Shown: positions 1 through 64,000 of the stretch, piece after piece
How the letters are laid out: every line of letters begins with the position of its first letter
How positions within the stretch are numbered: the first letter of the stretch is position 1
Source: Eledone cirrhosa
Lineage: Eukaryota
Length of the DNA stretch: 64,000 bases
Reading direction: 5' to 3'
Assembly: GCA_964016885.1 (NCBI GenBank)
Contig: OZ024743.1
Coordinates: 164,858,001 to 164,922,000, forward strand
The notes under the pieces: model-generated
What the model saw: the letters and a program-made list of their open reading frames with translations, nothing else
What the model was told of the DNA's origin: nothing
Databases searched by the model: none
Made by a program: the position numbers and the translations under genes

Positions 1-282
1 GCCAGACCAGCCACAGTCGCCTGCGATGACCGTTTTTAATTTTTACCTTGTAGACTTATTTAGAATTTTTTTCGTAACTGTAATACAATTTTCTGTTAGT
101 TGACCTTTACTAAAGGGCTTCACTGATAGGATTATGTGTGTTATAATTTCCCAGTTCCATGTTATGGAAAGAAGTTGTGGTGAATCTTTGGAATAGTGCT
201 TAATAAATATTAATGGCCCTAATAGTTGTTCCAATGTTCAAAAGTGGCCCGCCAATGGAATATGTTGCACACCCCTGATTTA

Positions 283-432
283 AACCATCAATAAAATAAA
301 CTTTAGCATATTTAGGAATATTATCAACTGCATTATACAATGAATTTATTCTGTGATAAAATTGACCTTGTATTTTGAAAACTGGCATGAATCCTGGTAG
401 AGATATTGATTCACCGACTCAAATGAGTGTCA
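283..432 (-). pseudogene. Helitron Rep/helicase N-terminal fragment
   Basis: FKIQGQFYHRINSL...PKYAKVYFID aligns by eye with YKIQGQYFHLMGGLL...QKFVQVYLMG of the Helitron at 14.7 kb. Confidence 0.55.
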
Positions 433-434
433 TT

Positions 435-2730
435 CGTTACATTTCATCTCCTCTAGTCTGTGGTCACTTGTTGTTGAGTTTTGAAACTATTGTGCAGATT
501 TACTTAGCTAGGTTAAGTGGAATGTTGGTGCATGTATGAGCTGGATGAGCAGATGTGAAGAGGAGGTACTGTTGGGAGTCGCTGGATTTGAAAAATATGT
601 CAGTTTCTAGTTTTGTGTTTCTTTTTGTTATTAGTATGTCTCAGAAAGGAATTTTCATTGCTAAATTCCATAGTGAATTGGATTTTATATCATTAATGCA
701 GGCTTGAAAATTCCTTAGTTCATCAAGATTTTCCCACCACAAGATAAAACAGTAATCTAGGTATCTTTTCCAGTTTTCTTTTATATAGCAACTGAAGGTA
801 CTCCCATAAATTTGTGAAGCTTTTTTGTAGATTTTTTGTTCATGGTATCCCATGACCAAGTTGGCATATGTTGGCGCCACCCATGGCTGTTCCTGATTTC
901 TGTTGGTAGAGTCTTTCGTCGAATATGAAGTAATTGTTTTTTTAGGGGGAATTCAAGACTTTCTGTGATTAAGTTTCTGTTAAAACGGACTGGTAGCTCA
1001 CGAGGGAATGCGTTTAGCCAGTCAGTATCGGATAGCTTCAATTCTTTAGTCGTGAGGAATGTTACTATATAGGTTCACAAGATCAAATGAAACCATGAAA
1101 ATATTTTGGTTTACTTCCTTTGGTAGATGGTTGAGAAAATCTAGGTAATCTTGTATGAAACTCTGGATGTGTTTGATGAGAGGTCTTAATAAGATGTCAA
1201 GGAAATTACTTAGGTGATATGTCTTACAAATTGGGCATGCTATGATTGGTCTTAATTTTAAGTCGATTGGTATGGGTATATTTACACAATTACTTTTCAT
1301 CATATTGCATGTTTCATTAATTAGTTTGTGTTTGTGCTCTTTAGTCAGTCCATAATTGTTTCTACTATTGGCACAAGGCCAGAAATTACCCAGTACATTA
1401 CTGGTACTTTATTTTATCGACCCCGTAAGGATGAAAGGCTCCATAATGATTGCTTGTTTTACCTCTAACATTTGTGAGATAGTCAAATTCCTTGACTGCT
1501 AGACAGGTTCGGTATGGGTGTAGTAAACCAGTGAGTTGTTTCATCACTTTATGACGTTTGTATTCCTTGGCTATGTGTTGTCTCGTAGCATGTTCTGTAT
1601 GTTTGGGTAATGGTTTGTGTCTATAATGTCTCCTTTGTCATCTTTTATAACAATATTTCTATCCAGTTATATGTAGTTTAGTTGTTTCCATTATTGTCTG
1701 CTGAAGTTTGACTTTGTGGCATTTTCAGGTTTCCAATTGGGAAGTTTGAGATTTGGTCACAGAATTCATCCAGGGCTACATTTCTACCTCTTGGGGATTG
1801 GAATTCTTTTTTGTATTTTACTAGTGATTTGTCACTATATTCTTTAAAAAATAGTTGTTTCGTTAGTCTGAGTCTTCTACAGAAGTCCGAAATATAACTT
1901 TAATTTCTGCTATATTTGATGTTTGAGGTGTTGGTGTAAATTTTAATTCTTTGTTTAGGATATCTATTTGTGTGGGTGTTAGTGACTTTTGTGAGAGGTT
2001 GATTATCTATAAGATTTTGGGCCATCTCGTGTCCCTGTACCTCTGGTTCATCTCTAAAAAAATGGTCATTAGGGACGGATCCTCTATATTATCCCTCCTG
2101 TTATTTTGTGTGTAGTATTTTTTGTAATTGTTGTGTATTAACCTATTGTATTCATTATTCTGTTCCTTAAACTTATGTGTTGTGTGTTGGTTTCGGTTCA
2201 GTCTGAGATTATTTCAGTAGATCCCTGTGTTGGGTTTATTCTCTCTGAAGTTTGGATTTCTGTTTATTGTTCTGTCTTTATATGTATTTTCCATGGGATT
2301 ATTCTAATTTTGTCCAGGATTGTTAAGGTACATCCAGGTGTGTGGTTTGTTATTACTCCTTGTTTATATCTGATTATACTTTCTTCAAAATCTCTGTCTA
2401 CATCTCGTCTATATTGGGGTTGTGTTGTGTGGGTAGTATCAGTATGGGTTTTCGTGTTGTCGTTTTTTTATAGGGAGATTAGTATTTGAGGAATTTCTAG
2501 ATGATTCTCTATTTGGTAAGCTATTATCCATGTTTTGTTTGGACGATCATTTCTGTGCTTTTACGGAGTTTTTCTCCTTCATTGTTTATTTTCTTCATCT
2601 ATCCTTGTTTGTTTTTCTGTGTGTACATGTAAGTTGTCCAGTTTCTCTGTTATAGCACACAGTTTTGTATCAATTTCCTTTAATTGTGTGAGGATTTCTT
2701 CATTTATGTTTTTGTCCGATTTTTACTGAT
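435..2730 (-). mobile_element. Degenerate Penelope-like element (RT and thumb), interrupted by a SINE fragment
   Basis: KLRPIIAC, VSFDLVNLYSNIPH, MAPTYANLVMG, WKRYLDYCFILW and thumb DIFFKSSDSQQYL..SAHP..IPLNLA; many stops and frameshifts; upstream boundary approximate. Confidence 0.85.
1352..1440 (-). mobile_element. tRNA-derived SINE, 3' fragment
   Basis: Reverse complement of gcctttcatccttacggggtcgataaaataaagtaccag...gaaacaattat. Confidence 0.85.
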
Positions 2731-3136
2731 GTCCATCAGCGTATGTCTATCTGTGGTCAGGTGTCTGTGTGTGTGCATGTGTGGCCATCCATATTCCTCT
2801 CTGTGTGTGCATCAAACTACATAGATTGTTTTTTTTATATTTATCCGTTGCGCCTATTGTAATGGGGATTTTCATTTTATTTATATATATGTATCCGTAC
2901 GTATGCGTATATGTCTATATATACACGTGTGCGTCTGTATCTGTACACATATATATGTCTCTGTGTGCGTATGTATATGTATGTCTATATATATGTGTGT
3001 GTGTGTGTCTGTATGTATGTATGTCTATATATATATATATATATGTCTGTATGTGTGTCTATGCCTGTATGAGTGTGTACATATACATATCTATATGTGT
3101 ATCTTCTTATTGTTTTCTATTATTATCTGTATGGAA

Positions 3137-3329
3137 GGCGGTGAATTGGCAGTATCAGTAGAGCGTTGGACACCATGCTTTGCAGCATAGATTTACGGCC
3201 CTTTATAGTCTGAGTTCAAATCCAGCCGAGGTTAACTTTGCCTTTCATCCTTACGGGGTCGATAAAATAAAGCACCAGTTATACACTGGGGTAATTGCTG
3301 GCCTGGTGCCAAAAGTAGAAACAATTATT
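3137..3329 (+). mobile_element. tRNA-derived SINE, full length (~190 bp)
   Basis: A box tggcagtatcagtag, B box gagttcaaatcc, conserved body gcctttcatccttacggggtcgataaaat, ATT tail; about 11 copies in the window. Confidence 0.9.
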
Positions 3330-3389
3330 GTCTGTATAAACAAATTCATCTTTTTATTTTTTTAATTCATTTTTTCATTCAGGCGCTGC

Positions 3390-4240
3390 CCTGCGTCACG
3401 AAATTTGAACTGTCATTAATGATACGATGAACTATTACCGGGTCATCCTAGCGTGACACCCCGGCCTCAGATATGTTCACCACCAATCGTACTTTGGGTC
3501 CATCTTCAAAGGTGTATCTGGCAGAAGTTCCACTCTATCCGCCAACGCCCATATCTTCGAACAGCATGCTGTACGATACGATGAAGCCCTGGCCAAAGCG
3601 GGGCGCTCTAACCGGATCGCATACCTTGATAGAGACGGCGCATGTGAGTGCAAACCTGGGCCCAGCAACCCACTCGCAGCACCCAGTACCTGCACCTGCA
3701 CTACCGAGGGGAGTACCGGTTCCCTGGATCGTTGCACTTCAACTACCTCCTTGCTCTCTCGCTCATGTGACGATCCCGGCCTTACCACCCTGACCGCATT
3801 CTAGACCCCAGGCCTGGAAAGGGAGCGGTGAAGCACCGTGGTGATGATGACAATGACTTATCTTCCAGCCACGTCCCCAGTAGCTCTGACACTGTAGGAG
3901 AAGCTCCCACTGGGCACCGCAGCGGGGCTTCTGATGGTGGGCCCCCAACTAGAAGACTACGGGGTACCCCACCCGACCGCTATGGCCTGGCCCTGACGGA
4001 ACCGTCGCAAACCCCGCAAGGGAAATGTGACGTGGTATAATGCCCCTTACTCCAGAAGCCTTAAAACCAACATAGCGGGCCTCTACTTCTGGGCCCTGGA
4101 TGAGTGCTTTCCACTCTCGTATAGGTACCACATACTTTTCAACCAGCACACGGTGAAGTTCTCCTTCTCCACCATGCCCAACCTTGCGGAGATCATCGCG
4201 TCTATAACGAAAAGAGAGTTAAATGCCTATCAATAACTAT
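3390..4240 (+). mobile_element. GC-rich Naiad-type PLE fragment (thumb and linker)
   Basis: LRYVHHQS...LSANAHIFEQHAVRYDEALAKAG and WYNAPYSRSLKTNI...FP..RYHILFNQHTVKFSFSTMPN, homologous to 46800-47270. Confidence 0.75.
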
Positions 4241-4511
4241 AGGTTGAAACATTTATAGACCTTGTTTAGTGTGGTCCCGCTTCTTTTACTTGCAGCGACA
4301 GGCTTCTGACATCCATGTATAAATAATTATACTTTTAACACTCAATTCGATATAAATACATATTAATTTTTAGAAAGCCAAATTTCTATACGCACAGGAG
4401 GATAAGAAATGAAAGCAATTACTGATCATTAGTTTGAAGCTAGGCAAATACTTTCTAGAACAGAACAGGAAACGTTGAATATCTCATACCGTAATAGAAT
4501 AATTCCTGAGA

Positions 4512-5190
4512 TGTAGAATATGTCTAGTTGATAAATATTTAGTTCCTCTTTACAGGAAAATACAAGGGATATACAGGAGCTACTCCGTAGAAGAAAGTTA
4601 TCTCTCTGTCCAAGAAAGTGATCTCTCTGGTGAACCAGAAGGTTTTATAAGAAGGAGGCAACAATGTATTCATATGCGATCTAATACGATTGGTTTGTTT
4701 AACCAAATCACATATGAAACGTTGTTGCAAGGCATGACGTAGATCCGCTACATCACCCTCTGCTTAGACTGCGAAGCAGTCGATAAAAATGAGAAGAACA
4801 TCGCTGTAGAGGTAACACAAGTTAAGCAAAGTAAATACAAAAAAAGAATAGTTTGCTTCAAGGCAAGTTTCAAAATTTGTTATACATAAATCAATCACAT
4901 ATGTAAATTGATTTAGAAAGCTTCTTGGGCCAATGGACACGACGGCCGCTCCGGGTTGTCGTGACGTCTGTTGAAGGTGAAGGAGTGTGTGTATGAACTT
5001 GTGGTGCTTGCGGTGGTGTTTGTATTGACACAGTGTAGGAGGGGGAGTATGAGGCTATATAGTGAGAGCATCTGTGTACGCCCACTTCAGTCTGTCAATA
5101 GAGACTGTGTCTCTATGTCCATTAAAGTCAATGGTGAAATGGTGAAACGTTGTTGCAAGGTATGAAATAGTTCCACTACACGTCCATCAC
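4512..5190 (-). mobile_element. Gypsy LTR retrotransposon 3' fragment: integrase C-terminus, PPT and ~240-bp LTR (4512-4752)
   Basis: HFTIDFNGHRDTVSIDRLKWA and TTTRSGRRVHWPKKL; purine tract aagcagagggtga followed by TGTAG...CTACA termini. Confidence 0.7.
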
Positions 5191-5194
5191 CCTT

Positions 5195-5700
5195 AAAAAG
5201 CTACGGGAACACCTCCAAAATGACTGTACCGGAGGGTTCCTCGACGGAAGTGAACTCCCCAGGACAGGTGGCACTACCGTTCAATCCTTCCTAAATGATC
5301 GAAACCCCCAGTGCAATAATCCTTCTCTGGCATTGAATACCGCACCCTGCGGCATCCCTAGAAGATCACTGGCGAACTGCAACTGCAGATCCCTCGTAAC
5401 TGCCCCCTTAGCAGCCGCTGCAGAGTCTCGAGAGTGGTTTACTAGGAGGGGGGGGGGGACCTTCTGTATGTGGGAGATCTTTAAGCTACGCGGGTGTGTG
5501 ATCAACTCAAAGTCTGAGATCCTGATTAACTGTATGCACCGAAGACCCATCTGTTTGTCCATCTCACGGGTGAATGCGCCATGAGGGACTATAGTCATCT
5601 TTCAGGGACTGCCGACCTTGTCCTGCCACTGTAACCCTAACCCTAATCCTCGATTCGGAAGCCCTTGTGCACTGACCAATTTTCTGTTCATCCTGCATGT
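5195..5700 (+). mobile_element. Naiad-type PLE GIY-YIG remnant, probable continuation of 3390-4240
   Basis: NCNCRS..CPL..RC..VVY (frameshifted) and INSKSEILINCMHR, matching the EN at 18880-19300. Confidence 0.6.
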
Positions 5701-6338
5701 GCCATACTCTTTAGCTCATTGTGTTATCCTCATCCATGGGTTACACCATACCATCTGTATGCGTATATATGTGCATTCCTATATATGTTTATCCTACAAT
5801 CTGTATCTGTGAGTATGTATATGTGTATTTTTCCTTGTATGTATGCGTGTGTGTGCATGTGTGTGTCTGTGTGTGTGTGTACGCATTGCGATATGTGTAC
5901 CACTCTTCTTGTGTGAGACTCTATATATGAGCATTTATCTTTAATAATTCTTTTCTCTATATATGTGTGTGTTTGTATAGGTGTGTATGTACTCATGTAT
6001 AGGTGTGTGTATGTATGTATGTATATTTGTATGTTTATATATGTGTGTGTATATGTATATACATATATTATGTCAGGTCGCTCTTCAGCGTTACTGGTAA
6101 CATGTAATCCAGTACAACCTGTCGCATGGTCGGGTCGTCGGCGACTAAACCGGCAACCCCACCGAGCTTGCTTGGTGAGGAGGGTGGCATTTGGACACCC
6201 TGCGGGATGAAAAACAAAACTCGACAAAGGGCGGAAGAACTCAATAGAGTCAACGGCCATCAAAATACTGTGTACGTGTATGTGTGGGGGTGTATGAGTA
6301 CTCTATTTGTATATACTTATGTACATGCATTATTTTGG

Positions 6339-6519
6339 TTGGCAGTATCGGTAGAGGGTTGGACGCCATGCTTTCTAGCATAGTTACGTCCCTTTACAGT
6401 CTGAGTTCAAATCCCGCCGAGGCTAACTTTGCCTTTCATCCTTACGGGGTCGATAAAATAAAGTACCAGTAATGTACTGGGTAATTGGTGGCCTTGTGCC
6501 TAAAGTAGAAACAATTATT
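6339..6519 (+). mobile_element. tRNA-derived SINE
   Basis: Same family as 3137-3329; A and B boxes and tail present. Confidence 0.9.
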
Positions 6520-6522
6520 TTG

Positions 6523-6559
<37 letters not shown>

Positions 6560-6566
<7 letters not shown>

Positions 6567-6720
6567 GCAAGTTTACGATTCTGTGTGTCCGCCTAAAACT
6601 AGCAAACTACCGGACCAAACTCCTCAAAATTACATGTACATATTCACTATACACTCGGACAGGTAACGGTCGAAAAAGTTTTACTTTGCAAAGCAAGGAA
6701 TTCTGCTAAATTCAATTTAC
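6560..6720 (+). mobile_element. Non-autonomous Helitron-like 5' fragment
   Basis: tgtccgcctaaaactagcaaactaccggaccaaactcctcaaaatt resembles the 5' region of the Helitron at 48809; no 3' end found. Confidence 0.4.
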
Positions 6721-6784
6721 CTTATTTTCTAATGAATATGAAAAGAAACCATCCATTTTGTTTTTTTATGTTCTCCAGTCTATA

Positions 6785-7390
6785 GATAAGAGAGTGAGGG
6801 ATGGGAAGAGAGAAAGGGATGAGAGAGAAAGTGAGAGAGTGGCAGATGGGAGAGAGAGTAAGGGCATGAGAGAGAAAGAGAGAGTGTGGATGGAAGAGAG
6901 AGAGTAAGGGGGTGTGAGAGAGAAAGAAAGAGAGTAAGGAATGAGAGAGAGAGTGGGAGATGGGAGAGGGATGAGAGAGAAAGACGATGAAAGAGAGAGA
7001 GGGAAAGTAACCAGCGTTCTTAACTTTTATTTATCTTTTCTTTATTTTTTGTTCTCTATTCCGTAGAGAGAGGGGGGATGTGAGAGAGAAAGAGAGAGAG
7101 AGAGAGTAAGGGGATGGGAGAGAAAGAGAGGGAAAGTAGCAAGCGTTCATTAACTTTTATTTATTTATTATTTTTACACACTTCTTAACTCTCCCAATGT
7201 TATTTATCTTTTATTTATTTTTTGTTTGCTATTGTGTAAGGATGAGAGAGAGAGAGAAAGAGAGGAGATGAGAAAGAGAAAGGGAGTGAGGCGGATGGGG
7301 AGAAAAAGACAATAAGAAATAAGAAAAGATGGGAGAGAGAAAATAAAGTAAAGAGGCAGGAGAGAGGGAGGGTGATTGGAGGAATTCTTT
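6785..7390. repeat. GA-rich low-complexity tract
   Basis: Degenerate (GA)n and gggatgagagaga units. Confidence 0.85.
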
Positions 7391-7565
7391 AAGTAATGTG
7401 TGTCCGCGTTTATATCTGTTAGAACACGAAAAGTGTGAAACAACAGAATGTTCACTTTTCGTGTTCTAACATATATGCCTAACATCTTCATAAATTTTTC
7501 GGGGATAGCCGTGGTGGTGGTGATCGTATGTCATTGGCTAATTTTCAACCAATCAGAGTAAGTGT

Positions 7566-7609
<44 letters not shown>

Positions 7610-8039
7610 TATTCCCCCTCTCTCTATATATATCTTACGCTTTCGCTTTACACTCCTCCCCTTCAATAACACATTTCCCCCTCTCTATATATCTCTTCCA
7701 CTGTTACTTACGCCTGTTTCTCTCTATCTGTTCCGTCTCTATATATATATCTCTCTTACTCTTTCGCTTTGCACTCCTCCCCTTCAATACCATCTCTCCC
7801 CCTCTCTATATATTTGTTACTCTATCGCTGCACGCTCCTCTCCTTCAATATATCAGTTTCACACGCTTTACACTCCTTTATCCCCAGCGCCCCTATATAT
7901 ACACCCCCCCTCCCGCATCTATATTTTAATGTTCCGTTGCACCGTGAATATATGTGTCTATATATATATACATATATATTGTATATACACATTCATGTAT
8001 GTGTATACACACTCATGTATGTATATACACTGGTTTTAT

Positions 8040-8165
8040 GTGTGTATTGTAAATTTGTACTGTTAAAACACGAAACTAACATTCGATTGACACTTTGATT
8101 ACCTGTACAGGCAATAGTTATTAGAATGCTGTTGAAGTGTGTATATATTTTTGGGGGACATCCTG
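8040..8165. mobile_element. Tc1/mariner-like terminal fragment
   Basis: Ends ttttgggggacatcctg followed by TA, i.e. a TA|CAGGATGTCCCC-type TIR; the partner TIR is not seen. Confidence 0.4.
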
Positions 8166-8934
8166 TATATACACACATTATATATAATACAATAAACAGA
8201 TAAATACACACATATATATATGAGCTTATTTAATTATAAATATTGTGAATTTTTAACTCAGTTCAATTATATATATAAATGGCTTCTACAGGACTAGAAC
8301 TGTTTCATTCGAAAGAAATCATCATAATATTGAGAGGGGGGACTAGATAAAATATTTCAAATCAAATGTGTATAAGTTATAAGTTAAAATGTATAAATAG
8401 AGACGATAGTGGAGGTATATCTGTTTAGTGGAACAGTAGACGATAGAATTAAATGCAGACGAGAATCTCCCTTTAATGAAACAGCAGACGATAGAATTAA
8501 GGCAATTTAAATTTTAAGCATTTGCATTTCATCGTTACGGGGTCGATAAAATAAAGTACCAGTAATACACTGTCACTATAAGTAGACGACTTTCAAATTG
8601 AATTGTTGGTTCCATTTCTTTAGTATTTTCAATTGTAGTTATCTACTTAAAAAGCGTTACACGGTTAGAGACATAATTGGTAAGTTATATCTTCCCTATT
8701 AAACCATTGCATTATTTCGCCTACAATATAACAAAAATGAAATGTTCTTTAAAGAAACAGGAATATTACTTTATAAAAAAAAAAGTTGCATCCGCTTCTT
8801 TTATCATTGATAATTTTTTCGTTTTAATATTAATTGTTTTTTGTAGTTGTTTATATTAAAAATCTTACTGTAATATTTACTTAAACGAAGGCAGACATCT
8901 AAACTTATAGATTAATCTTGAGCGAAGGACTAGA

Positions 8935-9245
<311 letters not shown>

Positions 9246-9333
9246 TGAATTTCTCCTAAGTATTCAATCCTCTGTTGAGAAATACATTTTACATAAACAG
9301 TCTTTGTACCATTTATACGGTATTAATTACTTA

Positions 9334-9370
<37 letters not shown>

Positions 9371-9399
9371 CGTATGATTAGAACTGTGTTTATTATTAA

Positions 9400-9508
9400 T
9401 ATTTTAATGGATTTAATGAACAATTTTAGGTGTTCATATATATATTCTAAAACTGCGCGAAATCGTGAATCCGCGATAGTTGAACCGCCAAGTAGCGAGG
9501 TATCACTG
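9400..9508. mobile_element. pogo/Tigger-like terminal fragment
   Basis: Reverse complement reads TA|CAGTGATACCTCGCTACTTGGCGGTTC; single end only. Confidence 0.45.
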
Positions 9509-9536
9509 TATATATGTTTAAATATATAGTGTAGCT

Positions 9537-10001
9537 GTGATGTATCTCGCGAGTGAATCGAGACCTGTCACTGATTTTGGTGTCCCCACTGCCGATGTGA
9601 ATGAGCAACGCTGCACTTGTGAATTGGGTCTTGATGTTGCAGGCAGTTCATATACTTACAATGATGCGGTCCCACAAGCTTGTTCACATTCCTGTGCTAA
9701 TAATCTAGATGGGCGTATTAAATTGGATGTGAAAGCAGCTTACCGGATGCGGAATCGGGAGAAGTTGAGACAAAAACAGGCCGATTATAGAGCTGTGAAT
9801 TTTGCTAAATTAACACAAAAACAGGCCAAGTATAGATGTTCAAAACGGTATGAGTTGGCAAACAAGCAGGCCAAGTATAGATCTGCAAATTCAGCTATTA
9901 TATCTCAAAAGCAAGCCGAGCGTAGAGCTTCTAAACGTACCGAGTTGGCTAAAGAGCAGACCGAGTACAGATCTGCAAATATCTTATTGCACAAACAATA
10001 A
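9537..10001 (+). other. ORF remnant with a 15-aa KQAxYR repeat, probably the N-terminus of a TE (Helitron-like) protein
   Basis: KQADYRA / KQAKYRC / KQAKYRS / KQAERRA / EQTEYRS at 15-aa spacing. Confidence 0.35.
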
Positions 10002-10027
10002 TTCTGCACAAATGTTGCTCCATTATT

Positions 10028-10209
10028 TTGGCAGTATTGGTAGAGGGTCGGATGCCATGCTTTCCAGCATAGTTACGTCCCTTTACGATCTGAGTTCAAA
10101 TCCTGCCGAGGTTGACTTTGCCTTTCATCCTTACGGGGTCGATAAAATAAAGTACCAGTAATGCACTGGGTAATTGCTGGCCTTGTGCCTAAAGTAGAAA
10201 CAATTATTA
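10028..10209 (+). mobile_element. tRNA-derived SINE
   Basis: Same family as 3137-3329. Confidence 0.9.
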
Positions 10210-10393
10210 GATCTAATGTTGCAACGATACAGTTAAATGTTGTCTGTGTATTTTAAAAAAGATTTGCTTATAATCTTTTCAAATTTCATTACGCCAATGA
10301 TTCAAGCTCAAATTGACATTATCTAAAAAATTGTACAAACAGCGGTGGATTAGCAGTAGTGAACAGATAAATCAGTCAATTTATTAAGATTGA

Positions 10394-11047
10394 CTTGGCA
10401 TCAATCAGCAAGACCTTCATTAGCTGCTCTCCAGCCATCTATTTAAAGCTGTATACATCTATGGTACGAATACACTTGGAGTTCGCGTCATCAGTCTGGA
10501 ACCCCTATCTTGCTCAGAACATTGACCTCCTGGAAACTGTTCAGAGACATGCAACCAAGCGCATACCCTCCATCAGACACCTACCATACCCTGAATATTT
10601 TGCTTCCCTCTGGCAATGGACTTGGTAAACACCCACAAAGTTATTAACCATCCGACCAACAACAACCCCGAACACCTTTTTGATCTCCATGTGTCTAACA
10701 CGTGGACATGCCTACAAAGTCAGAAAACAACACAGCTCCCATGACTTTAGGAAATATTTCTTCATGCTCAGAGTTGCTGAAGGATGGAACAAACTTCCTG
10801 CATCAGTTGTTAGCTGATGACACACTGCATCCTTTAAAACCATCATACATTCCGAAATACACCAAAACTACACCTGATGTCCCCCTTCCATACACATGCA
10901 CATATGTGTATATCATGACTCATGCACTGTTCTTTTTTCCTGACGTTTTTATATTACCCTATGTATTATATATGCACTTTTGATGAGTTGTAGTGCACCT
11001 CAGCATTGTACACAATATTTTCATTATTATTATCATTATTATTATTA
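10394..11047 (+). mobile_element. CR1-clade LINE, 5'-truncated 3' end
   Basis: LYTSMVRIHLEFASSVWNPY..IDLLETVQRHATK, TRGHAYK, FFMLRVAEGWNKLP; (ATT)n tail. Confidence 0.85.
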
Positions 11048-11514
11048 CACTCATTGATCCATTTTGCACTAACTCTGCATCAAGCACCCTCACCTAAATA
11101 TTAACCAATCAAGGATCCAATACAGCTATCTGTTGGATGAGTATTGTATAGTGCCAAAAACGAAACCAATCAGTTTAGCAGAAAATTTCCAGACAAGAAA
11201 CACGCATATTTTGCTATCCTCAAACACGTTTACACATGGCATGAAATATAACTAATCCGAGATGGCTAGGTTTCATCTTCTAACTGGATATACGAAATCC
11301 ATTATGTCTTGACAACAACATGAGGTAACATTATGTTATTCACAGACACACTTTGTACACTGTTCCATATCAGAATGTATTTCCTTCGTCACATTCACAA
11401 ACAGTATTGAAAATATGTTCTTCGGCAAATAAAAATGTTTTGTTCATAATATTTCAACTAGCGATTGCTCTACTCCACGCACGACCACCATAAATTAATG
11501 ACCAGCTCAACACA

Positions 11515-11690
11515 AGTATTGGTAGAGCGTCAGACACCATGCTTTGCAGTATTGTTATGGTCCTTTGCATTCTAAGTTCAAATCCTGCCGAGGTTAACTT
11601 CGACTTTCATACTTACTAATTCGATAAAATAAAGTACCAGTAATGGACTGCCGTAATGGATTTGTGCCGAAAAATAGAAACACTATTAAT
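11515..11690 (+). mobile_element. tRNA-derived SINE, diverged
   Basis: B box gttcaaatcc, body and tail recognisable. Confidence 0.8.
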
Positions 11691-12238
11691 GTGCAATAAG
11701 AGCAAAATATAACGACATTGCTCAATTATTTTATCTAATGTTGTAATAACACAAGGAAATGTTGTTTGTGTATTTTTTTTTATATTTGCTCATAGGCTTT
11801 TACAATTTCGCTCAGCCAACAACTATTAAAAAGTGAGTTGCTTAAGATAACAATTTAATCACAAATTGTTGCTATCTTTTAATACACTCCAACAAGTCAT
11901 CAAATTATGTACAATAAAAACAAATCTTATTAATTTGCTCAGGGAATATAAAGAAAATGTATATACACTGATAATTGCAATTGTATGTAAATATTTTGTT
12001 TTTGTATTGTTTATTTTATGTTTTCTATTATGTATAATATATTGATTTAATATTGATTGTTTTTTGTAGTTGTTTATATTAAAAGTCTGAAAATATTTTT
12101 ATACATCTTACACTAATATTTATAAGATAATTTATAATAACAATTACATAATCTAATTACATTACAACGATAATTTATTATTAATATATATCCTCTTTAA
12201 CTAGAGTTATTACAAGCGTTGCCTTAAAAAAATATTAA

Positions 12239-13194
12239 ACTAGACATGAAAAATGCGCAAGCTCAAAAGTGCCACAGAATGTTATAATAAACCTTCAAAA
12301 GTGTGGGACTAGAGTTGTTGCTAAAAAATATTGTAATCATTATATATCGTACATTCTGTGGCATCCTTTATAAAAATAGCTTAAACCAACGAAGCCTTTA
12401 TTTTTACGCTATTTCACTTAGTTAATTCTTAGAGTGTAACATATAAAAAGAAATACATCTATGTTTAATGTAATAACAGCTATAAATAATTACGTAATAT
12501 TATTATCATATACTCATAGTAACAAAATAATTGTGTTGAAAATTAATATGATGCTTATATGAACGATCAAATTTATAATGATAATTTCTTAAATATACTA
12601 ATAGTAAAATAATTTAGTTATCTATTGTTACATTTTCATAGAACTATAATATTAACAATCGTATTGCATTATCAAATTTTTATCACTACAAACTTTCATA
12701 TTGGAATTACCTTAAGCCACTTATTATTACTTCGCTTTCGTACTTTTACAGCTGTAGATATTGCGCTGTATCTTATATCTAATATCAATATCTCATGGTA
12801 ATTTGCATGCAGTGTAAAATAGGTTTATTAATAACTTTAATATGAAATGTATTATACAGGGCTGCGGAGTCGGCCAAAAATTGACTGGCTCCAACTCAGG
12901 ATCCGATATTCCCTTATTTCCTAAATTTCAGCTCCGCAGCTCTGTTATTATATTAATTAATTTATTTTATAGTTGTAAATCATATTTTTATATGTTACAC
13001 TCTAAGAATTAACTAAGTGAAATAGCGTAAAAATAAAGGCTTCGTTGGTTTAAGCTATTTTTATAAAGGATGCCACAGAATGTACGATATATAATGATTA
13101 CAATATTTTTTAGCAACAACTCTAGTCCCACACTTTTGAAGGTTTATTATAACATTCTGTGGCACTTTTGAGCTTGCGCATTTTTCATGTCTAG
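12239..13194. repeat. Fold-back structure with ~210-bp near-perfect inverted arms
   Basis: 12239-12449 is the reverse complement of 12985-13194. Confidence 0.9.
12857..12944. mobile_element. 88-bp hAT-type MITE
   Basis: TIRs CAGGGCTGCGGAG / CTCCGCAGCTCTG; 8-bp TSD gtattata/ttattata with 1 mismatch. Confidence 0.7.
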
Positions 13195-13366
13195 TATATA
13201 TTTACACACACATATGTGTTATGGGGGGGGGGGGCGTTCTTTAGCAGACGATATATGTTACCATCAAAGCCTATTTTCTACATATGTCTAAAGAAATCAC
13301 AGATGCTTTTATAGAAGTTGTATACAAAAAGAAAAACGGTATTTTTAAAAGATATTATTTGAATAT

Positions 13367-13481
13367 GTTCAAATCCCGCCGAGGTTAACTTTGCCTTTCA
13401 TCCTTACGGGGTCGATAAAATAAAGTACCAGTAATACACTGGTTAATTGCTGGCCTTGTGTCAAAAGTAGAAACAATTATT
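13367..13481 (+). mobile_element. tRNA-derived SINE, 5'-truncated
   Basis: Runs from the B box to the tail. Confidence 0.85.
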
Positions 13482-13697
13482 TGAATATATTATTTTCCGC
13501 TGTTATTTGAATTAACACAGAAAATATTTTTTTTGTAATGTTTCTCGTTTTTTTTTTAATACCATCTGAAATCTCAATATTTTCTACATATGTCTAAAAT
13601 TAATTACACCTAATATACATTCATATAAAGAGATCATTTAAAACAACTTTACTGAGTGAACAATACATTCTATAGTTGTTTCTATTTCGGAAAGAGT

Positions 13698-14105
13698 GTG
13701 GTGTGTAATAATTGTTTCTACTTTTGGCATAAGGCCAGCAATTATTCCAGTGCATTACTGGTATTTTATTTTATCGTGGTGTGTAATAATTGTTTCTACT
13801 TTAGGCACAAGGCCAGCAATTACCCAGTGCATTACTGGTACTTTATTTTATCGACCCCGTAAGGATGAAAGGCAAAGTCAACCTCGGCAGGATTTGAACT
13901 CAGATCGTAAAGGGACGTAACTATGCTGGAAAGCATGGCGTCCGACCCTCTACCGATACTGCCAATCCACTGCCCTGTCGTGGGCGGTGGATTGGCAGTA
14001 TCGGTAGAGGGTCGGACGCCATGCTTTCCAGCATAGTTACGTCCCTTTACGATCTGAGTTCAAATCCTGCCGAGGTTGACTTTGCCTTTCGTGGTGTGTA
14101 ATAAT
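13698..14105. mobile_element. SINE cluster: partial (-), full (-) and head-to-head partial (+) copies
   Basis: 13709-13775 (-), 13786-13974 (-), 13983-14090 (+); gtggtgtgtaataat occurs three times. Confidence 0.85.
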
Positions 14106-14109
14106 ATCA

Positions 14110-16900
14110 CTTCAAATGCCTAGAAAATGTTCCAGATCATTATATGGAAGGTCATCTTCAGAAACTAAGTGAAAGAAAACACAGCGATCTGAAGAAAGTG
14201 AAGAAGTTCGGCATGCTCGTCTAGCTGCTAACAGAGCCCAAACAGCTTTAGCACGAGCACACCATTTGGATGAAAGGGAACAAAGGACTGCTACTACACG
14301 AGAACAACAAATTAAGGAACAGCAGCAAATCAGACGAAATGCTAATCAAGCACATCGTTCTACTGCCCGAGCAGGAGAACAAGCTGCAAGTAACATGAAC
14401 TGGCTGATGGGTGCTTTTTCTTACGACCCCCAAAAGGACTACAGCAGTAATCCACAAATCGCCATTGGGAAAATGAACAAATGCTGCCAGTATTGTGGTG
14501 CCAAGAAGTGGGCAGCAGAAACACCTAGTCTATGCTGCTCAAAAGGCAAAGTGAGTCTTAAAGCAATACAAGAACCTCCTGAATTTCTGAAGAATCTGCT
14601 CCTTCAGCATACACCAGAAGCACGACACTTCAATAAATACATCATAAAATATAATTCTGCCTTTCAAATGACATCTTTTGGGGCTGACAGGAATGTGACT
14701 GACTTTAGATTCTGTACAACTTATAAAATTCAGGGACAGTATTTCCACTTAATGGGTGGACTTCTGCCATTTTCACAGGAGCCTCAGAAATTTGTGCAGG
14801 TTTACTTGATGGGTGGAAATGAAACAGAGGCACAACAGAGATGTACCAATGTCCATGGTGGATTGCAGTTCTACATAGTCATGAAGTTATAAGAAATACT
14901 TCATCAACATCACATGTACGTCAGTACATTTAAATATGCACTGGAGCATATGAACAAAACCAGAGAACGTAAAATCATCATTAGGGCAGACAAACGCCCA
15001 AATTCAGGACATGAACGCAGATTCAATGCACCTGTCACTGATGAAGTTGCAATTATAATGGTTGATGAACAGCATGAACGACGTGACATTGTTTTGTAAA
15101 AATGAAGTGGACATTTGGAGTGAATATGAGAAACTCATAGAGCCTATGATTCACTCCAATATCCGCTCATCTTCTGGAATGGTCAAGATGGATATCATTT
15201 TCAGCTACGGCAGATCAGCCCAGGAACGGGACAAGAAAGTGGCCGATCAATCAGCTGCAAAGAATGCTATGCTTATCATTTCATGGTACTTGATCACTTC
15301 AACCAAGTTCTGCGATTCAAAGAAGTAACCAGCCAGTTCATGGTGGACAAATATGCCAAAATTGAAACAGAAAGATTGGGTTTTCTGCAAAGGAATCAAA
15401 CTAAGTTGAGGGCAGATAACTACATCCACCTTAGAGATGCCATCAATTCTGATGTTGACCCAAGAAATATTGGCCAGCCAGTCATACTGCCATCAAGCTT
15501 CACGGGAGAACCACGTACACAAGATACAATGGTCTATGTCAGAAAATTTGGTTCGACCAGATCTCTTCATTACACTTACATGCAATTAAAACTGGTCAGA
15601 AATATCAAATGAATTATTTCAAAATCGAAAACCAAAGGATCGACATGATCTCATTGCTCGGGATTTCCATGAAAAGCAAAAAAAAAACTCAGCTGGCTCC
15701 TAAAAGAAGGAAGAATCTTTGGTGAGCTTAGTGCTTGGATGACCACTATTGAGTGGAAGAAGAGAGGTCTTCCTCACTCTCACACACTAATCTGGTACAA
15801 GGAGAAGATAAGACCAGATGATGTTGATAAGATCATTTCAGCAGAGTTGCCTGATAAAGGTGGTGATCCAGAGCTCTTTGAAACCATCAAGTCCAAACTC
15901 ATTCATGGTCCATGTGGAGTCATCAATCCAGCCTCTCCCTGCATGAAAGATCAAACATACAGCAAACATTATCCTAAAGCTTTTATTCGGGAAACTCGGA
16001 CTGACAATAATGGATACCTATTTTACCAGAACATGGAGGCAATACTGCAAGCCTAACAGTTCGAGGAGAGGAGCTGACCATAAACAATCAGTGGGTCGAC
16101 CCACACAACAAATTGTTGTGTAAACTTTTAAAAGCTCATATCAATGTTGAGTATTGCAGCTCCGTCAAGGCAATCCTATATGTCACAAAATATATCAACA
16201 AGGGCAGAGACATGGCTACCTTTATTACTGACAAAGAACTCAATGATGGTGGGCTGGATGAGGTCAAACGGTATCAAACAGGTCGATACATCTCCAGCAA
16301 TGAAGGTATCTGGCGAATCTTTGGATTTGATATACACCAACGCCACCCAACAGTGGTCAACCTCGCAGTCCATATGGAAAATGGACAGAGAGTGTACTTC
16401 ACTGAGATCACTGCTCATCAGTTGGCACAAGCATCACATGACACTACACTAACTGCTTTCTTTAAACTCTGCCAGAATGATGAATTTGCTCGATCCCTCC
16501 TATATGCTGAAGTCCCAACATACTACACCAGGACTAATTGCAAGACCTGGAATCGAAGAAAACAGGGTCACTTAGTGGAAGGTCATGAAGTCAAGTCAAG
16601 TGATGCTATTGGGCGTGTTTACAATGTCCATCCCAACAACAGAGAATGTTTTTATTTACGGCTACATCTGCATACTGTTCGAGGACCAACGTCATTTGAG
16701 GATCTTAGGTGCTTCAGAGGAGGGGAGTGCGCAACATACCAAGAAGCATGTAAACAGCATGAACTCCTGCATGACAATGGACACTGGAAGAAGTGCCTAA
16801 AAGAAGCACCAATCACTCAAGTAGCCAGCTAAATAAGACGATTATTTGCTATTATGCTCACAGCATGTGGAATTTATGAAGCTCATCTACTCTGGCAGGA
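14110..16900 (+). pseudogene. Helitron Rep/helicase, Rep portion, disrupted and lacking the helicase
   Basis: Zn motif CQYCGAKKW...CCSKGKV; motif 1 region VYVRKFG..DLFITLTCN (frameshifted); HUH motif IEWKKRGLPHSH; YVTKYINKG; GRYISSNEGIWRIFGF; RGPTSFEDLR. Confidence 0.92.
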
Positions 16901-17671
16901 GATACGGTACGAAGTACGGAGATATTGTTTACATTTATCGTGTATAAGTTTCGTTTTATCCAAATTAATTAATAATCTGTATTTAACTTGATTTATAGTA
17001 TTGAATACAGTAAAATTTGGTTAAATCGAAATAATAATACTCTCAAGTGTAAATATAACTAATAATTAATCCTATATGTAATTGACAAACATTGATTTAA
17101 ATAGTATTGTTTATAATATTTATATTTCTAAACATATAAAATGCATATACAGATGCTAATATCCAAGTAAGTTAAGTTTAATAATATCCTATTTACTATA
17201 TTTGTAAGCACCATTGTTAGTTAATAATATTTATAATTTTGAATTTTATAACTAAATTATTGAATGCATTTACTAATTTAAATATGCTCCAGATTATCAT
17301 TGAAAATATGTTATATTATTTTATATTATTCTATATTGTTTTAATTTTGATATAATATAATAGTATAATTTCTTTCAAATATTATAGAGTAAAAATTTCA
17401 CGGTATTTAATTGATCGTTTAAACCTAACTTAATATTTGAAAAAAAAACGGCCACGCATGATGTACCCCCATTCTTCTTTTCCTTATCTAGTTATATTAT
17501 ACCATCTATATCTCCCTCTCTTCGTTTTTATCTTCATCTCTCTATCTTTTCTTTTTCTCTTCTATTTAGCTCTCTCTCACTTTTTTTTTCTCTAATACGG
17601 ATATTTACATATTTAGTTATTTAAATATTTAACATTTACGTACTTATGTGTTTATGTATTTTATTTATCTA

Positions 17672-18534
17672 CTAGCAGCTGAGCCCGGTTGCACCCGGGG
17701 CCACTTTTTATTAAGTTAATAATTTGAAAAATATTATTGAAAGTTTATTATAAAGAAGCAGTTTCAGGAAAAAAATAGAAATATGCACTTGGGGCTGGAC
17801 GGCGTACAATGAGAAGTGGAGCGACGTGAAAAGCGTTGTTTATTAACAGCGAAATAGCAATGTCGATGATATGCAATTTGAAAAATACTACTTACTGTTA
17901 GTGGTGGTTAACATGTATTAGAATTAAAATAAAAACACGCGTCCCTTCTTCGCAATTTAAGGGTTTTATTTCTTTTGCTGGAAAACAGTGACCGTACTGC
18001 AGAATCGATTTCATAAAACGGTACTGTGAAAATGAAACGTACTGTAGAAGGCAACAGTTTATTAATCTGCATTTTCAAACTTGCATATCATCGACATTGC
18101 TATTTCGCTGTTAATAAACAACGCTTTTCATGTCGCTCCACTTCTCATTGTACGCCGTCCAGCCCCAAGTACATATTTCTATTTTTTTTCCTGAAACTGC
18201 TTCTTTATAATAAACTAACAATAATATTTTTCAAATTATTGGTACTGTATGTTAACAGCGAAAGAACGTTGATGAGTTTAAAAATTTGTATGAAATTGTA
18301 AATAACTCATCCAAGTATTAGAACAGGGGGAAATAACTCACCGAACGCGATAGTAAATTGACCGTTTGAGGGCCCTAGGGACCACATTTTTCAAGTTAGA
18401 GATTTGAAACCTCGTCTATTTGCTTCCTTGGCACTTTTTACATAGGTGTGTAAATTTTCATGTCCGTCCGACTACGTCTACTACCGTGCACATCTGAATT
18501 TCAACCACCACCCATTTCACAAATATATATTAGA
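17672..18534 (-). mobile_element. Non-autonomous Helitron (family A)
   Basis: 5' TC at 18534, 3' hairpin ccccgggtgcaaccgggc then CTAG, inserted between A and T; same family as 28440-30009. Confidence 0.85.
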
Positions 18535-18688
18535 TTTATCTATTTCTTTTCTACACACCCTCTCCATTATATGTAGTTTGTCATGTTAGTACTTATGGTA
18601 TATAAATATTGAGTTTTGTTATAATTAATCACTGCCAAGACTGGAATTGAACCATTAGCACAGTTGAGGTATGTCATACATCAATATA

Positions 18689-18758
18689 TATATTTTATCT
18701 GATGAGGACGTACTCAGGAAACAGCACAGTACCTCCGAAATATATATAATAAAATATA
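18689..18758 (+). ncRNA. Type I hammerhead ribozyme (PLE terminus)
   Basis: tattttat-CTGATGA-gga(c)gtact...agtac(c)tcc-GAAA-tatatata-ataaaata; palindromic minimal stem III. Confidence 0.8.
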
Positions 18759-18797
18759 TTTGAGTACATGGATGTCTATATTTATTAATATTTTGAA

Positions 18798-18859
<62 letters not shown>

Positions 18860-18860
<1 letters not shown>

Positions 18861-20960
18861 CCCAAGCAATATCCAATCGAATAATTGTAACTGTAGAAAT
18901 AAATCCAACTGTCCGTTAAATAACAACTGCTTAGCAAAAATGTAGTTTATAATTGTAATGTTAAAACTAATTGTAATGTTAAAACTAATTTAAATTCATT
19001 TAATTATGTCGGTTCTACCTCTACAGAATTTAAATCCCGCTTCAATAATCATAAAAACTCTTTTACGGATCCAAACAAAAAATCTTCAACTTCGTTATCT
19101 AGCCTATTATGGGACCTAAAACGAGATAATGTTGAATATTCGCTGATTTGGAATATTATTTCAAAAGCTACTCCTTTTAACTCCTCTTCAGAAAATTGTG
19201 ATCTTTGTATAGAGGAAATATTCTTTATATTAAAGACCAAAAATTCCCTTAATTTAAGGAATAATTTATTCAGTTGCTGCAGACATAGATTGAACTCAAC
19301 GTTTAAATATAAATATAAATTTAAAATGTAGTATAATTAATTAAGTAATTTGGTTAATATATGAAACCTGTCGATAAATCATTAGATTCCTTCACCTTTT
19401 TCATTTTCTTTGGTTAAGTACTCAAGTATAAATTTTCTTCCTAAATATAATAAACTATTCTAGAAAAGTTTATCCTTTCAATATCTTGAATGAAATATAC
19501 GTAAGATAAATCTCTATACTAAATATATTAAACATATTATTTTAGCTTAAAATATTCTATAATATTTTAAAATATTTTGATATTTTGATATCTGTAGAAT
19601 CCTTGTTTTTTAAGTTATATTGATATAATATTTTATTTATTTTTCATTAGGTTTGTTTTTATTCTGATAGCTTCTCATAATTTTCAAAAGTTTATCCTTT
19701 CACTATCTTGATTAAAATATACGTAAGATAAATTTCTATATTAAATCTATTAAACATATTATTTTAGCTTGAAATATTCTATAATATTTTAAAATATTTT
19801 AATATTTTGATATTTGTAGAATTCGTTTGCCTTTTAAGTTATATTGATATAATTATATTTCCAAAATACAATCCTTTTGTATTTTATATACTCAATTGTA
19901 CTATGTAATATATTGATGTATACTTATCTCTATACGATTATGTATCTATATATGTGTATTAACATACATATACATGTGTTATATGCTTTTTTATGAATAT
20001 ATGTCTGTCTGTATATATGCATGAGTGACGCGTGTCTACCAATTGGGTGAAGATGCACACACATATTTATATATGTATAGCTAAGAATTGTGTGTGTGCA
20101 TGCTTACCCATGCAGTTTTGATTGCAGATATGCATAATTTAACAGCCATAAATGCATGAAAGTTAATCCTATATATTTATATATATATACTAACATTTTT
20201 TATTTAATAACACAAGGAATGTATAGCAGTAATAAAAAAAATCACTTATGCTTTGTATGTATATGTTATATGCGGGAGTAGATATAATGTGTATTTTCCG
20301 AGTGTGTGTGTATATATATATTTATGTATCTTTGCCTATGTGTACGTGATATACGATGGGTAATTTCTCTAGCAGTATATATATTTTGTAATGTTTAAAT
20401 TCCAATTTTTAATATATTGATCTCAATTTTTAAACTAAATATCTAATCATAATTAAACAATGATTAATTTCTCATATTATATATATATATTCCATTCATG
20501 AATATTAATATTTTTAATTTTATTTATTCATTTCGTCTCAATTGTTAACTCAACTTAATATGACATGACTTAAGATTTTCGTTCTCTCCCCCTCTCTCTA
20601 TCTCTATATTTCTCTCTCTTCAGTTTTTTCTCTCTGTCTGGTGGTTTTATATCTCTGTTGTTTTCCTCTGTTTTCTTTTTTCTTTTTTCTTTTCTTTCTT
20701 CTTTTTTCTTTATTTATCTCTCCCTTTCTTTTTTCCACGTTTCTCTCTATCTCTCCGTCTTTTTACTTATCCTGAACACAACAACTTACTAAAATAAACA
20801 AACCACTCTCCTGATGTCGTCCAAAAGTAATGGTCGCATTTTGAAAGGGTACGTCAATGTTTATTTATAAAACTGGTATATATTGTATTTTGTCTTATGA
20901 AGGCATACCATAATTTAACTTGGTATCCTTGAAATATGTATAATGAAATAAATATGGTTT
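18860..20960 (+). mobile_element. Naiad-type PLE 3' part: GIY-YIG endonuclease and long 3' UTR
   Basis: NCNCRNKSNCPLNNNCL, VVY, YVGSTSTEFKSRFNNHK, WNII, CDLCIEE, LN.RN.LFSCCRH; ends in an HHR and (TA)n; ~220-bp tandem duplication at 19463-19860. Confidence 0.85.
20884..20950 (+). ncRNA. Degenerate hammerhead ribozyme (G5->U)
   Basis: CTTATGA-agg(c)atacca...tggtatcctt-GAAA-tatgtata; core mutated, probably inactive. Confidence 0.6.
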
Positions 20961-21008
20961 TATAAATATAGTTTCCATTTGTTAATATCGTATATATATA
21001 TATATATA

Positions 21009-21698
21009 TTGTTATACTTTGGGAGGGTCATGTTGCCAATAAGAAACACACGCACCAGTTGCTTTCACTTCAATTTATTATAATAAATTTATAAATTTAG
21101 GAATTTATAAATTTCTGGTTGTTTGGTTGGTTCCACAACCAGATAGTTGTTTATATATTTCAAAGTTCTTTCGTCACACATTCTGTGACCTCTTCAGTGA
21201 CTGGGGATTCTTTTCTTTGTTTTGTTTTGTTTGTTTTTGTGCCTCTCCTTTGTTCTGTCCTACGCCATTTTGTTTCTGTGTGTGTGTTGTGTGCTCAGTC
21301 TCAGAGAGACACAACACACACACAGAGCACACAACACACACAGAAACAAAATGGCGTAGGACAGAACAAAGGAGAGGCACAAAAACAAACAAAACAAAAC
21401 AAAGAAAAGAATCCCCAGTCACTGAAGAGGTGACAGAATGTGTGACGAAAGAACTTTGACAATATATAAACAACTATCTGGTTGTGGAACCAACCAACCA
21501 ACCAGAAATTTATAAATTCCTAAATTTATAAATTTATTATAATAAATTTATTATAATAAATTTATTATAATAAATTGAAGTGAAAACAACTGGTGCGTGT
21601 GTTTCTTATTGGCAACATGACCCTCCCAAAGTATAACAATATCGGTTTCAACACACGATTTCAGATAAAGAATCTTGCTAAACAAATTCAGAAACGAA
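21009..21698. mobile_element. Inverted pair of PLE pseudo-LTRs with HHRs at 21159-21201 (-) and 21418-21460 (+)
   Basis: ~290-bp inverted arms; gtca-CTGAAGA-g-gtcaca..tgtgac-GAAA-gaactt-tgac; flanked by (TA)n. Confidence 0.85.
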
Positions 21699-21765
21699 AT
21701 ATATATATATATATATATATGGGGGGGGGGGGGTACCATCACTACACAAGATACAGAAGATTAAA

Positions 21766-22950
21766 CTAGCTCACTTGCAACAAGAATCAACGCCGTTTTC
21801 TAACTCGAGATGATTATTGACATACACTGATTACAAAACACCCACAGGAATCGATTTTTATGGGAAATCCGTAAGTCGACTTCTGAATTCTAATGGTTAT
21901 GTGAGTTTTGCGTCTGTGTAAGTATGCGGGTTCGTACGTATGTAGGGTGTGTGTATATGTGTACATCGTGTTTTGGTTGACGGAGTCTCCGAACATAAGT
22001 GTATTTACATGTAAGTATGTGTGTGCGCTTGTTATATACGTATTTATTTATTTATATACGTTTATTTAATTATATGTATACACGCACACACACACATATA
22101 TATATATATATTTTTTTTTTAATATATATTTTTATGTGTATTTGGTGTATACATTCGTATGCCTGCGGGTACAGGCATTGCGTGGGTTCTGTATGTGCGT
22201 GGGGGGTTTGGGGGGGGGGGGGGTTGTGTACGTGCGTGTATTTGTATACATATGGCGAGTGTTTTCGCGTATGCTTGTGTATGTACGTATATGGATGCGT
22301 GTATGTATTTATTTAATTTCATTTACCTCTGTATTTTATTTACTTTATTCTTAACTCTGAAGCCGAGAATCATTCGGTTTCCTAGTTAGAATTTTAGTTT
22401 ACGGCTTCAGTTATACTATTTACGTGATTTTGTCTTTGCGTGCAATTGTTCTCCACGCTCCACATATGACGTATTATCTTCGTTTTTACCGTTCATTGCC
22501 AGAGAACGTCTCTATGACAACCTAATAGAATATTAGTCTACGACTTCTTTTAAACCATAAACGTGGTTTTGTTTTTGCGTGTAATTGTTTTTCACCGCTC
22601 CAAATAATGACGTATTATATTCGTTTTTTCCCGTTCTTTGCCAGGGAACGTTTTCACGAATCAAAGTATCGTCTTCCCGTCTTCCTCCAGTTGCAACGTT
22701 TTTTGAAATATTCACTTCTGCGTTCACAGATTGACTTTGTTAGTTTTAGAAGATCCCGTTAAGGGTGAACGCAGCGATTCTTTGCTTAAACTTTAATCTG
22801 TTATTTTAATAAATATTTGCTCTACGGTTCTTATATATTTGATATATATTTATCCTTATCGAGCCCTCTTTGAATTTTAGTCTTCAAATTTATTATTATT
22901 ACTATTCTTTGATTAAACTTTAATCTGTTATTTTAATAAATATATATATA
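21766..22950 (-). mobile_element. Helitron-related non-autonomous repeat
   Basis: Shares tgtgaacgcagaagt...cgttccctggca with the Helitron at 57767, and gaagatcccgttaagggtgaa with 49135, 55560-55690 and 56430; ends uncertain. Confidence 0.5.
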
Positions 22951-23150
22951 TATAAAAACAAATAACGAAACGAAATTAAATTTCGTTTCGTTTGTAACTC
23001 ACTTTTGTATGACTGACGCTCAAACAATTAAGTCAAAGATGTACATCCATATATGTATACTGAAATACTAGTATGTATATGAATACACACACGTATACAT
23101 ATGTAGATGTACCAAGTTTTTTTTTTTCACTGATCACTTTGACTTAATTG

Positions 23151-23207
<57 letters not shown>

Positions 23208-23210
<3 letters not shown>

Positions 23211-24345
23211 TGTTATGCTTTGGGAGGGTTATGTTGCCAATAAGAAACACATGCACCAGTTGCTTTCACTTCAATTTATTATAAATTAAATTTATAAATT
23301 TAGGAATTTATAAATTTCCGGTTGGTTGGTTCGTTCCACAACCAGACGATTGTTCATATATTGTCAAAGTTCTTTCGTCACACATTCTGTGACCTCTTCA
23401 GTGACTGGGAATTCTTTTCTTTGTTTTTGTGCCTCTCCTTTGTTCTGTCCTACGCCATCTTGTTTTTGTTGTGTGCTTAGTTTGCGCATGTGTTACATCC
23501 GGGTGTCTGTGTGTGTTTATATTTGTTTATTTATTTGTTTATTTACATGTTACTGTAAAACTAGAAATGTAATATATAGCATAAGATGTACTGAAAGACA
23601 ATGCAGAGATAAGAATATAGTGTACATAGGTGAGACAGCTCGTAGTATAGGGGAACGGATAAATGAACACTGGCGAGAACTTCAAGATAGTAAAGAATCA
23701 TATGAAGAATCATATCCACCAACATGCTAAAATAGAACATAAGGGTAAATTAGAGAACATAGAAATAAAAATAGAATCTACACACAGAAAAGACGCAATG
23801 TTTAGACAAATCACAGAGGCAATAAACATAAATGAACTCCAACCAAAATTAAATAGAAAACATGAATGGAATAGCAACATCACAACTTACAATTAAGGAC
23901 AAAATGAAAACACACACACACATAGAACAAACAACCAACCAGTAACATGTAAATAAACAAATAAATAAACAAATATAAACACACAGACACCCGGATGTAA
24001 CACATGCGCAAACTAAGCACACAACACACACAAAAACAAAGATGGCGTAGGACAGAACAAAGGAGAGGCACAAAAACAAAGAAAAGAATCCCCAGTCACT
24101 GAAGAGGTCACAGAATGTGTGACGAAAGAACTTTGACAATATATGAACAACCGTCCGGTTGTGGAACCAACCAACCAACCGGAAATTTATAAATTCTTAA
24201 ATTTATAAATTTAACTTATAATAAATTGGAGTGAAACAACTGGTGCGTGTGTTTCTTATTGGCAACATGACCCTCCCAAAGCATAACAATATCGCTTTCA
24301 CACACGTTTTCAGATAAAGAATCTTGCTAAACAAATTCAGAAACG

Positions 24346-24347
<2 letters not shown>
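23208..24347 (+). mobile_element. 5'-truncated PLE: GIY-YIG fragment (23553-23895) between inverted pLTRs, with HHRs at 23363-23405 (-) and 24095-24137 (+)
   Basis: NVIYSIRC...YIGETARSIGERINEH...ITEAINI..LQPKLNR; same pLTR as 21009-21698. Confidence 0.9.
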
Positions 24348-24406
<59 letters not shown>

Positions 24407-25026
24407 AGTAAATATAAATTAATATATATGATGAAACACAAATACCAACATATCTGTGTTTATATTGTAAAAGAAATTAAGTTAGCTAGAATGAAATATA
24501 CTAATTATAATATTACAGTTTGCCTATCTCGATTTAAAATAATAAATCAATAAAAACAAATAGTATTGGCAAATGGCCATGGTGTTTAGACAAATTTAAA
24601 TTTCATAATCAAACCTGTTCCGTAGATAAGTTTAAACTTTAAAATCCAAATATGTTTCGAGATGAATAAGTGTAAGGATATCATGTCCAGCTCACGAAGC
24701 GTAAGGATATCATGTTTCATCATATATATTAATTTATATTTACTTGTATTATACGGCTCAGAAATATTTCTTTCTTTGAGCTATTTCATTGTAAAGGAAT
24801 GCTTGAGTTTTGAACTAAATACACTTAATATAATTGCTCCTTACGTTGAGCTGATAGTAGCCCCATATAGACGGCTGTTATTTCTAGCAGTACGAGTATG
24901 AGGCTGGCTAGAAACTGGAAAACCATGTGTTAAACCATGTGCGTTAAACAGTCTTTTAAAATATTTAGAAGTGAAGCATATCAATTTGTTCAGGGTGTTT
25001 ACTGATGTGAGCTGGACATGATATCC

Positions 25027-27903
25027 TTACAGAGACCGGATTAGCGAACTAGTTAAGCGGGCGTTGACGGGGGCCATCGTCAACAACAAGTGGTGGTTTG
25101 CTCTGAAAAGAGCGATTAGAATAGAATCCATTAGGTTTAGTAAGGCTTTAGCAATAGAGAAAAATAGAGCAGAGAGAGAACTAGTTAGAAAATTAGACGA
25201 GGCGCTTAGCAAAGGCATTGCGACCGACGTGCTTGCGGTGAAATTGGCCCTTGACCAATTCTTCAATGCAAAGCACGAAGGCTGCGTTATCAGAGCTAGG
25301 GTGCGTGCTCTCAGACACGAGGGGACGAAAGCCGTTCAATGGGCCCGAGTGGCGGAGGCGCGTCGTGGCAACAAAGCCACGATCCGGTTTTGGTGGACCA
25401 CGACGGGCGCATGCTACTCGATCCCGGGCAAATGTGTAAAGCTTTTCAGCGACACTTCGCTCAACTGTTCGGGGGAAGCGGCGGGCCGGATCGAGGGATG
25501 GACTTTAGTGTCTACCTCGACGGACTGCCGCGGCTCTCGACCACTGAGGCGGAGTGTTGCGAAAAGCCGATAACAGCCGCTGAAGGCAATGACTGGCTGC
25601 ATAAGGGGTAAATCGCCTGGTTTGGATGGTCTGTCCTATGAACTTTTCGTACAGATGCCAGACTTGTTCGGAGGCCTCTTGGCAGACGTCTACTGCAACT
25701 GGCAACAGAACGGGAGAATTCTCAGTTCTGTGAGCCGAGGAGCGGTGGCACTGCTGATAAAGGATCCGAACAAGGGGGATAACATAGATAATTTCAGGCC
25801 CATAACTCTGCTAAACACAGAGTTCAAGATTTTGGCCAAGGTGCTAGCAAAGAGGTTGGCGCTTGTCGTTGGTGGTCTGGTGGGAGAGACGCAGACATGC
25901 GCCATTCCCGACAGATCCATCCACCTCATGCGATACATCGTAGAGAGGGTAGCTAGGGAACCTGGCACGGGTGGGTCCTTGATTAATTTAGATCAGTCGA
26001 AAGCTTTCGATAGGGTCGACCATCGTTACCTAGCGGCAGTCCTGAGGGCGGCTGGCTTTGGGCCCGTCTTCAGAGGCTGGATCGCTGCCATGCACAGCGA
26101 CATCTGCTCTGTGGTGAGAGTGAACGGTCACCTTTCGGAACCGTTCAACATCATGCGCTCGGTCCGCCAAGGATGTCCCCTCTCGTCCCTCTTGTACGTA
26201 TTGACTCTCGAGCCATTACTGCACAAACTGGAGACGTTGAGGGGCGTCCCGCGCGAACTAGGATGCGGAAGATCCGTGTCAGCATATGCGGACGATGTCA
26301 CCGTAGTGGTGTCGAACGCCAAACACATCGAGGCGATCGGCACTACACTAAGAGAATACGAAGCGGTGACAGGAGCAATGATCAACCAGGAAAAGTCAGT
26401 GGGCCTGCAGCTCGGCACCTGGAGAGGCAGGTCCATGCCGTCCAACAGCGTCGTCGGGCGCTCGACGGACGGGCCGGTTAAATTGCTAGGGGTCTGGTTC
26501 GATCCGGACCTCCAGACGGACAAAAACTGGGACGAGGTGACGAGCAGGGTGGCTTCTCTCACCCAGAAATGGGCGGAGAGGAAGCTATCCCTGAAAGGTC
26601 GAGCGGAGGTGGTTAACGCGTACACTGCGTCCGTCCTCTACTACCGCCTGACCGTCGTACCTTATCCTAAGCCCCGCCTGAGTGCGCTGGAGCGTTTGCT
26701 CTTTCGCTTTTTGTGGAAGGGACGCACTCCGATGGTCAGGCGGTCCATCTGTTGTCAACACCCGCTACGTGGAGGGCTGGGCATGCCGTGGCTGATGATG
26801 CGCAGACACGCGCTCAGGCTACGACATCTCCACCTCTTCCTCGACGGTGATCAGGTGTGGTCGCCGTTTGCTAGACGCGTCTTTCCCCAGCTCGTTTCCT
26901 TGACGGAGCTGCAGTCCTGGGTCAAGCGAAGACCGAGAGGGAGCGCTTGGAGATTGGAATGTCTTCAGGCGCTCACAGCCCTCGACCAATCGGGCAATGT
27001 GATCGGTGGAAACTCCACCTCGGCGTTCTATAGAGGATTAGTGGAGGGGAAGATCGACGACGTACTTGGGGAAACTCTAGGCGTCGACGAAAATCAACTA
27101 GCCAATCTCTTCGGAAGAACTTTCGGGCCGGGACCTATGGACAACTTCCAGAAATCTCTGGCCTGGCAGTGCTACCGAGGAGCCTTGCCAGTTCGGGATA
27201 AACTCTACAGGCATGGAGGTGCGGTCAGCCGGGCATGTCCGAGATGCGCGCAGAGCGACGAAACCGTCCTGCACGCACTCGTCCAGTGTCCGAAAATTGC
27301 TGACTTGTGGGTTTATGTCGAACACCTGCTGTCGCGTGTAGGACGGATCCGGCTATCATCTGAGTCCATCGTGAGGATTGCCCCGCCCTCCTCCTTTAGC
27401 CGGGAAGGGCAGGCAGTTTTTATCTGTCTGGTGGCCATGGCGAAAGAGATAGTATGGTGGACACGTTTGAAAGGGCTGAAGACGAGCACTTACCTCTTCG
27501 GTGATGCCCTGATTGACTTTTTCAAATTTCATTTGAAAAGGAAAATCAGAGTAGAGAGGGAAGTGCTCTCTTCCCAGCATTTTGTTGAAAGATGGGTGAG
27601 AGAAGCAAGAATGGCCCGAGTGAATGGGTCTACTCTGAGTATATATCTGCAAATTAAAGGTGGAAAACTGGGAGAGGGCACTTGCCTTGGTGGTCAGGGT
27701 CACTGTGGCCTTTTACTGGGCTTTCTCCACAAATGTCCCTCCGAAGTCTCCCCCCTATTGGGGAATTTTTCAGTGTTATTTTTTTGTTATATCCTCTGTT
27801 TTTTCTTTTTTACACGCAGAAATGCCCATTTGTACCGTACTGTATTGTCCTGCACTCTCCTTAATGTCTACTTTATGTAAACCCTTGTGGTTAATAAAGA
27901 AAA

Positions 27904-27905
<2 letters not shown>
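25027..27905 (+). mobile_element. L1/Tx1-clade LINE, 5'-truncated, ORF2 RT (25589-27880)
   Basis: KSPGLDG, NFRPITLLNTEFKILAK, LDQSKAFDRVDH, VRQGCPLS, AYADDV, CPRC..ETVLHALVQC; AATAAA and (ATT)n; upstream frameshifts. Confidence 0.95.
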
Positions 27906-27974
<69 letters not shown>

Positions 27975-27975
<1 letters not shown>

Positions 27976-28380
27976 AGCTGCATTTATCTTGCTTTATGTT
28001 CATACGTGTTATCACCAAGTCACATCCAGTGACCTCAAGAGACAACAAGGTCCGCCATGTTCAAGAAAGAACATACATACTCACACATGCATCTTTAGTG
28101 TTTAGACTTGTGATGTACTTATATTGACAGAATCTTCCTTAGTATATGGGCAGTTCCCATTAGTACTATCTTTTGTATTTCTCCTATACGCGGGTTTCCT
28201 GGGATTTGCGATAAGTAATCATTAGACCCCTTAGGTATCATTCCCAGAACGCCCACAACCACTGGTATTGTTTTAGTTCTCAATTTCCACATTTTTCCAA
28301 TTTCTATCTCCAGGTCCTTATACTGGCTCAATTTTTCAAATGTTTTTATAGATACATTCTTGTCTATTGGAACGGACATA
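27975..28380 (-). mobile_element. R4/Dong-clade LINE 3' fragment between (TAA)n tracts
   Basis: EKLSQYKDLEIEI.KMW...IPVVVG.LG...IQKIVLMGTAHILRKILS. Confidence 0.85.
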
Positions 28381-28392
28381 TTATTATTATTA

Positions 28393-28439
<47 letters not shown>

Positions 28440-28444
<5 letters not shown>

Positions 28445-30009
28445 ATATATATATATATATATATTTGTGAAATGGGCGGTGGTTGAAATTCAGATGTGCA
28501 CGGTTAAATGGTAGAAGACGTGGTCGGACTGACATGAAAATTTACACACCAATGTAAAAAGTGTCGAGGAAGCAAATAGACGAAGTTTCAAATCTCTAAC
28601 TTGAAAAATGTGGTCCCTGGGGCCCCAAAACTATCGCGTTCGGTGAGTTATTTCCCCTGTTCTAATACTTTTGTCTTATTTACAATTTCATCAACGTTCT
28701 TTGGCTGTTAACATACAGTACCAATAATTTGAAAAATATTATTGAAAGTTTATTATAAAGAAGCAGTTTTAGGAAAAAGTGTAAACTATCATACAAACCT
28801 TCATAATATGCATTTTTAAACTTGCATATCATCGACATTGCTATTTCGCTGTTAATAAACTATCATTCTTATACATTTAACGATCATTCAGTACCGTTTT
28901 ACGAAATCGATTCTGCAGTACGGTCACTGTTTTCCATCAAAAGAAATAAAACCCTTGGCGATACTTGGTTTTAGTGTCCTAAATTATCATCATCGACATT
29001 CAATTATTAGCTCCACCCACTACACGATACGTCACGAAGGTAAATGTTTCGAAAAAATCTTTAACTGTATATCGTAACAATATATTGTTTAAAGAAATTT
29101 TTTTTCTGTTGTTAAAAACTGTAAATCTGTTTTAAAAAAATGTATTTCGCAGCAATTCTTTTTCTGTTAAAAACTGTAAATAAATTCATGTAAAAATGAA
29201 GCATAGTGTTTCGGTTAAATACATTTTTTTTAAAAACAGATTTACAGTTTTAAACAACAGAAAAAAAATTTCTTTAAACAATATATTGTTGCGATATACA
29301 GTTTAAAATTTTTTAGAAACATTTACCTTCGCAGCAATTTTTTTTCTGTTAAAAACTGTGAATAAATATTCATGTAAAAATGAAGCATAGTGTTTCGGTT
29401 AAAAACTTAAAAACTGTAAATAAATATTCATGTAAAAATGAAGCATAGTTTTTCTGTGAAAAACTGTAAATAAATATTTATTTTGTTCAAAACATAAATC
29501 AAAAATCTAATTTTCTCTGTTAATATTTTAATAAATATTTATTCTAAAAATTCAATGTTTTTTCGTGTAAAAATGAAGCATGTAAGAAAATGAACATGTA
29601 AAAATCAAGCCGAAGCAGCAGCTGATGACGTGTCGTGACGTATAGTGTAGTGGGTGGAGCTAATAATTGAATGTCGATGATGATAATTTAGGACACTAAA
29701 ACCAAGTATCGCCAAACCCTTAAATTGCGAAGAAGGGACGCGTGTTTTTATTTTAATTCTAATACATGTTAACCACCACTAACAGTAAGTAGTATTTTTC
29801 AAATTGCATATCATCGACATTGCTATTTCGCTGTTAATAAGCAACGCTTTTCACGTCGCTGCACTTCTCATTGTACGCCGTCCAGCCCCAAGTGCATATT
29901 TCTATTTTTTTTCCTGAAACTGCTTCTTTATAATTAACTTTCAATAATATTTTTCAAATTATTAACTTAATAAAAAGAGGCCCCGGGTGCAACCGGGCTC
30001 ACCTGCTAG
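28440..30009 (+). mobile_element. Non-autonomous Helitron (family A) with internal inverted repeats
   Basis: 5' region matches 18534; 3' ccccgggtgcaaccgggc...CTAG|T. Confidence 0.85.
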
Positions 30010-30036
30010 TATATATATATATAACCCGGAATAACG

Positions 30037-30069
<33 letters not shown>

Positions 30070-30169
30070 ATGTATGTATTTGATATATCCTCGTGTGTAT
30101 AAGAGTGGGCTTTTGTATATACATTTTAATATTTTAATTCTTTTTTCTTTAAATAGTGTGTACACATGT

Positions 30170-31553
30170 GCACGGGGATAGAGAATACCTGGGTTGGCGT
30201 CCAGGCGCACAGATAGCTCACTGGGATTGAGATGCCCCCTTAGCTGTTGTCGAAACACTTCTCTAAGAGGGAAACTCCGGTGTTGAGGGTACCCGATTAT
30301 GTTGACCAGTTCTTCTTTTCAGAGAGTGGGATTAGTTCTATGGAAGGTTTTTCTTCAGTTAAAAAAAATTGCAAGCACATGCATCGTTTGATCAATTTGA
30401 ACAAATAATGTGTTGCATTGTGGCTGGCCGTAGTCCAAAAAGGCAAAAATATTCAATGATGAACCATGATAATGTACGAATTAATGGCAATGGGGACTCT
30501 GGTACTGATGGTGAAAGGGTCTGGCACGGCAGGTGTCCCATGGCACCGCAATATGGGCCCAGTAATCATCCTGCCACTGCAAAGAAGAAGTTGAATTCTA
30601 TGAATATTGGTTACTAGAATATCCGGACCTTATTAGATTTGGTGTCTTCAGAATTACCACCAGAAAGAAGATCAGTTCTTGTTGCCTAAGAGCTGGGACG
30701 ATACAATATGGACATTGTTGTCTTCTCTGAAACAAGGCTACTCGAAGAAGGTCACATCACTGAGATGTCCAGTGGCTACACTTTTTACTGGAGTGGCAGA
30801 GCAACAGGATGCAAAAGGTGTATCGAACAATGTATGGACCTTTACCTGGTCTTTGTTGACTTGACAAAGGCCTTTGATACTGTCAATTGAACTGCATTGT
30901 GGAAAATGTTGGAAAAGTTTGGATGCCCTCCAAAGTTTGTGAAGATTCAACGTCTTTTTCATGATGACATGAAGGCTTGGGTCAGTATTGGTGGTAGCAT
31001 CTCTGAACCAATATCAGTTGAAAATGGAGGGTCTCAAGGGCACCTTGACTTGCGCTGGAATTTCATCTGACGAACGGGAGAAAATGGCTGGGGAGCGAGT
31101 GAGGTGGAGATGTTTGATCAAGTCAGGAAGTGAACACTTTGAAACTCGTCGAAGAGAACACCTACCACTGAAAAGGAAGGTGAGGAAAAGGGACTGTTCT
31201 GAACTGCCTACTGTTGAACATCATCTGGTTTGCCAGCATTGTGGTCGAGTCTGCCTGAGTAAAGCTGGTTTGACTAAACACGAACACAGTCATATCAGTA
31301 GGCCTCATGTAGATTATGATCTGAAAAGGTGTAGGGAATGTGACAAGGAATGTGCAAGCATGGGAGGTCTTAAAAGACATATGAAAACACAGTCAGAGCC
31401 AAGCAGTGGAAAGTCCCAGAGGAGGCTACGGTTGCCATATCTGTGCCAGAGGGTGCAAGTCTTTGGCTGGTTTAAAGAGCCATATTCGTGCCGCACATCT
31501 TTTAGTATTTTATCAGGCGATGGCAATGCTCGAACACGAATTTGCGGCCATCA
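30170..31553 (+). mobile_element. Internally deleted RTE-clade LINE
   Basis: APE start DIVVFSETRL..GYTFYWSG joined to RT FVDLTKAFDTVN..KFGCPPKF, then three C2H2-like fingers. Confidence 0.85.
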
Positions 31554-31597
31554 TATATATATATATATATATATGTTTTATTGCATTTATGTGGGTG

Positions 31598-31632
<35 letters not shown>

Positions 31633-31674
31633 CTACCTGTACGTGTGGCTGGGTGTGTGCAGGTGTGGTTTTTC

Positions 31675-31706
<32 letters not shown>

Positions 31707-31740
31707 TGTATGTATGTATGTATGTATGTATGTATATGTA

Positions 31741-31799
<59 letters not shown>

Positions 31800-31839
31800 A
31801 TGTATGTATGTATGTATGTATGACCCCTTAGCCTTTGTC

Positions 31840-32222
31840 AAGGCAGAATTCTAGGAGAAGGAAAACTCTGATATAATACCTGCAACCCTGATGGTATCCA
31901 ATGATGTTGACTTGTACTTCTTTTTGGTAAATATCATCTTGGTTAAGAGAGTGGGACTGGCTTTGTGCAGTGCCTTTTCTCACTATAAAAGCTTCACGGC
32001 ACAGGCATTGCTTTATATCTGGAGATCTCTCTGCACTTGTTGTCACATGGTACCATGGGCCCAGCACTATGTATCAATAATTGTCACAGGTGTAGTGTTT
32101 GTACCAGAGATTTCAAGTCGCTGGCTGGACTAAAAGTCACACTCGTTCAGCGCATCGGTAGGGGTTCTCCTACATGGATATAAAGTAGTGGCCGTACTCG
32201 AAAACGAGTTGGCAGCCACCAT
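31840..32222 (+). mobile_element. Short RTE-derived non-autonomous element
   Basis: ggagaaggaaaactctga 5' motif and CSVCTRDFKSLAGLKSH, the same finger as at 31440. Confidence 0.55.
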
Positions 32223-32435
32223 GTGTGAATGTATGTATGTATGTATGTATATATACATGTATATGTGTGTGTGTGTGTATGTATAGTCTTATACCACATC
32301 TGGGAGGTAGTATCGCAATAAGTGCACATGTGCTGTCCTAGCCCGGCCCTTGAACGCAGGACCAGTCGTCTCCGTCACGCTTGAATGTCCCCTGCTTACG
32401 TTAAATTCTTTCTTCTTCACCACCTATGTAAACTC

Positions 32436-32525
32436 TCATATCTGAAGAAGTCTTGATTAAGGGTCGGGATCCGATCACATGATCACACCTGAGCTGATCG
32501 ATATGGAACCAAATTGTAATATGTA
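32436..32525 (+). ncRNA. Degenerate hammerhead candidate (A13->G)
   Basis: catat-CTGAAGA-long weak stem II-GGAA-ccaaattg-TA-atatg. Confidence 0.4.
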
Positions 32526-32773
32526 ATAATGTTTACAAAAAGCTGCAATTCGTATTGTCTCTGTATGTATATATATGTATATTTTACGTATGTATGTGTG
32601 TATGTGGTTGTATGTATCTGCGTGGGTATATTTATTTGTTTTTTTTTTAAATTTATATCAGTTGTTTACTTGTCCTGTATAGGGTACGTGCGTCTGATGA
32701 ATTCTAGACATATGATTGGAGTTCTCTATAGTTGTTTGTGTCAGGCTCGTTTGTCCACAGATCTGATGTGGAT

Positions 32774-32889
32774 TTTGTTGTGATAACACTGGTCTGAGGA
32801 TCAGGCAGATTTGGAATCTGATCTGAACATTAATCCAGATCATGAGCCGACTGTTTGTGAAACAATTGTAACCATGACTGATCAATAAA
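32774..32889 (+). ncRNA. Type I hammerhead ribozyme with long stem II
   Basis: tggt-CTGAGGA-t-caggcag...ctgtttg-t-GAAA-caattg-TA-acca; distal stem I tttgttg/caataaa. Confidence 0.75.
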
Positions 32890-33018
32890 TTTCTCATGTA
32901 ACACTCTGCTCTAGCATCGAGTGCTGACTTTGGTACCCTCGCAAGTTTTCTACGGATTTACTGAACCATCTGCCCCTATATATAAATAAATAAATAAATA
33001 AATAAATATATATATATA

Positions 33019-33741
33019 TGGCGCGGCCAACTGGCAAGACCTCCCTCATAATGGGACCACTCAGCTGTCAAATTACGGTTCTGATGTGAGCAGAGTATGC
33101 CGCAACAAACATCAGGCCAGACCCTCCTCACAGAGGTGCCAACCAGTTCCATGCTGTAAGTGTGGTTGATCTTAGGAAGGACATCCAGCAGCTGTAAAAA
33201 CCCAGTCAATACACATTCCCGATATATGCAAGGTACAGGGCGGCCATTTGGCTAGACTTGCCTCGTAACAGGACCACCCAGTAACGTGGCCCCACTATGA
33301 GCAAGGCATGGCACGGCCAACTAGCCAGACCTCCCTCGCAATGAGTCCATCCAGCTCCCAAAATATGGTTCCGCTGTGGGCAGGGCACGGCGCGGCGAAC
33401 TGACCATTCCCTCCTCATAACAATGCCACCCAGTCCCACACAGTAAACGTGGTTGGCGATAGGAAGGGCATCCAGCAGCCGTAAAAACCCAATCAACGCA
33501 TAGTCCCGATATGTGCAAGGTATGGCGCAGCCATCTGGTCAGACCTGTCTCACAACAAGACCACTCAGTTCCCCAATGTAAACATGGTTGGTGGTAGGAA
33601 AGGCATTCAACTGTAAAAAATCCTAGCCAACATACAGTTCCGTTTGAGCAAGGTATGGAGAGGCCAGCTGACCAGACTTATCTTATAATGTGGACGACCT
33701 GTCTAACACATGCAAACATGGAAAATAGACGTTAAACGATG

Positions 33742-33770
<29 letters not shown>
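33019..33770 (+). mobile_element. RTE-type SINE-like repeat, internally triplicated (~290-bp units), with (GAT)n tail
   Basis: Three copies of ggttggcgataggaagggcatccagc..gtaaaaa; ends catggaaaatagacgttaaacgatgatgat. Confidence 0.65.
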
Positions 33771-33772
<2 letters not shown>

Positions 33773-33892
33773 AATATATATATATAAATATTTGTGAAGA
33801 GCGTGGGACATTACTAGCTACTATTTACAATGTGAATTTCTGATGAACGGCTCACATGGCACTATTTATCTTGTCAAAACTTTTCACACATT

Positions 33893-33982
33893 AATAATTG
33901 TTTCTACTTTTGGCACAAGGCCAGCAATTATCTCAGTGCATTACTGGTACTTATTTTATCGACCCCATAAGGATGAAAAGCA
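33893..33982 (-). mobile_element. tRNA-derived SINE, 3' fragment
   Basis: Reverse complement of the SINE body and tail. Confidence 0.8.
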
Positions 33983-34041
33983 ATAACATTTTCTGCCTAG
34001 TCTAAACAAAATAAAATTTATTTCTTACCAAGTGTCACTTA

Positions 34042-34409
34042 CTCTCGGGTCCCAAATAATAGGGAGTGGTGGTATAAAATCAATGATTGTTCTAGGTTGT
34101 CTCCCTTGATTTTTAAAAAACAGAATTAGTTATTTAGTTTACATATTGAGACCCTAACGTATTCTATTTATTTTATAACATGAAATTTCTAGTAATGCTC
34201 TTTTTTTCGTATAATGCTTCTCAATGTCTAAAGAAAAATTAATTATCACAGGAATACTAGCACTTAAAATAGAATTTCGCTGGAGATACATTAGCAAAAT
34301 TTAATGAGTAGGGTTGAAAGGGGGGGGGGGGGGGCAATAAGAGAGGGAAGGGGTTGAAAATAATCTGAAAAATTAACAAGCGGGCGGACGATTATTCGAG
34401 ACCCGGGAG
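34042..34409. mobile_element. Tc1/mariner-type MITE
   Basis: TIRs ctctcgggtcccaaataat / attattcgagacccgggag (3 mismatches), flanked by TA. Confidence 0.7.
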
Positions 34410-34602
34410 TATCCATCCATGGTCCTTGAACTCCTGATGTAGTCATAGGAACATTTTTACAAATATGGCATGTCTTGGCTATTTTTACGCATACATATTC
34501 CATCTATAAATTCTACTCACTCGCCATCGGTCAACTCAATGGTATAGTAGAACAAGATAAATGAGAAGCAGACATCACAACCATAGAGTTGTTTAGAACC
34601 AT

Positions 34603-35225
34603 ACACTCTGTTGTCATCACGCCAAACATCATAACCGTATAGCTATGTCTACACTCTGTTGTCATCACGCTAAACATCATAACCGTATAGCTATGTCTAC
34701 ACTCTGTTGTCATCACGCCAAACATCATAACCGTATAGCTATGTCTACACTCTGTTGTCATCACGCCAATCATCATAACCGTATAGCTATGTCTACACTC
34801 TGTTGTCATCACACCAAACATCATAACCGTATAGCTATGTCTACACTCTGTTGTCATCACGCCAAACATCATAACCGTATAGCTATGTCTACACTCTGTT
34901 GTCATCACGCTAAACATCATAACCGTATAGCTATGTCTACACTCTGTTGTCATCACGCTAAACATCATAACCGTATAGCTATGTCTACACTCTGTTGTCA
35001 TCACGCCAAACATCATAACCGTATAGCTATGTCTACACTCTGTTGTCATCACGCCAAACATCATAACCGTATAGCTATGTCTACACTCTGTTGTCATCAC
35101 GCCAAACATCATAACCGTATAGCTATGTCTACACTCTGTTGTCATCACGCCAAACATCATAACCGTATAGCTATGTCTACACTCTGTTGTCATGGCAAAT
35201 ATTAACCGTATAGCTATGTCTACAT
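34603..35225. repeat. 48-bp minisatellite, about 13 copies
   Basis: Unit acactctgttgtcatcacgccaaacatcataaccgtatagctatgtct, nearly invariant. Confidence 0.95.
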
Positions 35226-36399
35226 CGTGTTGCCATCATGTGTCTTTTTCAATGGAATTAGATCATTATAACTGAGGTGAAATGTCAATTGATGAGAATA
35301 GAAACTGTATCATAGCTTCTGTTCTCGTTGCTACATTATTGCAATAATATCATTGGGCATATTAATGCAAATTTATTCAACAAGAATTGGCTTTGTGTAA
35401 CTTCTTCCCATAGAAGCATTAATTCGCAAATGACATAAGTTGCACATGACTTAATATTAATTTCTTTCTGGTACATTGAAATGGTTTAGGATCATTCCAG
35501 ACTATAGAAAATCTGTTTCCATTGTTAGTTTTGTTTGCCTAACACTTGTTTCATTCATTAGTTCTGTGATTTAACCAGTTGGAATACTAAATAGGAACTC
35601 TTATACTTCATCCATAACTATATTGAACATAGTTGAATGTTTCATTTCTTAGCCATATGTTACTTAAATACATGCATCCATTGAAGTGATTTTACGCAAA
35701 TTACTTATCTTGGAGTGAAACAATTTGTTTTCTTCAAATTATTTTATCTACTTGTGAGAGAAGATGTTGAAAGTTGGTGAGAGGGTCACTTGCAAACGTT
35801 GTGTAGGAAAGTGATTTCTCTTGTGAATTGTTGTTTCTCTTCCATACAACCAAGGTCAAAATGATAGCATGTGAGGAGCAACGAACATAATGTATAAAAA
35901 AGAGCCAGCATTGACGGTAAGCTGAAAAAGGTTAAAGATTCCTGTGGAAAATCTACATAAAAATTCATGAAATTAACATCTTGCTTGTTGGTTTAAGTCT
36001 TTATAGAACAGCCTGGATCTGAAAAATAAGTTGACAATAGAGTAAATTAAATCAATTTCAAAAAATGATTCTACCAATTTGATTACTGATGGACGAACAC
36101 ATTCCAACTACCAGTCCAATTTATCTTGAGCACCACTGTCTTTCTTTGACAAGGAAGGGTGGCTAGTTGTCCCATGGTTGGTGGTGTTGGCAAAGAAAGT
36201 TGCATGGTTGATGTGGTTAACAAGTTTAACTGCTTTAACAAAGCCCTCATCAACTTCTTGGTGAAGCTAAATGGCCTATTCTTATCTCCCAATTATAAAC
36301 ATGTAGCAAAAAATTGAGAGACTGCAAATTTGAAACTTCCTTAGAGTTCTGCTTCTTTCCAAATCATGTCAAGTGTCAATCTGGCACCTGAGGCAAAAT

Positions 36400-38380
36400 T
36401 TGATAATACACACATTTTACAATCAATTGTCACATAAATGATGTCACAAGGGCACAAACAACAGTAAATATCTTTGCAAGGTTTTAAAATTGATAATGCC
36501 CTTCTTAGGACATGGGCAGTACCAGTCAGCACTATTTTCTGTATCTCTTATGGTTTACCAGGTAGCTGGTCCAAATATTTTTCAGTACCCTTTTTTATCA
36601 TTCCAAGTGTGCCGACTGTCACTGGTAATGTACATGCCTTAAGATGCCACATTTTCTCAATTTCGATTCATAGATCTTTATACTTACTGAGCTTTCCAAA
36701 CTCTTTCGAAGAGATGTTACGATCTGATTTAATGCACATGTCAATTAAGAAACATGTTTTCTCTTTATGATCCTTCACAATTATATCAGATCTGTTGGCC
36801 TTGATTGTTCTGTCAGTGTTCACATGGAAATCCCAGAGGATTGGTGCATTTTCGCCTCCTGTTACAACATCTGGGTGATGGTTGTACCCTTTTCCCTCCG
36901 TTTTCAGACCATAAAACCTGCACATTACCCAGTGTAAGTATTGCCCCACTCTATCATGCCTCATTTTATATTCCTGAGCAGCTAATAGCTTGCAGCCTGA
37001 AACCAGGTGGTGTATGGTCTCACCATGCTCCTCATAGAATCGACACTTTTGGTCAGTTCCATTTATGATCACATTGGCTTGAAAGTTGCACGTTGGAAGA
37101 CACTGGTCTTGTGCAGCCAAAATGAAGTCGTCACTCACTGCCTTTAGCCCAGAACTCCGCAGCCACTGATGGGTGAGAGCTTCATCTATATCAGTTTCTT
37201 TGCTATGGAGAACATGGTTTTTGCTCCCATTTAGTGCACAGTCTCAGCTGGACTTCATATTTTGCCAACACTTTGATATTCTTTGCAGCTTTAATTGCAG
37301 AATAGCCATTATTATTTTCAAACTGTATTCCCAGTTCTTCCACAAACTTCCTACATTCCTTTTTGACTGAATGTAGCCTCTTCCTTCCTTTCGTGATCTG
37401 CACACATTTTCATCATCCAGTCATCTGTGAGTTTTAAGGTACTGATTGAGTCCAATGGTCGATATCCCGTATAAAAGCTCTAGCTGGATCATTCCTCTAT
37501 TTTGTTTAGGGAGATAGTAGCGATCCACATCTGCTTTTGGGTGATGTAATCCATTACAGGTCAAACGTTTCTTGAATTTGGTGTCCATTCTCTTAATTTT
37601 GTTAACGTTCCAATTTATAATATTGAAACTGTTGGTGACAACACGGATTGCAAGCGCATTTATGACAGATAATTTATTTCTCGAGTTAAGCTCTGTTTTC
37701 ATGACAGTACGTACTCTCCAGTAGCATTCCTTCCCGAGTCTCTCTTTCATGCAGGCCTGGTGAATACCTTAGCCTTCATTGATCTCTTAATATCTATAGG
37801 TTTGTTCTTGTTCCCTGATTACTCTATTCACATCTATTTCCATTGAGTTTCTGCTTGTCATTCTGCCTTTCTTGAATTTTGTTTTTGGCACATTTTTCCA
37901 GTCCAAACTCCATCCCCAATCATCGCTAAACATCTTGACTGTCTTCAGCAGTCCTTCCAGTTTGTTGTCATTTTTTGGCATACAGCTTCAAGTCATCTAT
38001 ATAAAACAGGTGATTTATTGTTTTACTGTGTATTTTGTAGCCATATTTTGTTTTGTTGAGTGGGAGAGACAGCAGTATGAGTGCAATGCAAAATATCAGA
38101 AGAGAAAACAAATCACCTTGAAAAATACCTCAGTCAATACTTATGCTGCTGGAATTTATAATTCAATCACTGTAGCAATGCTAGATTTGTATTCCATAGA
38201 GATATGTTGTATTTCATGAAGATTGATATTACTGGGGAAATCTTCAGAACATCCAATGTTTCAAAGTCCATGAGTGAGGAATACTGTCAAATGCTTTCTC
38301 ATAGTCAATCCAAACAGTACTCAGATTTCTATACTTTTTACGACAGTTTTCCAGAATCATGCGATTAATGAGAAGTTGGT
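36400..38380 (-). mobile_element. R4/Dong-clade LINE, degenerate RT and restriction-like endonuclease
   Basis: WIDYEKAFDSIPH, LFYIDDLKLY, AAQDQ, CRF..ETIHHLVSGC, RHDRV, ILWDF..DR..NRSDI, KYKDL. Confidence 0.9.
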
Positions 38381-38387
38381 AATTTTT

Positions 38388-39182
38388 ATTATTATTATTA
38401 TTATTGTTCTTTGAGTCTCAGTCATTGATGTTATTTAACTGGAAAGTTTGTTGAAATGCATATCAAGCCACTACCTGCAGCCTCAGATATTCAGGACGTA
38501 TCGGAGGGTTCTTGCTGTTCCCAGCAAGCATGCCGTTTGAAGTGTTCCAAAAAGCGGGGCGGGACCAATTTTCTTGGAAACCCTTTGAGATAGTACCTAG
38601 TGCGCCTATGACAATCGGGACCACTTTGACCTCATGGCAGTTCCAAATCCTTTTTACCTTCCACTTTAAGTCCTGGTATCGGTTAATTTTCTCCCTCTCT
38701 TTCTCTTGCACTCTCGTGTCGAATGGGCAGGCCACATTCACAATCAGGCACGATCTTTTTTCCTTGTCCAAAACCACCAGGTCAGGTCTATTGTGTTCCA
38801 GTTTCTTGTCCGTCTGTATCCTAAAATCCCACAGCACCTTCACCTGATCGTTTTCTATCACCGACTTTGGCTTATGCTCATACCACTTCTCAGAATGTGG
38901 TAAATTGTTTACTTTGCATAGGTGCCAGTGGATCACCCTGCCCATCACATCATGTCTCCAGCCTTTGTAGTGAGTCTGGGCTAGGTGTTTACACTCGGAT
39001 ACAATGTGAGCCACAGTCTCCTCTCTCTCTCCACTGATCCTGTACAGTGGGCTAGCCTCCTCCTTGTAAATATGGTGTTTCAGCCACTTCGTTTTGAGAG
39101 CCTGCTCTTGCGCAGCCATTAACATTCCTTCTGTAACCTTTTTAAGGTCTCCTCTTTTCAACCAGTTCCATGTCTGTGGATC
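38388..39182 (-). mobile_element. Second R4/Dong-clade LINE 3' fragment with (TAA)n end
   Basis: EGMLMAAQEQAL, ETVAHIVSEC, RHD, VLWDFRIQTD..HNRPDL, RYQDL, VPIVIGALG. Confidence 0.88.
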
Positions 39183-39184
39183 CC

Positions 39185-42100
39185 TGTTCAGGCGTTTTGA
39201 ACTGTCTGACAGGTACCGATTGGATTTCCCGAATGTGCCAATGTGGACTTGGACAAATCGTATCGGGTCATCCAGATCATAACTAGATAGAGTATTTTGT
39301 AGGGAAATAGATAGGTCTAGCATAAGCTGTCCACAATTCAAGATAGTCAGCTATACGGACCATAAATTCGTGATCTGTGTGCTTGACTTAGATAGGCTTC
39401 ATAGACAAGGACCCGGCTACCGGAAGCTAAACGCGTCCTTACCAGCGCGCAAGGTCTACAGAGACCGGATTAGCGAACTAGTTAAGCGAGTGTTGACGGG
39501 AGCCATCGTCAACAAGTGGTGGTTTGCTCTGAAAAGAGCGATTAGAATAGAGTCCATTAGGTTTAGTAAGGCTTTAGCTATAGGGAAAAATAGAGCAGAG
39601 GGAGAACTAGTTTGAAAATTAGACGAGGCGCTTAGCAAAGGCATCGCAACTGACGTACTTGCGGCGAAATTGGCCCTTGATCAATTCTTCAATGCAAAGC
39701 ACGAATGCTGCGTTGTCAGAGCTAGGGCGCGTGCTCTCAGACACGAGGGGACGAAAGCCGTTCAATGGGCCCGAGTGGCGGAGGCGCGTCGTGGCAACAA
39801 AGCCACGATCCGGTTTTGGTGGACCACGAGGGGCGCATGCTACTCGATCCCGGGCAAATGTGTGAAGCTTTTCAGCGACACTTCGCTCAACTGTTCGGGG
39901 GAAGCGGCGGGCCGGATCGAGGGATGGACTTTAGTGTCTACCTCGACCGACTGCCGCGGCTCTCGGCCACTGAGGCTGAGTGTTGCGAAAAGCCGAGAAC
40001 AGCCGCTGAAGTACGGAAGGCAATGACTGGCTGCACGAGGGGTAAATCGCCTGGTTTGGATGGTCTGCCCTATGAACTTTACGTACAGATGCCAGACTTG
40101 TTCGGAGGCCTCTTGGCAGACGTCTACTGCAACTGGCAACAGAACAGGAGAATTCCCAGCTCTGTGAGCCGACGAGCGGTGACGCTGCTGAGAAAGGATC
40201 CAAACAAGGGGGATAACATAGATAATTTCAGGCCCATAACTCTGCTAAACACAGAGTTCAAGATTTTGGCCAAGGTGCTAGCAAAGAGGTTGGCGCTTGT
40301 CGTTGGTGATCTGGTGGGAGAGGCGCAGACATGCGCCATTCCCGACAGATCCATCCACCTCATGCGATACATCGTAGAGAGGGTAGCTAGGGAACCTGGC
40401 ACGGGTGGGTCCTTGATCAATTTAGATCAGTCGAAAGCTTTCGATAGGGTCGACCATCGTTACCTAGCGGCAGTCCTGAGGGCGGCTGGCTTTGGGCCCG
40501 TCTTCAGAGGCTGGATCGCTGCCATGCACAGCGACATCTGCTCTGTGGTGAGAGTGAACGGTCACCTTTCGGAACCGTTCAACATCATGCGCTCGGTCCG
40601 CCAAGGATGTCCCCTCTCGTCCCTCTTGTACGTATTGACTCTCGAGCCATTACTGCACAAACTGGAGACGTTGAGGGGCGTCCCGCGCGAACTAGGATGC
40701 GGAAGATCCGTGTCAGCATATGCGGACGATGTCACCGTAGTGGTGTCGAACGCCAAACACATCGAGGCGATCGGCACTACACTAAGAGAATACGAAGCGG
40801 TGACAGGAGCAATGATCAACCAGGAAAAGTCAGTGGGCCTGCAGCTCGGCACCTGGAGAGGCAGGTCCATGCCGTCCAACAGCGTCGTCGGGCGCTGGAC
40901 GGACGGGCCGGTTAAAATTGCTAGGGGTCTGGTTCGATCCGGACCTCCAGACGGACAAAAACTGGGACGAGGTGACGAGCAGGGTGGCTTCTCTCACCCA
41001 GAAATGGGCGGAGAGGAAGCTATCCCTGAAAGGTCGAGCGGAGGTGGCTAACGCGTACACTGCGTCCGTCCTCTACTACCGCCTGACCGTCGTACCTTAT
41101 CCTAAGCCCCGCCTGAGTGCGCTGGAGCGTTTGCTCTTTCGCTTTTTGTGGAAGGGACGCACTCCGATGGTCAGGCGGTCCAACTGTTGTCAAGACCCGC
41201 TACATGGAGGGCTGGGCATGCCGTGGCTGATGATGCGCAGACACGTGCTCAGGCTACGACATCTCCACCTCTTCCTCGGCGCTGATCAGGTGTGGTCGCC
41301 GTTTGCTAGACGCGTCTTTCCCCAGCTCGTTTCCTTGACGGAGCTGCAGTCCTGGGTCAAGCGAAGACCGAGAGGGAGCGCTTGGAGACTGGAATGTCTT
41401 CAGGCGCTCACAGCCCTCGACCAATCGGGCAATGTGATCGGTGGAAACTCCACCTCGGCGTTCTATAGAGGATTAGTGGAGGAGAAGAGCGACGACGTAC
41501 TTGAGGAAACTCTAGGCGTCGACGAAAATCAACTAGCCAATCTCTTCGGAAGAACTTTCGGGCCAGGGCCTATGGACAACTTCCAGAAATTCCTGGCCTG
41601 GCAGTGCTACCGAGGAGCCTTGCCAGTTCGGGATAAACTCTACAGGCATGGAGGTGCCGTCAGCCGGGCATGTCCGAGAGGCACGCAGAGCGACGAAACC
41701 GTCCTGCACGCACTCGTCCAGTGTCCGAGAATTGCTGACTTGTGGGTTTATGTCGAACACCTGCTGTCACGTATAGGACGGATCCGGCTATCAGCTGAGT
41801 CCATCGTGAGGATTGCCCCGCCCTCTTCCTTTAGCCGGGAAGAGCAGGCAGATTTTATCTGTCTGGTGGCCATGGCAAAAGAGATAGTATGGTGGACACG
41901 TTTGAAAGGGCTGAAGACGAGCACTTACCTCTTCGGTGATGCCCTGATTAACTTTTTCAAATTTCATTTAAAAAGGAAAATCAGGGTAGAGAGGAGTACT
42001 CTCTTCCCAGCATTTTATTGAAAGATGGGTGAGAAAGCAAGAATGGCCCGAGTGAATGGGTCTACTCTGAGTATGTGTCTGTAAATTAAAGGTGGAAAAC

Positions 42101-42335
42101 TGGGAGAGGGTACTTGCCTTGGTGGTCAGGGTCACTGTGGCCTTTTAATGGGCTTTCTCCACAAATGTCCCTCCGAAGTCTCCCCCCTATTGGGGAATTT
42201 TTCATTGTTATTTTTATTACATCCTCTGTTTTCGTTTTTTTACACGCAGAAATGCCCATTTGTACCGTCCTGTATTGTCCTGTACTGTCCTTAATGTCTA
42301 CTTTATGTAAACCCTTGTGGTTAATAAAGAAAGTA
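39185..42335 (+). mobile_element. L1/Tx1-clade LINE, second copy, with APE C-terminus and frameshifted RT
   Basis: Highly similar to 25027-27905; WTWTNR..SR..LDRV, YTDHK, YADD; AATAAA and ATT tail. Confidence 0.95.
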
Positions 42336-42484
42336 TTATTATTATTGCTATTGTCATTGTTTGTCCTTTTCCTTCAGTATTGTTTTCGATATATGCCAAG
42401 TGTCTTCCTGACACCTAGGGTGAATAAACTCACTGTAGAACATTGGTAAACCAGTTAACAGTGATTATAATTTGCAGCTTAAAA

Positions 42485-42765
<281 letters not shown>

Positions 42766-42902
42766 ATTGGAATAAATGCTCTGAAATAGCGATATATATG
42801 TGAATATAGACATAGAATATTCGAAAATATTCTGTATGTTTATAATAAACATTTTGAAGACCTAATCGCTATAGAATAGAATACGTCACGTATTACAATT
42901 AG

Positions 42903-42991
42903 ATTCTCGATAAAAGCAAGGGAAGTAATCTACGCGTTTCATTCTTATTAGAAATCTTCAGGACCACATATCCAGTGCTTTTATCGAGAAT
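42903..42991 (-). ncRNA. Type I hammerhead ribozyme (unit 1)
   Basis: attctcgataaaagca..gtggtc-CTGAAGA-t-ttct-aata-agaa-t-GAAA-cgcg-TA-gattac..tgcttttatcgagaat. Confidence 0.85.
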
Positions 42992-43212
42992 GACACAGCT
43001 AGAGACTTATAGAATACTTAGCTGTGTACAGGAACTGGTTTGAAAGAGCGGTTGCCGGTCCGGCAGAAATTAGAAATTGGAATAAATGCTCTGAAATAGC
43101 GATATATATGTGAATATAGACATAGAATATTCGAAAATATTCTGTATGTTTATAATAAACATTTTGAAGACCTAATCGCTATAGAATAGAATACGTCACG
43201 TATTACAATTAG

Positions 43213-43301
43213 ATTCTCGATAAAAGCAAGGGAAGTAATCTACGCGTTTCATTCTTATTAGAAATCTTCAGGACCACATATCCAGTGCTTTTATCGAGAA
43301 T
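43213..43301 (-). ncRNA. Type I hammerhead ribozyme (unit 2)
   Basis: Same sequence as unit 1. Confidence 0.85.
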
Positions 43302-43522
43302 GACACAGCTAGAGACTTATAGAATACTTAGCTGTGTACAGGAACTGGTTTGAAAGAGCGGTTGCCGGTCCGGCAGAAATTAGAAATTGGAATAAATGCT
43401 CTGAAATAGCGATATATATGTGAATATAGACATAGAATATTCGAAAATATTCTGTATGTTTATAATAAACATTTTGAAGACCTAATCGCTATAGAATAGA
43501 ATACGTCACGTATTACAATTAG

Positions 43523-43611
43523 ATTCTCGATAAAAGCAAGGGAAGTAATCTACGCGTTTCATTCTTATTAGAAATCTTCAGGACCACATATCCAGTGCTT
43601 TTATCGAGAAT
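43523..43611 (-). ncRNA. Type I hammerhead ribozyme (unit 3)
   Basis: Same sequence as unit 1. Confidence 0.85.
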
Positions 43612-43832
43612 GACACAGCTAGAGACTTATAGAATACTTAGCTGTGTACAGGAACTGGTTTGAAAGAGCGGTTGCCGGTCCGGCAGAAATTAGAAATTGG
43701 AATAAATGCTCTGAAATAGCGATATATATGTGAATATAGACATAGAATATTCGAAAATATTCTGTATGTTTATAATAAACATTTTGAAGACCTAATCGCT
43801 ATAGAATAGAATACGTCACGTATTACAATTAG

Positions 43833-43921
43833 ATTCTCGATAAAAGCAAGGGAAGTAATCTACGCGTTTCATTCTTATTAGAAATCTTCAGGACCACATA
43901 TCCAGTGCTTTTATCGAGAAT
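43833..43921 (-). ncRNA. Type I hammerhead ribozyme (unit 4)
   Basis: Same sequence as unit 1. Confidence 0.85.
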
Positions 43922-44121
43922 GACACAGCTAGAGACTTATAGAATACTTAGCTGTGTACAGGAACTGGTTTGAAAGAGCGGTTGCCGGTCCGGCAGAAAT
44001 TAGAAATTGATCGCTATTTCAGAGCATTTATTCCAATTTCTAATTTCTGCCGGACCGGCAACCGCTCTTTCAAACCAGTTCCTGTACACAGCTAAGTATT
44101 CTATAAGTCTCTAGCTGTGTC

Positions 44122-44210
44122 ATTCTCGATAAAAGCACTGGATATGTGGTCCTGAAGATTTCTAATAAGAATGAAACGCGTAGATTACTTCCCTTGCTTT
44201 TATCGAGAAT
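44122..44210 (+). ncRNA. Type I hammerhead ribozyme (inverted unit)
   Basis: Core CTGAAGA at 44152-44158, GAAA at 44173-44176, predicted cleavage after GTA at 44182. Confidence 0.85.
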
Positions 44211-44350
44211 CTAATTGTAATACGTGACGTATTCTATTCTATAGCGATTAGGTCTTCAAAATGTTTATTATAAACATACAGAATATTTTCGAATATTCTA
44301 TGTCTATATTCATATATATATATGTACATATATATATATATATATATATA

Positions 44351-44527
<177 letters not shown>

Positions 44528-44570
44528 TTATATATATATATATATATATATGTATATTTATATATATATA

Positions 44571-44611
<41 letters not shown>

Positions 44612-44859
44612 TATATAGGTAAGTTATTCCGGGCTGAATCGGAGGTAACCACAGTAAGTAAGGTACACAATACATAGCAGAGTATAAAAGTTTTAATATA
44701 GATGAGATTATGCAGGACTACAACTGTTTCATTCTTGAGAAATCATCAAGAATGAAACAGTTCTAGTCCTGTAGAATCTCATCTATATTATATATATCAT
44801 ATATATATATATATATATATATAAAAGTTTACATATATATATACATACATATACATATA

Positions 44860-45467
<608 letters not shown>

Positions 45468-45893
45468 TTAGATTAATATATATATATGTATGTAAAAGGT
45501 AAACAGAAATAACAACACAATCGGTACAGTATATGGAAGGGATATATTAGGTTAACGCTTGATATAGCAGGAAGGGGGTTATAATGTTTCGGAGGCTCGA
45601 CCTTCGTCAGAATAAAGAACGAGAAATAAGATAGATTGAAGTGATGGGCGGGTGGGAATTGGAAAAAATGTTTTTAGATAAAAATAACAGGTCCATTCAT
45701 GTTGACATCTCTTGCAAAACTGCTGGTGCTGGCGTTTTGTGTATGATTTACTTTTTAGAAAAGTGGATGATGGAGCGCGTCTATATATATATATATTGGT
45801 AAAAGGAAAAGAAAATGCTGACAAATTGTTCCCAGTGAAAAATAGTTTAATTAGGAATAAGGAAAAATTAGTAATAGTATTGGTTAGTATTCA

Positions 45894-45954
<61 letters not shown>

Positions 45955-45959
<5 letters not shown>

Positions 45960-48808
45960 CCAAAAAATAAAATATAATAATTTAATTTTAAAAGTACTGA
46001 GGAAAAACTATAAAAAGGCCTCAAGCGAGGATTTATTGGACATAAATAAGAAAGCATATAACATTATCACCAATCTAGGAATCAAGCGTAAAACAGAACC
46101 TTTCATACCAAAACACCCGAGGATTAATATGAAAGACCATAAAAATCTTTGAGGAAAATTTACCAGTAAGACCTTCTAAATCTGATCTAGGAATCATTAG
46201 CAAGAATATAATAGGTAGGATTACACCAACACTTAAATTGAAATCACAACTAAATCTATGGAAAGGTACAAGTGAAGTTATCGATTGTTTCATAAATATT
46301 AAACATAAAAAAATTATAAGTTTATTCAAATGGATATAGCCAGTTATTATTCCTCGATAACTCCCAATCTATTGAATAAGGCGCTATCATATGCATACAA
46401 ACACACAGACCTATCTAGTGAGGAGATAAATATTATATTAACTGCAAGGCGAACTTTGATAGATTTTAATGATGATCTTTGGACTAGGGCTGATAGACAG
46501 AAGAATTTTGACATTACGATGGGTTCTTCGGAATCAGCCCAAGTCACAGATCTAGTGGACATTTTTATCCTTAACATGATAAATAGAAAATTGCCGGAGA
46601 TTACCGGAGGTTTATATAGGGACGACATACTATTTATTGTAGAAAAACATAAATATAGTAAAGAAAGCAATAATAGAATTTTTTTTTAAATTACGACCTG
46701 AAATTAGAAATAGAAAATAATAATAAAATAGTTAATTTTTGGGATGTGACTCTAAATCTTAACTCAAGCCTTTATTACCCTTTCCACAAAGTTAATGAGA
46801 ACATAAATTATGTTAGTTTTTATTCTAATCATCCTAAAAGTGTTAAGAATGTGATAGTCAACAGTGTACATCAAAGAATATCCAGGCTCTCTGCTAATAG
46901 ATCTATATTTAATACTAAGGCTATATAATATAATGAATCGCTACATAAATCTGGCTATAACAATAACATTGAGTATATAGATAAAAATACTGAAATCCAT
47001 CAAAATAAAATTAATTATAATCATAATAATCACCATAAAAATGAATATAAACACATCTGGATGAATAAATTGAAGAAAAAAGTAAGAACTAGATCTATAA
47101 TTTGGTATGCACCGCCAGCATCCTTAGGTATTAAGACACCTGTAGCACATTTATTTTTTAAAGCTTTAGATAAATGCTTCCCTAGTTCTCATAAATATTA
47201 CCCTATCTTCAATAGACACACAGTTAAACTCTCTTATTCAATTACTGTGAATATTGCTCAAAATATAGCAAAGATAAATAATAAGAATCTAAAATCAAAC
47301 CAACCTCTACTAAGCAATAATAATAATAATAATATATTAATTAATAAAAATAACAATAATAATAGTCTAAACATGAATAATAGTATAACGCCTTTAAATA
47401 GCAATGCGAATAGTATAATACCTGTAAATAACAATGTGAATAAATGTAATTGTAGAAATAGGTCCGAATGCCTTGATAAAAATCTTGTATATAAATGTAC
47501 CATTAAGGCAAATGGTAATATATATATAATTACATAGGTGTCTCTTCATCTAAATTTAAGGAACGTTGGTGTAATCACAGACGTACTTTTAATAGACCGG
47601 ACAAATAACACATTGAATATATGTAAATTTTGCCTAATTGAAGTAATAATTTATAGATATTTATATGTAACCTCATTGAGAGTTTTTTTATCCTACCAAT
47701 TGATTAGGATAGCTCAATATTTAACTAGACATCAATTAGGATATATACACTAGATATGTTAAGGTTCTTAAAATATCGCTGGACGCGAGAGAAGAGATTC
47801 CCTCTAAGTTATAAAATGTTTTACTTTGTCCGTAAACTTTTTTATTAGCTTGGGAAAAAACATATATAAAATATAGATTAATAAATAATAATTAATAGTT
47901 TAATAGACTATCATTAAAATTAAACAATATATATTAGAATAATTAAATATAGAAATAAATATAACCATTCATTAAGTGAAATAAAGTGGAGAATAAATCT
48001 AACCACAGTTACATTTTAAAAAATAAATGAAAATTAAAAAATAGCGAAGTTTCACATAAAGTGAATTTTGAATTAATTTAGATAATAAATGAACAAAATA
48101 TATATTGATGGGGATATATGCATTTTAATATATTTTAATGAATATTTAATAGTTATTTAATTAGGCAATAAAGATAAATTGTTTTAATGTTGTAGTATAA
48201 TATTAATAGAATATCTTACCTTATAATAAAACATTGTCATAATCTAGAATGAGCTAAATTAAATTAAATTAATTTAAGCATATAAATTTGTAATTAGCTT
48301 AAATATTTGATTGCTATAGAAATTAATCTATGCCTAATAATCTGGATATAATATAAACTTATAATTAACTAAAGCGTAATCCAATACAAGCGGTTTTCAC
48401 TGATAAATATTATGGAAAATTTTTTATTTTTTATTTAGTCTAGCATTTGAATACAACGGTTTTTTTTATCCTCCCCTTTATTTTATCCTTTCCTTTTCCT
48501 TTTCTTCGTTTTCTATAATTCCTTTCTTTTCTCTCTGCATCTTCCCTTTTCTTCTTTTCTTTATTTCCCTTCTTTTTTTCCCATCTTCCCTTTCAACTCC
48601 CCTTCTATATTTCTACCTTGCTTTACGTCCTCTTCTTCTCTAAGTTTGTCATATTATTTGTGGTATAAAAATGTTGAGGGTTGGTGAAATAAATTACTAC
48701 CACTACAGGAATTGAAGATTCAAGACCTTAGCGGTATGTCGCATATTCAATCTCTCATATATTTTATCTGATGAAAACGTACTGAAACACCATTGTACCT
48801 TTGAAATA
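45955..48808 (+). mobile_element. Naiad-type PLE: RT, GIY-YIG and 3' UTR; terminus continues at 50150-50215
   Basis: FIQMDIASYYSSI, FDITMGSSESAQVTDLV, GLYRDD, DVTLNL, YSNHP, WYAPP..IFNRHTVKLSYS, KCNCR..LVYKC; stops and frameshifts. Confidence 0.92.
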
Positions 48809-50149
48809 TCTATACTATAAAGCTGAGGGCCGTATGTAGGTAACAAACTTTCCGCCAAACGGCTGGACCAAACAGCGCCAAATTTGCACCATAGACGTAA
48901 CTTGTTCGAAGTAAAAAAGTGAGGGTATTTTTGTCTACTGAATTTTGTTAAAAGATTAAAGACATTATTTAAATATTCACTTCTTTAAAATTTCAAATGT
49001 CAACACTTCCGGTTATATGTTATTCCTCACTTTTTCTTATGACGTCGCACAACATTCCCCTCTATGTCTGGCTGTCTGCATTAGATAACGTTTTTCGAAA
49101 TATTTACTTCTGTGTTCACAGACGGATTTTTTTAGTTTCAGAAGATCCCGTTAAGGGTGAAAGCAGTGATTCTTTGCTTAAACTTTAATCTGTTATTTTA
49201 ATATATATATTCGTGTACAGATATTTTTGCATACACAAAATCAAAAACCTATTTATTTCACGAAAGCACAGACGGCTTATCGTCATTGTTACTGTTCGAA
49301 GTTAGAGGACCACAGTCTTTCCAAGATCTGAGAACCATCAATAGCTATCAATGTTCCACTTACCGTTTGGCTTGCCAGATGCGTGGTATGGTACACGATG
49401 ACAGCCATTGGCACCTCACCCTGCAAGAAGCAGCAACTGCTAAAGTCCCTTCTCAGCTGCGAAAACCTTTTGCTATTATGCTGCACAACTGCGATCTCGC
49501 CTACCCTCTCGTAATGTGGAACAACCACCGTGAAAGTCTAGCTGAGGACATCCTCCACCGCACACGCAGACACAATCCAAACGTAACATACGATGTCGTT
49601 TTCAATGAGGGGCTCATTTGTCTTGAAAACAGTGTCCTGGAGATGGTAGGTGGTAGGCCTCTAAGACACTACAGCTTACCTGCTCCTGACAGGAGTGTCC
49701 AGAGGTCAACGTCTACAGAGCTTCTCCGCGAGATGAGCTGCGAAATCAGTGATTCTCCCATGGTCAATTGTATGTAGGATGATTTAGGGTGAGCTCGCCA
49801 AACAATCTCTTCATCTTTGCTCCGGAGGGCCGAACAAAGAATATTGTATACTCTGAGGCTCTAACAATGTAATTTAAATATTTTCTGTTACTTTGAATTT
49901 CCATTATGGTTGTACAAATCATTGTTTGTTAAAAAATGTGTTCTCTGTTCAGCCTTTATCGTTGTAATTATCGGGGATCCTAAAAACTATTCAAACTCAA
50001 CATCAGAGCACGTTACCCCCCCCCCCCCCCCGCCCCTCGCTCGCTGACTTGAGAGGGCGGGTGGTATCTTTGTACTGGACTGTAGGGGGATACCTGAAAA
50101 TATAAATGCCGGTATACCTGGCCGGTCGCTAGCCGGACGGGCCAGCTAG
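48809..50149 (+). mobile_element. Internally deleted Helitron
   Basis: A|TCTATACTATAAA...ccggtcgctagccgg hairpin..CTAG|T; coding remnants VRGPQSFQDLRTI and FSHGQLYV..RV..TKNIVYSEAL (helicase C-terminus). Confidence 0.9.
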
Positions 50150-50211
50150 TGTATAATAAAATATATATTTTGGTTATGAGAATATTTTTCATTTTTTAAT
50201 ATTTTGAATAA

Positions 50212-50289
<78 letters not shown>

Positions 50290-50291
<2 letters not shown>

Positions 50292-52950
50292 GTTTGTATT
50301 TGTAAAGCCAAAACAATGCAGGTATGGATATAGAATAAAAAATGCAAATGCAAAAGATATTGTTGACAATTAGTCTTTTACCTTAATTTTCGAGATAATA
50401 TTTCTTCTTCGGAGGGAAGTAAAGCGGTTAAACCAGTGTTCTAAATAGCTTGCCAAGTCATGCTGACAGGAAAAGGTATAGAGTATCTGTTCTATCTCTA
50501 ATGTCAAAGAGTTAAGGTTAGGGGGATAAAGAGTAGTCTCTCTTTAAAAGGGGTTTTGTACATGTCTGTTTAGGTGTGTGGGAGAATGCGTGAAGGTGTA
50601 AGTATGTGTGTGTGAGTGTGAGAAGATATGTCTATACGTAAATGTGGGGGATAGATGTTCTCTCGTGTTAGAACTGGTCTTTGTGTGTGTGTGAGAGAGA
50701 ATAAGTGGGGGTGTAAGCGTGTGTGGGTGTGGGTGTGTGTGTGTGCGTGCGTGGGGGGGGGGGGGTAAGGGGGTGTAAGTATGGGGCTAGATGCTCTATC
50801 AAGTAATAAATTGGGTGTTGAGTTCTAGTCTATTATTGATTGGTGGTTGTGTTTTGTCTATAATTAGTGCTTCCTTAATTCTAAGATTGCCGAGGTTTCT
50901 TTCCTTAGTTTCTATCCTAACTGTTATGGTTTTGTCGGTGTTTTTGCATTTCAGTAGGTGTTTCTTAAATGAGGAAGCGTTAGTATTGAGGTGTTCTTTT
51001 ATTCTTATGTGGAGTGGTCTGGTGGTGATACCTCCGTAGAAGTTGCTGCATTTGTCGCACTCTAGTCTGTATACGACGTAAGCCTGGTGGCATAGGTCTA
51101 TGTCGTTGATGGAGCAGTTGGTTAGCCTGCAGCGGTTGTCATGTCTGGTGGAGTGTCTTTTGGTTAGCTCTCCGCGTAGAGAAGGTCCTGAGTGGGCCAA
51201 TTGGATATCTAGTCCCTCTCGTCTGATAGCTCTGCGGATGGCTGTTGTTCTTTCGTCACTGAAGTGTGGGAGCTTCAGGAAGCAAGTGTTAGTGCCTCGG
51301 GTGTGGTGTCCTCTGTTCTTTCTGGCACGGTTTGTGGTGGATCTCGGGTATCCGTTCAGTTTGAGTACTTCCAGGAAATGTGTGGTGTGTGTGTCTCGGT
51401 CTCTAGCGTCGGTGCATTTGTTCCGGATACGGTTTAGTTCGTTCCTTATGTATCCGAACTTAGCGCCGGCTGGGAGGGCCGATCTGAAATGTACGAACAG
51501 GTCCCCGCTGGCGGATTTTTTATAGAAGCAGGTGTGGATGTTGCCTTCCTCTCTTATCCTGAGTTGGAAGTCCAATAGGGATAGGAATCCGCGGTCATCG
51601 GGGTGTTCCATGCTGAACTTTATACTGGCGTCCATGCTGGAGAATGTTGTGTATATTTTATCCGCCTCCTCACGGGATGATGTAAGGATGAGTATGTCAT
51701 CTACATATCGAGTGAAGAAGGTATGGGAATGGCAGGTGTTGAAGGCTCGGCATTCTAGCTGGTTCATGTAAGTGATGGCCAGCAGGCCCGATAGGCTGGA
51801 TCCCATGGGTAATCCTGTTGTCTGTCTGTATGTGTGGTGGTGGAAGGTGAAGTACGTGTTGTCCACTGTGAAGGACAAAAGCTGGTGTATGTCCGTCGGA
51901 TGGAGGCCGTAGCAGTGGATGTCCTCTGCGACCACGCAGTCCGTCAATAAATCGACAGCTGGATGTAGAGGGAGACAACGTCGAGGCTAAAGGCGTATCT
52001 GTTTAGTTTAAGTTGTTCTGGCTGGATTTGGTGTAGTCTACGTATGACTTCGTCGGAGCTACTGACATGCCCGGGAAAGGTGGAGAGTAGAGGCTTGAGG
52101 ACCTGGGAGAGGAGCCAGGAGATTTTATATAAGGGTCCTTCTAAGCTAGAGACGATGGGTCTTATTTGTGTCTTAGTACTATTCTTGTGGGTCTTGATGA
52201 GGTGGTAGAAAGTGGGCAGTCTGCTATTTCTAGTGGTGTAGTTGAGCTTAACTAAATTTGGGAGTTGTCTTCTCCTACATATGTCGAACCAGATGGAGTT
52301 GGTCTGTTTTTCTATCTGAGCTGCAGTCATGTCCGGGATCTCTGTATATAGTTCATTGTCGCTTAGGTGTTCAAAGGCTAGGTTGTTGTATGTGGCTTGA
52401 GAGATGACGCAAAACTCTTTACCTTTGTCGGATGGTAAGTATATAAGTTCCCTATTCCGTAGTTTCTTCAGGGCGAGTTGTTGTGTCCTGGAGAGGTTTG
52501 GGGCTATCTTCTTCTGTTTCCGTAAGATGTTAAATACGGAATGTTTTAGCCTCAAGAGTTTTTCTTCAAGCTCGCGATTGGCAGGCGGTGGACAGAGTGA
52601 GCGATCCAGTTGGTATATCGGGAATCTGGGTTTGTTAGATTCCGTGGTGTTGTTGCCGAGAGTCGATATCCATTTTAGTTAGTAGGCAGCCCGACAGAAA
52701 TTCGTTTCTATGTCGAGCCATAATTTGTCGTCCAGTCTCTGTTTCAATATGAACTTGGGACCCAGGCTGGGGAGGTCTAATTCCTCTCGGGTGAGGGATC
52801 CTGTCAAGTCTGTGGCGAGGTGTTTTGCGTCAGGTGTGTTGTTGGTCGGGGTGCCGTTAGGTTCGGTGTTGGTACCGTCTTGTTCGCCTCTGTTGGTGCT
52901 TAGAGTTGGGTTGTTGTTAAGACGGTTAGCCGTGCTAAGTTTGAGAAATG
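50290..52950 (-). mobile_element. Nearly complete Penelope/Poseidon-like PLE (RT and GIY-YIG, 50799-52700), frameshifted; degenerate HHR at 50374-50426
   Basis: PSDKG, PTFYHLIKTHK, RPIVSS, SLDVVSLY, GLPMGSSLSG, RYVDDIL, VVYRLEC..FYGGITTRPL..RIKEH, EALII. Confidence 0.93.
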
Positions 52951-53148
52951 TTTGCGTTGTGTGTATGTGTATGTGTGTGTGTGTGTGTTATCTTTTTATG
53001 TGTCTATGATTTAGTAAGCAGTCAAAATTCTGCTTGCCCAAAGCTTTCGTGTGTTTGTGTGTATGTATGTGTGTGCGTTATCTTTTTATGTGTCTACGAT
53101 TTAGTGTGCAGTCAAAATTCTGCTTGCCCAAAGCTGTCGTGTGTTTGT

Positions 53149-53189
<41 letters not shown>

Positions 53190-53345
53190 TGTGTTATCTG
53201 TTTATGTGTCTATGATTTAGTAAGCACTCAAAATTCTGCTTGCCCCAAAGCTGTCGTGTGTTTGTGTGTATGTGTTTGTGTGTATGTGTGTGTTAACTTT
53301 TTTGTGTTTATACGTTTTAGAAAGCAGCCAAAATTCTGCTTGCTT
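52950..53345. repeat. Four tandem units interspersed with (TG)n
   Basis: gatttagtaagcagtcaaaattctgcttgccc repeated. Confidence 0.8.
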
Positions 53346-53436
53346 AAACCGACGTAATTGATCAACTCAAGATTTTATAACGCATGCACTGCATGCGTTG
53401 CATGCACGCACCCTTCGAACCTGATGAGTGTATGTG

Positions 53437-53545
<109 letters not shown>

Positions 53546-55189
53546 CTGTGTGAGTGTTCGTGTGTGTGCGTGTAAACCACCGCTGGAATCGGAGACATAG
53601 GCCGCGAAACACGATCATCACTGACAACGAACTCGCAGAGAGAATCCCTTATGGTTGATTCCCAACCTGCTAGAAATAGCAATCAAGTTGGTTAGCATAC
53701 GTGGTATGTCTTTCTTCTTCTTTGGTGTTATAAAATTAGTATCAATAAACTTTCCTGGATGTACTCTTATCCCAATCCTGTACATACTTTCCGATTGTCA
53801 CTTTTCGTTTTTTTCGTGTGATATGCGAAGGAACCAGCCAACAAATATCTCTCTTTTATATTATGTACTAGCAGAATGGCACGGCGTTACTCGGGATTTT
53901 CTCTAGGGTTCTTATATATTTGATATATATTTATCCTTATCTAGCCTCGTGAAATAAATACGTTTGTTTATATGTTGTTATTGTGTATGCAAAAATATCT
54001 GTACACAAATACATAATTATATATATATATATATATAAAATATAGAGGTTTACATATACATAAACTAGACAGAGCCATAGATATATAGATATGTGTTTTT
54101 GGCAACCATTCAGGGTGTGGCTCAATGATGAATTAATTAATTAAATAATCAACAATCAGAGCAATATATAAGAAAGTAAGTCCATAGAATCATTTGATAA
54201 AATATATTCAGTATTTGTCTTCCCAATCAGCATAATCAACCACATAAAAAAATCAATTAAACGAGGCTATAAGTTTAAAATGTACCTATGAAGAAACAAT
54301 AGATAAATAAACGATAGCTACTTTAACCGCGATCCACAGCCACAGAAGATTTACCTAGTATTTCTAATAGCCCGTAGAAATTCACTAGACATATAGTTAA
54401 CCATACACAATTAGGTACAAAATCAAAGTTAGACGAAAAAATGTACATAAATATACCAAAATCGTGTTTTTACCCCCGGAGGTTTCATTCGCTTTTTGGA
54501 AATATCCGATCATGGATAAATCAACGAGTTTCAAAATCATCAGGAAACAAACTCAATTGGACTAAGATTTTTCTTAAATGATCCCCGCCAGAAACGAATT
54601 CACAATGGCTAAGAATTGTCACATGGCCAGTGGTCAAATCAGAAAGCTTGTGATTGGTGCCTGATGGCGAGTAGGCTGGTTGCTAGAAAGCGCAGCCGAA
54701 TACTGCCTAAAGTTTTACTCAACCTTACGGGAGTATATAAAATATAGAGGTTCACATATATATAAACTAGACAGAGTCATAGATATATATATATATGTGT
54801 GTTTTTGGTAACCATTCACGGTTTCGAAACTCGTTGATTTATCCATGATCGGATATTTCCAAAAAGCGAATGAAACCCCCGGGGGTAGAAACATAATTTT
54901 GGGTATGTTTATGTACATTTTTTTCTTCTAACTTTGATTTTGTACCTAATTGTGTATGGTTAACTATATGTCTAGTCAATTTCTACGGGCTATTAGAAAT
55001 ACTAGGTAAATCTTCTGTGGCTGTGGATCGCGGATAAAGTAGTTATCGTTTATTTATCTATTGTTTCTTCATAGGTATATTTTAAACTTATAGCCTCGTT
55101 TAATTGATTTTTTATGTGGTTGATTATGCTGATTGGGAGGAGAAATACTGTATATATTTTATCAAATGATTCTATGAACTTACTTTCTC

Positions 55190-55460
<271 letters not shown>

Positions 55461-55714
55461 ATAATAATAAATTTGAAAACTAAAATCCAAAGAGGGCTTG
55501 ATAAGGATAAATATATATCAAATATATAAGAACCGAAGAGCAAATATTTATTAAAATAAGGGATTAAAATTTAAGCAAAGAATCGCTGCTTTCACCCTTA
55601 ACGGGATCTTCTGAAACTCAAGTTTCAGAAGATCCCGTTAAGGGTGAAAGCAGCGATTCTTTGCTTAAACTTTAATCTGTTATTTTAATAAACATATATA
55701 TATATATATATATA

Positions 55715-56424
55715 CAAATATATTACACAAAGAGAAGTGTGTTACACAGTGAGATGTGTGTAAAGAATTATTACAAGTGAGTTTTACCGTTACTGTATAG
55801 AGAACAATATCTACAGGTTTAGCAATTAAATAGAAAAAAACTAAGTCAGAATCAAATCTCTGAATTAGAGTTTTAAATTACCAACCTTATAACTATAAGT
55901 TTGCTGATACGAATCTCGCTTCGTTTCACCATTGATATGTGCAGTATAACAGGCCACAGGATCCTCAGTCAGCAAATGTGGACACTGTTCACGACACATA
56001 TAACCTCATGGATAGAGAGAAAGCTAATATACACGCTGCCCAGAGTAGGGCGAAATCACGTGTTATTTGCATCAAATAACGGCTCTCATGGATTGGGGAA
56101 AATGCTAGAGAGGGCAGCCCAACCATTCGAATTTATTAGCTGAACAATTTGGAGCTCGTTAAGTATGCAAAGATCGGAATTAAGAGTATTCCGCAGTTCA
56201 CTGTAATAATAATAATAGTATTAGCTCAAAGAAGAATAGAAACTTTTCTTCTGAGCTCAAATGCAAATATATTACACAAAGAGAAGTGTGTTACACAGTG
56301 AGATGTGTGTAAAGAATTATTACAAGTGAGTTTTACCGTTACTGTATAGGGAACAATATCTACAGGTTTAGCAATTAAATAGAAAAATACTAGGTCAGAA
56401 TAAAATCTCTGAATTAGAGTTTTA
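55715..56424 (-). mobile_element. HHR-bearing non-coding element, 1.3 units of a 549-bp monomer
   Basis: ~160-bp direct repeats at 55715-55875 and 56264-56424; (TA)n flanks. Confidence 0.75.
55900..55976 (-). ncRNA. Type I hammerhead ribozyme
   Basis: tttgctga-CTGAGGA-tcc...ggt-GAAA-cgaa-gcgaga-ttcg-TA-tcagcaaa; perfect 8-bp stem I and 5-bp stem III. Confidence 0.85.
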
Positions 56425-56552
56425 TATATATATTAAAATAACAGATTAAAGTTTAAGCAAATAATCGCTGCTTTCACCCTTGACGGGATCTTCTGAATCT
56501 AAAAAAACATTCTGTGAACGCAAAAGTAAATATTTCGAAAAACGTTATACAC

Positions 56553-56634
<82 letters not shown>

Positions 56635-57766
56635 AACACACACACACGCATACACACCGCGTCGTAATGTCGTCATGCAGACAGCCAGACATACAGACAC
56701 ATATTATATGAGCGCAACGTTATATCTATGTATCTATTGAAAAAGAGAAAGACTAAGAATTATAGAGAGATCGCTAACTCGCCTAATGCGGTCCCTAGGG
56801 CATTGAAAATTTCAAATATTTTTTTGTTTAAAACACTCACAGGTCCATAAGTATTACATGTCTAAAGTTTGAAAACAATCGGTTGGGTGGTTCTCGAGCT
56901 TTAGTGATCGGACAGACAGACATTCTCTGTTTTAGATATATAGATAGGTTACTATATCTCTTTTATTTGTTCATTCAAAATATTTTTCAGCTAATTCTGT
57001 CGTAGAATATACATCAGCAATCGTTATCTAATGTTTAAAACAAAGGTTCTTAACCCATTTTGGCCAAACGCCCCCTTTTGCCCCTCGAAATCACGAAACG
57101 CCCCCCCCCCCCCTATTTTTCCATTTTTCAACATACTATTTATTTTGATATCAGTAGATTACTGGGCCAAATCAAGTTATCTTAGAATCTTTAAAAAATA
57201 CTCGCACGAATTAAATACAAAAGCAAGCTATTTCAAATTATATATTTTTGAAAAAGAAAAAAAGATTTGATCTCAGTCGAAAAAGCTTCTTCTTTTTTTT
57301 AAACTCTATATTTCACTGTTAGCTGTTGTAATATTTTGAGTGGATAGACAATTCTACAATTCAAACTGTAAAGTCAAAATACAAAAGATGCAAAATATGA
57401 AGAATTTCTTACCTTTCTCTGGAATCACACACTCAGGAGAAAAATAGTACCTTGCAAAATAAAATACCTCCTGGCAAAATAAAATACTTAGTAGCAACGA
57501 GTGAATTGAGAAGCTTGGAGATAGTGGGAAAGCCATATCTGTATCCCTTATATATATACATAGATAGATACACACACACACACGCACACACATAAACGCG
57601 TACGCACGCACACACACACACACATACATACACACACACAAACTTATGTATGTGTGCCTTGGTTTTGGTACAGAAAGAATTTGTCTCCAGTTTTTATTGC
57701 CAGGTCAAAGGCCACTGATCTTTTCGACAACGCCAAATATCAACGCCATATATATATAAATATATA

Positions 57767-58875
57767 TCTACTATATAAATTGGAAGTGGTCGGACGTTGT
57801 ATATTTAAGTAAGTAGGTGTAGTCGGATAAACGTCGAAACGGCTTGGTGGAATGCAGCGAAAATTTACAGTTAATCAGAATGACCCGAGGAGGCGTTGGG
57901 TCAACTTTCAAGCTACAAGCTTCCATTGTTACGGAGAAAATCAATGAAACAGGAATTTCCCATTCAAATTGAACTGAGAGTAATCTGTGAACGCAGAAGT
58001 AAATATTTCGAGAAACGTTGCAGCCGAAGGAAAAGAGGAAGATGATATTTTGGTTCGTAAAGACGTTCCCTGGCAATGAACGGAAAAAAGCGAGGATAAT
58101 ACGTCGTTATGTGGAGCGTGAAGAACTATTTCATGCAAAGACAAGACCAAGTTTATGGTATAAATGGAGTCGTTAGACTAATATTCTATTTAAAATAACA
58201 GAATGATTTCCAGCCCCGGAGTTTAAGGATGATGTAAATAAAATTGAAAACGAAAATGACTGAGGTTATTAAAATAGTAAAAGTAAATAGTGAAGGTTTA
58301 GGCCAGTACATACGTATGCCCCGACGGACATACACATACATACGCACACACAAATACATACACACCCCCAAACACACACACACACACACACACACACGCC
58401 CGCACGCACGCGCGCGCGTATGTATCAACCTTATGCATTTCTACAGTATTTTCATCAAACTTAAGACATAGGTTACTTATGTACTCCGGATGGTCATGGG
58501 CACTTTCATTTTTCCAGATATTGATTATAAGGCCCCCCCCCCCCCCCCGGCAGATAACCCCTTTAACCACTTTAACCACTTCCTTGGAGTCGACTGAAGC
58601 ACTGCAGTGCAATGCAACAAAACGTCATAACTTCTGGAGTTCGCAACCGATTTTCACAAAACTTGACACATGGGCTACGTTTGACCTACAGATGAATGTG
58701 AACTCTCAGAATTGGCACATATTGAGTATGGGACCCTTGGGGGCAGGAACCCCCTTTTGGAAAAAAGCCGATGATTTTGTAAAAGTATAGTTTTCGAAGC
58801 AGCACTGAAGTATTGACATAAATGGTACACACAACTGCGATTTAATACCCGAGCAACGCCAGGTACCTCTGCTAG
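57767..58875 (+). mobile_element. Non-autonomous Helitron
   Basis: A|TCTACTATATAAA...cccgagcaacgccaggtac..CTAG|T. Confidence 0.85.
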
Positions 58876-58950
58876 TATATATAAATAACGTCTTCCTTGT
58901 GAAATTTGTGGTCTTGTTTTGCTTAACTAATGAATATATATATATATATA

Positions 58951-59710
<760 letters not shown>

Positions 59711-59779
59711 TATGAAGAGAGAAGAAACATCTAGATATAATTAGTAATAAAATGTATCATACCTAAACTGCTCCTAGAT

Positions 59780-59869
59780 TCCTCGACTACGTAGTTTCGT
59801 GGCATAAACAAAAACAATACATCATAAAGATATAGAGTCTCTGCGAGGTCTGCCGACTTATCAAGAGGA
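59780..59869 (-). ncRNA. Type I hammerhead ribozyme, U3-A8 core variant
   Basis: tcctc-TTGATAA-gt(c)ggca...tgccac-GAAA-ctacgtag-TC-gagga. Confidence 0.7.
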
Positions 59870-60069
59870 TACCTCGTTTTACTAGCTTCAAGAACGCGTC
59901 TACATGACGTGAGAAAGAATCCCAAAAGGCGGAGGGGGAGATAATATGTGTGTGTGTGTGTGTGTGTATGTATATATATATATATAAATGAAGAGAGAAA
60001 GACAGAGAGAGTAAGAAATGTGTGTATCTGTGTGTGTTTGGTGCACGTCTTTCTAACTATCTATCTATC

Positions 60070-60892
60070 TGACCCCAAGCAAATGTGCGCGGCCTTTCAG
60101 CAGCACTTTGCACGACTGTTTGAACAGAACGACGGTGAGCCGAACGGGGTAATGGACTTTAGTTCATACCTCAACGGCCTGCCGCGTCTCTCGAACACGG
60201 ACGCCGAGTTCTGCGAAAGACCGATCACAGACACTGAGATACGGGACGCTCTGGGACGCTGCGGGGAACGCAAGTCACCAGGTCTAGATGGTCTACCCGA
60301 TGAGTTTCACATAGGCATGCCGGACTTGTTCTCTGGCGTCCTCGAAGCCGTCTACTGTAATTGGCAGCAGAACGAGAGAATTCCTGCCAAGAGGACGTGT
60401 CCACGATACGCGCAGGACATTGAAACAGTCCTGCACGCAATTGTACACTGCCCGGGCATAACCGACCTGTGGAACAATGCAGAACAACTGCTGTCGCGTA
60501 TGGGACAAATCCAGTTGACTGCTGAGTCCATAGTAAGGATCAAGCTTCCAGCCTCTTTCAAAAACGAAAGAGAGGCGGTTTTCCTCTGTACGGTGGCTAT
60601 GGTGGAAGAAGTTATATGGTGGACGAGGTTGAGAGGACTGAGGACAGATGTCTTTCTCTCCGGACAACAATTGATTCTCTTCTTTAAGTATCACTTTAGA
60701 AGGAGAATCAGAGTGGAGAGAGAGGCACTGCACCCCAGTGTATTAAACAACCCATTTGTGGCGCTTCCCCCCTATTGGGGATTTCGATTGTTGTAATTGT
60801 TTGTTTTATATTTTTACACGACTGTATGTAAAATCTCCGGAATGTCTTTGTATTGTCCCCTTTTCTTGTGCGCCCTTGTGGCAAATAAAGAA
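60070..60892 (+). mobile_element. Internally deleted L1/Tx1 element lacking the RT core
   Basis: KSPGLDGLP..VYCNWQQNERIP joined directly to CPR..ETVLHAIVHC; AATAAA end; TCTA-like flanks. Confidence 0.85.
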
Positions 60893-60909
60893 ATCTATCT
60901 CTTTATCTG

Positions 60910-63900
60910 CCTGACGCGTGGAACATCGCTGGTAAGCTTTTTTGTAAATTTCTATACAAAAAACTGAACTAATTGTTTGAAAAAACATATCATTATTTAG
61001 ATTAACCCCCAAGCTGAATTGTCAGCTGGGTGGTAATCCCATTTTTTTCCCATTTTTTTAGGGGCGAAATTTTAATTTAAAAATTGTTTTTAAAAAATCA
61101 AATTTTGCCGACTATAAAACATGAATAACTCGGAAAGAACGCCGGAGAACGTTAACAGAGAGAAGAGAGATAGTAAGGCACATATTAACGTTATATCTGC
61201 TTCTGTCACTATGGACGTCGTCATGGATACGACTGTCAACAAGGAAAACAAATATTGCCAATTCAACATTTAAAAATTTCTACCGTCGAAGCGGAGAAGA
61301 ATAACACACAGCAAAACACAGGAATTAAACCTATTAATATACATACACATGAAACAGCCAACAACAACCACTCCATATCTACAGATAAAATTTCACCTCG
61401 TCAAGAAATTGCGATTTCTAACACCGAGGCTGACAACGACAACAACAACAACAGCAACACCACACAAAAAATGTCTTTCGCTGAAACAGTGAACAAAAAA
61501 ACAAGATTTTATAAATCTTGACATCGCCAATGCAAGTCATATGCTCCAGCAAGGGAGAAAATGTGTAACTTTCGAAGACGAGGGTGGGTTTAGAATCAAC
61601 TCACGCCTCGAAATAAAAGAAGAGACAGTTCGAAGGACAGTGAACTTCTGGACTGTCTCCAACACAACGAGAAAGCCAATATTTGTGAGTCAAGGAGACA
61701 TAGAAGCCACCTTGAAGGACACTCTAGAAAATATTGACTTTCTTCAACGAGGAAAACAGTACGGAAGTACTTCCGTACTGTTTAAAAGCGAGGCACTCGC
61801 CCCAAAACATTCTGTGACACTAATGGTGTCAAAAGCATTCACCTTTTTCCCTACGTACGTGGGAAAAAGGACACAAAAATAAAAATAAAAAATATACCAC
61901 CAAGCATTAACATCTGGCGGATCTTGGCTGGATTCGTGGAGCCAGAAACTGATATGATTCTTTCAATACGAAAGTCTATTAGACAAAGGTGGGCGGGTAC
62001 TGATTTGGAGATTCTGATGCAGATGAGGCCGGAGAGAATCTCCAAAATACCCGAAAAAGTCGTCTTCGACGACAATAAAAGAATAAACATCACGTTGGAG
62101 GGGCGTAAACTTCATTCCTTTCGCTGTGGTAGCACAACACACCTAAAGGCCTCCTATCCTTCACAAACACACCACAACAACATCATTAAAAAAAACTATC
62201 CAACACCAAAACAACCACCACCACAAGTACAACAACAGACGAAACGAGCAAACACACCAAAACAAACAGCCACTCAACCAACAACAACAGAAAAAACACA
62301 GACAACACCCCTGAAGAACACATCCCCACCCATCCCACTCCATCAAACACTACCACAAACACACACACCGAAACATACCCCTACCCCACACTCCTGACGA
62401 TGAATATTCACCGACAGATGAGGCTGCTTCTTCTTCTTTTAGTGAAGGAGAGCCTCGGAAATCTAAAAAACAAAAAAAGAGACACCACAAAACCCCCTAA
62501 ACTTGAATCACCAACACCAACACACAACCACAGACACAAACAACAACACAAACAATACCACAGTCAAACATCCCCCTACCAGCAAAACCAGCACCAACAC
62601 CACCCAAACACCAGCAGCCACCATAAAAAGAAAACTCCCGGACGAACAACAAACTAAAACAACACAACAAAAACACAAACAACAATACGCATACATCAAC
62701 ACAAACAACAAGAGTTTGATGGAGGTCATCTCCCCAAACCCCAAGGTGGAGACGGAGGGCAAAACCTTCGTCAAAGCAGAATCGTTTCCACACCTTAAAC
62801 TAATAAGTGCTTCGATAGAAACCTATCAGAAATTGAAAGGACAGTTTTCGCAGGATGTTAGCAACCCCTGTCAAAAACCGCATCTTATTAAAATGTTTCC
62901 CCACCCCACCCAACACCCCAACCAGAACTGAAATGGAGATTGAACAACCCGATCTCCAGGAAACGAAAAGGTAAGTGCACCTTTTCGTCCTTTTCGCCAA
63001 CTCTTCTCCACCAACATGGCTAATTTACGAGTTGGAAGCGTGAATGTGCGTGGCCTATGGATGCCCTGGAAGCAGGGCCAACTTTTAAACGACCTTAGGT
63101 CACACGGTATGGATGTGATAGCCATCACCGAGTCCAGGATCCACAACAGGCAGCAACTAATCCCCATCTTCGACGACTTTGAAATCTACGCATCTTTCTG
63201 TCAGCCAGGAGGGGGGAGGGGTAGTGGCTGTTATGTTTCGGAAGAACCTGGACGTCGAAGTTACACAAGTACACTTGGACCCGGAAGGTAGACTGGTAGC
63301 CCTAGACGTGAACAGTATTGGAGGTGAAGCCTTCAGACTGGTGGCAATCCCAATCACGGCCAGACTTCTTTAAGCGTCTAGAGTCTTTTCTGGGAACGTC
63401 TCGCTCCTTACTTTTAGTGGGGGACTGGAATGGTATCCTAGATGCACGATGGGACTATATGAGAGCATGTCCCAGTAGAGGGGGGTGCAACAGCCTCAAA
63501 ACTTTAATCGGCCAATTCCAACTGGCGGATAGGTATCGACTGGATTTCCCGACTGCACCACAGTGGACGTGGGCAAACCGCAGCGGGACATCTAGATCGT
63601 ATTTAGATAGGTTCTTCATTAGAGAAAGGGACAAGGAGATGTTAAGCTGTCCACGAATGCACATGGTTGCCTATTCCGATCACAAATTAGTCGTCTACAT
63701 AGTCAACCGTAACAGAACACATAGATACTGGAAGCTGAACGTGTCGATGCCGGCACGTAAAGCTTACAGTGAACGGATAAGTAAATTAGTCAAGCAACAG
63801 TTAACGGGAGCCATCGTCAACAATAAATGGCGGTACTCTCTCAAGAAAGCAATTAGAGTAGAATCGATAGGGTTTAGCAGAGAGTTAGCATTAGAGAAAA

Positions 63901-64000
63901 ACAAAATAGAAAGAGAACTAGTAGCCAAGGTAGAGGAGGCACTTAGAAGTGACAACGCGGCTAGAGTGTTAGCGTCGAGAACGGCACTGGACCAGTTCTT
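60910..64000 (+). mobile_element. L1/Tx1 element 5' half: disrupted ORF1 (~61120-62970) and ORF2 APE endonuclease (63016 onward)
   Basis: Degenerate knuckle SFRCGSTTHLKASYP; VGSVNVRGL, DVIAITES, LVGDWN, SYLDRF, YSDHK, YWKLN; runs off the window. Confidence 0.9.

Follow-up and report, generated by a model that had tools for sequence, protein, structure and literature searches.

Which reverse transcriptase moves the animal retrozymes, and on what template, is the question raised by an ORF-less array of hammerhead repeats that lies within a (TA)n microsatellite of Eledone cirrhosa (GCA_964016885.1, contig OZ024743.1, positions 164,858,001 to 164,922,000 of the forward strand; this whole 64-kb stretch is the window, and coordinates below are counted from its first letter). 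According to the main text of a 2020 review, such repeats contain no motif from which their partner reverse transcriptase could be told (PMC7761336), and a 2026 preprint argues for a PLE origin from co-occurrence and from homology to the PLE pseudo-LTRs (pLTRs), with the mechanism and the origin of the tandem arrangement presented there as unsettled (10.64898/2026.07.22.740005). The link between PLEs and retrozymes has, therefore, already been proposed; what we add is an insertion footprint on an ORF-less retrozyme multimer.

The insert consists of two arms joined head to head. The main arm (42766-44009, 1244 bp) has no mismatch at a period of 310 and amounts to 4.01 identical units, and the region 44010-44312 is an exact 303-bp reverse-complement match to a circularly permuted unit, i.e., a full turn minus 7 nt. 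The ribozymes of the array read on the minus strand and that of the inverted arm on the plus strand, and the centre of the resulting palindrome (44010-44033, 24 nt) is made of the sequence that also forms the one-sided tail described below. The unit has a G+C content of 34%, and the longest ATG-initiated ORF lying wholly within its 310 bp is of 30 aa. An ORF scan recovered from the insert no RT/GIY-YIG ORF of the kind that an autonomous EN+ PLE requires; hence, the insert is not an autonomous PLE. The possibility that a PLE ORF starts in a 30-aa frame crossing the tail was dropped, such a frame being too short to carry weight. The original prediction of four apparently identical 310-bp units, a single inverted and circularly permuted unit, no ORF and (TA)n on both sides (tracts 42486-42767 and 44312-44617) is thus borne out; of the span 42766..44318 that it gave for the array, the start holds and the end does not, since 44318 falls in the flanking (AT)n and the arm ends at 44312. 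The features of the locus are the following:

42486..42767, no strand: left half of the (AT)n target, interrupted by GTAC (repeat scan)
42740..42767, no strand: candidate target-site duplication, left copy, 26-28 bp, (AT)6GTAC(AT)6, identical to 44312-44339
42768..42801, minus strand: 34-nt tail, the main-arm 3' end beyond the inverted-arm 3' end (range 33-36 nt)
42766..44009, minus strand: main arm, 4.01 identical 310-bp units (period identity)
42903..42991, minus strand: type I hammerhead copy 1, predicted cleavage after 42931 (motif scan)
43213..43301, minus strand: type I hammerhead copy 2, predicted cleavage after 43241; the variant sites of sequencing run X1 are mapped here
43523..43611, minus strand: type I hammerhead copy 3, predicted cleavage after 43551 (motif scan)
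43833..43921, minus strand: type I hammerhead copy 4, predicted cleavage after 43861 (motif scan)
44010..44312, plus strand: inverted arm, one turn less 7 nt (exact match to the permuted unit)
44122..44210, plus strand: type I hammerhead copy 5, core 44152-44176, predicted cleavage after 44182 (motif scan)
44312..44339, no strand: candidate target-site duplication, right copy, identical to 42740-42767
44312..44617, no strand: right half of the (AT)n target (repeat scan)

All five units carry the same set of ribozyme elements, namely a 6-bp proximal stem I, CUGAAGA, a 4-bp stem II, GAAA, the palindrome ACGCGU and GUA, together with a distal stem I of 16 bp, and the invariant hammerhead core is intact. 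An equally complete motif (stem I of at least 6 bp, stem II of at least 4 bp, plus stem III) arose in one of 50,000 dinucleotide shuffles of the unit and in five of 50,000 under looser rules. The helices have the canonical type I proportions (helix I of 6 bp, helix II of 4 bp and helix III of 1-2 bp with a palindromic loop), and such proportions are described as separating the canonical retrozyme hammerheads from the minimal PLE type (PMC4209133). By its predicted helices, then, the unit's hammerhead is of the canonical retrozyme type and not of the minimal PLE type. As for the complete type I hammerhead that had been predicted in each unit, the motif is present in five of five and the 16-bp distal stem is confirmed, but it had been overlooked that stem II opens with U.U in place of G10.1-C11.1 in every copy in the window; this position is A-U in relatives from the sequencing runs X1, X10 and X17. 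In the predicted circular monomer the pairing probability of stem II is only 0.15-0.18, and the circle as a whole has a predicted fold of -67.4 kcal/mol (z -4.2 relative to 200 shuffles). For the dimer RNA, folding without constraints gives as the predicted optimum a double hammerhead with its two ACGCGU palindromes paired, which lies 18 kcal/mol below two monomeric hammerheads in nearest-neighbour energies that leave out kinetics. This supports the earlier suggestion that these hammerheads act as dimers, and the GUA site, with predicted cleavage after 44182, was likewise located by the motif scan.

Other profile and pattern searches were also run over this region. An Rfam scan of 7 kb returned no hammerhead family and only microRNA models on the palindromes and (AT)n, all below cut-off; a sub-threshold match to HH9 (15.4 bits vs a cut-off of 52) aligns the internal loop of stem I with that of HH9. 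Exact ribozyme patterns had 0 matches in metagenome contigs and 0 in viral contigs, and a bacterial promoter scan of the unit stayed at shuffle level, the bacterial model not being applicable here. A degenerate core pattern picked out eight loci that we take as chance matches: in their flanks no cleavage triplet follows a short helix III, and outside the pattern they bear no likeness to the 310-bp unit.

How the units came to be placed in this microsatellite may be read from the ends of the insert. The 3' end of the main arm overshoots that of the inverted arm by 34 nt (33-36, by the assignment of shared A/T letters), and this tail starts at the unit's internal (AT)4 run. The string (AT)6GTAC(AT)6 runs up to the left joint and recurs from the right joint onward, and constitutes a candidate target duplication of 26-28 bp, the length of which is uncertain because the string is palindromic, of low complexity and set in a microsatellite. 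All six (AT)3GTAC(AT)3 sites of the 64-kb window lie in the two flanking tracts (AT runs of at least 16 nt number 47 in the window). As these GTAC-interrupted sites are confined to both flanking tracts, the latter are the halves of one microsatellite. Insertions of EN+ PLEs are described as having an inverted 5' copy and a 30-40-bp tail on one arm (PMC8557442; PMC3846280), and PLEs as being biased toward AT-rich or microsatellite targets (PMC8557442; PMC11167929). In the account given of the anole PLE, the tail spans the interval that separates two RT start sites, and both strands of the target are cut and extended (PMC11167929). The insert bears what reads as the full PLE footprint, with an inverted arm, a one-sided tail, a (TA)n target and a candidate target duplication. 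The terminal inversion, which the original prediction had called PLE-like, is hence supported more strongly than was claimed, given the 34-nt tail, the candidate duplication and the other inserts of like form; the recent date that had been proposed for the insertion is likewise supported.

These other inserts are internal controls within the 64-kb window, where six other inverted pairs were examined and five measured. Four of the six (21.0-21.7, 23.2-24.35, 44.62-44.79 and 44.84-45.35 kb) share the layout: one arm ends at an internal AT-rich word merging into (AT)n, and the other is 55-90 nt longer, the tails thus being longer than the 34 nt of the retrozyme insert. The pair at 54.2-55.2 kb has a similar layout with an ambiguous tail end, and that at 17.7-18.2 kb is without (AT)n. 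Judging by these pairs, the layout of the insert is the genome's usual PLE-type footprint.

Several of these elements merit description in their own right. The inserts at 21006-21700 and 23207-24347 belong to a single family of PLE ends; their arms lie head to head, hammerhead cores occur on each strand and the tail measures 55-60 nt. The second of them (23.2-24.35 kb) includes a GIY-YIG fragment, with a Pfam E value of 1.7e-4 that is just under the cut-off. A small head-to-head insert at 44618-44790, in the (AT)n next to the retrozyme array, has a tail of about 80-90 nt and is broken within its hammerhead core; its stem II words equal those of the 310-bp unit, and a portion of it recurs near 8.3 kb (8268-8325). 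Its alignment to the unit scores 41, inside the spread of the shuffles (mean 35, max 54), and does not establish homology. A different family accounts for the palindromic inserts at 44840-45352 and 53900-55340, which sit in (AT)n with a tail on one side only, and a motif scan detected no complete hammerhead in either region. Hammerhead-like cores occur at 18699 and 48768 in two related short repeats. On the coding side, 50799-52678 (minus strand) holds a PLE-type ORF split over two frames, with RT and GIY-YIG Pfam matches (50799-51986), and remnants of PLE-like coding sequence, decayed and bearing a cysteine linker, lie beside (AT)n at 45960-47600 and 18829-19331. The cysteine-linker fragments of the window are ones that we take to be Neptune-like. 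Neptune and Naiad have been linked to microsatellite targets (PMC8557442), and on that account such elements of the window are candidates, and candidates only, for the partner of the retrozyme. The 310-bp unit shows no similarity to any PLE end within the 64-kb window. The remaining repeats include two 96%-identical copies of a 2.9-kb piece of a non-LTR retrotransposon (25028-27931 and 39457-42361), with RVT_1 and zf-RVT in the first copy and the second stopping some 125 bp to the left of the target microsatellite, and a 48-bp minisatellite at 34602-35238 (13.4 copies, 96% matches). Broken ORFs at 14173-16832 and 49202-49777 are presumably Helitron-like; one piece of these was scanned, without a Pfam match.

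Relatives of the unit are present in public sequencing runs. Among 24 listed runs, 20 hold 56-82% of its sampled words, under 18 organism labels and from 17 studies, and no RNA run is among the listed runs holding such words. Four of the 24 (X1, X10, X17 and X23) were aligned to one unit (43000-43309), with X23 giving 0 aligned reads, a result that does not count as an absence, and the head-to-tail 310 joint was found in X1, X10 and X17. The unit attracts 659 contigs in X1, of which 326 have an identity of at least 99%, 136 of 95-99, 100 of 90-95 and 97 below 90; it is a diversified family in this run, and would be a multi-copy family of the host if X1 is of the window's species. Six variant sites of X1 lie above the 3% limit, five in the ribozyme and the sixth outside. 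The former affect N7, loop II (twice), the base of stem II (U.U to A-U) and stem I (G.U to A-U), so that none strikes the invariant core and none breaks a pair; in this small sample, the pattern would be that expected under selection for the fold. The letter at 43275 is common to all five units and is carried by less than 1% of the X1 depth, and at 43257 and 43267 too all five units hold X1-minority letters. That the rare 43275 letter is shared by all five units suggests one template, provided that X1 belongs to this or a closely related species. Loose ends in X1 with (AT)n fall at 43102 (10 contigs), 43087 (11, mixed) and 43071 (1), near both end classes of the insert (among 6 of 51 rows), and the inversion joint of the window is absent from the joints listed for X1.

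In X10 the unit is a single self-closing contig of 340 nt and in X17 a single contig of 280 nt, and the two depart from the window at four identical letters, in runs of different organism label and study. This variant carries the better-paired ribozyme alleles, and its stem II repair allele is a minority in X1 (17% of depth). From the 18 organism labels, the self-closing X10 contig and the variant common to X10 and X17, one might imagine the 310-nt unit as a circle passing between hosts, which strikes us as very improbable; the 18 labels are more simply explained by kinship among the species, by food or by cross-contamination with a repeat that is very abundant.

The same runs bear on whether the unit is nothing other than the pLTR of a coding PLE, the locus then being a copy, truncated at its 5' end, of an element whose pLTRs had multiplied. 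Xenopus retrozymes are reported as homologous to pLTRs, and 24 of 57 retrozyme families as matching Repbase entries, nearly all of them PLEs (10.64898/2026.07.22.740005); a 646-nt contig of X1 embeds in other sequence a 64-nt stretch of the unit that shows 9 differences, and the 23.2-24.35-kb insert of the window is a coding-PLE remnant of the same layout. However, the units run head to tail without an ORF, with the 310 joint present in X1, X10 and X17, and the ribozyme is canonical rather than minimal. The share of aligned contigs that continues into unlike sequence is 0, a weak argument given that repeat contigs are short. We judge the pLTR interpretation improbable.

In our assessment, it is quite probable that the retrozyme was placed by PLE machinery, and we incline slightly toward the 310-nt circle as the template of the insertion. 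That the locus preserves the trace of a PLE enzyme travelling around a retrozyme circle, having begun at two sites, is given somewhat less than even chances. In the explanation that we favour, at slightly better than even chances, a non-coding non-LTR retrozyme would have been copied into (AT)n in one recent event by the RT/GIY-YIG protein of an autonomous PLE acting in trans. A tandem donor locus would be transcribed, and adjacent hammerheads in the transcript would fold as a double hammerhead and release 310-nt monomers to be closed into circles by a host ligase; the fold here is our prediction and the chemistry is that of the coral, mussel and axolotl retrozymes. The PLE protein would cut both (AT)n strands about 26-28 bp apart, and the RT would start at two RNA sites 34 nt apart, one per target end, as suggested by the DNA footprint of the locus and the behaviour of the anole PLE enzyme in vitro. 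Finally, one cDNA would run four turns and the other one turn, presumably by rolling on the circle, and the two would be joined head to head.

The arm ends map to positions 130-165 of the cleaved monomer, with none near the cleavage site, which indicates a template that was continuous across that site. Moreover, each arm stops a few bases from its own start register (1 to 4; 36 to 28), as would be expected of an RT that meets its own primer on a circle and stalls there. This agreement was noticed after the fact, the two stops are perhaps not independent, and the gain or loss of whole units would preserve it. The rolling reverse transcription of a 310-nt circle that was originally predicted is thus plausible, but an uncleaved linear multimer yields the same DNA. 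In that case, PLE-driven insertion would have used a linear read-through transcript of a homogeneous tandem donor, with the ribozyme and the circles uninvolved in the move, and the permuted ends would be accounted for equally well. Indeed, hammerhead mutants are reported to leave the insertion of the anole PLE unchanged, its main substrate being the unprocessed, uncleaved RNA (PMC11167929), and only one of nine Xenopus retrozyme dimers is reported to have been cut in vitro (10.64898/2026.07.22.740005). The 5' end of the main arm also falls on an initiator-like word some 29 nt beyond a TATA-like run, an arrangement as described for the rotifer pLTRs (PMC3846280), yet this word occurs 10 times per unit and the match is of little weight. 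Further, a linear template requires a donor of at least five identical units with a rare allele, whereas 333 of the 659 X1 contigs are less than 99% alike, and in the prediction the dimer adopts the active form directly. On the whole, we regard the linear template as unlikely, while still giving it serious consideration.

A rather different origin for the four turns would be a short palindromic insert followed by later local tandem growth of one arm, or else an assembly error in the four-copy count. The 2026 preprint proposes a local amplification (10.64898/2026.07.22.740005), the copies are 100% identical, and no locus-spanning read was seen in the aligned runs. Nevertheless, a one-unit arm offers only 4 bp of terminal redundancy to seed an unequal exchange. 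If X1 is of the same or a close species, the rare letter kept by all five units argues against polishing to the family consensus, which would have favoured the majority letters, and the tail, the unique joint and the target duplication are not assembler inventions. We judge later growth or miscounting improbable, as we do the pLTR interpretation, and we retain copying by a PLE enzyme in a single event as the preferred reading.

An ORF-less multimer with a tail, an inverted arm and a (TA)n target constitutes mechanistic evidence of a different kind from co-occurrence or homology. This footprint bears on which reverse transcriptase moves the animal retrozymes, and it points to a PLE enzyme. One locus does not settle the matter of the mover, and the element class is not new; the value of the locus is as a clean record of a retrozyme insertion. 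The main texts of three retrozyme papers (PMC7229834; 10.64898/2026.07.22.740005; PMC7761336) describe no tail-plus-inversion footprint on a retrozyme, and the first two mention no inverted arm, one-sided tail or microsatellite target; no paper on such a footprint came up in the main texts and literature listings searched, and it may nonetheless be on record.

Compared with known systems, the locus is, as originally predicted, an animal non-LTR retrozyme by the sequence-level definition of this known class, for which expression and circles have been described (PMC7229834). Like the metazoan representatives, it has tandem units in the range of 150-450 bp with a type I hammerhead in each (PMC7229834; 10.64898/2026.07.22.740005), a G+C content below 50%, no ORF, a stable predicted circle and, in the 26-28-bp candidate, perhaps a long target duplication; in these sources, the duplication exceeds 4 bp when present, and most families reach at most seven units (PMC7229834; 10.64898/2026.07.22.740005). 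Unlike the published retrozymes with expression and circles, it is known from DNA sequence alone. The axolotl HHR_Amex1 and HHR_Amex2 and the newt satellite 2, with units of 330-350 bp, are described as efficient only as dimers (PMC7229834). The window copy shares with HHR_Amex1 a weak palindromic helix III and with HHR_Amex2 the U.U at the base of helix II, and yet HHR_Amex2 cleaves (PMC7229834); it differs from either in combining both weak features, a comparison made by description and not by sequence. With respect to the EN+ PLEs, the locus is distinguished by the lack of an RT/GIY-YIG ORF, by four tandem units as against a partial tandem and by the canonical form of its hammerhead (PMC4209133). 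At the same time, it parallels their insertions in the head-to-head inverted 5' copy and the 30-40-bp tail on one arm (PMC3846280; PMC8557442; PMC11167929), and also in the AT-rich or microsatellite target and the presence of a hammerhead in the repeat, and the pLTRs of these elements are themselves described as sequences that can be moved in trans (PMC3846280; PMC8557442; PMC11167929).
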